DNA of 54,737 bases, filler included, from Nitrospinae bacterium RIFCSPLOWO2_12_FULL_45_22 (GTDB lineage Bacteria > 2-12-FULL-45-22), in NCBI GenBank assembly GCA_001803565.1. It is 4 parts of 4 records of this genome, joined end to end, with 100 filler letters (N's around TTAATTAATTAA, not from the genome) between each part and the next. Parts side by side here need not be neighbours in the genome. Positions count along the whole stretch, not along the records: positions 26,201 to 42,379 come from MHDQ01000318.1; 3 more parts are not named here. One strand, given 5' to 3'. The notes under the pieces are model-generated. The model was not told the origin of the DNA, searched no databases, and saw only the letters and a program-made list of their open reading frames with translations. Shown piece by piece: positions 1 through 54,737 of this stretch. Position 1 is the first letter of the stretch. The number at the start of each line of letters is the position of its first letter. Both the position numbers and the translations under genes were made by a program.

Positions 1-83
1 CTGATTAATAGCTATAAAAGTACGGGCGATTTTCCCGATATATACGAAAAGACACTTTCAGAAAAGGTACTGGGGCGCAAAGG

Positions 84-857
84 ATGACCAGGATAATCTT
101 AAAAAACAAGCCTCTTGTGGAGGCAATATTTGAGTTACGATGGGAACCACAGAAACAACAGGCAGATATTTATATAGATCCGAACTATAAATTATTAATT
201 GGGAAAATACATGATAAAGTTAGTAGCGAATATCCTTTCCTTGAACAATTACCTACTGCGACAATGCCCGATCAAATTGCAGGATACATCGTTCAATACC
301 GATTCAGAAAAGGCCAGGATAAATGGCCTCTTATTCAAATAGGCCCTGGAATTATTACTTTAAATGAGACTGATGGGTATGAATGGGATGATTTTCGAAG
401 TAGAAGCTCTCATGTGCTTGATACTATTTTTGGTGTATACCCAGATGCAGAAAATAACCTGAAGATAAATACATTAATACTGCGATATATTGATTCTATT
501 GATTTTGATTACGGAAAAAATGATATTTTCAGTTTTCTGAAAGAAAAAATGAAAATGGATGTAGAGCTATATGAAAGATTATTCGAAAATTCTGGAGTTA
601 CTAAGTTGCCTTTGGGATTTGATTTAAGATTTTCTTTCCCTTCTACAAAACCAAAAGGAGCAATGCACCTGCGTTTTGTCCGGGGAAAAAGGAAAGATAT
701 GGACTCTTTACTATGGGAAACACAGGTTCAATCAGTAGGAGATGATGCTCCTAAAGTCAGGGATGAAATTGTTACATGGATAGATGAGGCTCATAACTTA
801 ACAGATGATTGGTTTTTTAAAATAATAGATGGGGAATTACAAAGGAGATTCGAATGA
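84..857 (+). CDS. TIGR04255-family protein (function unknown)
   Basis: N-terminal LKNKPLVEAIFELRW, QYRF..., IQIGPG...NET.Y.W..F and LRYID motifs as recalled for this family; AT-rich. Confidence 0.75.
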   Translation: MTRIILKNKPLVEAIFELRWEPQKQQADIYIDPNYKLLIGKIHDKVSSEYPFLEQLPTATMPDQIAGYIVQYRFRKGQDKWPLIQIGPGIITLNETDGYEWDDFRSRSSHVLDTIFGVYPDAENNLKINTLILRYIDSIDFDYGKNDIFSFLKEKMKMDVELYERLFENSGVTKLPLGFDLRFSFPSTKPKGAMHLRFVRGKRKDMDSLLWETQVQSVGDDAPKVRDEIVTWIDEAHNLTDDWFFKIIDGELQRRFE

Positions 858-1546
858 ACCATTCACTATTGCCGCAAGATGTTACATCCAAAGATTATTT
901 AATTCCGCACGTACCTGCTGGAGCCTCAAATGTGGAATATGAAATGCACGAGGTATGGGAAAATAAGTTATCTAATTTGATCAGACGGGAACAATCAGAG
1001 AAGATTAGTTTAGATCTGATCCGTCTATATCTACCTTGGAAACAAATTTTTGAAGCCGATTCTTCTACGTGCCGACCGCATTTTGAGATAAAGAGGGAAA
1101 CATATCCAATTGAAGAAGTATCAGAGGACAAAAAAGTATTAAACATTACTTCGTATATCCGTGACCAATCAAATATTTGTTTTGCTCACCGACTTGCTAA
1201 TCGCCTTGAGTTCCTGGTTGAAGCTTCTAAGGAAGAGCATCCCGACGAAGTCGCAATCTTACTTGATTCATTAAGGAACTTTGTACGATTTCTTCAATCT
1301 GCGAGCAATCTAAATTATCCTGATGTTGTGCTGTCTCCATCTAAGAACATCCGAGCTCAATGGCGGACTGGGCCTAATCGGCATTTTGCAGCAGAATTCC
1401 TAACCACCGGTGATGCTAATTTTGTAATTTTTTCACCGGATCCAAAGCACCCGGAAAAAACCATAAGATTGTCTGGACTCGTCTCAGTTGATTCTTTAAT
1501 AGATACCGTGGAGCCCCACGGAGTGCTTGCTTGGTCTTCACGATGA
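854..1546 (+). CDS. Hypothetical protein, coupled to both neighbours
   Basis: 230-aa ORF; ATGA overlaps at 854-857 and 1543-1546. Confidence 0.75.
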   Translation: MNHSLLPQDVTSKDYLIPHVPAGASNVEYEMHEVWENKLSNLIRREQSEKISLDLIRLYLPWKQIFEADSSTCRPHFEIKRETYPIEEVSEDKKVLNITSYIRDQSNICFAHRLANRLEFLVEASKEEHPDEVAILLDSLRNFVRFLQSASNLNYPDVVLSPSKNIRAQWRTGPNRHFAAEFLTTGDANFVIFSPDPKHPEKTIRLSGLVSVDSLIDTVEPHGVLAWSSR

Positions 1547-1965
1547 AAGGCGACCTTATACCAGACCGCGATTACATATCCCGGTATTGCTCTGCGATGC
1601 AGTGTACAGAGGAGGGACAAGTCACAGGCGCTGCATTCCAGATCCGCCCGAGCGATAAATATTTATCCGTCAACTGGTTGGAGTTTCTATGCCTTGGAAA
1701 CCGGCAAGAAGAGATCCGAGAAGTTCGTAGAATCCTCAGTTCAAAGCTAACACTGGGCGCTAAAGCAAAAATCGCTGTTTTGAACGTAGGAAATATTCTT
1801 AACTATGTCCGCAGTCAGAGCCCAGATAGCAGAAATCTTAGCGTATTTCATGAGCCAGAAGAAAATGATCCCTCCCATAGCGGCATTTATGGCTTACAAT
1901 CTGAAGATCATCTGATCGCCGATCTGATAGCAGAAATAGTTCAGGAGACCTACCCAGCGCGATAG
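1543..1965 (+). CDS. Hypothetical protein, possible ADP-ribosyltransferase/RES-like fold toxin
   Basis: ATG at 1543 overlaps upstream stop; R..(AF)..LSV..DPSH pattern; fold is inferred. Confidence 0.55.
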   Translation: MKGDLIPDRDYISRYCSAMQCTEEGQVTGAAFQIRPSDKYLSVNWLEFLCLGNRQEEIREVRRILSSKLTLGAKAKIAVLNVGNILNYVRSQSPDSRNLSVFHEPEENDPSHSGIYGLQSEDHLIADLIAEIVQETYPAR

Positions 1966-2218
1966 TCCAATTAAAGTGCAGCCTGGGGGGCATATTATCG
2001 TAGTTCTTTATAGCAATTATTCTAATCAAAGAGTGAAGATTCCCGAAGGTAATCATTACGTGGCTAAGTCTGTTATAAAGTGAAGCTTACTTACGCGAAA
2101 GCTATACTCTATATATGGGGGGTAATAGCGGAAGGGGTTTCTATATGATTATGGACCCTACAGGTATAGTCGTCTGTTCTTATCTTGATTTGTTCATCAG
2201 ACAGCATCGTAAGATACC

Positions 2219-2398
2219 TTAAGGGTATAGCTTTAATCTTTTCCCTTCCCGCCACTGGTGATAATAATATGTGGACTTGCCGATTTTCTTTACTGAGATG
2301 CCCCCACGGGGGAGTTTCTTTATCTCTTCATCTATGCGGGTAAGCTCTCGAATAAAGAAGATATAATTTTCCTGTAGGGTCTTTTTTACCACGCTCAT
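2219..2398 (-). pseudogene. Truncated small basic protein (DUF6788-like)
   Basis: Manual translation MSVVKK...LPRGGISVKKIGKSTYYYHQWREGKRLKLYP*; apparent frameshift after WREGK. Confidence 0.45.
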
Positions 2399-2573
2399 TA
2401 ACTACATTTTAACTACAATTACCACGTTTGTAAATATCTGTAGTTATTCAGCCTTTTTCGATGCGCCAGAATAAGTCCCGATCACCCAAAAAGGCGGCAG
2501 AGAAGAAAAGGAAGAAGCACCCCGGTACACGAAAGCCAGCATTCCTGCCTGTGCCTTGGCAGACAGGAATGGA

Positions 2574-3179
2574 TTAGGCCAGGATATTTTTTAAAGGGAG
2601 GCGGGGTCGTGCCGAAGGGTGCTCATCGGCATAGCCAATAGTAAGCAAGGCATTAAGTATCATATGCTTGGGTAGACCCAGGATCTTCTGGATTACACTC
2701 CCCCTTATCCGGGCTACCCAACAACTCCCTAAACCCAACGCAGTAGCGGTTAGAAGCATATGCTCTATGGCAATTGAGGTATTGAACATCGCCTCAGGAA
2801 TAAATTTCTTTAATACCTCCCAATCCTCAGTATACTCCTCCTGAGGGTATCCTGCTAAGGCCGCAGGCGGTATAGCCCCTGCATCAACCAATTCCTGGAG
2901 TCGCTTATTAGTATCCCTCACAAAGGTTAGGAGATCAGAGCAACAGACAATTACTACCGGAGCTTGTTCGACAAACTTCTGATTGAAAGCCGCTTCCCTC
3001 AGTTTTGCTCTGGTATCGGGATCCGTAACTACACGGAATCTCCAGGGTTGCCTATTTACCCCCGATGGAGCCAACCTGGCTGATTCGAGAATCTGATTGA
3101 TAAGCTCCTCTGGCACTGGATCAGGTTTATACTTCCTGATACTCCTCCGCTTCTCAATGGCTTCTTTTACTGTCATCAT
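2574..3179 (-). CDS. Nitroreductase family protein
   Basis: RRSIRKY, APSGVNRQPW and LGLGSCWV motifs. Confidence 0.92.
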   Translation of the reverse strand: MMTVKEAIEKRRSIRKYKPDPVPEELINQILESARLAPSGVNRQPWRFRVVTDPDTRAKLREAAFNQKFVEQAPVVIVCCSDLLTFVRDTNKRLQELVDAGAIPPAALAGYPQEEYTEDWEVLKKFIPEAMFNTSIAIEHMLLTATALGLGSCWVARIRGSVIQKILGLPKHMILNALLTIGYADEHPSARPRLPLKNILA

Positions 3180-3270
3180 AATAGTTATCTCCTTATCTTG
3201 GGTAACGTCCCAGCTAAAGTAGTGGTGTACAGTTTAGTACATTTGGTGACTGAATGGCTACAAAAACTTT

Positions 3271-3315
3271 ATTTAAAGGACTGAGTAATCACCATTTAAA
3301 GGACTGAGTAATCAC
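3271..3315. repeat. 22-bp tandem duplication ATTTAAAGGACTGAGTAATCAC
   Basis: Identical copies at 3271-3292 and 3294-3315. Confidence 0.9.
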
Positions 3316-4239
3316 TTTCCCTTGATTGTCGAGGACGATTTGCAGGACAAAGGGGCGCCCGTGGTGGAGTCCAAATAGCCGGGTATTGAAGCGTAGATCA
3401 AAATATTCTACTATGTGCCTGTCTTCAGGATTCTCTACTCCATACTCTATTACTGGATAGCGGGCAAACCAGCGGTAAAGCTTCGCAGCATCTAATCTCT
3501 CAGCCGCGGCAATAAACCTATTGCTATTGGGATAAGGAAACCAACGAAAATCAAAATCCGCGTTCTGACCCAAATGGAGCCAGGTCTGATATATGCCGGT
3601 AGGAGTCTTTACCAAGCAGAGCCAGTTATAAGGGGTGAAGGGTTGAGGCAAGGCATCCAACTCCAACACCACTAGCTTCTTCTCCTGGCATATGTTTTTC
3701 AGCTTGTTCAACACCAGTCTATGATGAAAGGCAGCGGCACAAAGGTAGACGAAGAGAAGGAGCAAGGCTAGCCGACAAAATCTTTCTCCTCTTTGGCTTG
3801 TTAAACGGCTATAGATCAAGGGGGCAGCTACTAAAGCAGTAAATACTAGATCAATAATAAAGACATAATCCAGGACATAGCGCTTGTCGGATAAGGGATA
3901 AAAGATCATAGTCCCATAAGAGGTTATGAGGTCCAGTATAATATGGCTGGTCAGGCCTATACTACACAGGAAGGTTAGATACCAGAAGCGCTTTATATGA
4001 CTGAAGCGATAAAACAGGGTCGCTAATAACAAAGCAAATATAGGCAAGGCAACAAGAGAGTGGGTAATACCCCGATGATACAGGATATATGTCTGGAAGC
4101 CAAAAAAGGATAGGACAATGTCACTATCAGGGAATAGGGCGCTTAGCCAGAGGACCCGGGTGGCAGTCTTACCATATACTTGGCCCAGGCCAGCTCTGGC
4201 TATCAAGGCTCCGGTTAAGGCATGGGTGAGGTCATCCAT
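3289..4239 (-). CDS. Membrane-bound metal-dependent hydrolase (YdjM-like)
   Basis: MDxLTH, PDxD, HRGITHS, SHxxLD motifs; hydrophobic segments. Confidence 0.88.
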   Translation of the reverse strand: MDDLTHALTGALIARAGLGQVYGKTATRVLWLSALFPDSDIVLSFFGFQTYILYHRGITHSLVALPIFALLLATLFYRFSHIKRFWYLTFLCSIGLTSHIILDLITSYGTMIFYPLSDKRYVLDYVFIIDLVFTALVAAPLIYSRLTSQRGERFCRLALLLLFVYLCAAAFHHRLVLNKLKNICQEKKLVVLELDALPQPFTPYNWLCLVKTPTGIYQTWLHLGQNADFDFRWFPYPNSNRFIAAAERLDAAKLYRWFARYPVIEYGVENPEDRHIVEYFDLRFNTRLFGLHHGRPFVLQIVLDNQGKVITQSFKW

Positions 4240-5276
4240 CTCTCAAGCCCTCCACCTAACTGGCCACATGCCCCGCATATATCGGCTCCTTTACTCTCTC
4301 TAATCAAGGCTGTAATATTATGGTCCTGGAGCACCCGGTGAAAGGCCTCTACTGCCTCTCCCCGGGGGGCGCGATAGCCAGACCCAGGAAAATAGTTAAC
4401 GGGTATCAGGTTGACTTTACTCCTTAACCCTCTTAACAGGCCAGCTAGCCTATGGGCATCTTGCAAGGAGTCGTTGATACCTTCTATTAATACATACTGT
4501 ATAGTAATCCGTCGCCTCGGGGGCAAAGGATAACTCCTCAGTGTACGAAATAGAAGCTCTATAGGATTGCCTTTATTAACAGGCATAAGCTGCTCCCTTA
4601 TCTGATTAGTGGTGGCATTCAGAGAGATGGCCAGATTTACCGGGAGAGCCTCCTGAGCAAAGGTCTTTAGGGGATTAATAAGACCAACGGTAGATAAGGT
4701 AATCCTGCGGGGGGAAATAGCTAGTCCGTGCGGAGAGGTAATAATCCTTAATGCCTTTACTACATTATCATAATTGTCCAAAGGCTCACCCATCCCCATC
4801 AACACCAGATTAAATCTCTGTTTCTTCAGTTCTAGTAGGTCCTGAACCGCCAGTATCTGGTCTATAATTTCTGAAGCCTGCAAGTTTCTTATTAGCCCCT
4901 TTCTCCCGGTAAGGCAAAAAAGGCACCCTAAGCGACAACCTATCTGGGATGAGAGGCAGAGGGTACCGTGTCCCACCATTTTTATCCATACTGTCTCTAT
5001 TGTATAGCCATCATCTAGGCGGAAAGAAAACTTCTGGGAACCATCCCGGGATATCTTTTGGTCTGCCAATTCCAATCCGCTGATATAATATCTATCTTGC
5101 AATCGTTGCCGTAATTCTTTGGGGAGATTACTCATAAGATTTATATTGGTTACCCGTTTCACATAGAGCCAATCCCAGATTTGCTTTGCCCGATACGGTT
5201 CTTCAGAAAGGGATACCAGAGCGGCTTCTAGCTGCTGAAATTCCATATCTTTAATGTTAAGTTTATTTTTCTCCAT
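4215..5276 (-). CDS. rlmN: 23S rRNA m2A2503/tRNA methyltransferase RlmN
   Basis: SSQIGCRLGCLFC, MGMGEPLDN, C-terminal GACGQL. Confidence 0.95.
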   Translation of the reverse strand: MEKNKLNIKDMEFQQLEAALVSLSEEPYRAKQIWDWLYVKRVTNINLMSNLPKELRQRLQDRYYISGLELADQKISRDGSQKFSFRLDDGYTIETVWIKMVGHGTLCLSSQIGCRLGCLFCLTGRKGLIRNLQASEIIDQILAVQDLLELKKQRFNLVLMGMGEPLDNYDNVVKALRIITSPHGLAISPRRITLSTVGLINPLKTFAQEALPVNLAISLNATTNQIREQLMPVNKGNPIELLFRTLRSYPLPPRRRITIQYVLIEGINDSLQDAHRLAGLLRGLRSKVNLIPVNYFPGSGYRAPRGEAVEAFHRVLQDHNITALIRESKGADICGACGQLGGGLERWMTSPMP

Positions 5277-5288
5277 AGTGAGTTGTTA

Positions 5289-6461
5289 TTAGGCGGCTAA
5301 TAAGAATAGGCATTTCAAATATTCTGTCTCCGGGGCAGCCAGCAAGATCGGATGATCGGGTGACTGGTGGCCGTATGCTACGAGCCTAACAGCCCTCCCA
5401 GCCTTCTTAGCTGCCTTCAGTATAACATCCTGGAGCTGTCTCATGCCGATATGGTAAGAACACGAAGAGGTTACCAATATCCCGCCTGGCTTTAAGAGTT
5501 TTAGGGCTTGATAATTTATTTTTTCATAGCCTTTCAAAGCGGTTGGCAGACTCTTGCGGCTCTCGGCTAAGGAGGGCGGGTCGAGGATTATAGCATCAAA
5601 CCCTTTATTATCGCCGACCAGGTCTTCTATCCCCTGGAAGATATCCGCCCGGTAAAACTGACAGACACCGTCTAGGCCATTCAGCTCAGCATTAATCCTG
5701 GCTAGCTCCAGGGCCCTTTGAGAGCTATCTAGCCCTATAACTCTCCGGGCGCCGGCGGCTGCGGCATGTAGCGCCCAGGCACCAGTATAACAAAAGCAGT
5801 CCAGAACCTCTCCCTGGGATACATACCGCTGGAGCTTAAGGCGGTTTTCGCTCTGGTCGAAAAAGAAACCGGTCTTCTGCCCCTCAAGAATATCTACCTG
5901 GAACCGCAATCCGTCTTCCTGGATAACTATTGGTCCAGAAAGTAGACCCTTCGCTACCTTTTTTTCTAGGGGAAGACCTTCTAATCTCCGAACCGATACA
6001 TCATTCCGCAAGACGATAACCCTGGGAATAAAAACGGACTCCAGGGCGGCCAGGATAACATCTTTCCTTATCTCCATACCTAAGGTATGGAACTGGACTA
6101 CCAGGCAATCATTAAATTTGTCTACTATTAATCCGGGTAATAGATCGCCTTCACTATAGACCACCCGTAAAGAATCACGCCTCGGGTAGACCTTCTGACG
6201 ATATTCCCAGGCCGCTGCAATCCGGCGCATAAAGAAGGCCCCATCAATATCTTCTCGGTACCGGGTAAGGATTCTAACCGCGATAAGGGAGTTGGGATTT
6301 ACATACCCTTTTCCAATGAACCGGCCCTGGGCATCCAGAACCTCTACTATCTCGCCGGGAGAATATTCTTTTAGCCGTCCCTGGACCTCATTGCTAAATA
6401 CCCAGGGATGGCCCTGTTTTATACGCTGGTCGCAGCCGGGTTGTAGATAAACCGAAGACAT
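5289..6461 (-). CDS. RlmI-like class I SAM-dependent rRNA methyltransferase
   Basis: PUA GHPWVF, GQKTGFFFDQ, LDPP motifs; ATG at 6461 chosen over TTG at 6494. Confidence 0.88.
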   Translation of the reverse strand: MSSVYLQPGCDQRIKQGHPWVFSNEVQGRLKEYSPGEIVEVLDAQGRFIGKGYVNPNSLIAVRILTRYREDIDGAFFMRRIAAAWEYRQKVYPRRDSLRVVYSEGDLLPGLIVDKFNDCLVVQFHTLGMEIRKDVILAALESVFIPRVIVLRNDVSVRRLEGLPLEKKVAKGLLSGPIVIQEDGLRFQVDILEGQKTGFFFDQSENRLKLQRYVSQGEVLDCFCYTGAWALHAAAAGARRVIGLDSSQRALELARINAELNGLDGVCQFYRADIFQGIEDLVGDNKGFDAIILDPPSLAESRKSLPTALKGYEKINYQALKLLKPGGILVTSSCSYHIGMRQLQDVILKAAKKAGRAVRLVAYGHQSPDHPILLAAPETEYLKCLFLLAA

Positions 6462-6555
6462 ATTAGGTATCTTCCTTCTTTTTTGATTTGGCAAAAGCCA
6501 ATATTTTCCTTACAATATTGGGAACTATTTATCAAAAGTAAGACTATAAACCCTT

Positions 6556-6728
6556 GTAACTGTTTAGCCAACTAAAGTCTTTGTAGATATTCAGCCACCA
6601 AGGACGCTAAGTTCCACTAGAAAGGGTTCCAGTGGCCAAGGGGTCAAGGATTCTAGAACCCTCGAATCCTTTTTTGCATTGAAAGAAATTTAGTGCCCTT
6701 TCGTGTTACTTCGTGGCTAAAACGTTAC
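6556..6728. mobile_element. MITE-like composite palindrome (GTAAC-TGTTTAGCC terminal repeat family)
   Basis: Begins GTAACTGTTTAGCCAACTAAAGT and ends GGCTAAAACGTTAC; near-identical 5' end at 34575 and 54352. Confidence 0.75.
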
Positions 6729-6750
6729 CTAAGCTAAAATATAATATACC

Positions 6751-7998
6751 ATGGAAAGGACTGACAGCAAGGCCGGTGAGAAGACCCGCACTGCCCAACT
6801 ATCGGCTGAGGAGCAAGATTTTTTTTATCGCTTGCCCCTCGTCCCCCTTGATCCTTATACTAACCTGCGCTATATAGCCGATTTTGTAGCCGCGGTAGAG
6901 AATCTTAAATGCCCCCCGGGTGGCCTGATCCTGGACCTGGGGGCAGGGGCTTGCTGGGTATCAGAATGGTTAGTCAGGTTAGGGTTCCGGACTGTATCCC
7001 TGGATATTTCTTACGGTACCCTGGAGATAGGTAAAAAGCGGTTTTTAGATAGCCATATTCACGGCTCTTTTGTTGCCGGTGATATCGAAGCCCTACCTTT
7101 TATGGCTAATACCTTTGACGGTATTATTTGCCTGGCTACCCTGCATCATGTCCCTGATATCCAGAAAGCCTTAGAAGAATTGCACCGGGTATTAAGGAAT
7201 TCTGGTAGTGTAGTATTAATTGAGCCAGGGGAAGGGCATTCCCAGGCCCCGGCGTCCAGGGTGGCTATGGAGCGGTTCAATATTTTAGAGCAAGATATAT
7301 TAATAGATGATATATATAAAAAAGGACAGGAGGCAGGTTTTAAGCGCTTCTGGGTAGTACCATTTATCTCTCCTGAAATACAGTTGGATAATGAAAGTTG
7401 GCACGCACTGCTAACCTTGCCCTATTCTCCTTCCAGGATATGGGCCTGGGCTAAAAGGCTCTATTACCTGTTCTACTCTTTGCTGCCATTACCCAAAGCC
7501 CGTCCCATTAAGCAAGGCCGGTGGTTGAGGGCCCATTTACTTCATCGGCTTATAATTAATACCAAGACCCATCCTATCCTGGTATTACGCAATGAAGACC
7601 GATGCCTGGATAGTCGAGTACCGGGGGTGTTAAGGGCTGATATCCAACTCATTAGCGCACCAGGTAAAGTGTCTACAGGAGACGATTTCTGCCTTAGGCT
7701 GCGGATAAAAAACACCGGCGATACCCTTTGGCTGAGCCAGAGGAATCCTTACGGCGGATTTGTTACTTTAGGGGGGCAGTTGTGCGATGCCCAGGGGAGG
7801 GTGCTGATTAGAGACTTTGTTAGAATAGACCTACCTAAGGATATAGCGCCTTGTGAAGAAATAACCCTGGATTTCTCTATCAAGGTACCTGGAGAGACCG
7901 GAGTTTATCAATTAAAAATAGATATGGTGGATGAGTTGGTAACCTGGTTTGAGGCGCGAGGCTCCAACCCATTAATAATACCGCTCCAGGTAGAGTAA
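6751..7998 (+). CDS. Class I SAM methyltransferase with C-terminal Ig-like (NBR1-like) domain
   Basis: ILDLGAG motif I, LHHV; C-terminal KNTGDTLW...PG.Y....DMV.E..TWF. Confidence 0.8.
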   Translation: MERTDSKAGEKTRTAQLSAEEQDFFYRLPLVPLDPYTNLRYIADFVAAVENLKCPPGGLILDLGAGACWVSEWLVRLGFRTVSLDISYGTLEIGKKRFLDSHIHGSFVAGDIEALPFMANTFDGIICLATLHHVPDIQKALEELHRVLRNSGSVVLIEPGEGHSQAPASRVAMERFNILEQDILIDDIYKKGQEAGFKRFWVVPFISPEIQLDNESWHALLTLPYSPSRIWAWAKRLYYLFYSLLPLPKARPIKQGRWLRAHLLHRLIINTKTHPILVLRNEDRCLDSRVPGVLRADIQLISAPGKVSTGDDFCLRLRIKNTGDTLWLSQRNPYGGFVTLGGQLCDAQGRVLIRDFVRIDLPKDIAPCEEITLDFSIKVPGETGVYQLKIDMVDELVTWFEARGSNPLIIPLQVE

Positions 7999-8061
7999 AA
8001 AATTGTCCTTTTGCTCCTTGGTTTAGTCTTTCATATAGATTATAATTGTAAGACAATCCGG

Positions 8062-8121
8062 GTAACAGTTTACGGGGTTCAGTTAACAGGGTTCAGAAAA
8101 AGACTTACGGTGAACAATTAC
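8062..8121. repeat. GTAAC-ended dispersed repeat; inverted copy at 14575-14618
   Basis: GTAACAGTTTACGGGGTTCAGTTAACAGGGTTCAG-AAAAAGACTT closely matches the reverse complement of 14575-14618. Confidence 0.8.
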
Positions 8122-8147
8122 AATACTTGTGTTGGCGGGTTGAAGAG

Positions 8148-9470
8148 ATGTTGATCCTAAAGAGTGGCACAAAAGGCTTTCAGGAAAGACTGGGAAAGAT
8201 AGTACGGCGGATGGAGCTAGCCTGGGCCGAAGGGGTGGAACAGACTGTACAAGAGATTATCCAGGCGGTTAAAGCCAGAGGTGATGAGGCATTAATAGAA
8301 TATACCCACAGGTTTGACCATTGCCCCTTAACCAAAGAAGAGCTGCTGGTAAGCAAAAAAGAGATAGCCCAGGCATACCAGGCTGTGGATGATAAGACAT
8401 TAGGGGCATTACAATTAGCCGCCCAGCGGATAAAAGAGTTCCATCTCCAACAAAGATACCAGGCTTCTTCCTGGATAAAGCAAGAGGAGCAAGGGGTCTG
8501 GGCCGGTCAATTAATCCAGCCCTTAAAAAGGGTAGGGGTCTATGTGCCCGGGGGTAAGGCAGCCTATCCTTCATCGGTGCTTATGAATATTATTCCAGCC
8601 AAGGTAGCTGAGGTGGAGGAAATTATTTTGTGTACCCCGCCTAGCCCGGATCATCAGAATAAAATTAATCCCTATGTCATGGTAGCAGCCGATCTAGCGC
8701 AAGCCAACCGCATCTTTAAGCTTGGTGGTGCCCAGGCTATTGCGGCCATGGCCTTTGGCACTGAGACCGTACCTAAGGTGGATAAGGTTGTTGGTCCAGG
8801 TAATATCTATGTTGCAGCCGCCAAAAAAATGGTCTATGGAGAAGTAGGTATTGATCTAATAGCTGGCCCCAGTGAGATAGTTATCCTGGCCGATCAGACG
8901 GCTGACCCAGACCTTATTGCCGCTAATTTACTGGCTCAGGCAGAGCATGATGAGCAGGCCTTAGTGGTATTGATTACGGACGCAGAAGACCTGGCGCAGG
9001 TAGTAGTAGCGAGAATTGAAGCCCAAAAGGCAAGACTGGGGCGACAGGATATTATCTACCACTCATTGAACCGATGGGGAACCGTCTTCCTGACCGATAA
9101 TTTAGAGCAGGCCCTGGACCTGTCAAACCAGATCGGTCCGGAGCACCTCCTCCTTATGGTCAAAGAGCCCTGGGCCATGTTGGCCGGGGTTAAGAATGCT
9201 GGTGCAGTCTTTCTGGGTAATTATGCTCCGGTAGCACTGGGGGACTATCTGGCCGGCCCTAATCATGTGCTCCCTACGGGAAATACAGCCCGTTTCTTTT
9301 CTCCTTTAGGGGTCTATGATTTCATTAAACGGACAAACTTTGTCTATGCCCCCAGCCAGACCAGCCGCAATCTGATAGAGAAAGCTGCGATCTTAGCCCG
9401 GCTGGAAGGGCTCAATGCCCATGCCCATTCCCTTGAGATGGGAAACAAAACTAATAAAGGGGAAGGATAA
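8148..9470 (+). CDS. hisD: Histidinol dehydrogenase
   Basis: YVPGG, GPGNIYV, AGPSE, QAEHD, GPNHVLPT; ATG at 8148. Confidence 0.97.
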   Translation: MLILKSGTKGFQERLGKIVRRMELAWAEGVEQTVQEIIQAVKARGDEALIEYTHRFDHCPLTKEELLVSKKEIAQAYQAVDDKTLGALQLAAQRIKEFHLQQRYQASSWIKQEEQGVWAGQLIQPLKRVGVYVPGGKAAYPSSVLMNIIPAKVAEVEEIILCTPPSPDHQNKINPYVMVAADLAQANRIFKLGGAQAIAAMAFGTETVPKVDKVVGPGNIYVAAAKKMVYGEVGIDLIAGPSEIVILADQTADPDLIAANLLAQAEHDEQALVVLITDAEDLAQVVVARIEAQKARLGRQDIIYHSLNRWGTVFLTDNLEQALDLSNQIGPEHLLLMVKEPWAMLAGVKNAGAVFLGNYAPVALGDYLAGPNHVLPTGNTARFFSPLGVYDFIKRTNFVYAPSQTSRNLIEKAAILARLEGLNAHAHSLEMGNKTNKGEG

Positions 9471-9475
9471 AATAG

Positions 9476-10063
9476 ATGGTGAGAAAAGCTGGTATCAACC
9501 GAACTACTAAAGAGACCCGGATAGATATTCAATTGGATATTGATGGGCAAGGAAATCATCAGATTGCTACGGGGGTACCATATTTTGACCATATGCTGGC
9601 TCAGATAGCACAGCATGGTCTATTTGATTTACAGATAGAGGGGCGGGGTGATTTAGAGATTGACTATCACCATACCGTGGAAGATGTTGGCATCGCCTTG
9701 GGCCAGGCCTTCCAGCAGGCATTAGGCAATAAAGAAGGAATAGAGCGTTTTGGCCAGGCAACGGTTCCATTAAATGAAGCCCTGATTTCCCTGGTTTTAG
9801 ATATCAGTGGCAGGCCCTTCCTGGCCTTTAATGTCCCGGGGCTGCGGGGTAAAATAGGAAATTTTGATGCCGAATTGATCCGGGAATTCTTCCAGGGCTT
9901 TGTCAGCACTAGCGGCATCACTCTCCATATAAACCTCCAGTATGGTAATAATTTGCACCATATGGCCGAAGCAATATTTAAGGCCTTTGCCTGGGCCCTG
10001 AGGCAAGCTGTTACTATTAATCAGCGCATAAAGGGGGTCCCGTCAACTAAGGGTGAGTTGTGA
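9476..10063 (+). CDS. hisB: Imidazoleglycerol-phosphate dehydratase
   Basis: RTTKET, HHTVED, HHMAEA, PSTKG. Confidence 0.97.
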   Translation: MVRKAGINRTTKETRIDIQLDIDGQGNHQIATGVPYFDHMLAQIAQHGLFDLQIEGRGDLEIDYHHTVEDVGIALGQAFQQALGNKEGIERFGQATVPLNEALISLVLDISGRPFLAFNVPGLRGKIGNFDAELIREFFQGFVSTSGITLHINLQYGNNLHHMAEAIFKAFAWALRQAVTINQRIKGVPSTKGEL

Positions 10064-10150
10064 AATCCAGGGTTCAAAATCCAGATGCCAAAATATTTGA
10101 GCTTTGAGCTTTGACATTTGGGCCTTTATATCTGTTGTGAAGGGATAAAG

Positions 10151-10759
10151 ATGATAGCTATTATTGACTATGGCATGGGCAACCTCAGGAGTGTCCAGAA
10201 GGGAGTTGAAAAAGTAGGAGCCCAGGGCATTATTACCAGTAACAAGCAGGATATTTTTGATGCCCGGGCGGTGATATTACCCGGGGTAGGTTCTTTCCGG
10301 GAATGCATGAATAATTTGTTACAATTGGATTTGATAGACCCCTTACTAAGGGTCATAAGAGCGGGCAAGCCCTTTCTGGGGATTTGTCTCGGGCTCCAAA
10401 TTCTTTTCAGTACCAGTGAAGAATTTGGTCTCTGCCAGGGTTTAGATCTTATAAAAGGTAAGGTAATAAGATTTCCTGCGATGGATGGGCTAAAGATACC
10501 CCATATGGGCTGGAACCAAATCCATATCAAGAAGAGTACCCCTTTGCTGGCCGATATTCCTGAAGGTGCTTATGTCTATTTTGTCCATTCTTATTATCCG
10601 CAGCCTGAGCAGGAGGAATGTATCGCTACGACAACGGTTTATGGACAGGAATTTGTCTCAGCCATCTGGCAAGATAATATCTTTGCTACCCAGTTCCATC
10701 CCGAGAAGAGCCAGGAGATAGGCATCCAGATACTAAAAAACTTTGCTAGTATAGACTAA
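10151..10759 (+). CDS. hisH: Imidazole glycerol phosphate synthase glutaminase subunit
   Basis: DYGMGNL, PGVG, GICLG, PHMGWN, QFHPEKS; ATG at 10151. Confidence 0.97.
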   Translation: MIAIIDYGMGNLRSVQKGVEKVGAQGIITSNKQDIFDARAVILPGVGSFRECMNNLLQLDLIDPLLRVIRAGKPFLGICLGLQILFSTSEEFGLCQGLDLIKGKVIRFPAMDGLKIPHMGWNQIHIKKSTPLLADIPEGAYVYFVHSYYPQPEQEECIATTTVYGQEFVSAIWQDNIFATQFHPEKSQEIGIQILKNFASID

Positions 10760-10794
10760 ATTATTGTGGTCATATTTTAGCAACAGCCACCATT

Positions 10795-10853
10795 TGCAGG
10801 GGCAGGCATCTCTGCCTGCCTTTAAATGGGCCGACACAGAGGTCGGCCCCTAC
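10795..10853. repeat. GTAG-type REP-like doublet
   Basis: TGCAGGGGC...hairpins...GCCCCTACA; same organisation as 38651 and 45347. Confidence 0.65.
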
Positions 10854-10866
10854 ATCAGATAAAATT

Positions 10867-12078
10867 TTGGTTACTTTAGGTGATATAAAAAAGGCCCAGG
10901 AAAAACTCCGTCAAGTGATCTATCCCACACCCATTATGCCGGCCAAGAGCTTCAGTCAGCACAAAAAGCTACGGGTTTATCTCAAGTTAGAAAATCTTCA
11001 AAAGACCGGTTCATTCAAATTGCGGGGGGCCTTTAATAAACTCTCGCAGCTTGATAAACAGCAGCGGGAAAGAGGAGTAATTGCGGCCTCGGCCGGAAAC
11101 CATGCCCAGGGTGTAGCTTATGCCAGTAGCCATTTTCATACTAGAGCAGTCATTGTCATGCCCGAGCGAACTCCTATTACCAAAATGATGGCTACTAAGG
11201 CCTATGGTGCCGAGATAATCCTTTATGGTAGTTGCTTCAATGATTCCTATGATCGGGCATTGAAATTAGCAGAGGAAACGGGAATGATCTTTATCTCACC
11301 TTTTGACGATGATGATATTATTGCTGGTCAGGGTACTATTGGTTTAGAAATTATCCAGCAACTACCCAAGGTAAGGACAGTCATCGTACCGGTCGGTGGT
11401 GGTGGGCTAATAGCTGGTCTAGCCATTGCCTTAAAAGAACATAACCCCACCATTAAGATCATAGGCGTAGAGGCTAAAGGTGCTGCCTCTATGTATGAGT
11501 CTCTCCAGAAAGGATATATATGCGAGCCACTTACTATAACAAAGACTATTGCTGATGGGATAGCAGTTAACCGGCCCGGAGAAAAGACCTTTCCTATTAT
11601 CCAAAAATTGGTAGACGAGATGGCCTTAGTAGAAGAAGAGGAGATAGCACGGGCTATCCTGAGCTTCATAGAAGAAGAGAAGTTGCTGGTGGAAGGGGCT
11701 GGGGCAGTCCCGCTGGCTGCTTTACAAGAGAAAAAATTGGCCATAGAAGAAGGGGATGTGGTGCTGGTGGTTAGTGGGGGAAACATTGATGTCAATACCA
11801 TTGCCCGCATTATCGAGAAAGGCCTGGTTAAGAGTGGGCGGCTACTACGGGTCTCTCTGGAATTGGAAGATGTCCCTGGAACCCTGAACAAGATTACCTC
11901 TCTGATAGCCGAGGAGCAAGCCAATATCCTCCATATTATCCATGACCGCCTAAGCAAAGACCTGCCCGTCGGCATAACTAAACTAGAGCTGGACCTAGAA
12001 ACCCGGGGTAAAGAACACTCCAAAGAGGTCATTACCGCTTTAAAGGCCAAAGGTTACCTCCCTAAATTGATCCAGTAA
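10867..12078 (+). CDS. ilvA: Threonine ammonia-lyase with C-terminal ACT domain
   Basis: KLENLQKTGSFKLRGA PLP lysine, SAGNHAQG, GGGG, SGGN. Confidence 0.92.
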   Translation: MVTLGDIKKAQEKLRQVIYPTPIMPAKSFSQHKKLRVYLKLENLQKTGSFKLRGAFNKLSQLDKQQRERGVIAASAGNHAQGVAYASSHFHTRAVIVMPERTPITKMMATKAYGAEIILYGSCFNDSYDRALKLAEETGMIFISPFDDDDIIAGQGTIGLEIIQQLPKVRTVIVPVGGGGLIAGLAIALKEHNPTIKIIGVEAKGAASMYESLQKGYICEPLTITKTIADGIAVNRPGEKTFPIIQKLVDEMALVEEEEIARAILSFIEEEKLLVEGAGAVPLAALQEKKLAIEEGDVVLVVSGGNIDVNTIARIIEKGLVKSGRLLRVSLELEDVPGTLNKITSLIAEEQANILHIIHDRLSKDLPVGITKLELDLETRGKEHSKEVITALKAKGYLPKLIQ

Positions 12079-12099
12079 TCATTGTGGTTATAATTATAT

Positions 12100-12519
12100 A
12101 TGGAGATAATATTGAGGGCGCATCATGTCTTATGCATCCAGGGTTTCCGGGGTAAGGGGTACTCAGAGGAATTTGTAGCCAATTTTGCTTACATTGTAGA
12201 GCGACTGAATACCCATAAGGATACGCAGATTGAGCTGATAGCTGGCCCTGATGATATCTGCCGGTGCTGTCCTTATCTTGGCGAAGGTGGCTGCAAACGA
12301 TCCAGGAATGAGCCTGAAAAGTTCTCTCAACAGATAGATACCCAGGTCTTCCAACGACTGGGTTTAGGGCCTGGGACCAGACTTTCCTGGACAGAAGTTT
12401 TGGAGCAGATCAAAGCCAGGATAGAATCTAAAGACCTTGTAAGTATCTGTTGGGGCTGCCCCTGGATTTTCTACAATTATTGCTTGATAGGACTGAGAAA
12501 TCTCAAGGATAGCCCATGA
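12100..12519 (+). CDS. DUF1284 family Cys/His-rich protein
   Basis: LRAHHVLC..GF.GKGYS, DDIC..CP, C..C.W. Confidence 0.85.
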   Translation: MEIILRAHHVLCIQGFRGKGYSEEFVANFAYIVERLNTHKDTQIELIAGPDDICRCCPYLGEGGCKRSRNEPEKFSQQIDTQVFQRLGLGPGTRLSWTEVLEQIKARIESKDLVSICWGCPWIFYNYCLIGLRNLKDSP

Positions 12520-13844
12520 AAAACCTGCCGCCTATCAGACCGGATAAAGTCCATGAGGTCTTAAGCCGAAGTATCTTAGTAGATGGTTTCGATCTAGTGT
12601 GGGACCAGGAGAAGAGTCATGGCTCCTATTTATATGATGCTCGGCAGGGCCGCGAATTCCTGGATTTTTTTACCTTCGTTGCCTCTTTGCCCCTCGGCTA
12701 TAACCACCCAAAGATGCATGATGAGGCCTTCCAGAAGAAGCTACTCAAGGCCGCCCTGGCTAAGCCTGCTAATCCAGAGGTATATACTGTAGAGTATGCC
12801 GAGTTTGTCCATACCTTCCAACGAATTGCTGGCCAGGGGCTATTCCAACACTATTTTTTTATTGATGGTGGCACGTTGGCCGTTGAGAACGCCTTGAAAG
12901 TCGCTTTTGATTGGAAGCTCCGAAAGAATCTCAAGGCGTGTATCAAGGATAAAGGCACGCAGGTTATCCATTTCCAGCAGGCCTTCCATGGCCGATCGGG
13001 ATATTCCATCTCTCTTACCAACACCTTTGATCCGAGAAAGACTATCTATTTTCCTATCTTTAATTGGCCCAGGATAACTAACCCTAAATGCCTCTTCCCT
13101 TTGGCAGGGGATAATTTGAGCCGGGTTATAGAGGCAGAAAGGCTGGCCTTGGCCGAAATTGATAAAGCCATAAGAGATAATCCCCACGATATTGCCGCTA
13201 TAGTCATCGAACCTATCCAGGGAGAGGGTGGTGATAATCATTTCCGGGGGGAATTCCTGAGAGAGCTCAGGCGCATAGCTGATGAATATGATATCCTGTT
13301 GATCTTTGATGAGGTACAGACCGGTATAGGTATCACGGGCAAGATGTGGGCCTTCCAGCATTTCGCTATGCAGCCCGATGTTATTGCCTTTAGCAAAAAG
13401 ACCCAGGTGGCTGGCATTGCCTCTACCACTCGGATTGATGAGGTGGATAATGTCTTCAAAGTCCCCAGCCGCATCAGCTCCACGTTTGGTGGTAGTCTGG
13501 TAGATATGGTCAGGAGTACTCGTTATCTGGAGATAATAGAAGAAGACAAGCTGATAGATAATGCTCGGGACATAGGTAACTATCTGCTGCAAGGGTTACA
13601 AAAGATGGCCCAGGAAGCCTGGCCCCAGATAAGTAATGTCCGGGGGAGGGGTTTATTCATTGCCTTTGATCTGCCTGCAACTGAAGAGCGGGATAAGCTA
13701 CGAAATATCCTCTATAATCAGGGCCTATTATTATTGGGCTGCGGAGAAAGGAGCATTCGCCTCCGCCCTCCTCTTACCCTGAGCCGAGCCGAAGCTGCGC
13801 AGGGACTCGAGATCATTAACCTGGGATTAAATAAAATGTATTAG
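12516..13844 (+). CDS. lat: L-lysine 6-aminotransferase (class III PLP)
   Basis: AVENALKVAFDWK, FHGRSGY, EPIQGEGGD, DEVQTG, FSKKTQV. Confidence 0.88.
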   Translation: MKNLPPIRPDKVHEVLSRSILVDGFDLVWDQEKSHGSYLYDARQGREFLDFFTFVASLPLGYNHPKMHDEAFQKKLLKAALAKPANPEVYTVEYAEFVHTFQRIAGQGLFQHYFFIDGGTLAVENALKVAFDWKLRKNLKACIKDKGTQVIHFQQAFHGRSGYSISLTNTFDPRKTIYFPIFNWPRITNPKCLFPLAGDNLSRVIEAERLALAEIDKAIRDNPHDIAAIVIEPIQGEGGDNHFRGEFLRELRRIADEYDILLIFDEVQTGIGITGKMWAFQHFAMQPDVIAFSKKTQVAGIASTTRIDEVDNVFKVPSRISSTFGGSLVDMVRSTRYLEIIEEDKLIDNARDIGNYLLQGLQKMAQEAWPQISNVRGRGLFIAFDLPATEERDKLRNILYNQGLLLLGCGERSIRLRPPLTLSRAEAAQGLEIINLGLNKMY

Positions 13845-13936
13845 CTATATAAGAGTTGTCAGAGGTCGGCTGCCAGGGGTCAGGGAAAGACTGTCTGAAA
13901 AAAACTGATCCCTGAACCCTGCGAACTGTTACTTTG

Positions 13937-14386
13937 CTATTCGCCTGTGGTTGGTTCTTGATCAGAGCGGATGATGGGCCGAGGCCTCATAGCCCGTAAG
14001 AGCTCTAATGCCCGCAAATACTCTAGTTCATCATAACACTCTTTACAATTCTTGCCTGTGGAATATACGATGGCTTCTTTACCTTGTGAGTCTCTGATGT
14101 TCCAGGTACCGATATGCTCCTGGGCAAATGCCTGCTCTTTCATCTTCTGGGGGAGTTCTTTGTCGGTTATCAATAGTTGGATAGTTACATCACTTATACC
14201 AGCTTTTTTCAAATTAATAATCTCTCCCACAGTCAAACCACCACTATCCTCTGAAGCTACTTTCTCTGGCTGGGCTGATGGCTGATCAGGGGGTATACCG
14301 GACGACTGAGCCAGGGAGATACCAATACCCAGGCCGAGTGTCATCAATATACTCACCAAACTAATACCGTATACCAACCGTTCCAT
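13937..14386 (-). CDS. Hypothetical exported protein
   Basis: Signal-peptide-like N-terminus; GGAGG RBS. Confidence 0.7.
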   Translation of the reverse strand: MERLVYGISLVSILMTLGLGIGISLAQSSGIPPDQPSAQPEKVASEDSGGLTVGEIINLKKAGISDVTIQLLITDKELPQKMKEQAFAQEHIGTWNIRDSQGKEAIVYSTGKNCKECYDELEYLRALELLRAMRPRPIIRSDQEPTTGE

Positions 14387-14427
14387 GTAACACCTCCTCT
14401 ACTTTCTTACGCGGGATTAAACCAGAG

Positions 14428-14564
14428 ATAACCGTTCACCCATTTATTCCATCGTATTGTCATTCTGAGCCGAAGTCCTGAGCAAAGCGAAGGAGCAAGC
14501 GAAGAATCTTTCTCCTTTGAGACCCTTCGCTCTGTTCAGGGTGACAGGCCCAGTGAACGGTTAC
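14428..14564. mobile_element. Nested palindromic element
   Basis: Perfect TAACCGTTCAC/GTGAACGGTTA ends around a GTCATTCTGAGC...CAGGGTGAC hairpin (also at 52465-52534). Confidence 0.75.
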
Positions 14565-14776
14565 CAAAAATTAAAGTCTTTTCCTGAACCCGGTTAACTG
14601 AACCCCGTGAGCTGTTACGAGATTTTCTACTTACTTTATCGGCACAAATTATTTTTTCTTGAATTTTACAGAGATGTTCCGGCAAGGATGGCCCCACCTA
14701 CCTACTTCCCGGACAAAATAACCCAATCAATTCTATCTTAACTTTGTCAGATTAAAGTATCTAGGCTTAGATAGAA

Positions 14777-14950
14777 CCGCAAAGACGCAAAGGACGCGAA
14801 GCCTGTCTGCCAGGACACAGGCAGGAATGACCAGGGAAGATGAACTTACCAGGATTCCAGGGACCAAGGATTCGAGAAACTATTTCTCGAACCCTGGCAT
14901 CCTTGAATCCTCTTCTTATAAAATCTTTGCGCTCTTAGCGCCTTTGCGGT
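14777..14950. repeat. Nested palindrome with ACCGCAAAG...CTTTGCGGT arms
   Basis: Inverted arms enclose CCTGTCTGCC..CAGGCAGG (inverted copy at 2544) and a GGATTC..GAATCC periodic hairpin (related one at 6623). Confidence 0.7.
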
Positions 14951-15107
14951 TGATTTAATAATGCCTGGTAGCAAGCTAAACAATCTGTTAGGCGCTACAA
15001 GGACTATTCAGTTAATGTGTCAATGTCAAGCTATTGGTCTGGTTAGATAATTTTTACCGGGCAAGGGGCGTGAGTCTGGATAAGTCTTAATTCTGAGGGT
15101 GGAAAGG

Positions 15108-15207
15108 NNNNNNNNNNNNNNNNNNNNNNNNNNNNNNNNNNNNNNNNNNNNTTAATTAATTAANNNNNNNNNNNNNNNNNNNNNNNNNNNNNNNNNNNNN
15201 NNNNNNN
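15108..15207. other. Artificial contig linker
   Basis: N-run with central TTAATTAATTAA. Confidence 0.98.
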
Positions 15208-15270
15208 ACCCGCTAACGCCAAAAATTTCGGTTGCCAGAATGACTTTCTCTGGTTATCTTTTTTAATCAT

Positions 15271-15729
15271 ATGGAAAATCTTAATTCAATACTGGCAAAA
15301 TATGGCTGGGGAAAAATGGCCCTTATCCCTATTCTCCAGGACCTTCAAGAAGAGTATGGCTGGCTCTCTGAAGAGTTATTAGATGAAGTGGCGCAGAGAT
15401 TGCGGGTTTCTTCTTCGGAGATATTCAGCATGGTAACATTTTATAAATCTTTCAGACTGAAGCCCGTGGGCAAGTACCTCATAACTGTTTGTCTGGGCAC
15501 TGCCTGTCATGTAAGGGGGGCGCCCGACGTACTGGATGAAATTAAGAGAAGGAGCGGGATAAAAGATGGCGAGACTACTAAGGATAATCTCTTCACTCTG
15601 GAAACGGTAAACTGTGTTGGGGCATGTGCCCTTGGCCCCATTGTTATAGTTAATGATGAATATCACGGCTTGATGAGCAAAGTCAAGGTAGAAAAGCTAA
15701 TTGACCAGCTTTATGAAAAGAATCAATAA
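15271..15729 (+). CDS. NuoE/HydC-like [2Fe-2S] subunit
   Basis: CLGTACHVRG, CVGACALGP. Confidence 0.92.
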   Translation: MENLNSILAKYGWGKMALIPILQDLQEEYGWLSEELLDEVAQRLRVSSSEIFSMVTFYKSFRLKPVGKYLITVCLGTACHVRGAPDVLDEIKRRSGIKDGETTKDNLFTLETVNCVGACALGPIVIVNDEYHGLMSKVKVEKLIDQLYEKNQ

Positions 15730-17614
15730 TGAGCAAGATTTAAATAATCTAAGGGAAGAAATCAAAAAAAGGCTCCAGGGCAAGGCTATAACCATTGCTG
15801 TTTGCAATGGTACGGGTTGCCAGGCATACGGATGCGATAAGGTTACCAGGGCATTTATTGACGAGATCACAAAACAGGAGCTGGATTTAGAGATCAAGCC
15901 AACGGGTTGCCACGGCTTCTGTCAATCGGGTCCCATTACCGTTATACAGCCAGAAGGCATCTTCTATCAGAGGATAAAACCTGAGGATGTAGGGGAGATT
16001 GTTTCAGAAACTATTGTGAAAAATCGTATCATAGAACGGCTCCTATATGAAGACCCTATGACCCATGAAAAAATTATCCACGAGAAAGAGGTGCCATTTT
16101 ATAGGAAACAGATGCGTCTAATCTTCGGGAATAATGGCTTCATTAATCCCAGGAGCATAGAGGACTATATTGCCATTGGTGGATATTCAGGTGTGTCTAA
16201 AGTATTAAAAGAGATGGAGCCGGAAGAGGTAATAGAGGAGATAAAGGACTCTGGCTTGAGGGGGAGGGGTGGCGCGGGTTTTCTTACCGGGGTAAAATGG
16301 GAGATTTGCCACAAAGCAGAAGGGACTCCCAAATACCTTATATGCAACTGTGATGAGGGAGACCCAGGGGCATATATGGATCGTAGCCTGTTGGAAGGGA
16401 ATCCCCACTCTGTGATAGAGGGGATGCTCATTGGGGCTTATGCTATTGGGGCACAAAAGGGATTCATCTATGTCCGCCATGAGTATCCTCTGGCGGTGAA
16501 AAATGCCTCTTATGCCATTTCACAAGCCAGAGAATATGGGTTATTAGGAGAGAATATACTTGGCTCTTCTTTTAGTTTTGACCTCGAGATTACCAGGGGT
16601 GCAGGGGCTTTTGTCAGTGGCGAGGAGACGGCCCTGATGGCATCTATTGAAGGGAGAAAAGGTGAACCCTGGCCCAGACCGCCATATCCTGCCCAGAAGG
16701 GGCTGTGGGGTAGGCCCACAAATATAAACAATGTAGAGACCTGGGCAAATGTACCGTTCATTATCAATAGGGGCGCTAAATATTACTCGGCTATAGGGAC
16801 AGACGGGAGTAAGGGTACCAAGATATTTTCCCTCGTGGGAAAGATAAACAACACCGGGCTTGTGGAAGTACCTATGGGCATTACCCTGAGGGAGCTTGTT
16901 TACGAGATAGGGGGTGGCATACCAAAGGGTAAGGCATTTAAGGCAATCCAGACCGGCGGACCTTCCGGGGGGTGCATCCCTAAAGAGCTGCTGGATTTGC
17001 CGGTGGATTATGAGAGTCTCACTAAGGCAGGGTCTATGATGGGGTCCGGTGGGATGATTGTAATGGATGAGGATACCTGTATGGTAGACTTAGCCCATTA
17101 TTTTCTGAATTTTACCCAGGGAGAATCCTGTGGAAAGTGCGTTCCCTGCCGCATTGGTACCAGGCATATCCTTGCGATCTTAGAGAAGATAAAAAGAGGA
17201 GGAGGAGAAAGCGGAGATATCCCCAAATTGGAAAGGCTGAGCGAGACAGTGAAGAAGGCGTCGCTATGTGGATTAGGCCAAACGGCCCCAAATCCTGTTT
17301 TGACTACCCTCAGGTACTTTCGCCATGAATACGAGGCCCATATCAAGGAGAAGAAATGCCCTGCCCTTGCGTGCAAGGATTTGATCTCCTATTTCATTAT
17401 CCCGGAAAAATGTGTGGGGTGCATGCTCTGCCTCAAAAATTGTCCGGCGGGGGCGGTAAGTGGGGAGCTAAAAAAGCTCCATATCATTGATGACCATATT
17501 TGTATACGCTGTGGAGTCTGTCTTGAGGTATGCCCGGATAAGGTAAATGCCGTGGTAAAAGTATCACCCAAAAAACAAGCAACCTATCAAGCCACCAAGG
17601 CACCAAGTCACTAA
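15713..17614 (+). CDS. NuoF/HydB-like FMN/NADH-binding subunit with N-terminal 2Fe-2S and C-terminal 2x[4Fe-4S]
   Basis: GLRGRGGAGF, NCDEGDPGA, ESCGKCVPCR, two CxxCxxCxxxCP; ATG at 15713. Confidence 0.93.
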   Translation: MKRINNEQDLNNLREEIKKRLQGKAITIAVCNGTGCQAYGCDKVTRAFIDEITKQELDLEIKPTGCHGFCQSGPITVIQPEGIFYQRIKPEDVGEIVSETIVKNRIIERLLYEDPMTHEKIIHEKEVPFYRKQMRLIFGNNGFINPRSIEDYIAIGGYSGVSKVLKEMEPEEVIEEIKDSGLRGRGGAGFLTGVKWEICHKAEGTPKYLICNCDEGDPGAYMDRSLLEGNPHSVIEGMLIGAYAIGAQKGFIYVRHEYPLAVKNASYAISQAREYGLLGENILGSSFSFDLEITRGAGAFVSGEETALMASIEGRKGEPWPRPPYPAQKGLWGRPTNINNVETWANVPFIINRGAKYYSAIGTDGSKGTKIFSLVGKINNTGLVEVPMGITLRELVYEIGGGIPKGKAFKAIQTGGPSGGCIPKELLDLPVDYESLTKAGSMMGSGGMIVMDEDTCMVDLAHYFLNFTQGESCGKCVPCRIGTRHILAILEKIKRGGGESGDIPKLERLSETVKKASLCGLGQTAPNPVLTTLRYFRHEYEAHIKEKKCPALACKDLISYFIIPEKCVGCMLCLKNCPAGAVSGELKKLHIIDDHICIRCGVCLEVCPDKVNAVVKVSPKKQATYQATKAPSH

Positions 17615-17714
17615 GTATCACCAAGTGATATGGGTAGGGTTATATCACATACTATATCGTATAGACTTTATGGCTTTGGTGTCTTCGTGCCTTCGTGGCA
17701 GATACGGAATAAGG

Positions 17715-20240
17715 ATGATAGAGTTAACTATTGATGGACAAAGGGTCAAGGTGGCGGAGGGGAGCACGGTTCTCGAGGCATCAAGAAAAGCCAATATTTA
17801 CCTGCCTACCCTCTGCTACCATCCCTCTTTGACCCCCTGGGGTGGGTGTAGGTTATGTGTAGTGGAGATAGAGGGGATGAAGGGCTATCCCACTGCCTGT
17901 ACAACACCCGTCACTAATGGGATGAAGGTTAATACCCGGACAGAAGAGGTGCAAGAGTTGAGGAGACAGGTCTTAGAGCTCATCCTCTCTGAACATCCCT
18001 GTGTGTGTTTGATATGTGAGAGGGGAGAAGAGTGTGAGAAGTACCAGGACTGTATCAGGAAGAGTTCTCTTGTTACGGGGTGTAAATTCTGCCCCAAAGA
18101 TAAAAGATGTGAGCTTCAGGATATGTGTAAGTATTTGGGCCTTCGAGAAATATCTTTCCCCACCCGTTACCGGGGGTTGCCGGTTGAGCGCAATGATCCA
18201 TTCTATGATAGGGATTATAACCTATGTATTCTCTGTGGTAGATGCGTGAGAGTATGTAATGAAGTAAGGGGGGACCATGTTCTCTCTACTATCTATCGGG
18301 GGAGTGAGTCTATGGTTTCACCGGCATTCCATCGCTCCCATATGGAATCTTACTGTGAGTTCTGCGGTGCCTGTGTAGATATATGCCCTACAGGTGCCCT
18401 TTCAGAAAGGGCGAGGAAATGGGAGGGTGTAGCTGATGACTTAAAGGCTACTATTTGTCCCCTATGCAGTATAGGGTGTCAGATAAATCTGGAAATAAAG
18501 GGAGAAAGGGTAATAGGGGTTATACCGGACCCCCTGGGCGATATAAATAAGGGTCAAGCCTGTGTGAAGGGTAAATTTGCGCCCGGTATTATTATTTCCC
18601 ATAAAGATAGGATACAGGTGCCGTTTATCAGGAAAAGCGGGAAGCTCAAGGAAGTGAAATGGGATGAGGCCATTGATTTTGTAGCAAATGAATTAAGACG
18701 GTACAAAGGACGAAAGTTTGCCCTTGTCTCATCCCCCTATTGTACTGATGAGGAGCATTATATATTCCAGAAATTTACGGAAAGAGCAATGGATTCCTTC
18801 AGCTTCTCCCCCATGGGGGTTCATCAGGATATACGGTACCTGGGCAATAAAATCCCGAGAAGGGGCTCTATTACCGATATTCCCGCTTCTAAGTCGCTCC
18901 TTATATGCGCAGATGTAACTACTTCCCATCCGGTCCTGGGGGTGTGGATAAAAAAGGCCATGGATAAAGGGGCAAAGGTAGTGCTTATCCATCCCAAAAA
19001 AGTGCCCCTTTCCCGTTGGGCAGATGTCTTTATCCAGACTCATCCCTCAACCGAGTTTTTCATTTTACTCCATATAATGAAGTCCATATTAGATGATGAA
19101 AATCTAATCCCCCCTAATCTCCCTTTAACAAAGGCGGGAAAGGGGGCTTTGAAAAGGAGATTTTCCGAAGAAAATCAAGGGGAGCTTGCTAAAATTAAAG
19201 GTTCTTTAAAAGGTTCTTTAAAGGGATTAGACTTTAACTCGCTAGGGTTCGATCCTGATGCCTTAGAAGAGGCTGCCCGCTCCCTTGTCCTGGGAAGACC
19301 AACGGCCATTTTATATAGCGATGCCTTATTCCAGCAACCCAGGGGGGAAGAAGTCCTCTATGCTATAAACAACCTCTCTCTTCTCCTGGGCTCGGAGGTG
19401 GTATTACCCCTCTTTGCTGAAGGGAATGTTGCGGGCTGCCTCTTTAACAGCAACAAGGGTGAGAAAGGGTTCTTGTCTTATACCCAGATCATGGAGGGGA
19501 TTCAGGGGGGAGAGATCGAGGCCCTTTACAGTATTGGCGGTATTACCGGGCACGACAGACCTCCCCTGAAATTTCTCATCCTCCAGGACCCTTATTATTC
19601 CGAGCAGATGGACTTTGCGGATGCAGTGTTACCAGCGTGCACCTTTACAGAAAAGGATGGTACCTTGACGAATCTTGAAGGGAAAGCTCAGAGGATAAAT
19701 AGGGCCATTGAACCTCTAGGCAGAGCAAAACCTGATTGGTGGATAATTTGCGAGATAGCAAAGAGGCTTGGGGCAAGGGGTTTTGCATTCAATAGCATAG
19801 AAGAGATCCAGGAGGAGATGGCGCTTTCGAGTATTCACCAGGATCAGGGAGAGAGGAAATTTATAAACATTAATACTGAACCACTATGCTATAAGATAGG
19901 AAATCCCCCGGATTATCCCCTCACACTGATGATAGAATCTGATTCCTATCACTATCGCTCTTTTTCTCTTCGCCACAGGATTAAGGGATACAGAGTATTA
20001 AGGGACCCAGGGGTTATAGAAATGAACCCCCAGGATATGATGTCCAGAGATATTACTGACGGAGAAGAGGTAGATGTGATTTCCCCGCATGGCAGAATCA
20101 AGGCAAGGGCCATGGCCACCGAAAAAATCAAGGCTGGCACAACCTCCATGGTCTTTCATCTTTCTCATAATTCGCCGGTCTTACTAGTGCGGCCTTATGA
20201 GCAGAAGCTCTGCGCAGTGAGGGTTGAGAAACATGTATAA
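17715..20240 (+). CDS. NuoG/FdhA/SfrA-like Fe-S protein with degenerate molybdopterin-oxidoreductase domain
   Basis: PTLCY, CRLCVVE, CILCGRCVRVC, CPLCSIGC, EKDGT; ATG at 17715 (upstream part of the ORF track call is a repeat). Confidence 0.85.
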   Translation: MIELTIDGQRVKVAEGSTVLEASRKANIYLPTLCYHPSLTPWGGCRLCVVEIEGMKGYPTACTTPVTNGMKVNTRTEEVQELRRQVLELILSEHPCVCLICERGEECEKYQDCIRKSSLVTGCKFCPKDKRCELQDMCKYLGLREISFPTRYRGLPVERNDPFYDRDYNLCILCGRCVRVCNEVRGDHVLSTIYRGSESMVSPAFHRSHMESYCEFCGACVDICPTGALSERARKWEGVADDLKATICPLCSIGCQINLEIKGERVIGVIPDPLGDINKGQACVKGKFAPGIIISHKDRIQVPFIRKSGKLKEVKWDEAIDFVANELRRYKGRKFALVSSPYCTDEEHYIFQKFTERAMDSFSFSPMGVHQDIRYLGNKIPRRGSITDIPASKSLLICADVTTSHPVLGVWIKKAMDKGAKVVLIHPKKVPLSRWADVFIQTHPSTEFFILLHIMKSILDDENLIPPNLPLTKAGKGALKRRFSEENQGELAKIKGSLKGSLKGLDFNSLGFDPDALEEAARSLVLGRPTAILYSDALFQQPRGEEVLYAINNLSLLLGSEVVLPLFAEGNVAGCLFNSNKGEKGFLSYTQIMEGIQGGEIEALYSIGGITGHDRPPLKFLILQDPYYSEQMDFADAVLPACTFTEKDGTLTNLEGKAQRINRAIEPLGRAKPDWWIICEIAKRLGARGFAFNSIEEIQEEMALSSIHQDQGERKFININTEPLCYKIGNPPDYPLTLMIESDSYHYRSFSLRHRIKGYRVLRDPGVIEMNPQDMMSRDITDGEEVDVISPHGRIKARAMATEKIKAGTTSMVFHLSHNSPVLLVRPYEQKLCAVRVEKHV

Positions 20241-21063
20241 GGTGCTCTGCCGGGAAATGGTGGTTCCTAATATCCATATAATGAAGATCCATGCGCCGCA
20301 TGTAGCTAGAAGCTCCAGGCCAGGCCAGTTTGTTATCCTCATGCCTGACGAAAGAGGGGAGAGGGTACCATTAAATATCGCCGACTGGGACAAGGAAGAA
20401 GGGAGTATTACGGTGGTCTTTATGGAGGTAGGAACTTCTACCCGAAAATTAGCCTATACTAATCCTAATGGTTATATACCGACATGCGTGGGTCCATTGG
20501 GAATCCCCTCCTCAATAGATAGATTCGGGAGCGTTGTTTGCGCCGGTGGGTGTTATGGTATCGGGGCGCTGTTTCCCGTCGCGAGGGCCTTAAGAGAAGC
20601 AGGAAATAGGGTGATCGCTATCCTTGAGGCAAAGAGCAGTTATCTATTATACTGGGAAAATAGGTTTAAATCCGTATGCGATGAATTGATCCTTACTACA
20701 GAGGATGCCACCCTGGGTGAGAAAGGCCATGCCCCCAGGATACTGGAGAAAATATTGAAGGAGTATGAGGTGGATAGGGTCTTTGCCTACGGCTGCACCT
20801 TCATGATGATGTCATGCTCTGAGGCGACCAGACCCTTTGGGGTAAAGACCAGGGTAAGTTTAAACCCTATTATGGTAGATGGGACAGGGATGTGTGGGGT
20901 GTGCCGGGTCCCGGTAGGTGGGAAGGTACGCTTTGCCTGTGTTGATGGCCCAGAATTTGATGGCCATGAGGTGGATTGGGAAGTGCTCCTGTCCCGTAGA
21001 CACTCATATATAGAGGAAGAAGTCCATTCCCTCAAGTGTTACGAAACAGATCAGTTCTCTTAA
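20233..21063 (+). CDS. NfnA/SudB-like FAD/2Fe-2S subunit
   Basis: PGQFVIL, GERVPL, MVDGTGMCGVCRV, FACVDGPEFDG. Confidence 0.9.
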   Translation: MYKVLCREMVVPNIHIMKIHAPHVARSSRPGQFVILMPDERGERVPLNIADWDKEEGSITVVFMEVGTSTRKLAYTNPNGYIPTCVGPLGIPSSIDRFGSVVCAGGCYGIGALFPVARALREAGNRVIAILEAKSSYLLYWENRFKSVCDELILTTEDATLGEKGHAPRILEKILKEYEVDRVFAYGCTFMMMSCSEATRPFGVKTRVSLNPIMVDGTGMCGVCRVPVGGKVRFACVDGPEFDGHEVDWEVLLSRRHSYIEEEVHSLKCYETDQFS

Positions 21064-21131
21064 AAAGGGTAACTATAATTCTAATGGCAACCGTGATGTG
21101 GAGACTGGATAGCTACAAAAAGGGGTAGGCT

Positions 21132-22526
21132 ATGGCAATAGATATGGATAGGGCAGAAATGCCAAAGCAACCTCCTGAAGACAGGATACATAACTTCAGC
21201 GAGGTAGCCCTGGGTTATAATATAGAGCTGGCTATTAAAGAGGCCCGGAGGTGTCTCCAGTGCAGTGAGCCCTTCTGTGTTGCCGGTTGCCCGGTAGAGA
21301 TTGATATTCCAGGATTTATCAAGGCCATTGCAGAAGAGGATTTCAGGCGAAGTATTAAGATACTGAAAGATAAAACCATCCTCCCGGCCATATGCGGCAG
21401 GGTATGTCCCCAGGAAGACCAGTGTGAGAAGTCCTGTATACTCAGTAAGAAGAAGGCCCCTATCGCTATTGGGAGGCTGGAACGGTTTGCGGCAGACCAG
21501 GAAGCCCTGGAAGGAACCTGGGCCCTTCCATCTATAGCAGACCCTACCGGTAAAAAAGTAGCCGTGGTAGGTTCTGGCCCTGCAGGGCTTACGATTGCAG
21601 GGGACTTGATAAAAAAAGGCCATAAAATAACTATTTTTGAGGCCCTGCATGAGCCCGGTGGGGTACTGGCATACGGTATTCCCGAGTTCAGGCTGCCCAA
21701 GGCCATAGTGAGGAGAGAGGTAGAATTCTTAAAAAACCTTGGAGTGGGGTTGATCTTTGATTTTGTTGTCGGAAGAACCCTGACGATAGATGAACTCCTG
21801 GAGGAGTTCCAGGCTGTATTCCTCGGCACCGGGGCAGGGCTGCCCTGGTTTATGGAGATACCTGGTGAAAATGCTAATGGCATATATTCCGCCAATGAGT
21901 ACCTCACCAGGTCAAACCTCATGAAGGCCTATATATTCCCTGAATACGATACTCCTATTAAGAGAGGAAAGAGGGTGGTCGTTATAGGGGGCGGCAATGT
22001 GGCAATGGACTCTGCCAGGACGGCTTTGAGGCTTGGCGCGGAAGAAGTGAGGATAATATATAGGAGGTCCCGTACCGAAATGCCTGCCAGACAGGAAGAG
22101 ATAGAGAATGCAGAAGAGGAAGGGATCATCTTTGAATTTCTCACCCTCCCGGTGAGATTTATCCCGGATGATTCGGGATGGGTAAGAGAGATGGAATGCC
22201 TCAGGATGCAATTAGGAGAACCCGATGCCTCAGGGCGAAGGAGGCCGGTGCCAGTTAAGGGCTCAGAATTCCGAACACCAGTAGATATCGTTGTAGTAGC
22301 CATTGGCCAGAGCCCAAATCCCCTCATACCTTCTACTACTTCGGGTATTGAGGTTGGGAAATGGGGGAATATTGTTGTGGAGCCGGCTACAGGTAGGACG
22401 AGCAAAAGGGGTGTATTTGCCGGTGGTGATGTGGTCAGAGGGGGTGCAACGGTAATACTGGCTATGGGTGATGCCAGGGTGGCCGCAAGGGCCATTGATG
22501 AATATTTAAAATCCAATAACGGGTAA
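21132..22526 (+). CDS. NfnB/SudA-like (GltD-family) NADPH-binding flavo-Fe-S subunit
   Basis: RCLQC, CGRVCPQE, GSGPAG, GGGNVAMD, GATVILAM. Confidence 0.92.
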   Translation: MAIDMDRAEMPKQPPEDRIHNFSEVALGYNIELAIKEARRCLQCSEPFCVAGCPVEIDIPGFIKAIAEEDFRRSIKILKDKTILPAICGRVCPQEDQCEKSCILSKKKAPIAIGRLERFAADQEALEGTWALPSIADPTGKKVAVVGSGPAGLTIAGDLIKKGHKITIFEALHEPGGVLAYGIPEFRLPKAIVRREVEFLKNLGVGLIFDFVVGRTLTIDELLEEFQAVFLGTGAGLPWFMEIPGENANGIYSANEYLTRSNLMKAYIFPEYDTPIKRGKRVVVIGGGNVAMDSARTALRLGAEEVRIIYRRSRTEMPARQEEIENAEEEGIIFEFLTLPVRFIPDDSGWVREMECLRMQLGEPDASGRRRPVPVKGSEFRTPVDIVVVAIGQSPNPLIPSTTSGIEVGKWGNIVVEPATGRTSKRGVFAGGDVVRGGATVILAMGDARVAARAIDEYLKSNNG

Positions 22527-22539
22527 GAAGGAGGAAGTT

Positions 22540-22815
22540 ATGAAATGGAACTATGGTTATACTGATGGACGGGGAGAGTTTTATTTAACGGTTGATACAG
22601 ACAAATGTACTGGGTGTGGGGATTGTGTGGAGGCATGCCCTCAAGGGATTCTAGAGGTTGCCCTGAACGATTTTGACCAGGAGGTAGTCCAGGTAAAAGA
22701 AACACTGCGTAAGCAATTGAGCTATAAATGCCTGGGTTACTATGCCGTCTGCAGCAAACAGGAAAAGAATTGCCATAGCGTTTGCCCTACAGACGTAATA
22801 ACCCATACCTGGTAA
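22540..22815 (+). CDS. 4Fe-4S ferredoxin
   Basis: CTGCGDCVEACP; NYGYTDG N-terminus; GGAGG RBS. Confidence 0.85.
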   Translation: MKWNYGYTDGRGEFYLTVDTDKCTGCGDCVEACPQGILEVALNDFDQEVVQVKETLRKQLSYKCLGYYAVCSKQEKNCHSVCPTDVITHTW

Positions 22816-22874
22816 ATAAGCGGTCAGTATTATAGATGCCTTTTAAAAATGGGCCGGTCGGCTTGATCCCATTG

Positions 22875-23048
22875 TTAGCCCGCTCTTTGTGTGCAAGTGT
22901 CAGGCTGTTGTAAGACCTTGACCTCGTGCTTGATACGCTCGCTTAGTTCTCGATCTGCTACTTCAAGGTCATAGCGTACCTGTAACCGCAACCAAACCGC
23001 CGCACTTGTACCAAAATATCGCGCCAGTCTCATCGCCGTATCTACGGT
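22875..23048 (-). pseudogene. HigA-family antitoxin, C-terminal fragment
   Basis: Manual translation TVDTAMRLARYFGTSAAVWLRLQVRYDL...*; no N-terminus. Confidence 0.8.
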
Positions 23049-23112
23049 AAAGGTTCTTCAAACTATCTTGCAATCAGGCACCTCCCGGAAGTCTGCTCCC
23101 CAGTTTGTTCGG

Positions 23113-23331
23113 CTAATTTCTTTCTTTTTCCGTTTTCGATTTTTCCCTAAATTGCATAGCTGCGGCACTTAGCTCTGCAACTGGCTTATCAACCCAAAGA
23201 GTCCTTTGCCACTTGGTATAATCAAATGGTTCTCTCATTACTAACGAAATGAATCTCTCAGCCTCGACTTTACCTAATGTATTAATAAGAGCTTCGAGTC
23301 CTTTAATTTTTATTTCTGTATCAGTAATCAT
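23113..23331 (-). CDS. Small putative antitoxin partner of PIN protein
   Basis: 72 aa, LGKVEAERFI..DYTKW; overlaps PIN stop. Confidence 0.7.
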   Translation of the reverse strand: MITDTEIKIKGLEALINTLGKVEAERFISLVMREPFDYTKWQRTLWVDKPVAELSAAAMQFREKSKTEKERN

Positions 23332-23762
23332 CCAGTTTCCTCCTTTATAAAAGAGATAGGATCAGTCACCTTGATTTCCTTAATGCCAGTTGCCCTTTTG
23401 ATCAAATCGTCATCAGTTGTTAAAAAGTATTCGCATCGCATAGAGATAGCACAAGCCAAATGGAGTGAATCTTTGCTTTTGATCTCCATTTGATGAAACC
23501 TTTCAGCCCATTCAACGATCTCCTTTGTCTCATCTGTATCAACTGAAGCGTGGTTCTTCCAGCCACGGATTGCAATCCTTCTATGATCAAATGGGTTCGC
23601 TTCATTCTCAAAATCCAGGATGTAAGACCATGTGAGTTCAATCTCTTTTTGGAAAATCCTTTCCTGGATATCCAACTTTGCTTCAGTTTCAAGTTTAATT
23701 CGAAGTTGCTTTTGATCGTCAAAGGGACGATTAAAACAACAATTATCAAGATATATTCTCAC
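23328..23762 (-). CDS. PIN-domain (VapC-like) protein
   Basis: IYLDNCCFNRPFDDQ, DSLHLACA, FLTTD. Confidence 0.88.
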   Translation of the reverse strand: MRIYLDNCCFNRPFDDQKQLRIKLETEAKLDIQERIFQKEIELTWSYILDFENEANPFDHRRIAIRGWKNHASVDTDETKEIVEWAERFHQMEIKSKDSLHLACAISMRCEYFLTTDDDLIKRATGIKEIKVTDPISFIKEETG

Positions 23763-23831
23763 TTATTATAACCTCAATATTCCCGATTTTTACAGAATCT
23801 TCTGGAATTATAAAAGAAATACCTGACCACG

Positions 23832-24354
23832 TCAAGGATCTAAAGGACTCTTTATGCTTATCCCCGGCTGATTTAACACATGGGTGTAAACCATGGTAGT
23901 TGAGACATCGCTATGGCCCAGCAGCTCCTGCACTGTCCTTATGTCGTAATTTGCCTCCAGTAGATGAGTGGCGGAATAAGCTTTACCATCAATTGATAAT
24001 CACCCGACATAGCACCAATTACTCTCATGGTCTCCTCTTTGGTCATCACTGTCGGTAAACGCTTTGGCTTTTTGGCCCTGATGGCATCAATGGAACCATC
24101 CAGGTCCTTTTGGAGAACCTCCTTATAGAGGAACAATAAGGCATTGAAGGCCTGGTTTTGAGTTGCGGCTAATACTTTCATATCCACAGCCAAATAGGAA
24201 AGAAATGCCTCGATCTCCTTATTTCCCATATCTTCTGGAGGCCGTTCATTATGGAAAAGGAGGTATCTCTTGATCCAACCCAGATAACTTTTTTCTGTCC
24301 GTATGGAGTAATGCTTTAACCGGATAAGATCTCTGGCCCGCTCGAAAAGCCCAT
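23832..24354 (-). pseudogene. intI: Integron integrase pseudogene (internal deletion and frameshifts)
   Basis: HYSIRTE..Y..WI, ATQNQAFNALLFLY, LPTV; in another frame [30 protein letters not shown]...SPLD*. Confidence 0.88.
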
Positions 24355-24426
24355 CGTTCCTCTTGTCAGTCCAGGTATTTTGCCCACCCAGCTCTTCTCT
24401 CTTTGTCTCTGTAGTAAACGATTACC

Positions 24427-25053
24427 TCATTTTGGCGCCAGGAAATAGGGGAAGATTTCTTTAAGCCGGACTTCTATTTCTCTGGCTTGCTGGCTAAAGG
24501 TTTGGAGATCAGGGGCCTTAGCCCCTATACCGAACAATCCCGGGCTGCCTAATGTCCTGGGCAAATATTTAAAGTAGTCCGTGATCTCCCGATGAAAATT
24601 CCTTCCTGTCTGCGCATCATATTGTCGTACTGTAGGGGCTAATATTTCCTGATAATATAGCTCCGCCGAATAAAGCCGGGCCTTGTCTGGTATATACCGG
24701 GTTAATCTCTCTTGCTGGTTCCAGTAGAATTTTTGGATCAGAGCCAGGTATACCAGGTTGAGCAGGCCCTTACCAAGTTGAGCCAGGTCTTGGGTGGCAA
24801 CAACTTCCTGGAGTAATGGCCCTATCTCTACCTTAATATCCCCCCGGAGTTCCTCTATCTGCCAGGATAGGCTCTTAATATCTTTTCCTACTTTATCCCA
24901 TTGCTTCTGTTTGGCATGGAGGATAGCCAGCTTGACCCCTTTAAGCAAGGGGTCTTCCTCCCGGGTATAGCCATAGCCCAGGAGAAAAAAGGCCAGAGAA
25001 ATGATCATAAAGGATACCAAGAACCTATTATTCTGTAGGGAATTTAATTCCAT
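24427..25053 (-). CDS. Hypothetical membrane-anchored/exported protein
   Basis: 208-aa ORF with hydrophobic N-terminus. Confidence 0.7.
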   Translation of the reverse strand: MELNSLQNNRFLVSFMIISLAFFLLGYGYTREEDPLLKGVKLAILHAKQKQWDKVGKDIKSLSWQIEELRGDIKVEIGPLLQEVVATQDLAQLGKGLLNLVYLALIQKFYWNQQERLTRYIPDKARLYSAELYYQEILAPTVRQYDAQTGRNFHREITDYFKYLPRTLGSPGLFGIGAKAPDLQTFSQQAREIEVRLKEIFPYFLAPK

Positions 25054-25179
25054 AGGATCATATTAACTCTCTTCATCCTTACTATCAACCGAAAATAAGC
25101 AGAGTGTGGTTATGAGGTAGGGTTAGCGTTGGCTTCTGGATTAAGGGAGAAAAGGAGGATAGGAACCTTTAGGCGGTTC

Positions 25180-25371
25180 AATTGATTATAAAATGGACAT
25201 GTTATGTTGAGCTCAACATAAGACATGGTTATTCATTAGGCAGTATAACCAGATCTTTAAATTATATTTCTGGCTATATTCTTTTAGCCATGACTCATAT
25301 TGAATAAAGTCCACTTCTTCCTTGAAGATGGTTTGCTTGTAGTTACCTCTTTGAATTACGTGATACGGATA
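25180..25371 (-). pseudogene. RAYT/IS200-like Y1 (HUH) transposase fragment
   Basis: Manual translation YPYHVIQRGNYKQTIF...YCLMNNHV|HFII, interrupted at the HUH motif. Confidence 0.8.
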
Positions 25372-25372
25372 C

Positions 25373-25465
25373 CTTTACATCTGCCTGCTTTTGCGGATTT
25401 TGCAGGTAATCTTCGTCTTTGGTGATGGCAAGGATGCGGTCAACGATGGGGATGAAAGCGTCGGC
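25373..25465 (-). pseudogene. Second, partial copy of the type IIG R-M C-terminal segment
   Basis: FIPIVDRILAITKDEDYLQNPQKQADVK, similar to KDEDYLENPAKQAQVK at 26052-26099. Confidence 0.75.
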
Positions 25466-25467
25466 AG

Positions 25468-25692
25468 TTAAGCAACCTGGAGTTTCTTTTCCATTAATTT
25501 GAGGATGTCCTTAAACATACAAGATGCTTTAAACAGCTCAACGCCAATAAGATTGCCTTTACTGTCAAGTTCCATATTTACGCCAGGGGATACCTCCACA
25601 ACCTCTGCTTCTACTTCCTCTTTGGCAAGATAGAGAATGTCCTCTTCTTCATCATAAAAGACCTTAAAATCGCCCATTATATTTTCCTCCAC
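25468..25692 (-). CDS. DUF2283-family putative antitoxin
   Basis: YDEEEDILYL...LDSKGNLIGVE. Confidence 0.8.
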   Translation of the reverse strand: MEENIMGDFKVFYDEEEDILYLAKEEVEAEVVEVSPGVNMELDSKGNLIGVELFKASCMFKDILKLMEKKLQVA

Positions 25693-25958
25693 CTTCCTGA
25701 TTGAATTCTGTTTTCTTTTTGCCCTTTCTTCAAAGGATGGATGGTTAACAGCTTAACTCCCGCATCCTCATGCTTATATGCTACCATTATATATCTTTCT
25801 TTGCCATATATTACTGCATTCATAACTGCTATTGTATGACCTGTTTCGGTATCTATGAAGCGCTCCTCTGCATTCTTGTAGATTTCCTTTGGCAGGTCGT
25901 ATTCAATCCTCCTCAGAGCAATTCTTGTTTCAATGTGCCTTGAATATTTAATCTGCAT
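25677..25958 (-). CDS. DUF4258/BrnT-like putative RNase toxin
   Basis: YSRH...R...R.I, LLTIHP, RWRK; upstream of DUF2283. Confidence 0.65.
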   Translation of the reverse strand: MQIKYSRHIETRIALRRIEYDLPKEIYKNAEERFIDTETGHTIAVMNAVIYGKERYIMVAYKHEDAGVKLLTIHPLKKGQKENRIQSGRWRKI

Positions 25959-25964
25959 GGCTAT

Positions 25965-26099
25965 TCACCCCTTTCCCTCCACAATCCGTATCTCCTCCTC
26001 CGTCAAACTGTAGAGCTGGTACACCATCTGGTCAATCTCCCGCTCCAGCGCCTTCACCTGCGCCTGCTTGGCAGGGTTCTCTAAATAATCCTCGTCTTT
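25965..26099 (-). CDS. C-terminus of Eco57I/TaqI-like type IIG R-M enzyme (cut by contig edge)
   Basis: LEREIDQMVYQLYSLTEEEIRIVEGKG* terminal motif. Confidence 0.75.
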   Translation of the reverse strand, partial: KDEDYLENPAKQAQVKALEREIDQMVYQLYSLTEEEIRIVEGKG

Positions 26100-26100
26100 G

Positions 26101-26200
26101 NNNNNNNNNNNNNNNNNNNNNNNNNNNNNNNNNNNNNNNNNNNNTTAATTAATTAANNNNNNNNNNNNNNNNNNNNNNNNNNNNNNNNNNNNNNNNNNNN
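26101..26200. other. Artificial contig linker
   Basis: N-run with TTAATTAATTAA. Confidence 0.98.
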
Positions 26201-26201
26201 C

Positions 26202-27455
26202 CTTATCGAGAAACAAGCTGAGAGTTATGCAAAGGTCTATCAGCGCTTTAAAGATAACCCTAAGGCGCAAAGTGATGCGGTATATTATAAATTCCTGAAT
26301 CAATATTATTCTAATATACTGCAGGCCAGGGAAACTGACCAACCACTGGGTCAGCATAATTTATTTGGCCCGGTGGAATTGTTCTATGCTATGGATATTG
26401 TTCCTTATCTGCAATGTCATCTCAGCGCAGTCGGGCCCGCGCTTTGGGACTGTACCGAATATTTTGAGCTGGCACAGGGGTTTGGGATTGCTCCTGAGTT
26501 CTGTTCTTTCGAGAAGTTACGGATCGGCTATATATTAGCGGATTCGATAACTAAACCCGATTTTATTCTTGGCACCAATCTTTACTGCACCGGGAGTATG
26601 AAGACCATGCTTATGGCCGCCCAAAAATGGGATATACCCTATTTTATTATAGATGCCCCGTATACCCGGGATGAAGCCTCCATAGATTATTACGCAGGGC
26701 AAATGAAAAAAGCAGTAGACTTTTTGGAAGCCCAAACCGGAAGAAAGATGGATTATGACCGGCTGCGGGAATTGACGCAAAAAACGAAAAAGTGTTTTGA
26801 TTATTTTCGGGAATTAGTTGAACTCCGCAAACTACCTTCTACGCCGGTGAGCTTTGTTAATGTGGCCAAGGGAAATGACATGTTGGAACTGGGTGCAGGG
26901 ACAGATACGGCAGTGGAATATTTCGAGAAGCTATTGAATGAAATCCATACCCAAAAGGCCGAGGGGATATCCGCGGTATCAGGAGAAAAGCTGCGGGTGG
27001 CATGGTGGGGGGCGCTGCCTGGTTTTGATACCAAAATAGTGCGGTGGTTGGCCCAGGAGCATGGGGTAAATATTGTGCTCGATCTCTTTACCCTGCTTGG
27101 TCCCCCGATTGAGACCGGTGAACACCTGAGCAATCCCCTCAAATATATTGCCCGGAAAACATTGAGTTTCCCGGTAGCCAGGCTTAGCGGACTTTTTTCT
27201 GATGTCTCTCAGGATATTACTCGGGTCGCTAAAGAAAGCAAGATAGATGCCTGCATAATATATACCTCCCTGGGGTGTACTCAGATCAGCGGGATTCGAA
27301 AGATCTATCGAGATGCGGTTACAGAAAAATTAGGGATCCCCACGTTTATCCTCGATGGGGATTATTGCGATTCCCGGGTCATTTCTGCCCCGCAGGTCAG
27401 AGCTAAGCTTGCAGAATTTTTTGCCTTGCTGGAACACAAAAAAAGCCAGGGTTAG
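26202..27455 (+). CDS. 2-hydroxyacyl-CoA dehydratase/benzoyl-CoA reductase family subunit (5'-truncated)
   Basis: Frame open from contig edge; PVELFYAMDIVP, FCS, TG.K.DYDRL, LDGD..D. Confidence 0.85.
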   Translation, partial: LIEKQAESYAKVYQRFKDNPKAQSDAVYYKFLNQYYSNILQARETDQPLGQHNLFGPVELFYAMDIVPYLQCHLSAVGPALWDCTEYFELAQGFGIAPEFCSFEKLRIGYILADSITKPDFILGTNLYCTGSMKTMLMAAQKWDIPYFIIDAPYTRDEASIDYYAGQMKKAVDFLEAQTGRKMDYDRLRELTQKTKKCFDYFRELVELRKLPSTPVSFVNVAKGNDMLELGAGTDTAVEYFEKLLNEIHTQKAEGISAVSGEKLRVAWWGALPGFDTKIVRWLAQEHGVNIVLDLFTLLGPPIETGEHLSNPLKYIARKTLSFPVARLSGLFSDVSQDITRVAKESKIDACIIYTSLGCTQISGIRKIYRDAVTEKLGIPTFILDGDYCDSRVISAPQVRAKLAEFFALLEHKKSQG

Positions 27456-27532
27456 GCCGACATAATCTTTCCCACGAAGCAGGTAGTAGCCAAAGGATAT
27501 TCTCAAATCTCTCGCAAAGAAAGGGGTTAAAT

Positions 27533-28651
27533 ATGATAGAGGCATTTCAAGAATCATTTTTAGCGCGGTTCGCTAAAGCCAAAAACCATAAAGCATCTGG
27601 TCAAAAAATAATCGGTTGGATGTGTATTTACACACCCGAGGAGTTGCTTCACGCCGCGGGTTTTTATCCCTTCAGAATCCTGGGAAACCCGGGTGAGACC
27701 CTTCAAGCCGATGCATATTTCCCCCCCAATATGTGCTCTTTTACCAGAAACTGCCTGGAAGGGGTCTTTGACGGGACATATGACTTTCTGGATGGATTCA
27801 TAACCAGTAACAACTGCGACCATATCCGCCGTTTCTATGATATCTATTATGAGTATCGAGACAGACCCTTTATGCAGATATTGAATGTTCCCAATATTAT
27901 CTCTCCCGAGTCGGAAGCATTTTTTATTCAGCAATTGCGGGATCTGAAAAAGAGTTTAGAAAAAAAATTTAACCTGCCGGAGATATCGGATAGGTCCATT
28001 AAAGAGTCCATCCGGCTATTCAACCGGATGCGGGAACTATTGAAAAAAGTTTACTTACTCAGGACCTCGCAGCAGCCACCGATCACCGGAGTAGAGGCAT
28101 TAGAGATTGTCAGAGCGGGTATGGTACTCCCCAAAGAGGAATATAATCCTATGGTGGAGGATTTTTTACAAAAAATATCCGAAAAAGCGCCTGGTGGCGG
28201 CGACCATGACTATCGGCTTCTCCTTACTGGGAGCGAAATGGATGATGTGGATTATATTAAATTGATAGAAAGTCTTGGTGGCTTGGTGGTAACAGATGAT
28301 TTATGCAATGGGAGCAGATATTTCTGGGACCTGGTTGATGAAGAGGAAAAAGACCCGATAGTAGCTTTAGGAAAACGATACCTGAAACATGCTCCTTGCG
28401 CCCGGATACAACCTATAGATAACAGAATCAATCACCTGCGAGAAATGATAAAGACCTTTTCGGTGGATGGAATTATTATGCAGTATCTAAAATTTTGTGA
28501 TCTCTATGGAGCAGACCTCCCTTTATTAAAAAGGGCAATCAAAGACCTTGATATACCTCTGCTCTGTTTGGACAGGGAGTATGGGGTAGGGGGTGTGGGC
28601 CAGATGAAGACCAGGGTCCAGGCATTTTTTGAAGTGCTGGAAGCAGCTTAA
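27533..28651 (+). CDS. 2-hydroxyacyl-CoA dehydratase family subunit (HgdB/BcrB-like)
   Basis: PEELLHAAG, CDHIRR, DDLCNGSR, KFCD, TRVQAF. Confidence 0.88.
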   Translation: MIEAFQESFLARFAKAKNHKASGQKIIGWMCIYTPEELLHAAGFYPFRILGNPGETLQADAYFPPNMCSFTRNCLEGVFDGTYDFLDGFITSNNCDHIRRFYDIYYEYRDRPFMQILNVPNIISPESEAFFIQQLRDLKKSLEKKFNLPEISDRSIKESIRLFNRMRELLKKVYLLRTSQQPPITGVEALEIVRAGMVLPKEEYNPMVEDFLQKISEKAPGGGDHDYRLLLTGSEMDDVDYIKLIESLGGLVVTDDLCNGSRYFWDLVDEEEKDPIVALGKRYLKHAPCARIQPIDNRINHLREMIKTFSVDGIIMQYLKFCDLYGADLPLLKRAIKDLDIPLLCLDREYGVGGVGQMKTRVQAFFEVLEAA

Positions 28652-28671
28652 ACAGGAAAGGAGGAATAATC

Positions 28672-29739
28672 ATGGGAAATGAAGTATTTGAAAGTCTAAG
28701 GGAGCATCTTCATAAATTGCCCTTAGGGGCGCCGAAAACCGGTAAGGGTGTTGAAATCTCTCTCCTGAGAAAGCTCTTTACTGAAGAGGAGGCCAAATTA
28801 GCTACCTTACTTACTCCTATTCCTGAACCGGTAGATGCCCTCGCTAATAGGATGGGAATGGATAAGAAGGAATTGTCTGAAAAATTAGATAAAATGTCGC
28901 GTAAAGGATTAATCTTTCGCATGGGAGAAGGAGAGCAAACAGCATTTAATTTAGTTCCTATCCTCCCGGGGATTTATGAATTCCAGGTGAATAATATAGA
29001 TAAAGAAACAGCAGAGATATTTGAGGAATATTATACCGCCGCCTTAGGCAACGAAGTTTTTGCCGCCCCAACTCCTTTTATGAAGGTTGCACCGGTGGAA
29101 AAAGAAATCCCTTCTGAAATAGAAGTATTCCCCTATGAGAAGGTCTCCGAGCTCATCAAAGAGGCGGATACGATTGCTGTAGCCGATTGTATATGCCGGA
29201 AAGAGCAGAAATTGGTGGGGAAAGGCTGCGAAGCACCCACGGACAACTGCTTATTATTTGGCCATTGGGCTCGATTTTATGTCGGGAACGGTTTAGCGAG
29301 ACAGATTAATCAGGACGAAGCCCTTGAGGTGTTGAATAAAGCTGAAGAGGCGGGTTTAGTCCACTGTACGAGTAATACCCAGGTGGGTCATATGGCTATC
29401 TGCAATTGCTGTGGCTGTTGCTGCGGTATTCTCAGGGGTATTACTCATCTAAAAAATCCTCGGGCAGTCGCTAAATCGGATTTTGTCCTTAGTATCAATA
29501 CCGAAGAATGTATCGGTTGTGGAGCCTGTGTGGATAGGTGCCAGGTAAAGGCCCTCGAACTCCAAGATGATGTCGCAGTAGTAGACCGGGAAAGATGTAT
29601 CGGTTGCGGGGTATGTGTGATGACCTGCCCGGTTGAAGCCCTGAGCCTGGAGAGGAAAAGGGCTGATGAAATAGGAGTGCCGGCACAGGATTTTACCGCG
29701 CTGATGGTCAAGATAGGTCAAGAGAAAGGGAGGTTATAA
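28672..29739 (+). CDS. Poly-Cys 4Fe-4S protein with N-terminal winged-helix-like region
   Basis: CICR, CNCCGCCC, two CxxCxxCxxxC. Confidence 0.8.
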   Translation: MGNEVFESLREHLHKLPLGAPKTGKGVEISLLRKLFTEEEAKLATLLTPIPEPVDALANRMGMDKKELSEKLDKMSRKGLIFRMGEGEQTAFNLVPILPGIYEFQVNNIDKETAEIFEEYYTAALGNEVFAAPTPFMKVAPVEKEIPSEIEVFPYEKVSELIKEADTIAVADCICRKEQKLVGKGCEAPTDNCLLFGHWARFYVGNGLARQINQDEALEVLNKAEEAGLVHCTSNTQVGHMAICNCCGCCCGILRGITHLKNPRAVAKSDFVLSINTEECIGCGACVDRCQVKALELQDDVAVVDRERCIGCGVCVMTCPVEALSLERKRADEIGVPAQDFTALMVKIGQEKGRL

Positions 29740-29757
29740 GACACCAATCTTTAGGTT

Positions 29758-30099
29758 CTAATCAGTCTCTATTTCATGGACCAAGAGTTCCATTCCCTGG
29801 GTAAGGTTTACCTCTTTGCTTTGACACTGGGGGCAAGAAAACTGGTAATTCTCAACCAGAAAAATAGCTTGACATTGATTACATTGCCCTTGGATGGGTA
29901 TTTTTTCTATATCAATTCTTGCCCCCTCAGCCAGAGTCCCTCGAGAAACAAAGTCAAAGCAAAAAGAGAGGCTTTTGGAGACAATCCCCCGCATCTCTCC
30001 AGCCTTGATCTTGATACTATTGATGCGGGTGGCCTTATTTTTCCTGGCTTCTTCCTCTACAATCCTCAAAATATTCTGGGCAATGGATAACTCGTGCAT
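29758..30099 (-). CDS. hypA: Nickel metallochaperone HypA
   Basis: MHELSIA, two CxxC. Confidence 0.93.
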   Translation of the reverse strand: MHELSIAQNILRIVEEEARKNKATRINSIKIKAGEMRGIVSKSLSFCFDFVSRGTLAEGARIDIEKIPIQGQCNQCQAIFLVENYQFSCPQCQSKEVNLTQGMELLVHEIETD

Positions 30100-30111
30100 T
30101 TTTTCTATCTC

Positions 30112-30759
30112 TCAGGAGATTAAGTTCCCTCTCAGCCAGTCTAACCATCTAGACAACCCTTCATCTGTCCTGCAGGATAGTTCAATAATTTCCAACTGGG
30201 GATTGATTTGCCGGGCATTCGCTTTAGCCGATTCCATGGAGAAATCGGTATAAGGGAGCAAGTCTATTTTATTAATCAACATGACCGATGATTCTCTGAA
30301 CATTAGGGGGTACTTGAGAGGTTTATCATCCCCTTCGGTAACACTGAGGAGCATGACCTTATGATGTTCTCCCACCTTAAATTCCGCCGGGCATACCAGG
30401 TTGCCGACATTCTCAATAAATAGGAAGTCCAGTTCCTCCAAGGGCAAATCATCTATAACCCCTTTGATCATACTGGCATCCAGATGGCAAACGCTCTTGG
30501 TATTTATCTGGACAATGGGGATCTCCAATTTCTCCATCCTTTCTGCATCCCTGGTGGTCTCTATATCTCCTTCTATGACGCCTATCTTATATTCTTTACC
30601 TAAACTTTTTATGGTCGTCTCTAAAAGGGTGGTTTTACCTGATCCCGGAGCACTCATCAGATTAAGAACGAGTACTCTAGATTTATCAAACAAACTCCTA
30701 TTCTGGAGAGCTATATGGTCATTTGCCTCCAAGATATCCTCTAATACTTTAATTTTCAT
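30112..30759 (-). CDS. hypB: Nickel incorporation GTPase HypB
   Basis: PGSGKT, CHLDA, ENVGNLVCP, EGDDKPLKYP, NKID. Confidence 0.95.
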   Translation of the reverse strand: MKIKVLEDILEANDHIALQNRSLFDKSRVLVLNLMSAPGSGKTTLLETTIKSLGKEYKIGVIEGDIETTRDAERMEKLEIPIVQINTKSVCHLDASMIKGVIDDLPLEELDFLFIENVGNLVCPAEFKVGEHHKVMLLSVTEGDDKPLKYPLMFRESSVMLINKIDLLPYTDFSMESAKANARQINPQLEIIELSCRTDEGLSRWLDWLRGNLIS

Positions 30760-30792
30760 AGCCTTAATCCTTTCTAATATTGCTCAGAAAAT

Positions 30793-30843
30793 CCCCCTCA
30801 CCCTAACCCTCTCCCCTCAGGGGAGAGGGTTAGGGTGAGGGGG
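30793..30843. repeat. Perfect 25-bp inverted repeat with 1-nt spacer
   Basis: CCCCCTCACCCTAACCCTCTCCCCT-c-AGGGGAGAGGGTTAGGGTGAGGGGG, flanked by GAAAAT...TTTTC. Confidence 0.92.
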
Positions 30844-30981
30844 TAGTTTTCATCCTTCGTGGTGCCCCTTGGGGCATGATGGTTTGCTCTGGATTCAGGA
30901 TTATCTAAAAGATTTGGCCAAAAAGTTTAAAATTTCCTTAGTCATACATGCCTGCTGTAGGACTCCCCATCTCCTGATTAA

Positions 30982-31386
30982 TTACTGCCTGCCTGCCCTT
31001 TCCCGGATAAAATCTACTATTTCCTTTACCGGTGTGCGGCTAGAAAAGACCTCCGCTACACCCATGTCTTTCAATCGAGGGACATCTTCTAAAGGAATCG
31101 GCCCTCCTACGATCACCAAAAAGCTTTGCTCCATCCCTCTTTCCCGCAATTGTCCCATTATTTTCTGCATTGCACCAACGTGGGCTCCAGAATAGATACT
31201 TACGCCTATCACATTTACATCTTCCTGGATAGCCGCAGAGACAATTTGGTCCGGAGTTTGATGCAGACCTGTATATATTACCTCCAGGCCCGCTTCACTC
31301 AGCCCCCGCGCTACCACGATGGCGCCCAACTCATGTCCGTCCAGGCCGGGCTTGGCCATCAATACCCTGATCCTATTCCCAGTCAT
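30982..31386 (-). CDS. Cobalamin-binding small subunit of acyl-CoA mutase
   Basis: KPGLDGHELG (DxHxxG), S..SGAH, GG. Confidence 0.92.
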   Translation of the reverse strand: MTGNRIRVLMAKPGLDGHELGAIVVARGLSEAGLEVIYTGLHQTPDQIVSAAIQEDVNVIGVSIYSGAHVGAMQKIMGQLRERGMEQSFLVIVGGPIPLEDVPRLKDMGVAEVFSSRTPVKEIVDFIRERAGRQ

Positions 31387-31402
31387 TTGACCCTCCTATT
31401 GA

Positions 31403-33073
31403 TTAGATTAAAGCCGGGGGCACAAATTCACCAAATACTTCCTTTAAGGTTCTGGTCATTTCGCCGATAGAGACATAGGTTTTGGCTGCATCAATGAGAT
31501 AAGGCATCAAATTCTTTTTTTCTCTGGCGGCATCCTTTAATCTGGTTAGGCATCCTTTTACCTGCTCATGGCTTCTGGAGGCCTTAAGGCTTTTCAGACG
31601 TTCAATATGCTTGTTTATTGCTTCCATATTGGGTTTGTGCATGGTCAGTCTTTCTCTTGGATCTCGTTCGCCCTCTATTTGATATTTATTTCGCCGGACA
31701 ATAACACGTTGGCCATTGGCTATCTCGCGCTCCACCTGGTGATAATACTCGAGGATCTGTCTCTTCATATAGCCCGATTCAATGGCTGCAGCCGCCCCGC
31801 CCTGATTTTCTACCTCCTGTAAAACATTGACTATTTTATGCTCCATCTGGTTAGTAAGCCACTCAATATAAAATGAGCCGCCCAGAGGATCAACCGTTTT
31901 GGTAATATTAGTTTCCTCTGCCAGTATCTGTTGGGTACCTAATGCCAGGCTCTGACTTTTTTGGTCAGGGATAGCAAACACTTCATCAAAACCGGGATGG
32001 GGAGTTGCCTGAGCACCGCCTAATGCTTGAGCGAGACCTGCCAGGGCAGCCCTTACTAGATTTAACTCCGGTTCCTCAAATTGTAACCAGAGGGGGCAGG
32101 CCAGGGCCGTGAATTTTAGGGCCATAGAAGCCGGGTTTTTAGCACCATATCTATCGCGTAGCAATTTTGCCCATAAACGTCTGGCGGCCCTATATTTTGC
32201 TACTTCCTCGAAGATATGGGGTGTGGTAGAAAAGAAAAAGGTAAATTTTGGGGCAATCTCATCTACCTTCAATCCTCTCTCCAAGGCTTCATTCAAGAAA
32301 CATAAGGCATTGGAGAAACTAAAACCTACTTCTTGGGCCATATTGGCGCCGCCCTCACTCATATTCACTCCCTTGATATTGATGGGATAAAATTTAGGTA
32401 ATTGTTTTGCGGCATATTCTATTAAATCAGTCGCGAGGCGCACGCTGTGTCGTAAAGAAAAAACTGTGGTGCTCTTTGATACCGCCGTACTTAATGGGTC
32501 GTTGGAGATAGAGCCGGAGAGTTCTTTTTGGGACACCCCCCTTTTTTCTGCAGCAGCTATGTACATAGCTACTATCAAGGGGGCCAGGGTCTCCATGTTG
32601 GAATAGAAAGGAACTTTTCCTATGGGTAAGTCTTCAAAGAGGATCTCAATATCTTTAGTAGTGCAGATGGGGATGCCTACCCGGCCCACATCATCCTCTG
32701 CCTGGGGATCGTCAGAATCTAATCCCATATGACTGGGTAAGTCATAAACAATACTGAAACTGGGCTGGCCAGCCTTATAAAGAAATTTCCACCTTCTGTT
32801 GGTATCTTCTGGAGTATCAAACCCGGTAAAAACACTATAGCGCCACGGTTTATGCCGCGACATTTCTGGGTAAGGCCCCCGCGTGAAGGGATATTCTCCC
32901 GGAAAGCCGATATCTTTTAAATAATCACTCAAATTAACATCAACTGGGGTATAGATAGCTTTGATCTCTATGTCCAGGTCAGTCTTGATAGGAGAAGAAT
33001 CTTTTAATCCATATTCCTTTTCCCACCTTTCTTGTTCCTGGGTAATCTTTTTTAAATCATTTCCCTCCACCAT
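31403..33073 (-). CDS. Methylmalonyl-CoA-mutase-family large subunit (divergent)
   Basis: PGEYPFTRG, DLPS.MG.DSD, EEVAK.RAARRLW, DPLGGS; ATG at 33073 with RBS. Confidence 0.9.
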   Translation of the reverse strand: MVEGNDLKKITQEQERWEKEYGLKDSSPIKTDLDIEIKAIYTPVDVNLSDYLKDIGFPGEYPFTRGPYPEMSRHKPWRYSVFTGFDTPEDTNRRWKFLYKAGQPSFSIVYDLPSHMGLDSDDPQAEDDVGRVGIPICTTKDIEILFEDLPIGKVPFYSNMETLAPLIVAMYIAAAEKRGVSQKELSGSISNDPLSTAVSKSTTVFSLRHSVRLATDLIEYAAKQLPKFYPINIKGVNMSEGGANMAQEVGFSFSNALCFLNEALERGLKVDEIAPKFTFFFSTTPHIFEEVAKYRAARRLWAKLLRDRYGAKNPASMALKFTALACPLWLQFEEPELNLVRAALAGLAQALGGAQATPHPGFDEVFAIPDQKSQSLALGTQQILAEETNITKTVDPLGGSFYIEWLTNQMEHKIVNVLQEVENQGGAAAAIESGYMKRQILEYYHQVEREIANGQRVIVRRNKYQIEGERDPRERLTMHKPNMEAINKHIERLKSLKASRSHEQVKGCLTRLKDAAREKKNLMPYLIDAAKTYVSIGEMTRTLKEVFGEFVPPALI

Positions 33074-33356
33074 TTTTCCTTTCCTCCTTACTTCCTTCAA
33101 TATGTGTAGCTGGTTAAATCATCTAGACCATTGAGCGAGTTGTATATTCTTTGTAGCATTATACTCTCCTGAAATCCTTATTCCAAGGGGCTTTTTATCT
33201 GAGAGACGTTTCGAGGAAAAACATACAGCAGGGGTAAGGATCCCGCATGATAAAAGAAGGCCAATGAATGCTCATAGAAATCCAGATAAACACGGACCCC
33301 CCTAAATTCGCCAATAAAATCAAATCCCTGGCGAGATTACCCATGTGATTGGTTTA

Positions 33357-34463
33357 TTACTGATGCATAACTTCTTTAATTTGTGTCTGGTGAAGTTCCT
33401 GAAATGTAGCAAAAGGTGGCCTTTTATCCTCCCTTCTTTTTAATTTAGCTGCCCCACTAAGACAGGGGGAAAGGCAAACTCCACAACCGATGCAGACACT
33501 CTGGTCTGCTACAGGATGACCATCTTCCATGGTAATTATCTCCAAAGGGCAAGCATCCACACATAGGCCACACCCTGTGCATTCCTGGTCTTCCGTAATT
33601 CGAAGAAAATATGTATCCATGATAAAATCCCTGGGCACTTTTCTGCTCTTGATGGGATATATATTCCAGCAGCAACAGGGACAACAGTTGCAATTATGAT
33701 GAACATCATCCTGACAATTATCCACAAAATGGATCAGCCCTTCTTCCTCCGTCTTCTTAATAATTTTAACCGCCTCTTCATTGGTAATTTCTCTTCCTAT
33801 ACCCTTCTCTATGACAAACCTCGCCATATCATTGAATTTTAAACAGTTCTCCAAACTGTGATTGCATTCCCTTTTCCCCAATAAGTCTCGCTGCATACGG
33901 CAAGGGCAATGGACAACCGCAATTACCTCTGCTCTCTCGATAATGCCGGTCATTTGTTCGTAAGGAAGAACTCCCTGGAGCGTGTAATCTACGGCTTTTT
34001 CAATAGGTAAATATCTAAAACTTTTGGCGTTCTCCGTTCCGCGGGCCTTATCCAAAGAGTTTGATTCTTTATAATTTTGCGCACATAACTCGGCCATTTT
34101 CTTCGCATATGAAGTATTTTCACCCTTCCAGAAGAAAATCTGAGGGAATCCAAAACCCCATTGAATAAAACCATAACCGGGTTTTCCGGAACCAGTGGTC
34201 TCCTTATAAACAAAGCCTTTTTTAGCCAGACCTTCCAGGGCTTTACCAGCTTTTTCAGGCTCTATACCTGCCCTCCGGGCTATGATATCTATTTCTTCTA
34301 CTTCGAAGGGAGGCAAATTAGGAGGCAATCCTAAGATTACTTCTAATTCGTCCTGAGCAAGGTTATATTTAAGCAATTCTATCATAGCATCAGACCTGCC
34401 ATACCCCAATCCTATATTCTCCAAATGTTCTTTAAGGGCCTCTTCAATATTTCGTTTTTCCAT
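33357..34463 (-). CDS. Poly-Cys 4Fe-4S protein, paralogue of 28672-29739
   Basis: CPCR, CNCCPCCC, two CxxCxxC; ATG at 34463 with AAGGAGG. Confidence 0.8.
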   Translation of the reverse strand: MEKRNIEEALKEHLENIGLGYGRSDAMIELLKYNLAQDELEVILGLPPNLPPFEVEEIDIIARRAGIEPEKAGKALEGLAKKGFVYKETTGSGKPGYGFIQWGFGFPQIFFWKGENTSYAKKMAELCAQNYKESNSLDKARGTENAKSFRYLPIEKAVDYTLQGVLPYEQMTGIIERAEVIAVVHCPCRMQRDLLGKRECNHSLENCLKFNDMARFVIEKGIGREITNEEAVKIIKKTEEEGLIHFVDNCQDDVHHNCNCCPCCCWNIYPIKSRKVPRDFIMDTYFLRITEDQECTGCGLCVDACPLEIITMEDGHPVADQSVCIGCGVCLSPCLSGAAKLKRREDKRPPFATFQELHQTQIKEVMHQ

Positions 34464-34512
34464 TGGTAAAATTCCTCCTTTTGTAAAATGATTCAATCAG
34501 CATAAAGGCCGA

Positions 34513-34541
34513 TTAATATCATCATGATAGTCATTTGTCAA
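34513..34541 (-). promoter_or_regulatory. Candidate sigma70 promoter
   Basis: TTGACA-17 bp-TATTAA on minus strand. Confidence 0.4.
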
Positions 34542-34574
34542 AGATTATTTGGAACTAAGTTTTTGACTTTATAC

Positions 34575-34841
34575 GTAACAGTTTAGCCAAATAAAGTATA
34601 CCAAAGATTTGTCACGGATAGACACGGATTACATAGCTAACCTTTCCCTGCCACTAAGGCTCAAAGACACCAAGGAGCTCAAAGCTTAAAATGCAAAGTG
34701 TAAAATTAAGGTAATTATTCCTCAGCTTTGCACCTTTAGCTTTGCGTTTTACGTTTCCTTAGTGACTTAGTGCCTTGGTGGCCTAATCTGCGTCTCTGTG
34801 TTCATCCGTGGTTAAAATCCTAATTTTGCCTAAACAATTAC
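34575..34841. mobile_element. MITE-like composite palindrome (GTAAC family), multiply nested
   Basis: GTAACAGTTTAGCCAAATAAAGT...GCCTAAACAATTAC; inner CACGGAT..ATCCGTG and GCCACTAAGG..CCTTGGTGGC arms; inner part recurs at 42562-42623. Confidence 0.75.
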
Positions 34842-35070
34842 CTTTATACAGATTTATTTAGCAATAATATCACTGTAAACAAAATAAATTACCTGTGTAA
34901 GCTTAGTTTTCTCTGGTTCCCAGAATCAAATTCCTTTATTATAATTCCGGGAGGATTTTGATAAAGGTAAGGCCCCGGAAATGACAGGAATCTTTTTTTG
35001 TATAGATAAAAGATGGAGCCCGGTTTTCTTGTCGGGCCGACCGTAAGGAGTAGATCTAAGGAGGTGACAG

Positions 35071-35817
35071 GTGGATATAAGGGATCTAAAAGTGAAAATA
35101 CTGGGAATTGTAGCCACGCCTATAAAGAATGGGAATACCCAATTTATTGTAAATGAGGCGTTGCGAATGGCTGAAGCGGAAGGTCCTGTGGAAACAGAGG
35201 TCATCCATCTGGAGGACTATCAGATTGGTTATTGTACTGGCTGTGAGGGCTGTTTGAGAAAGGTGCATAAGGTGCAGCAAGAGGTGGGTTGTGACATAAT
35301 CCCGGTTCCGATAAAGGAATATAACTGCACTATTAAGGATGATATGGAGGTATTGCACCGCAAGCTCTTAGAGTGTGATGGTCTTATTCTGGGTGCCCCA
35401 GTATATATTGCTACCATACCTGCCCAGCTCAAGACATTCCTGGACCGTTGTCGTACATTCGTCCATGACTATCGCCTCAGGGGAAAGGTGGCCCAGGCGC
35501 TAACCGTTGCGTTTTACCGGAATGCCGGTGAAGATACGGCTCTCGCGGCAATGAATATTACTTTGCTCGGCTTAGGCTTCACCATAGTTGGCTATGGAGG
35601 ATCCACGGTATCTACCAGGGAAGGATTAGGCATCCTTGTGAGAGGGAAACGAATCGCAGTCACTGAAGACCAACTGGGTATGATGTTGATAAGGACGGTT
35701 GGCAGCCAGGTAGCCCAATATGCTCTCCGCCTTAAAGCAGGGACCAGGGCGCTTAAGGAGGCAGGTATCGAGCTTCGCGAGAAGGCGATGTATGCTGTTC
35801 CCGGCAGTAAGAAGTAG
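35071..35817 (+). CDS. Flavodoxin-fold iron-sulfur flavoprotein (NAD(P)H:FMN reductase family)
   Basis: TP.KNGNT, CTGCEGC, C.IKDDM, APVY, LKTFLDR; GTG start with AAGGAGG. Confidence 0.85.
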   Translation: MDIRDLKVKILGIVATPIKNGNTQFIVNEALRMAEAEGPVETEVIHLEDYQIGYCTGCEGCLRKVHKVQQEVGCDIIPVPIKEYNCTIKDDMEVLHRKLLECDGLILGAPVYIATIPAQLKTFLDRCRTFVHDYRLRGKVAQALTVAFYRNAGEDTALAAMNITLLGLGFTIVGYGGSTVSTREGLGILVRGKRIAVTEDQLGMMLIRTVGSQVAQYALRLKAGTRALKEAGIELREKAMYAVPGSKK

Positions 35818-36018
35818 CATTTCGGTGCATACCTCCTTATATTGCACTCATTACGCAATGATCATTCAAAACATAATGATGTTGACTCACTGGAGCCATG
35901 AGTGTTTCAGAGGCCATACAGAAAAAAAAGGCTTGACAGAAAATAGGGGGTATGGTAGAGGGAGTTAAAACTTAGAGAAAGGACATCAATGGCAAAAATT
36001 AAAGGGGGGGTGGTTTAG

Positions 36019-38562
36019 ATGGTAAGTCCCAGGAGAGAAGATTTGGAGGCATTAGCTAAACCCGGTAGTATAAGCTTTGCTGACCGAGCGGTAAAGGCAA
36101 AGCCGTATGAATGGGGATTCGGTTCAACACTAAGGGTGGCTAAACTACGAGAGGGTTTATTCTCTAAAGCTGCCGTAATAAGGGATTGGTCAAGCCTGGG
36201 CCGGGGTGTTACTACCTTCAGGAAGGATGTCAAGGTAGACATGGACCGCGCCAGACTCGTCACTAAGTCCTATAAAGAGACGGAGGGGCAACCCTGGCCC
36301 ATCCGGAGGGGAACGGCACTTTATAAACTCTGCGACGAGCTCCCTATCTATATAAAACCCCAGGACCTGATCGTTGGTAACCCCAATAGCGCCCCGGACG
36401 AGGTACGTTGGTATCCGGAGGCCGATGTGAGCTATATGCCCCAGGCAGTTACTGAAGGTGGCTATCAACATATGCTTACAGATGAGGAGAAGCAAGAATT
36501 AATAGGGGATATTTATGAGTATTGGAAGGACAAGACCCTGGAGGCATCAGTGCGGAAGGTCTTACCGGAGGATATCAAAAACTTCTGTGATATTGGTCCT
36601 TACTCGACAGCCGGTTATGCCAATTTCTGGCGCTCGCCTCGGGGTCTGGCTAACCCTGATTGGGAAGGAATATTGCAAGATGGGATTGCTGCCCGGATAA
36701 AGCGTATAGAGAATAATTATGCCCGCCATAAAGCCTGCATGCCAGAGACTATGAACCCAGTCGAGTATATCAAGAGGTGCCATAACTACGAGGCGATGAT
36801 AATTGCCGGGAAAGCTATCCTGCGGTTAGCAGAGCGATATGCAGAATTGGCCGCTGAACTAGCCAAAAAAGAGAAGGATGAGAAGCGGAAGAAGGAGTTG
36901 GAAGAGATTGCTGAGGTCTGCCGTTGGGTGCCAGCTAATCCGCCCAGGACCTTTCGTGAGGCCCTTCAGGCCTATTGGCTAATCGAAGTAGTATTTCGCT
37001 TTCTCGAGGCCCCTAGTAATGGTAGTGGCTGCAGGCTGGACCAGATCTGGTACCCTTATTATAAAAAGGATATTGAGGAGGGCAGTATCTGCCGGGCAGA
37101 GGCCCTGGAACTGATAGAGTGCTGGATGCTGAATGTAGAAGAGACCGGGATGCATTGCGAGGCACCCGATACCTTTACTGTAGGGGCCGGCGGCTCTATC
37201 TTCTATACTGCCAATATTGCTGGTACTGTTGATGGCAAAGATGCCTCCAATGATCTGACCTGCGTTATTATGGAGGCCCTCGCCAATGTCCGTACCTCAC
37301 AGCCACCTATCGCCTTCCGCTATTCCCCTAAGGTTTCACCTGATGTTATGGTACGGGCCATTGACCTTTGTCGTACCGGCACTGGACACCCGGCCTTCTT
37401 CAATGAAGACCTGTTCAGCCGTTACTCATTGCTCCAGGGAAATCCAGCCGAAGATACCGAGAAATTTGCCGTAGCCGGCTGTATGGCCCCCACTATTACA
37501 GGCAAGTCCTTGAATGCCGGGGCCTACGGAGTCGCTGGTATCTATACGCCGATGAAGTCGTTGGAGTTGGCCCTCTGGCAAGGGGTGGACAAGATCAGTG
37601 GGCTTAAAGTAGGGGCTGATACCCCTGACCCCCGGAGCTTTAAGGATGCCCATGACCTGCTCAAGGCCGTTGGTATTCAGCAGGAAACTATGGTTAGACG
37701 CTATGCCCTGTCTCATGATCTGGGATTTACAGTGTTGATCGAGCGATTCCCTATGCCAGCCACCTCGTTCCTATTAGATGATTGTCCAGATATGGGTATA
37801 GATGTAAACGAGATGAGCCGTAAGTATAATAGCTGGCCCTGCCTCGCGGGGGCGGAATTCAGCACCCTGGCCGATTCTCTGGCGGCTGTCCAGAAACTTA
37901 TTTATGAGGATAAGAAGGTTAGTTGGGATGAGTTGCTGGAGGCCCTGGAAGCAAATTGGGAAGGTAGAGAAGAGTTGCGACAGCTCTTCCTGCGGGCCCC
38001 TAAATACGGTAATGATGATGACTATGCCGATAACTGGGCCGTCTTTGCCCGCAAAGAGGTCTTAGCGGCAACGGCCCGGGTCAAGGATGCCTGGGGCAAA
38101 TCCTGGGCATATGACGGAAGTACCGGTATTTCTCCCATGGCCCTTCCCCGGGGGGTGTATGCTACTCCGGATGGACGCCGGGCCAGTGAACCGGGGGCGG
38201 ACTCTAGCCTGGCACCTTGTGCGGGCAGAGATACCAAGGGGCCTACAGCGGTTCTTAACTCCATCAGAAAAATACCTTTTATGATGAATGACTTGTTGAA
38301 CCAGCGGTTCATGCCCATGTTCCTGGAAGGGGATAACCGGGAGCTCTTTTTCCACTATCTCCGACAATGGTACGAGGGGAGGAATTCTTACCATGTCCAG
38401 TTCAATGTGGTTAATAACGAGCTGCTAAAAGAGGCCCAGCTCCATCCCGAGAAACACCAAGACCTGATGGTGAGGGTAGCGGGCTATAGTGCCTATTTTG
38501 TTGACTTGCCAACGGAGGTACAAGACCATGTCATTGCCCGGACAGAACAGACCTTCGCCTAA
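36019..38562 (+). CDS. Glycyl-radical enzyme (PFL2/GRE family), unknown substrate
   Basis: C-terminal HVQFNV and LMVRVAGYS glycyl motif; PKYGNDD; Cys loop GCMAP. Confidence 0.93.
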   Translation: MVSPRREDLEALAKPGSISFADRAVKAKPYEWGFGSTLRVAKLREGLFSKAAVIRDWSSLGRGVTTFRKDVKVDMDRARLVTKSYKETEGQPWPIRRGTALYKLCDELPIYIKPQDLIVGNPNSAPDEVRWYPEADVSYMPQAVTEGGYQHMLTDEEKQELIGDIYEYWKDKTLEASVRKVLPEDIKNFCDIGPYSTAGYANFWRSPRGLANPDWEGILQDGIAARIKRIENNYARHKACMPETMNPVEYIKRCHNYEAMIIAGKAILRLAERYAELAAELAKKEKDEKRKKELEEIAEVCRWVPANPPRTFREALQAYWLIEVVFRFLEAPSNGSGCRLDQIWYPYYKKDIEEGSICRAEALELIECWMLNVEETGMHCEAPDTFTVGAGGSIFYTANIAGTVDGKDASNDLTCVIMEALANVRTSQPPIAFRYSPKVSPDVMVRAIDLCRTGTGHPAFFNEDLFSRYSLLQGNPAEDTEKFAVAGCMAPTITGKSLNAGAYGVAGIYTPMKSLELALWQGVDKISGLKVGADTPDPRSFKDAHDLLKAVGIQQETMVRRYALSHDLGFTVLIERFPMPATSFLLDDCPDMGIDVNEMSRKYNSWPCLAGAEFSTLADSLAAVQKLIYEDKKVSWDELLEALEANWEGREELRQLFLRAPKYGNDDDYADNWAVFARKEVLAATARVKDAWGKSWAYDGSTGISPMALPRGVYATPDGRRASEPGADSSLAPCAGRDTKGPTAVLNSIRKIPFMMNDLLNQRFMPMFLEGDNRELFFHYLRQWYEGRNSYHVQFNVVNNELLKEAQLHPEKHQDLMVRVAGYSAYFVDLPTEVQDHVIARTEQTFA

Positions 38563-38650
38563 AAAGTCAGTACCCGGGGCCAGGGATCGGGGCTCAGATT
38601 TATGATCTTTAAATAATGCTGCTCCCTGCTCCCTGGTTCATAATAAAGAG

Positions 38651-38701
38651 ATGTAGCGTGAAAGCTTGCTTTCATAATGCGAGCAAGCTCGCACGCTACA
38701 T
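38651..38701. repeat. GTAG-type REP doublet
   Basis: ATGTAGCGTG...CACGCTACAT with two inner hairpins; near-identical copy at 54461-54539. Confidence 0.85.
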
Positions 38702-38728
38702 TGCAAATCCCGGTAGAAAATAGCTGAA

Positions 38729-39655
38729 ATGACTGATTATCAACGCAAAGGTTATGTATTCAATATCCAGCGCTTCTCTATCCATGATGGCCCGGGTATA
38801 AGGACTACTGTCTTTCTGAAAGGCTGCCCCTTGAGGTGTAGCTGGTGTGCTAACCCGGAATCACTAAGACTCCTCCCAGAGATTATTACCCGCGATATCA
38901 AATGTATCAAGTGCGGGAAGTGTATCAAGACCTGCCCCCAGTGTGCTATCGCTGCCGAAGACCATGTGCAGAGAACTATCCATTGGGAAAAGTGTGACCA
39001 ATGTCTGCAATGTGCTGAGGCCTGCCCGGCTGGCGCCATAGAGGTAATGGGTAAATACCTTTCCGTAGACGAGGTTATTGAAGAAGTCTTGAGGGATCTC
39101 CATTTCTATACCGACAACAGTGGCGGTATGACCCTGTCCGGTGGTGAGCCGTTGTCCCAATGGCAATTCGCCCTCGATCTACTTAGAGAGGCTAAACAAA
39201 AGGGATTACATACGGTATTGGATACCAGCGGGTATACGGACTGGGAGATATTGGAGAAAATTTTAGAATATACCGATTTAGTGCTCTACGATATTAAGCA
39301 TATGGATGATGAGCTCCATCAGCGAGAAGTAAAGGTCTCTAACCGCCAAATCCTGGCTAATCTGGAGAAGGCCGCTAGCCGGTCAAAGACCAGGATCTGG
39401 GTCCGCTGCCCGGTCATACCGGATTTCAATGATACCGACGAGCATTTCCGGCAGATGGCCAGCTTTATCCTGGGGCTAGGAAAAGCCGTGGATAAAGTAT
39501 CCCTCCTGCCTTACCATCGGTTTGGCGAATTAAAATATAGCGCGGGCGGGAAGAAATATCCTTATGAAGGAAAACCTCAAATACCTGATGAAAAGATAGA
39601 GTACCTGAAACAGCTCCTAGAATCCTATCAGTTAGTAGTCACCCTCAAGAGTTAA
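38729..39655 (+). CDS. Glycyl-radical enzyme activating protein with ferredoxin insert
   Basis: HDGPGIRTTVFLKGCPLRCSWCANPE, two CxxCxxC, SGGEP, LPYH. Confidence 0.95.
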   Translation: MTDYQRKGYVFNIQRFSIHDGPGIRTTVFLKGCPLRCSWCANPESLRLLPEIITRDIKCIKCGKCIKTCPQCAIAAEDHVQRTIHWEKCDQCLQCAEACPAGAIEVMGKYLSVDEVIEEVLRDLHFYTDNSGGMTLSGGEPLSQWQFALDLLREAKQKGLHTVLDTSGYTDWEILEKILEYTDLVLYDIKHMDDELHQREVKVSNRQILANLEKAASRSKTRIWVRCPVIPDFNDTDEHFRQMASFILGLGKAVDKVSLLPYHRFGELKYSAGGKKYPYEGKPQIPDEKIEYLKQLLESYQLVVTLKS

Positions 39656-39694
39656 TGTAGTGGCAGAGCTTGCTCTGCACAGGGAGCCGGACCA

Positions 39695-40804
39695 ATGCCG
39701 TTATTATTAGAGAATAGCCAAACAGTACCAGACCTGTCACCCCAAAATATATTGGACACTACCAGAGAAAAGTTCAAAAAGGTGGTGCAGGAATCTAAAC
39801 CCCTCTTTGCCTGGTTCAGCCTCACAGAGGAATGTGACCTGCGCTGCAAATACTGTTTTGCCGATTCCAGCAAGCCCGTGGAAAGCGAGCTCTCCACGGC
39901 TGAGGCACTCCATATTATAGATAATATTGCCGAGGCCGGCACCCAGGCCATTGTCTTTGGCGGTGGTGAGCCTACCTTAAGAAAAGACCTGTCTGAGATC
40001 GTGCAACATAGCTCTAGATATATGAGCGTCGCTATCAATACGAACGGCCAGGCCCTTGACCGATACTATATAGAGCGGTTAGCCCAGGCTGGTCTATCGC
40101 AGATAAAGATCAGTGTGGATGGCTTGCAAGATACCCATGACTGGAATCGGGGAAAGGGTAGTTTTGAAAAGGCTATAGAAGGGTTAAAGGCCGGTAAGGT
40201 TGCCGGCATCCCCAGGGTAATAATGATTGCTACTGTCTCTCAACGCAACTATAAAGAAGTATCCGGGATGGTAAAACTAGCTATGGAGCTAGGGGTAGAC
40301 TTTTCCGTGGTAGAATTCCTCCCCCTGGGTAGAGGGATGCAGGAAAAGGGCTGGGGCCTCACCCAGGACCAGACCAGGGATTTGCAGCGCTATCTGATGG
40401 AAGCCCGAAGGCTCTATGGGGCAAAACGGATAATCTTTGAAAACCGCTATATCATAACCGAAGATGAGCATGCCCAGAAGATATGTATTGATCCCAATAA
40501 ACCGGTGGATGTATTTGATTTTTGTGTGGGCTGCCCTAACGGAATATACCAGTACTGTATAAACGCCACTGGTAAAGTGACGGCAGGCGATATAACTACC
40601 CTGGAAATAGGGGACCTGAGGAAAGAAAAACTAGGCACCATATGGCGGGATTCCGATGTGCTTAACCTCTTGCGGGATAGAGAGAAGCTGAAAGGTAAAT
40701 GTGGCGATTGCGAATACAAGTATATCTGCGGGGGCTGCCGCAGAAGGGCCTATACTTATACCGGAGACCTTATGGCTGAAGACCCCGGCTGCTGGCGAAA
40801 ATAG
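39695..40804 (+). CDS. Radical SAM/SPASM protein
   Basis: CDLRCKYC, GGGEP, GKCGDC...CGGCR.RAY..DPGCW. Confidence 0.9.
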   Translation: MPLLLENSQTVPDLSPQNILDTTREKFKKVVQESKPLFAWFSLTEECDLRCKYCFADSSKPVESELSTAEALHIIDNIAEAGTQAIVFGGGEPTLRKDLSEIVQHSSRYMSVAINTNGQALDRYYIERLAQAGLSQIKISVDGLQDTHDWNRGKGSFEKAIEGLKAGKVAGIPRVIMIATVSQRNYKEVSGMVKLAMELGVDFSVVEFLPLGRGMQEKGWGLTQDQTRDLQRYLMEARRLYGAKRIIFENRYIITEDEHAQKICIDPNKPVDVFDFCVGCPNGIYQYCINATGKVTAGDITTLEIGDLRKEKLGTIWRDSDVLNLLRDREKLKGKCGDCEYKYICGGCRRRAYTYTGDLMAEDPGCWRK

Positions 40805-41220
40805 AAGGATTGTTGGCGCGAACAACGACGACAGAAATATATACCCAGGTAAGCAGCAAGTCATTAGGCAAGATAAAAAGGCCGTTGGACATTTTAACCC
40901 TGTAATTGCTCAATATCTTGTGGGGAATTAATATCACCGCAGAGACGCGGAGAAGAAATTAAATGGGACACGGATAACACAGATTTAACGGATAGATTCG
41001 CTTCGCTCACTACAGGTTTGCTTAAATTTTTTATCTGTGTTAATCCCAACTATCCGTTATATCCATGTTCTAAATGAATTGACAATATTTAATTAACGCA
41101 GGCTAAAGCCTGCGACTACCCCAAAACCGCATTAATAAAATGAAAATTCCTATGCTATCGAGTTAGGCGACATCCTTTAATAGCTAATAGATAAAGAATA
41201 TAATAAAAGGAGGTAAACTC

Positions 41221-41433
41221 ATGCATGAAAAGGAAATAGAGGTAAAAATACAGAAGCTTCCCGATGATTTGAGGGGAGAGGTTTTAGATTATGTGGACTT
41301 TCTGCTAAGCAAATATCAAAAAAGAGAAACTGTGAGGAAGAAATTCAAGTTCGACTGGGAAGGTGGACTATCAGAGATAAGAGAGAAATTTACTTCTGTT
41401 GTGCTACAACACAAGGCTTTGGAGTGGAGATAA
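41221..41433 (+). CDS. DUF2281-family putative antitoxin
   Basis: LP....EVLDYVDFL..K, F.WEGGL, LQH...WR; AGGAGG RBS. Confidence 0.8.
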   Translation: MHEKEIEVKIQKLPDDLRGEVLDYVDFLLSKYQKRETVRKKFKFDWEGGLSEIREKFTSVVLQHKALEWR

Positions 41434-41471
41434 TGTTTTTAGTGGATACGAATGTAGGAAGTCTATTATGA
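41433..41471 (+). pseudogene. N-terminal stub of a PIN/VapC toxin
   Basis: TAATG coupling, reads MFLVDTNVGSLL*. Confidence 0.6.
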
Positions 41472-42379
41472 ACGAATTGATTGTGCAATATTATCATAGC
41501 AATAATCCTACCTGTCAAGTTGGTTATCGTTCTGAACCTGGCATACAAGAGACAGACAAGTTCCCGTTCACTTTCAGCCTTCCAAAGGAAGATCGGGAGC
41601 TTCTCCAGTGGTATCTTGAAGAGTATCTTACTTATCCCTACGGCGCCTTCCAAGACCGTGCAAAGCGTGCTGAAAAAGTCATTTCTGACCAGGGTGAGAA
41701 ACTATTTGCTGCAATCTTCCGCAATGAGAAGGATAAAAGTCAATCTGCCATCAGGTTCTATGACCGTGCTATGGAAAATCCAGCCGATTGCCACATCATT
41801 ATCCAGGCCGACCACCCCGCTGGCTGGTCCCTGCCATGGGAATTCATGTATGACCCTGCCTATGTATACCTTGTGCAAAAAGTAAGCGGATTTGTGCGGA
41901 GTCATCCTGGAGCTGGCGTTCATCTTAAACCCATACCCACGGATACACCTAAGATCAATATTCTGATGGTTATCTCTCGCCCGGGTGGCGAGGAAGATGT
42001 TCCTTTTCAATCGGTGGCCCGGCCTCTGATGGAGATATTTCGACCACACCGAGATCGCATTCAATGCGATGTTCTGCGTCCGCCAACTTATGAGCAGTTA
42101 CAAAAGGTACTGGCAGACAAACCAAATTTTTATCATATCTTACACTTTGACGGACATGGCGTATTCCCACATCCCGGAAGCATAGACCACCTTACCTTCC
42201 TGTTAGAGCAAGGGTCACCAGGACAACTTGTATTTGAAAAAGCCGGTGGCGGAAGCCGTTTTGTCTCTGGATCAGAACTTGGCAATCTGCTCTCAGGTAA
42301 AGGCATTCCAGTGGTGATGCTGAACGCATGTCAATCTGGTATGACCCACCCTGATATGCTATATCCCTCCATCGGTGGC
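41468..42379 (+). CDS. CHAT-domain (caspase-like) protein, 3'-truncated by contig end
   Basis: LPWE, HILHFDGHG and LNACQS dyad motifs; ATG at 41468. Confidence 0.88.
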
Positions 42380-42479
42380 NNNNNNNNNNNNNNNNNNNNN
42401 NNNNNNNNNNNNNNNNNNNNNNNTTAATTAATTAANNNNNNNNNNNNNNNNNNNNNNNNNNNNNNNNNNNNNNNNNNNN
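42380..42479. other. Artificial contig linker
   Basis: N-run with TTAATTAATTAA. Confidence 0.98.
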
Positions 42480-42654
42480 ATTTCCTGGCCTCTTGGCTTC
42501 CTAATAAAAAAGAAGGCAAAAAATAGGCATAATACGTAACTGTATTTATGAAATGAAGCACTAAGGTAAATTATTCCTCAGCTTTGCATTTTACGCTTTC
42601 TTAATGTCTTCGTGTTTTCGTGACAGAGAAGAGTTGTTCGGGTGAACGCTTACT

Positions 42655-43986
42655 ATGCCAGAAAGGAAACCTACCGTTGTCATTGTAGGACGGCCCAATG
42701 TAGGTAAGTCCACCCTCTATAATCGTATTGTTCACCGCCGTGATGCCATTGTTAATCATACTGCCGGTGTTACCCGGGATAGACAGGAAGCTAAGGCCCA
42801 CTGGCGCGATAAAAGTTTTATCATTGCCGATACCGGTGGTTATGAAACGGTACCGGCAGATGACCTTACTGCCCAGATCCAGCTCCAGCTAAACCAGGCT
42901 ATTAAAAAAGCAGATATAATTATCTTTTTAGGGGATGCTAAAGAGGGATTAACCCTCCTGGATAGTCAGATGGCTTCCCTCCTCAGGAAGGCAGATAAAC
43001 CGATAATATTGGCTATTAATAAGGTTGATGCCCCTCAACACTATAATAGGGTCTATGACTTTTATCCCTTAGGCCTGGGAGACCCTATCCCCATTTCTGC
43101 CGAGCATAATATTGGTGTTTCTGAATTATTAGACCGCGTAGAAAGGTTACTAGCTCCTAATGCTCCCGAGGATGAATCAGAACCCACTATGCGGATAGCC
43201 GTTATTGGGCGGCCTAATGTGGGTAAGTCTTCCCTGATAAACAGGCTATTAGGAGAAGAGAGGGTTATTGTCCATCAAGTACCTGGCACCACTAGAGATG
43301 CTGTAGACACCATCCTGGAAATAAAGGGCAGTAAATATGTTCTTACTGATACAGCCGGGATCAGGAAAAAAGGGAGGGTAAGTGATAAAGTTGACAGGGT
43401 AAGTATGCTGATGGCCTTAAAACGGATAAAGCGCTCCGATATTGGTCTACTTCTCCTAGGTGCCGAGGAAGGGGTTACGGAGCAGGATGCCCGGATAGCC
43501 AGCTATGTACAGGAAGCCGGTCGGGCCATTATCATTGGGGTCAATAAATGTGACCTGATAGAGGATAATGATTATAATAGGGCTTTATTTAACCGGCGGA
43601 TTAGAGAAAAGATGCCTTATCTGGATTATGCCTCGATATTTTTCCTTTCTACTAAAACGGGCCAGGGGTTAAATCGCCTGTTCCCTCTATTAAAACAAGT
43701 ATTCAAAGAGTATAGCAAAGAGCTCCCTACTCCTAAACTAAATGACTTTCTTCAAGAAGCAGTACAAAGGCATACCCCACCCCTGTACCGTCAGAAGCCA
43801 ATAAAGTTTTACTATATAACCCAAATTATGACCCGGCCCCCATCCTTTCTCTGCTTTGTTAATTACCCCCAGGGTATTCAAGCCCCTTATCAACGCTATT
43901 TACAAAACCAATTAAGGGAGGCCCACGGTTTCCGGGGTACTCCCATCAGACTTCTCTTCCGGGCCAGAAAAGGAGATAAAACATAA
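42655..43986 (+). CDS. der: Ribosome biogenesis GTPase Der (EngA)
   Basis: Two GRPNVGKS G-domains plus KH-like C-terminus. Confidence 0.97.
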   Translation: MPERKPTVVIVGRPNVGKSTLYNRIVHRRDAIVNHTAGVTRDRQEAKAHWRDKSFIIADTGGYETVPADDLTAQIQLQLNQAIKKADIIIFLGDAKEGLTLLDSQMASLLRKADKPIILAINKVDAPQHYNRVYDFYPLGLGDPIPISAEHNIGVSELLDRVERLLAPNAPEDESEPTMRIAVIGRPNVGKSSLINRLLGEERVIVHQVPGTTRDAVDTILEIKGSKYVLTDTAGIRKKGRVSDKVDRVSMLMALKRIKRSDIGLLLLGAEEGVTEQDARIASYVQEAGRAIIIGVNKCDLIEDNDYNRALFNRRIREKMPYLDYASIFFLSTKTGQGLNRLFPLLKQVFKEYSKELPTPKLNDFLQEAVQRHTPPLYRQKPIKFYYITQIMTRPPSFLCFVNYPQGIQAPYQRYLQNQLREAHGFRGTPIRLLFRARKGDKT

Positions 43987-44050
43987 GGCATCCTTCATAT
44001 CTGACCAGAAGTAGTTAGTGCCCATCCAGAAATGAAATCGTGGCACTAAT

Positions 44051-44192
44051 TAGTTTCCAATCCAGAAATGAGGAATTTTCCGCAAGGTCAAGGAAATCAA
44101 GGGATTATGCGGAGTCGTTTAGTACGTCGCACAAATAATCCCGCAGATTGACGCAGAGATTGTGGAAAAGGGCCATTTATGGATGGAAACTA
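44051..44192. mobile_element. MITE-like element
   Basis: Terminal IR TAGTTTCCA(A)TCCAGAAATG / CATTTATGGATGGAAACTA; collapsed relative at 44016-44048. Confidence 0.7.
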
Positions 44193-44383
44193 GTTATACT
44201 GGTACGGGAAGGAAATGGAGGATTATTAGAGATAAAATGGATGAGTGGGTGTTATGTCGCCATTTTTAGCAGGGTTTAAACTATCTGTCAATAGCTGTTT
44301 CTGGAGTTTCCCAGGGAGATTCTCCTTGACAACGGGCCATATTTCCATATAAATATTGGCATATTCATCTTAGGGGGCAAAAA

Positions 44384-44830
44384 GTGGATTCAGTGGATAA
44401 AGAGTTATTAAATCAACTCCAGTCAGGATTACCTCTGGTTTCTCACCCCTTTAAGGCCCTGGGAGAGGCCCGGGAGCGGGATGAACAATGGGTCCTGGAG
44501 CGGATAAAGGAATTGCGGAGAGCCAAGATCATAAGACGTTTAGGTGGTATTTTTGATTCCAAGAGCCTGGGTTTTTCCAGCACATTAATTGCCCTCAAAG
44601 CCCCACCAGATAAGATAGATCAGGTAGCCACCATCATTAATGGCTACCCGGGCGTAACGCATAATTACCTGAGGGAACATGAATATAATATCTGGTTTAC
44701 CCTGACTGCCCCTTCACCGGCAGAATTAGAAAAAAACCTACAGGAAATTCTTAGAAAGACTGATGTTCCCGATCATCTTAATTTGCCCACCCAGAGGGTC
44801 TTTAAACTGAATGTAGAATTTTCTCTTTAA
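44384..44830 (+). CDS. ahbA: Siroheme decarboxylase subunit alpha (AsnC/Lrp-like)
   Basis: IIRRLG, PGVTHNYLR, NIWFT. Confidence 0.85.
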   Translation: MDSVDKELLNQLQSGLPLVSHPFKALGEARERDEQWVLERIKELRRAKIIRRLGGIFDSKSLGFSSTLIALKAPPDKIDQVATIINGYPGVTHNYLREHEYNIWFTLTAPSPAELEKNLQEILRKTDVPDHLNLPTQRVFKLNVEFSL

Positions 44831-44842
44831 GGGAAACTATCT

Positions 44843-45307
44843 TTGTTAGACGATCGAGATAAAGCTATTATCCAATGGTTACAAGGAGACCTCCCTTTAA
44901 AGGAGGCCCCTTATAAAGAAATAGCCGATGCCCTGGCCATGACTGAGGAAGAAGTGTTAGGAAGGATTGCCTCTTTTTTAGCCAGGGGTTATTTGCGGCG
45001 CATCGGGGCAGTCCTTTACCATCAGGAAGCTGGCTTTAAGGCCAATGCTATGGGGGTCTGGCAAGTCCCTCCTGATCAGGTAGAAAGGGTAGGGATGATC
45101 ATGTCCTCTTTTACTGAAGTCTCTCATTGCTATGAACGTCCCACCACCCCGCAATGGCCTTACAATCTTTTTACCATGATTCATGGGCGAGACAAGGAGC
45201 AATGCCAGAAAGTGGCGGAGGCTATATCGCATAAGACAGGAATAAAGGAATATCGCCTCTTATTCAGCATAAGGGAGCTAAAAAAGACCAGCATGAGCTA
45301 TTTTTAA
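44843..45307 (+). CDS. ahbB: Siroheme decarboxylase subunit beta
   Basis: ANAMGVW, VSHCYER, WPYNLFTMIHG, ELKKTSM. Confidence 0.88.
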   Translation: MLDDRDKAIIQWLQGDLPLKEAPYKEIADALAMTEEEVLGRIASFLARGYLRRIGAVLYHQEAGFKANAMGVWQVPPDQVERVGMIMSSFTEVSHCYERPTTPQWPYNLFTMIHGRDKEQCQKVAEAISHKTGIKEYRLLFSIRELKKTSMSYF

Positions 45308-45310
45308 TTT

Positions 45311-45453
45311 GGGTGTGGCTATTTTCGGTCAGAAACCAATTAACCCTGTAGTGGCAGAGCCGGGTACCCTTTGGGTGCTACTAGGAATGTCGAGCAAGCT
45401 CGACCACTACAAATTATATTATATAGGAGTTATGACAAAGAATAGCCACACCC
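45311..45453. mobile_element. Nested element: 13-bp perfect terminal IR enclosing a GTAG-REP
   Basis: GGGTGTGGCTATT/AATAGCCACACCC outer; TGTAGTGG...CCACTACA at 45347-45411. Confidence 0.75.
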
Positions 45454-45472
45454 TTTTAATTTCCCTTATCCT

Positions 45473-46462
45473 ATGCTTAGTGATTCTTTTGAGCGCCAAA
45501 TAGACTATTTAAGGATATCTATCACGGATCGGTGTAATTACCGTTGCCTATACTGTATGCCGGCCAATGGTATAGAACCAAAACCCCGACACCAGTTGCT
45601 GAGCTACGAAGAGACCCTTACGATTGTGGAACTCTTTGTTAAGCTGGGCTTATCTCGCTTCCGGATAACCGGTGGAGAGCCCTTAATTAGGAAAGGCCTG
45701 GTAGAACTGATAGGGGCTATAAGCCAGATAAAAGGGGTAGCAGACCTGGCCCTTACTACTAACGGAACCTTGCTGGCCAGGTACGCCCGGGCTTTAAAAG
45801 GGGCTGGGCTGAAAAGGATAAACATCAGCCTTGACTCGCTTAACCCACAAAAATATTATGAGATTACCCGGGGCGGTAATATTCATGAAGTACTGGCGGG
45901 TATAGACGCTGCGCTGGATCTTGGGTTCTCCCCAATAAAACTAAATACCGTGGTTATCAGGGGAATAAATGATGATGAGCTGATAGATTTTGTACGTTTT
46001 GCCTCGGCTAAGCCCCTGGAGATCCGATTTATAGAATTTATGCCTCTGGGAAAAGAGGGTATCTGGAGCCCAGAAAAATTTATCCCGGGAAAAGAGATCA
46101 GAGCCAGGATAACCAGGGAAATTCCTATAAATCCCATCACCGACACCAGAATAAAAGGTGGTGGCCCGGCAGAGTATTACCAGATTAAAGGCTCCCCAGG
46201 AACTATTGGCTTTATTACTTCTTTGACAGAGAATATATGCCAACGCTGCAACCGGGTCCGTTTAACGGCAGATGGATATTTACGCACCTGCCTCCTGGCC
46301 GACAGAGAGTATGATGTGAAGGCCCTTATAAGGGAGGGAGCTTCTGAAGAGGAAATATTGAGCTTTATCAGAGATGCTATAAGGCAAAAGCCCCAGGGAC
46401 GTTGCTTTAACCTGGATCAACCGCAAATATCACGCAGCCCTATGTCTGCTATTGGTGGCTAA
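45473..46462 (+). CDS. moaA: GTP 3',8-cyclase MoaA
   Basis: YLRISITDRCNYRCLYCM, C..CNRVRLTADG, C-terminal IGG. Confidence 0.96.
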   Translation: MLSDSFERQIDYLRISITDRCNYRCLYCMPANGIEPKPRHQLLSYEETLTIVELFVKLGLSRFRITGGEPLIRKGLVELIGAISQIKGVADLALTTNGTLLARYARALKGAGLKRINISLDSLNPQKYYEITRGGNIHEVLAGIDAALDLGFSPIKLNTVVIRGINDDELIDFVRFASAKPLEIRFIEFMPLGKEGIWSPEKFIPGKEIRARITREIPINPITDTRIKGGGPAEYYQIKGSPGTIGFITSLTENICQRCNRVRLTADGYLRTCLLADREYDVKALIREGASEEEILSFIRDAIRQKPQGRCFNLDQPQISRSPMSAIGG

Positions 46463-46490
46463 ACCGAACCTAGACAAAGGCAAACCCGGG

Positions 46491-47168
46491 TCATTTATTA
46501 GGCGTCGTGGCCTTTTTTGTCTGGGATTTCTTTTTGGGAGTAGCCTTTTTCTTTACTTTCGCCTTGGCCCCACGGGTCTGTTTTTTTGCTTTCTCAGTAA
46601 GGCCAGAGGTCTTTTGCTTCTCCACCTTCTTTTCCGAGACAGGCTTTGTTGGCATAAGCCCTTTTATTTCCACATCTGCCGTTAAAGTATCGGCCCCTTT
46701 GTCATCACCAAACCAGGCCACCTTCTCCTGCACCATCTGGAATTGAATTTTGTACTTTCCGGGTTTTTCAGGGGCCCTGACATTTGCTTCTAAAGTTACC
46801 TGGGCCCCGGGAAGCAGGTCAAAAGGCATACTGGTCCTATCTCCGTCCCATATTATTACATTGCCTTTATCATCTAACCAATGATACGCCAGATTAACTT
46901 CGTAACCCCCTTCTGGTCCAGGCAAATGGGGCCATGATGTATCTCCTAAGTTTTTAATAGTAACAGGTACTTTCCTGGACTCTCCCGGTTTAAGGGTAGC
47001 AGGAATTTGACTCTCCATGAACTCGACAAAATAAGCCGTCTCGGGCAGCGGCCCTGCTACTACAGCGGGCTTTTCTTTCTTCCCTTTGCATGATGAGGTT
47101 ATCAGAAATAGTCCTATTAGCAGAGATAAAACTAATATAACACCAGCAGATTTTTTCATCATATTCAC
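46491..47168 (-). CDS. Lipoprotein with Ig-like (NBR1-like) domain and Lys-rich tail
   Basis: Lipobox-like ITSSC; KNLGDTSW...PG.Y...MVQE.VAWF; basic low-complexity C-terminus. Confidence 0.7.
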   Translation of the reverse strand: MNMMKKSAGVILVLSLLIGLFLITSSCKGKKEKPAVVAGPLPETAYFVEFMESQIPATLKPGESRKVPVTIKNLGDTSWPHLPGPEGGYEVNLAYHWLDDKGNVIIWDGDRTSMPFDLLPGAQVTLEANVRAPEKPGKYKIQFQMVQEKVAWFGDDKGADTLTADVEIKGLMPTKPVSEKKVEKQKTSGLTEKAKKQTRGAKAKVKKKATPKKKSQTKKATTPNK

Positions 47169-47351
47169 CCCTCCTCGCTACTTGTTAATGTCATGACTTT
47201 TAAATTAATTAGGATACAGATTTTCACAGATTAACGCAGACAATATTAAGCCCTTGGTCATTGATCATTGACTAATGACCAATGACAATAAGTTAAATCC
47301 TGAAAATCAGCGTCGGGTACCCAAGAATTGGGTGTGCATCCAAAAAGGATA

Positions 47352-48602
47352 CTATTCTAATAAGATTAGCTCTGGTGCTTCCAGGTGTTGGATAACGGCA
47401 TTAAGGAAGCCAGCAGCCTGACCACCATCCACTACCCGATGATCAAAGGAGAGGGAAAGGGCCATGATCTTTTGGGTAACTATCTCTCCCTCTTTCATAG
47501 CTAACTTATCCTGAATCTTACCTACCCCCAGTATAGCTACCTCAGGATAGTTGATAATGGGGGTACCATAGATCCCGCCTAAGGCCCCATAGTCAGATAT
47601 GGTAAAGCTCCCGCCCTTAAGGTCTATCAGGTCTATCTTGCGGGAACGGGCCTTTACTTTTAATTCTTGCAATATGCGGGCCAGTTCCAACAGTCCCTTC
47701 TGATCCGCTGCTTTTATAACTGGTACTATGAGTCCCTCTGGAGTATCAACGGCTATACCGACATTATAATATTTTTTCAGGTTAATAATCTCCTTTTCGT
47801 CGTCCAGGCTGGCATTTATATAGGGATATTCCTTTAGAGCTGCGACAGTGGCCTTTATGATGAAGGATAAGTAGGTAAGATTCACCCCTTTTCTGGCAGC
47901 GGCTTCTTTGACCTTCTCTCTTATCCTTACCAGTTCTGTTACATTGGCTTCATCCATCATCGCTACATGGGGTGCCGTATAGATGGATTTTACCATTTTT
48001 TTTGCGATGGTACGCCTCATTCCCCTCAGGGGTACCGCTTCGACCGGGCCATAAAAATCCTTCTCAGGCGCCACCTCGGGCACTAATTCTTCTTTAGGTT
48101 TTTTTATGGTCTCAGCAAATTTTCGTACATCCTTCTCTGTAACCCTACCCAGGGGACCAGTACCTTTGATTTGGGTTATTTCTATCCCTAATTTCTTTGC
48201 CAGGGCCCGTACTGAAGGGATAGCCAGTACCCTTTTCTCTGCCTTTTCTTCCTCCTTTGCCTCCTCTTCGTCCGGGGCTTCTTCTAATACCCCTACTACC
48301 CCGACTGAAACAGGCTTTTCTTCCTCGATCTCCTCTTTAGCCAGGACAGGCTCCAGCCGATCACCCTTATCACCTATGATTATAATTACCTGACCTACGT
48401 TGATTATCTCCCCTTCTCTCGCCAGGAGTTTTAATACTACACCGTTGCGGGGGGAGGGTATCTCTACATTAGCCTTATCGGTCTCTACTTCGACCATGGT
48501 CTGGTCTGCCTTCACCAGCTCCCCTTCTTTTACATGCCAGCGGATAATCTCGCCCTCAGCTATGCCTTCTCCTACATCAGGAAACTTAAATTCTGTGATC
48601 AT
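47352..48602 (-). CDS. pdhC: 2-oxoacid dehydrogenase E2 (dihydrolipoamide acyltransferase)
   Basis: Lipoyl ETDKA, E3-binding GTG..GR, DHRVVDG. Confidence 0.88.
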   Translation of the reverse strand: MITEFKFPDVGEGIAEGEIIRWHVKEGELVKADQTMVEVETDKANVEIPSPRNGVVLKLLAREGEIINVGQVIIIIGDKGDRLEPVLAKEEIEEEKPVSVGVVGVLEEAPDEEEAKEEEKAEKRVLAIPSVRALAKKLGIEITQIKGTGPLGRVTEKDVRKFAETIKKPKEELVPEVAPEKDFYGPVEAVPLRGMRRTIAKKMVKSIYTAPHVAMMDEANVTELVRIREKVKEAAARKGVNLTYLSFIIKATVAALKEYPYINASLDDEKEIINLKKYYNVGIAVDTPEGLIVPVIKAADQKGLLELARILQELKVKARSRKIDLIDLKGGSFTISDYGALGGIYGTPIINYPEVAILGVGKIQDKLAMKEGEIVTQKIMALSLSFDHRVVDGGQAAGFLNAVIQHLEAPELILLE

Positions 48603-48614
48603 CAGCCACTATCC

Positions 48615-49592
48615 TCAAAACGTCATAACTTTTTTTATCTCTTTAATGATCTGGTTTTCATTGGGCAAATAATACTCCTCAGCTTTTAGTAAGGGGAATA
48701 CCGTATCGAAACCGGTTATCCGTTCTACGGGAGCTTGCAGATAGAGCATGGCCTTCTCATTTATCTGGGCTACGAGCTCTGCCCCGAACCCACAAGTCCG
48801 GGCCGCCTCATGTACTACTATAGCCCGACCGGTTTTTTGCACGGAATTGATAATGGTATCAATATCAAAGGGATAGATGCTCCGGATATCTATAACTTCC
48901 ACCTCGATCCCTTCTTTTTGGGCCAGGGTTGCGGCTTTTAATGAAGGTGGCACCATAGCGCCCCAGCTAAATAGCGATAAATGGCCCCCTTCCCGTAATA
49001 TTTTGGCTTGGCCCAGAGGTATGGTATATTCCTCTTCCGGGACCTCTTCTTTTATAGCCCGATAGACCTTTTTGGGTTCCAGGAAGATTACTGGGTCAGG
49101 GTCTCTTATAGCTGAGATCAACAAACCTTTGGCATCATAAGGGGTAGAAGGGATTACTACCTTAAGGCCCGGTGTATGAGCCAGGATAGCCTCGGTACTC
49201 TCTGAATGATGCTCTGGTGCCTTTATCCCACCACCATATGGCATCCGCACTACTAAAGGGCAGTGAAAACGGCCCCGGGAACGGGTACGGATACGGGCTG
49301 CATGCGAGATAAGTTGATCAAAGGCAGGATAGAGAAACCCCATGAATTGCAACTCCGCTACTGGCCTTAAGCCATATACTGCCATACCAATTGCAGTACC
49401 GACAATACCTGATTCAGCCAGTGGGGTGTCAATAACTCGGTTCTCGCCAAATTTTTCTAATAACCCCACGGTCACGCGAAATACACCACCATTGCGGCCT
49501 ACATCCTCACCCAGCACTACTACCCTTTCATCCCGCTCCATTTCCTGGTGTAAGGCGAGGTTTATTGCATCAACTATATTTAACCGGGCCAT
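48615..49592 (-). CDS. pdhB: 2-oxoacid (pyruvate) dehydrogenase E1 beta
   Basis: GEDVG..GGVFR, DTPLAE, EHHS, PYDAKGLL. Confidence 0.9.
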   Translation of the reverse strand: MARLNIVDAINLALHQEMERDERVVVLGEDVGRNGGVFRVTVGLLEKFGENRVIDTPLAESGIVGTAIGMAVYGLRPVAELQFMGFLYPAFDQLISHAARIRTRSRGRFHCPLVVRMPYGGGIKAPEHHSESTEAILAHTPGLKVVIPSTPYDAKGLLISAIRDPDPVIFLEPKKVYRAIKEEVPEEEYTIPLGQAKILREGGHLSLFSWGAMVPPSLKAATLAQKEGIEVEVIDIRSIYPFDIDTIINSVQKTGRAIVVHEAARTCGFGAELVAQINEKAMLYLQAPVERITGFDTVFPLLKAEEYYLPNENQIIKEIKKVMTF

Positions 49593-49615
49593 ACTTCTTT
49601 GCTCCCTTGATAAAG

Positions 49616-49733
49616 TTACCGTTCACCGCCAAGACGCAGAGAATGCTAAGCATGTAGTGAGGAGTAAGGAGTTAGCAGTTACTGCTAACAGCTCACTTCT
49701 CTGTTATCTCTGTGTGCTCTGCGGTGAATAGTT
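49616..49733. repeat. Palindromic element between pdhA and pdhB
   Basis: TTCACCGC...GCGGTGAA arms around a 7-bp-period GTGAGGAGTAAGGAGTTAGCAGT..ACTGCTAAC hairpin. Confidence 0.7.
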
Positions 49734-49741
49734 TTTAGAGA

Positions 49742-50821
49742 TCAACCCAGTGTTTCTAAAAGTTTAGCTAGCTGCTCTTTTAAGGTCCAGGGCATCTCGG
49801 CATAGGTATATTTGAAGACATCTTCTGGGCTGGGTGCGGGCCAGTTCTCAGCCTTATCGGTGGCCTTATCTACTAGTTGGGTCACCTCGTCCAATAGCCC
49901 CTTCTCATAGTCATCAGCCCATAAGCCTTTACCTTGCAGATATACCTGGAACCGCTTAATCGGGTCCCGCTCTTCCCAAAAAGCTACTTCTTCCTTAGTG
50001 CGGTATCGGGTAGCATCATCGGACGTAGTATGGTGACTAAGGCGATAAGTATACGCCTCAATAAAAGTTGGGCCACCACCGGCATGGGCCTTAGCAATGG
50101 CCTCTTTGGTAATAGCATATACCGCCAGAACATCGTTCCCATCCACCTGGACCCCTGCAAACCCATAGGCAATAGCCTTTTGGGCCAGGGTCTTGGCGGC
50201 TGTCTGCCGTGCCCGGGGTATGGAAATGGCATATTGATTATTCTGGCAGAAAAATACCGTCGGGGCCTGAAAAACTCCGGCAAAGTTCATGGCCTCATGA
50301 AAATCCCCTTCTGATGTGCCACCATCACCAAAATATACCAGGGTAGCTACGTCATCTCCCTTGATCTTGGCTGCCCAGGCAGCTCCTACAGCATGAAGGG
50401 GCTGGGTACCCACCGGGATAGAGATAGGAAAGATATTGACCCCTTCTGGTGCAGCATTGCCCAATTCATTGCCCATCCAATATAAGAAGACAGATTCCAG
50501 TGGCATACCTTTTACCACCATAGCAGCCATTTCCCGGAAAGTAGGGAACATCCAATCCGATCTTGGTAAGGCATAGGCACTCCCTACCTCTGCTGCTTCC
50601 TGACCGCGTACCGGGGCATAGGTACCGAACCGGCCCTGGCGTTGGAGTTTTAATGCCTTGTCATCGGCCACTCGACTTAATACCATGAACCGATAAAGGG
50701 TTTTTAAATCATCATTGCTTAGCTTGGGTTCCAGGTCGGGGTTGACTATCCGCCCATCTTTATCCAGTATCTGTGCCATCTCCCCTTTCAAGGGATCATA
50801 TTTTCCCAATAACGATAACAA
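49742..50821 (-). CDS. pdhA: 2-oxoacid (pyruvate) dehydrogenase E1 alpha
   Basis: LQRQGR, GQEA, GDGGTSEGDF...NN TPP motif, HTTSDD. Confidence 0.9.
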   Translation of the reverse strand: MLSLLGKYDPLKGEMAQILDKDGRIVNPDLEPKLSNDDLKTLYRFMVLSRVADDKALKLQRQGRFGTYAPVRGQEAAEVGSAYALPRSDWMFPTFREMAAMVVKGMPLESVFLYWMGNELGNAAPEGVNIFPISIPVGTQPLHAVGAAWAAKIKGDDVATLVYFGDGGTSEGDFHEAMNFAGVFQAPTVFFCQNNQYAISIPRARQTAAKTLAQKAIAYGFAGVQVDGNDVLAVYAITKEAIAKAHAGGGPTFIEAYTYRLSHHTTSDDATRYRTKEEVAFWEERDPIKRFQVYLQGKGLWADDYEKGLLDEVTQLVDKATDKAENWPAPSPEDVFKYTYAEMPWTLKEQLAKLLETLG

Positions 50822-50859
50822 GGGTTGTACTCTCCTTTTCCGGATTAAGTTAGGGGCTT

Positions 50860-50888
50860 ATCTTATATCACCCGGCGCTTATTGTCAA
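50860..50888 (-). promoter_or_regulatory. Sigma70-type promoter of pdh operon
   Basis: TTGACA-17 bp-TAAGAT just upstream of pdhA. Confidence 0.6.
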
Positions 50889-51076
50889 TAAATCGAATCG
50901 AGTATTCGGATAATCCTTTTTGAATTTTAACAGTATATGCGGCTCTCGTTCATCTGGTGCTGACAATACTAGAAATGCTTTTTCATATTCCAACAAATGT
51001 CCAATGAGCCCGAGTATTTGTTCTTCCCTCAGGGCATTGATCGTTATTTTTGCTATACCTCCACCAACTGTAGCGG

Positions 51077-52393
51077 CTATGACTCGTCCGTTTTCTCTTT
51101 GGACAGGTCTCCTTTGAGATAGGCCTCGAACGCTCCCATATCGAAATGTCCGTGGCCGCTCAGGTTGAAAAGGATAACCCTTTCCTTACCTTCTTCTCGT
51201 GCCCGGAGAGCTTCATCAATGACCGCACGGATAGCATGGGAGGCTTCAGGGGCGCTAATAATCCCTTCGGTACGTGCAAAAATGAGAGAAGCTTCAAAAC
51301 ATGCTTGCTGTTCATAAGCTCGGGCTTCAATCAAGCCGTCTAACAAAAGCTGACTAACTAGAGGGGACATCCCATGATAACGCAGACCTCCGGCATGGAT
51401 TCCGGGGGGGACAAAATCGTGCCCCAGAGTATACATGGGTAGTAACGGGGTTTGGCGTGCTGCATCGCCAAAGTCATAAGTGAACTTTCCTCGGGTTAAA
51501 GTAGGACATGCTTCAGGTTCTACCGCAATTGCCCTCAGTTCTTTCCCATGTATCTTATCGCATAGAAAAGGGAAGGCCAGCCCGGCAAAATTACTCCCGC
51601 CACCACAGCAGCCGATGACTACCTCAGGGATGTCTCCTGCCTTTTTCAATTGCTTCTGGGCTTCTAGCCCGATCACAGTCTGGTGAAGCAAGACATGATT
51701 GAGGACGCTACCCAGAGCATATTTGGTATCAGCGTGTGAAAGGGCATCCTCGATAGCTTCACCGATAGCAATCCCCAAGCTGCCATTACAGTCAGGGTCA
51801 CGCTCCAGTACTTCCCGCCCAGCGCAGGTATTAAGGCTGGGGCTAGGGGTTACTTTTGCTCCCCAAATCTTCATCTGTGTATGTCGGTAAGGTTTCTGCT
51901 GGTAACTAATCCGGACCATATAGACCTGGCATTCCAGCCCGAATAGATGACAGGCTAAACTCAAGGCGCTTCCCCACTGCCCTGCTCCAGTCTCAGTAGT
52001 TAGCCGCTTTACTCCTTCGACTTTATTATAGTATGCCTGGGCAATGGCAGTATTGGGTTTGTGACTTCCGGTAGGACTCACACCTTCATATTTATAATAG
52101 ATCCTGGCTGGTGTACTTAAATGTCTTTCCAGCCTGTAAGCCCGGTAGAGGGGTGTAGGTCGCCACAGTCTCAAAATTTCTCGCACTTCTTCAGGAATCT
52201 GAATCCAGCGTTCCTGGCTAATTTCCTGCTCGATAAGACCCTGAGGAAAGATAGGTGCCAGGGCTTCGGGATGCAGAGGCTCGCGGGTTTTTGGGTTAAG
52301 GGGAGGTTGGAGGGATCGTGGCAGGTCAGCTGCGATGTTATACCAGTAAGTCGGTAGTTCATTCTCTTCTAGTAAAACCTTGGTCTCAGACAT
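51077..52393 (-). CDS. trpB2: TrpB2-type tryptophan synthase beta-like PLP enzyme
   Basis: [38 protein letters not shown]. Confidence 0.92.
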
Positions 52394-52446
52394 CTTTTTG
52401 CCTCTTCTAATAATCGAGGAATCTTTTTTGGATGATTAATAACTTG

Positions 52447-52565
52447 ACTTTGTCACATTTGCCCTGTCATTCTGAGCGAAGCGAAGAATCTCGCTCCTCA
52501 CAGGCTGAGACCCTTCGCTTCGCTCAGTGTGACAAGCGAGAGGTTCAATTTTAATGTGACAATGT
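52447..52565. repeat. Nested palindrome
   Basis: Outer TTGTCACATT/AATGTGACAA; inner TGTCATTCTGAGCGAAGCGAAG...CTTCGCTTCGCTCAGTGTGACA. Confidence 0.8.
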
Positions 52566-52807
52566 AAAGATAAAAGACAGTTCTAATAACCTCTATAGTT
52601 TAAGATAGTCAATAGCAAATAACTTGGCAGTAATGCCTCAGTTATAGGGGAAACATTTATATTACCAAAAGAATGGGATTGCTGCATGCTAATGGGCAGA
52701 TTATTTTCTCCCACCCCGCAAGGAATTACCATAGTTGGATGACCAGTTACATTCAAGTCACATCACTTGCTGAATATTCGGTTTTTAGTGCTGGCTCAAA
52801 TACTTGT

Positions 52808-52886
<79 letters not shown>

Positions 52887-52919
52887 ACAAGGGAAGGAAA
52901 ACTTAACCTTTCGCTTCAC

Positions 52920-53516
52920 TCAAGGCAGGCCCAGGCCTAAGAGGATTTGCTTTGCCTGGGTCAATGCTTTAGCCCGGTGGCTGATATGATTCTTTAAAGT
53001 CAGATCTAATTCTGCCATGGTCTTGCTGTATTCAGGTAAGTAGAAGATCGGGTCATAACCGAAACCTTTATCTCCTTGGCCCTTGAAGGCAATTAAACCT
53101 TCACAAACTCCCTGGCAGAGAAAGGGCTCTCGTCCTGGTTTTACAATAGCTATCAGGCAAATATAACGGGCAGTCCGTTGAGCCCAGGGTATATCCTTCA
53201 GATATTCTAATAACAATTGATTACGCTGACTATCAGTCAGCCCTTCACCTCCAAATCTTGCTGATTCTACCCCTGGCTTCCCGCCTAAAGCATCCACTTC
53301 TAAACCAGAATCATCCGCCAGGGTGATCTTACCGGTAATGTTAGCCACAGTTTGGGCCTTATGGATAGCATTTTCCTGATAGCTGTTACGGGCTTCTTTA
53401 AGCGATATAGGATAAGGAAGATCAAGCAAGGTAGAGATTTTTAGGCCCCGATCCCCTAGGTAGCTCTTTATTTCTCTAATTTTACCTGGGTTAAAAGTAG
53501 AGAGGACGATCTCCAA
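52920..53516 (-). CDS. rdgB: dITP/XTP pyrophosphatase
   Basis: NPGK..E, ADDSGL, GFGYDPIF, KNHISHR. Confidence 0.95.
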   Translation of the reverse strand: MEIVLSTFNPGKIREIKSYLGDRGLKISTLLDLPYPISLKEARNSYQENAIHKAQTVANITGKITLADDSGLEVDALGGKPGVESARFGGEGLTDSQRNQLLLEYLKDIPWAQRTARYICLIAIVKPGREPFLCQGVCEGLIAFKGQGDKGFGYDPIFYLPEYSKTMAELDLTLKNHISHRAKALTQAKQILLGLGLP

Positions 53517-53522
53517 ACTCCT

Positions 53523-54239
53523 TCAGCCCCCCAAGACCTTTTTCTGCACCTCTATCAATTCCTTAATCCCTTTTTCTGCCAGGCCTAGCAACTCATCCAT
53601 CTCTCTTCTACTAAAGGGTCTCCCTTCGGCAGTACCCTGGATTTCTACATAACGACCGCTGCCAGTCATCACTACATTCATATCTACCTCACAAAGTGAG
53701 TCCTCCTGGTAATTAATATCCAGCAGGGATTTCTCCTCTAATATCCCTACGCTGGTAGCCGCTATATAATCTTCTAAAGGGATCTTCTCCAGTTTGCCTA
53801 TCCTGACTAAGTAACGCAAGGCGTCATGCAAAGCTACAAATGAGCCGGTAATAGAGGCGGTTCTGGTACCGCCATCGGCCTGGATAACATCGCAGTCCAG
53901 CCAAATAGTTCTTGATCCCAAGGCATTGAGGTCTACTACCGACCTTAAAGATCTCCCTATAAGGCGTTGGATCTCCTGGGTTCTACCGCCAATTCTTCCC
54001 CTGGTGGCCTCCCGGGGTATGCGGTTCTGGGCTGATCGAGGCAACATACCATATTCGGCTGTTACCCACCCTTGATCGCTGTCTCGCAAGAAAGGGGGGA
54101 CAGAGTCTTCAATAGTAGCGGTACATATAACCCTTGTATCTCCTACAGATATTAATACTGAGCCCTCAGCATGCTTGATAAAATTACGGACCATCTTTAC
54201 AGGACGTAATTCTTCCGGGCTACGGCCGTCATTCCTCAT
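53523..54239 (-). CDS. rph: Ribonuclease PH
   Basis: [37 protein letters not shown]. Confidence 0.97.
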
Positions 54240-54351
54240 CCCTTCCTACCTTTCTTCAATGTACAAAGACATAATTTTAGCTACCTTTCCTCTCCTATAT
54301 TATAACATACCGGGGTCTTCCGCAATCAATTTCCTGTTTAGAACAGGTTTT

Positions 54352-54612
54352 GTAACTGTTTAGCCAAATAAAGTTTTAAATTCTGTTTAGCCACAGAGGC
54401 ACCGAGAACACGGAGGAAGATATTTGATTAATACTAGGCCCAGGGAGAGTCAACAAAAACTGTAGCATGAAAGTCTTCGGCCCGAAGGCCTCAGGCTGAG
54501 GGCTTGCTTTCATAACTGCGAGCAAGCTCGCACGCTACATCTCTGAACCTTAGTAGACAGTTAATTTTTTCTTTTCTCTGTGAACTCTGTGTCTCCGTGG
54601 CTAAACACTTAC
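54352..54612. mobile_element. MITE-like composite palindrome (GTAAC family) with nested REP
   Basis: GTAACTGTTTAGCCAAATAAAGT...GGCTAAACACTTAC; inner GCCACAGAG..CTCCGTGGC arms; REP at 54461-54539. Confidence 0.8.
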
Positions 54613-54737
54613 GTTTATAGCCGTTTTAAAAGGGGAAGAGATTTAGAGGTCTATCTGGCAGACTTGACTGGGGTCAATGGGTAAGAATCTATTACCTATT
54701 TTGATAAACTTATCCGGTTGGTCAGTAACGTAATAGT

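Follow-up and report, generated by a model that had tools for sequence, protein, structure and literature searches.

A glycyl radical enzyme of an uncharacterised family encoded with its activase and a SPASM radical SAM enzyme in a Nitrospinae bacterium

Among the glycyl radical enzymes (GREs), the formate lyases (PFL, TdcE) carry an adjacent Cys-Cys pair. The class definitions applied here were taken from the available parts of a 2026 GRE review (PMC13450708) and of a second article (PMC12358834). In those parts of the review, a C-x-E motif on the Cys loop defines the GRE 1,2-eliminases and isomerases, and the decarboxylases share no single active-site architecture, the residues named as essential being Glu at Cys+2 in HPAD and IAD and, in PAD, Gln484 at Cys+2 and Trp495 at Cys+13 (PMC13450708). 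For the X-succinate synthases (XSS), the accessible part of the second article describes fumarate as bound by an Arg in both BSS (Arg508) and MASS (Arg492) (PMC12358834). The published alanyl radical enzymes (AREs; Fu et al., 2024) are placed next to the eliminases in the part of their description that was available (PMC11528403). A literature search, with most subscription journals outside its reach, found no publication on the GRE family described below or on a GRE-SPASM pairing.

The window analysed is a stretch of 54,737 nucleotides from Nitrospinae bacterium RIFCSPLOWO2_12_FULL_45_22, in which N linkers, at about 26140-26200 and at about 42380-42480, connect several contigs. Four same-strand genes at 35071-40804, identified by ORF calls and profile matches, encode an Fe-S flavoprotein, a GRE, a GRE activase and a SPASM radical SAM enzyme, and the block lies wholly within one contig of 16,179 bases (window 26201-42379). 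Its features are:

34646-34795, unstranded: dispersed repeat in the intergenic DNA left of the gene block (depth spike; 59 blastn matches in the genome for 34600-34900)
35071-35817, + strand: Fe-S flavoprotein, 248 aa, FMN_red fold with an Isf-like Cys motif (PF03358 FMN_red, 90.5 bits against a cut-off of 24)
36019-38562, + strand: GRE of an uncharacterised family, 847 aa (PF02901, PFL-like, 490 bits; PF01228, Gly_radical, 87.1 bits)
37471-37530, + strand: Cys loop VAGCMAPTITGKSLNAGAYG (GCMAP) with the catalytic Cys488 codon at 37480-37482 (translation; Cys invariant in 121 of 121 family members)
38473-38490, + strand: glycyl radical motif RVAGYS with the Gly822 codon at 38482-38484 (translation; Gly in 119 of 121 family members, Ala in two)
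38729-39655, + strand: GRE activating enzyme, 308 aa, radical SAM C33/C37/C40 and a two-cluster ferredoxin insert (TIGR02494, 360.4 bits against a cut-off of 174.35)
39695-40804, + strand: SPASM-domain radical SAM enzyme, 369 aa, C47/C51/C54, distantly AhbD/NirJ-like (PF04055, Radical_SAM, 98.7 bits; PF13186, SPASM, 22.8 bits against a cut-off of 21.5)
41091-41158, unstranded: second, different dispersed repeat on the right flank (depth spike; 45 blastn matches in the genome for 41000-41300)

The four genes, the RVAGYS motif, the Cys loop, the ferredoxin insert of the activase and the SPASM domain, all reported in the preliminary description, were recovered in full by ORF calling and by Pfam and NCBIfam searches. 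The activase gene begins 166 nt downstream of the GRE gene and is followed after 40 nt by the SPASM gene. Since the window concatenates contigs, the AhbA/AhbB, Der and MoaA genes found downstream are not neighbours of the GRE block; AhbA/AhbB had been considered as context for the SPASM gene and were rejected, as both lie on another contig past the contig break. The two flanking repeats show no real similarity to each other by blastn. Rfam at gathering thresholds gave no match over the contig, and a promoter and terminator scan was not informative (14 and 9 sites, where shuffled sequences gave 10.6 and 6.7). None of the runs recorded as RNA contains the GRE gene. Two runs labelled metatranscriptomic, both flagged as probably DNA, contain two exact pieces of the GRE gene and were not counted as evidence.

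The GRE, an intact radical enzyme of an oxygen-sensitive kind, carries the features that characterise the superfamily, namely the C-terminal RVxG[FWY] fingerprint of the PFL-like division (as RVAGYS with Gly822), a mid-protein Cys loop within a ten-stranded barrel fold, and an adjacent radical SAM activating enzyme. The AF2 model of the protein (pLDDT 92.9, pTM 0.93) was matched by Foldseek to the GRE fold, with TM scores of 0.83-0.88 to all solved GRE classes; the top match was BSS alpha (4pkf_A, E 1.1e-53, TMq 0.88), with scores nearly equal across the classes and so without discrimination between them. The translation places Ala at Cys+2, Gly at Cys+13 and Tyr503 at Cys+15, which bears out the earlier reading of a Tyr at the +15 position and no Glu. 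Within the family of 121 sequences defined below, Lys or Arg stands at Cys+8 in 110 members and Cys at Cys-1 in 35. The pocket residues were mapped by alignment to BSS alone: Arg208 falls in the column of the toluene-contacting Tyr197 (Arg in 85 of the 121 members, and thus not invariant), Gly389, Ala610 and Gly703 are small residues at the predicted pocket, the Trp at BSS position 613 is retained as Trp606, and the Gln707/Glu690 column is occupied by Ser.

The activase has the radical SAM motif C33-x3-C37-x2-C40 and two ferredoxin-type Cys motifs assigned to Fer4 families at residues 55-105, and besides this gene 3' of the GRE no other close activase homologue was found in the assembled genome. 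The cysteines of the flavoprotein, read from the translation, are arranged as C55-x2-C58-x2-C61...C74. In the one phylum-mate genome examined (locus L001), the order GRE-activase-SPASM is kept, with a SPASM orthologue of 75% identity after the activase, and synteny is lost on both outer sides of these three genes; no flavoprotein homologue was found there within 7 kb upstream of the GRE. Conservation of the four-gene order, suggested as a check in the preliminary description, therefore holds for the last three genes and fails for the flavoprotein. A variant contig (run X3) also joins 35301 to 35621, skipping 319 nt of the flavoprotein gene. The conserved core is GRE-activase-SPASM, and the flavoprotein is an accessory gene that is not conserved with the GRE.

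To place the GRE among described enzymes, its sequence was compared with NCBIfam models, solved structures and reference sequences. The references were checked against the PDB, with BssA scoring 1553.7 bits to TutD, MasD-like 1429.4 bits to 9o8u and glycerol dehydratase 1802.5 bits to 1r8w. The GRE fell under every NCBIfam cut-off, the best score being to HpsG (452 bits against 1000), and it reached 451.4 bits against 678.2 for TIGR01774 (PFL2/glycerol dehydratase subfamily). Its identity to the BssA, MasD-like, CutC, HypD and glycerol dehydratase references was 29-33%, and its best solved relatives, CutC, BSS and glycerol dehydratase among them, all had similar scores of about 330-383 bits. 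A tree of 146 GREs placed the query within a monophyletic family of 121 sequences (support 0.999) with no solved or named member, and within a subclade of four (support 1.0); the 14 XSS sequences formed a separate monophyletic group (support 1.0), and the nearest outgroup of the query family was another uncharacterised clade, not XSS. Two sequences, L007b and xL025, had been dropped from a first tree because they are not GREs (17.7% identity, no Gly motif), and the final tree was computed from that alignment without their rows. PhdB, IadA and HpdB were covered by NCBIfam models (IAD, HPAD) or by motifs from the review rather than by the tree. With that scope, the earlier expectation that the enzyme would not cluster with characterised GREs is upheld. 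Among 1.84 billion representatives searched with the GRE, only three sequences scored above 640 bits, and judged by that number the query family is discrete and compact. A further 14 loci that had been considered possible members proved to be ASS/MasD-like (~31% identical to the query) and were kept as a context control only. A search for the BssD equivalog found none in six genomes (the GTDB family of G002), and at class level it gave two near-cut-off matches, which led to the BssA references.

The residues that define the established classes are likewise missing. The eliminases and isomerases (glycerol dehydratase, CutC, HypD, HpsG, IslA, HplG, YbiW, PflD) share with the query the fold, the Gly and Cys loops and a ferredoxin-insert activase, and the HpsG and HypD models gave its top NCBIfam scores; it differs from them in scores below half of the cut-offs, in an identity of 29-31% and in lacking the C-x-E motif, the query having C-M-A and Glu at Cys+2 occurring in none of the 121 family members. 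The formate-lyase pair is replaced by G-C, with 63.8 bits for TIGR01255 against 994. Aminoacyl radical enzymes have Ala, Ser or Thr where the radical Gly would stand; the query keeps Gly822. By its sequence, this is a GRE family without the catalytic signature of any established class.

Likeness of the fourth gene product to AhbD, NirJ and AhbC extends to the radical SAM core and to a SPASM domain with the full auxiliary-cluster cysteine set. NCBIfam scores were 205 bits for AhbD (cut-off 500), 198 bits for NirJ2 and 154 bits for AhbC, below equivalog cut-offs of 500 to 650 bits, and with AhbA/AhbB off the contig the enzyme was not assigned to these families. The nearest solved structures are all remote (SkfB 90 bits, BlsE 71 bits, PqqE 61 bits). 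SPASM homologues were found near GRE or activase genes at L010, L076, L078, L079 and L080; at L010 the gene follows the GRE and activase, and in four of the five Desulfobacteria loci examined it lies within about 6 kb of an activase gene. It could be argued that the adjacency is incidental, the SPASM enzyme serving housekeeping or cofactor biosynthesis and the functional unit being the GRE and activase only. In line with this, a second SPASM paralogue of the same genome (46% identical) sits in an unrelated context of cell-wall genes, beside AnmK and SLT genes, so that SPASM enzymes of this family are not always GRE-linked; most GRE-family loci examined have no SPASM gene, tblastn with the SPASM protein (P0004) found a homologue only at L010 among the family GRE loci examined outside its own genome and G001, and the SPASM family is widespread beyond the lineages whose gene context was surveyed. 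Set against this are the 75% orthologue retained in the same position at L001 despite the lost outer synteny, the 40-nt same-strand gap to the activase, and the homologues near activases in a different phylum. The closest JGI SPASM sequence (81%) and the closest GRE (89%) were each reported with a longest contig of 122,957 bases, which is suggestive only. An incidental adjacency thus appears improbable. The SPASM gene, named as a partner from the outset, is a real and recurrent partner of the GRE-activase pair.

Two known chemistries were weighed for the GRE. A divergent XSS-like hydroalkylase would join a substrate with an unreactive C-H bond to an unsaturated acid and would do so without beta or gamma subunits, the co-substrate being held by the Cys-loop oxyanion hole together with Lys496 or Arg208. 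The query shares with the XSS (BssA/TutD, MasD/AssA) the GRE fold, a length of ~850 aa, a C-M-A-P loop that resembles their C-M-S-P, the Trp606 counterpart of BSS Trp613 and the top structural match, and its N-terminal region aligns with ASS-like genes from about residue 39. A methylmalonyl-CoA-mutase-type pair lies 3 kb upstream of the block on the opposite strand, and several query-family loci carry mutase, CoA-ligase or beta-oxidation genes (B12 mutase, MeaB and CoA ligase after the GRE and activase at L011; CoA ligase, hydratase, thiolase and DUF35 at L006; NMO-like genes at L004, L012 and L019) of kinds that are also found in ASS-like loci, mutase-like genes being present in 6 of the 14 control loci and NMO-like genes in 7. 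Against a hydroalkylase, the query has no equivalent of the fumarate-binding Arg described for BSS and MASS in the accessible part of PMC12358834. At the Arg508 column the alignment is gapped for the query and for 119 of the 120 other family members, the remaining one having Tyr, whereas the column holds Arg in 11 of the 14 XSS rows, the other three being MasD-like rows shifted by the aligner that have Arg at +15 by count. Further differences are an identity of 31-33%, the position outside the XSS clade beside a different uncharacterised one, Ser in place of Gln707/Glu690, and the partial replacement of the hydrophobic toluene pocket by Arg (for Tyr197) and small residues. The near-equal Foldseek scores take weight from the BSS match. 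The BssA reference locus has small ORFs next to its alpha gene; here no candidate for a small Fe-S subunit (beta, gamma or delta), and no Cys-rich small ORF, was present in the intergenic gaps among ORFs of at least 30 aa at 34497-41400, confirming the earlier remark that beta and gamma subunit ORFs are missing. The AAA+ protein of the family was considered as BssE-like and rejected, since a blastp comparison found no similarity between BssE or BssF and the AAA+/VWA proteins of the family. Taken together, these points make a hydroalkylase unlikely.

A radical decarboxylase, acting by hydrogen abstraction as in PAD and IAD or in a Kolbe-type manner as in HPAD, would hold its carboxylate by Arg208, with the SPASM enzyme performing a second decarboxylation or a dealkylation on the same scaffold. 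The Arg in the predicted pocket, the absence of elimination and formate-lyase motifs, and the action of the nearest named relatives of the SPASM enzyme (AhbD, NirJ2, AhbC) on acetate or propionate side chains are consistent with it, and the known decarboxylases have no one common active-site architecture, as far as the available parts of the review go (PMC13450708). The scores are low, with 361 of 1100 bits for IAD, 276 of 1150 bits for HPAD and 330 bits to the AAD structure 7e7l, and the residues given as essential in those parts of the review are unmatched by Ala at +2 and Gly at +13, PAD having been judged by motif only. A decarboxylase is accordingly rated as quite doubtful, and the decarboxylation or C-C chemistry raised in the preliminary description is still a guess.

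Sister to the query subclade is a pair of sequences (P0008 and P0009, 54% and 52% identical to the query) whose motif reads RVAAY, Ala taking the radical position. The close relatives listed in a search with P0008 were only P0009 and the query subclade, and because no further close relative appeared the Ala-bearing pair may have an origin separate from that of the published AREs. Compared with the enzymes covered in the available part of PMC11528403, the query itself retains Gly822, Ala being confined to P0008 and P0009. Also encoded in the L001 genome are a further SPASM paralogue and an AAA+/VWA pair. The AAA+/VWA pair goes with the GRE in this sister genome as well as among distant members of the family; a search of the present genome, 85% complete, did not recover it, and the GRE system here may be incomplete in that respect.

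It is considered likely that the block encodes a complete, probably functional GRE system of an orphan GRE family. With SAM and a [4Fe-4S] cluster in its reduced state, the activase would take a hydrogen from Gly822, and the radical would move from Gly822 to Cys488, whose thiyl radical would then attack the substrate. Every step after Cys488 is inferred, the closest characterised homologues having about 33% identity. The substrate is expected to lie outside the known classes, since Cys+2 offers no Glu for the deprotonation of a hydroxyl, a second Cys is absent and Cys+15 is not Arg; a pocket with Arg208 and the small Gly389, Ala610 and Gly703 would fit a fairly bulky anionic, probably carboxylated, compound. 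The SPASM enzyme appears to belong to the branch acting on carboxyalkyl side chains (AhbC, AhbD, NirJ) and most likely shares a pathway with the GRE, whose substrate or product it would modify, or else matures the GRE. The flavoprotein may supply electrons to both radical SAM enzymes and would be dispensable. A bolder and tentative proposal, which we hold to be rather unlikely, is that the family forms an eighth GRE class with new chemistry, being none of elimination, isomerisation, formate lysis, arylacetate decarboxylation or fumarate addition. Its machinery would comprise the GRE, the activase, one or two SPASM enzymes (AhbD/NirJ-like) and the AAA+/VWA pair (chelatase-like), and, in the boldest form of the proposal, would remodel or degrade a large carboxylated macrocycle, for example a tetrapyrrole, under anoxia. 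The sister lineage would moreover have changed Gly to Ala in an event separate from the origin of the published alanyl radical enzymes. The macrocycle is suggested because the nearest named relatives of all three accessory types belong to tetrapyrrole metabolism.

Anaerobes rely mainly on GREs for chemically difficult reactions in the absence of oxygen, and so far every GRE clade that was newly assigned has led to a new pathway. The present family, found in organisms of groundwater and sediment that belong to a scarcely sampled phylum, is compact, shows no established-class signature and has a conserved second radical SAM partner, with an AAA+/VWA pair in relatives. Its value is that of a clear, testable candidate. 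The Ala-bearing sister pair offers a handle on how radical-storage residues change, and naturally split relatives offer one on how two half-barrels assemble.

The gene block at 35071–40804 holds four ORFs, all on the + strand, with 201, 166 and 39 nt between successive genes:

Gene 1, + strand, 248 aa: flavoprotein of the FMN_red fold (90.5 bits; cut-off, 24)
Gene 2, 36019–38562, + strand, 847 aa: glycyl radical enzyme (GRE; PFL-like, 490 bits; Gly_radical, 87.1 bits)
Gene 3, + strand, 308 aa: GRE activase (TIGR02494, 360.4 bits against 174.35)
Gene 4, + strand, 369 aa: radical SAM enzyme with SPASM domain (PF04055, 98.7 bits; PF13186, 22.8 bits against 21.5)

As read off its translation, the flavoprotein has a compact Cys motif (C55-x2-C58-x2-C61 with C74). 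The GRE (the query) has the Cys loop VAGCMAPTITGKSLNAGAYG with Cys488 and the radical motif RVAGYS with Gly822, and the activase carries C33/C37/C40 and a two-cluster ferredoxin insert. The preliminary description of these genes was borne out in every detail, including Ala at Cys+2 and Tyr at Cys+15, as was the absence of small subunit ORFs, with no small Cys-rich ORF found by ORF listing in the gaps between genes 1–4. Every part that a GRE needs to work is intact, and the predicted model (pLDDT 92.9) shows the canonical fold; activity is predicted. Exact pieces of the GRE gene (37129–37491 and 37708–37862) also occur in a pair of runs from one sample that carry a metatranscriptomic label and are flagged as probably DNA.

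The window consists of joined contigs, with N linkers with a TTAATTAATTAA spacer at ~26140–26200 and ~42380–42480, and the single contig holding the block spans 26201–42379 only (16,179 bases). AhbA/AhbB (siroheme decarboxylase), Der and MoaA (42655–46462) are therefore not neighbours of the block, and a haem-synthesis reading of gene 4 through AhbA/AhbB has no basis, as those genes lie on another contig. To the left, the contig encodes two double-cubane/2-hydroxyacyl-CoA-dehydratase-like genes and two paralogous Fe-S proteins (together at 26373–29739 and 33357–34496), HypA/HypB and a split methylmalonyl-CoA-mutase-type pair. The Fe-S paralogues (31% identical to each other) combine an N-terminal part of no assigned family with a two-cluster ferredoxin domain at the C-terminus; one sits divergently upstream of the flavoprotein gene, and a similar gene follows a family GRE at the relative's locus L095. 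To the right lie a small ORF and, truncated by the contig end, a CHAT-domain gene. Two unrelated dispersed-repeat families flank the block (34637–34873 and 41036–41272); blastn matched them 59 and 45 times in the genome, and both stand out in metagenome contigs by large spikes in depth. The source genome is 85% complete in 321 contigs, and its phylum is represented by one other genome in the collection searched.

To the extent that sequence comparison can tell, the query matches no known GRE among those testable. It scored under every NCBIfam cut-off (HpsG, 452/1000 bits; HypD, 433/1100; CutC, 416/1050; IAD, 361/1100; HPAD, 276/1150; PFL, 64/994), reaching only 451/678 bits even for the broad PFL2-3 subfamily. 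Among solved structures, CutC, BSS alpha, glycerol dehydratase, IseG and MasD all gave 360–383 bits, so that none is close, and identity to the reference GREs was 29.5–33%. A FastTree phylogeny (LG+gamma) of 146 GREs was constructed with references of verified identity: BssA from a bssD-linked locus (1553.7 bits to TutD) and a second BssA-like sequence, a MasD-like sequence (1429.4 bits to 9o8u), glycerol dehydratase (1802.5 bits to 1r8w), and annotated HypD and CutC from plasmid records. This tree, unrooted in effect, placed the query and 120 homologues in one clade (support 0.999) and the X-succinate synthases (XSS) in a separate clade (support 1.0), with an uncharacterised clade as the nearest outgroup. 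A HMMER scan of 1.84 billion representatives returned only three above 640 bits, the next being 41% identical, and the family is compact and discrete. The earlier claim of an uncharacterised GRE is thus retained, since tight clustering with a characterised GRE was seen neither in the tree nor in the scores. The nearest outgroup includes the three other GREs of the source genome, which are 38–41% identical to the query, have the Cys loop C-M-R-W and all fall under the NCBIfam cut-offs; only one close activase homologue was found in the 85%-complete assembly. Their positions are:

G000:C15:2735–5155, C176:444–2846 and C8:4393–6834 (loci L027–L029)

Three family GREs with 50–53% identity to the query occur naturally as two genes (L009:2038–4659, L010:3403–6004, L013:3485–5486), divided some 35–40 residues past the Cys loop. 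Between the two parts lie stop codons, an RBS-like GGAGG and a new ATG, which would put the Cys half and the Gly half on different polypeptides. One N-half of 522 aa (P0266) is a representative in its own right, and many Desulfobacteria GRE matches have one internal stop. Two further relatives, P0008 and P0009, known from JGI or Logan sources only, are sister to the query subclade (support 0.99) and have odd Cys loops and RVAAY, with Ala at the radical position; among the matches listed for a P0008 search, P0009 and the query subclade were the closest. A 2024 paper (PMC11528403) described alanyl radical enzymes, with function not known according to the part of it available, and P0008 and P0009 are possible candidates.

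The only close relative with gene context is the GRE of the phylum-mate (L001; 79% identical to the query). It is followed by a Uma2-family insertion, the activase (68%), the SPASM orthologue (75%), SPASM paralogue 2 (49%), a 513-aa AAA+ protein with weak matches (39–48 bits) to ChlI, BchD and cobaltochelatase models, and a VWA protein; no flavoprotein was found within 7 kb upstream. In the DNA run X3, one contig (depth 5.55) joins 35301 to 35621, and the flavoprotein gene thereby loses 319 nt, a length not divisible by three. Taken together, these place three genes, not four, in the conserved core: of the proposed four-gene order, GRE–activase–SPASM stands and the flavoprotein does not. The AAA+ (~510 aa) and VWA (~370 aa) pair recurs beside distant family GREs, and the AAA+ proteins are 57–63% identical across loci, above the accompanying GREs (~48–53% to the query). 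The pair showed no relation to BssE or BssF by blastp, and a search of the 85%-complete source assembly did not turn it up. A family of 174–187-aa proteins without Pfam or NCBIfam match also travels with GRE activases and SPASM enzymes of the gene 4 family; the window's genome yielded no homologue.

AAA+/VWA pair: L098:59–3142 (continues L001), L003:4594–7258, L010:14–2705, L012:5938–8602, L014:7466–10243
174–187-aa family: L003:3623–4147, L009:5775–6329, L010:7523–8086, L076:5020–5496, L077:2116–2607, L078:184–663, L080:8156–8644 and 15605–16075

PFL has a Cys-Cys pair, which is missing from the query and occurs in 35/121 family members, the Cys loops being otherwise highly diverse (e.g. GCVANN, CCVNPH, GCVAMNC). 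Seven GRE classes are recognised in the available part of a 2026 review, which gives C-x-E as common to eliminases and isomerases (PMC13450708); the query instead has C-M-A, and Glu at Cys+2 occurs in 0/121 members. By its motifs, the query carries the signature of no class.

The block is likely to encode a working GRE system of orphan type, with the SPASM enzyme as a true partner, and each alternative overlaps partly with that statement. An XSS-like hydroalkylase is an unlikely one. Against all GRE classes the query model gave about equal TM-scores (0.83–0.88) with BSS alpha marginally first, and BSS Trp613 is retained as Trp606. XSS bind fumarate through a Cys-loop oxyanion hole and Arg at Cys+15, Arg508 in BSS and Arg492 in MASS, as stated in the part of PMC12358834 available; in the alignment the query and 119/120 other members have a gap at this column and one has Tyr, with Tyr503 at Cys+15 of the query by plain residue count, and BSS Gln707 is replaced by Ser. 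Other family loci hold genes that recall pathways of hydrocarbon or acid activation, namely B12 mutase, MeaB and CoA ligase (L011), CoA ligase, hydratase, thiolase and DUF35 (L006), and NMO-like genes in three loci; ASS/MasD-like loci also have mutase-like genes in 6/14 and NMO-like genes in 7/14, counted anywhere in stretches of 13–20 kb. Such loci in Desulfobacteria often have two activase genes (L082, L083, L085, L086, L091, L093). A decarboxylase is improbable. The decarboxylase residues cited in the available part of PMC13450708 are unmatched in the query, PAD being compared by motif alone. Equally improbable is an incidental SPASM adjacency. Few Desulfobacteria have the SPASM family (4/401 genomes searched), a GRE is detectable at 2/5 of the loci examined there, and the source genome's second paralogue lies on another contig amid cell-wall genes. 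A GRE activase lies within ~6 kb at 4/5 of these Desulfobacteria loci, often with the 175–187-aa protein, and in L010 the SPASM gene comes after a family GRE and activase. Gene 4 is counted as part of the GRE system chiefly on this cross-phylum recurrence, which, with L001, upholds the SPASM gene as a real partner.

In the orphan system, the activase would place the radical on Gly822, and Cys488 would form the thiyl radical. The substrate would be neither an alcohol or amine handled by Glu at Cys+2 nor fumarate gripped by Arg at Cys+15. BSS Tyr197 corresponds to Arg208, with Arg in 85/121 members, and small pocket positions in the alignment to BSS include Gly389, Ala610 and Gly703; Arg208 and the enlarged pocket may point to a bulky anionic substrate. 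As the nearest named relatives of the SPASM enzyme (NCBIfam) cut or decarboxylate carboxyalkyl side chains, a pathway on a carboxylated substrate shared by SPASM enzyme and GRE is preferred, the alternative SPASM role being GRE maturation. Reduction of the radical SAM clusters could fall to the flavoprotein, which would be dispensable.

A literature search found no paper on this GRE family or on the GRE–SPASM pairing. Overall, the earlier interpretation held for the uncharacterised GRE on tree, scores and motifs, and gave way on gene order to a core of three. The finding is real and not astonishing, because uncharacterised GRE clades are to be expected, whole clades being still unassigned according to the available part of PMC13450708. 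It is raised by the missing of all class signatures, by the conserved and unusual accessory set and by the sister pair with Ala at the radical position.
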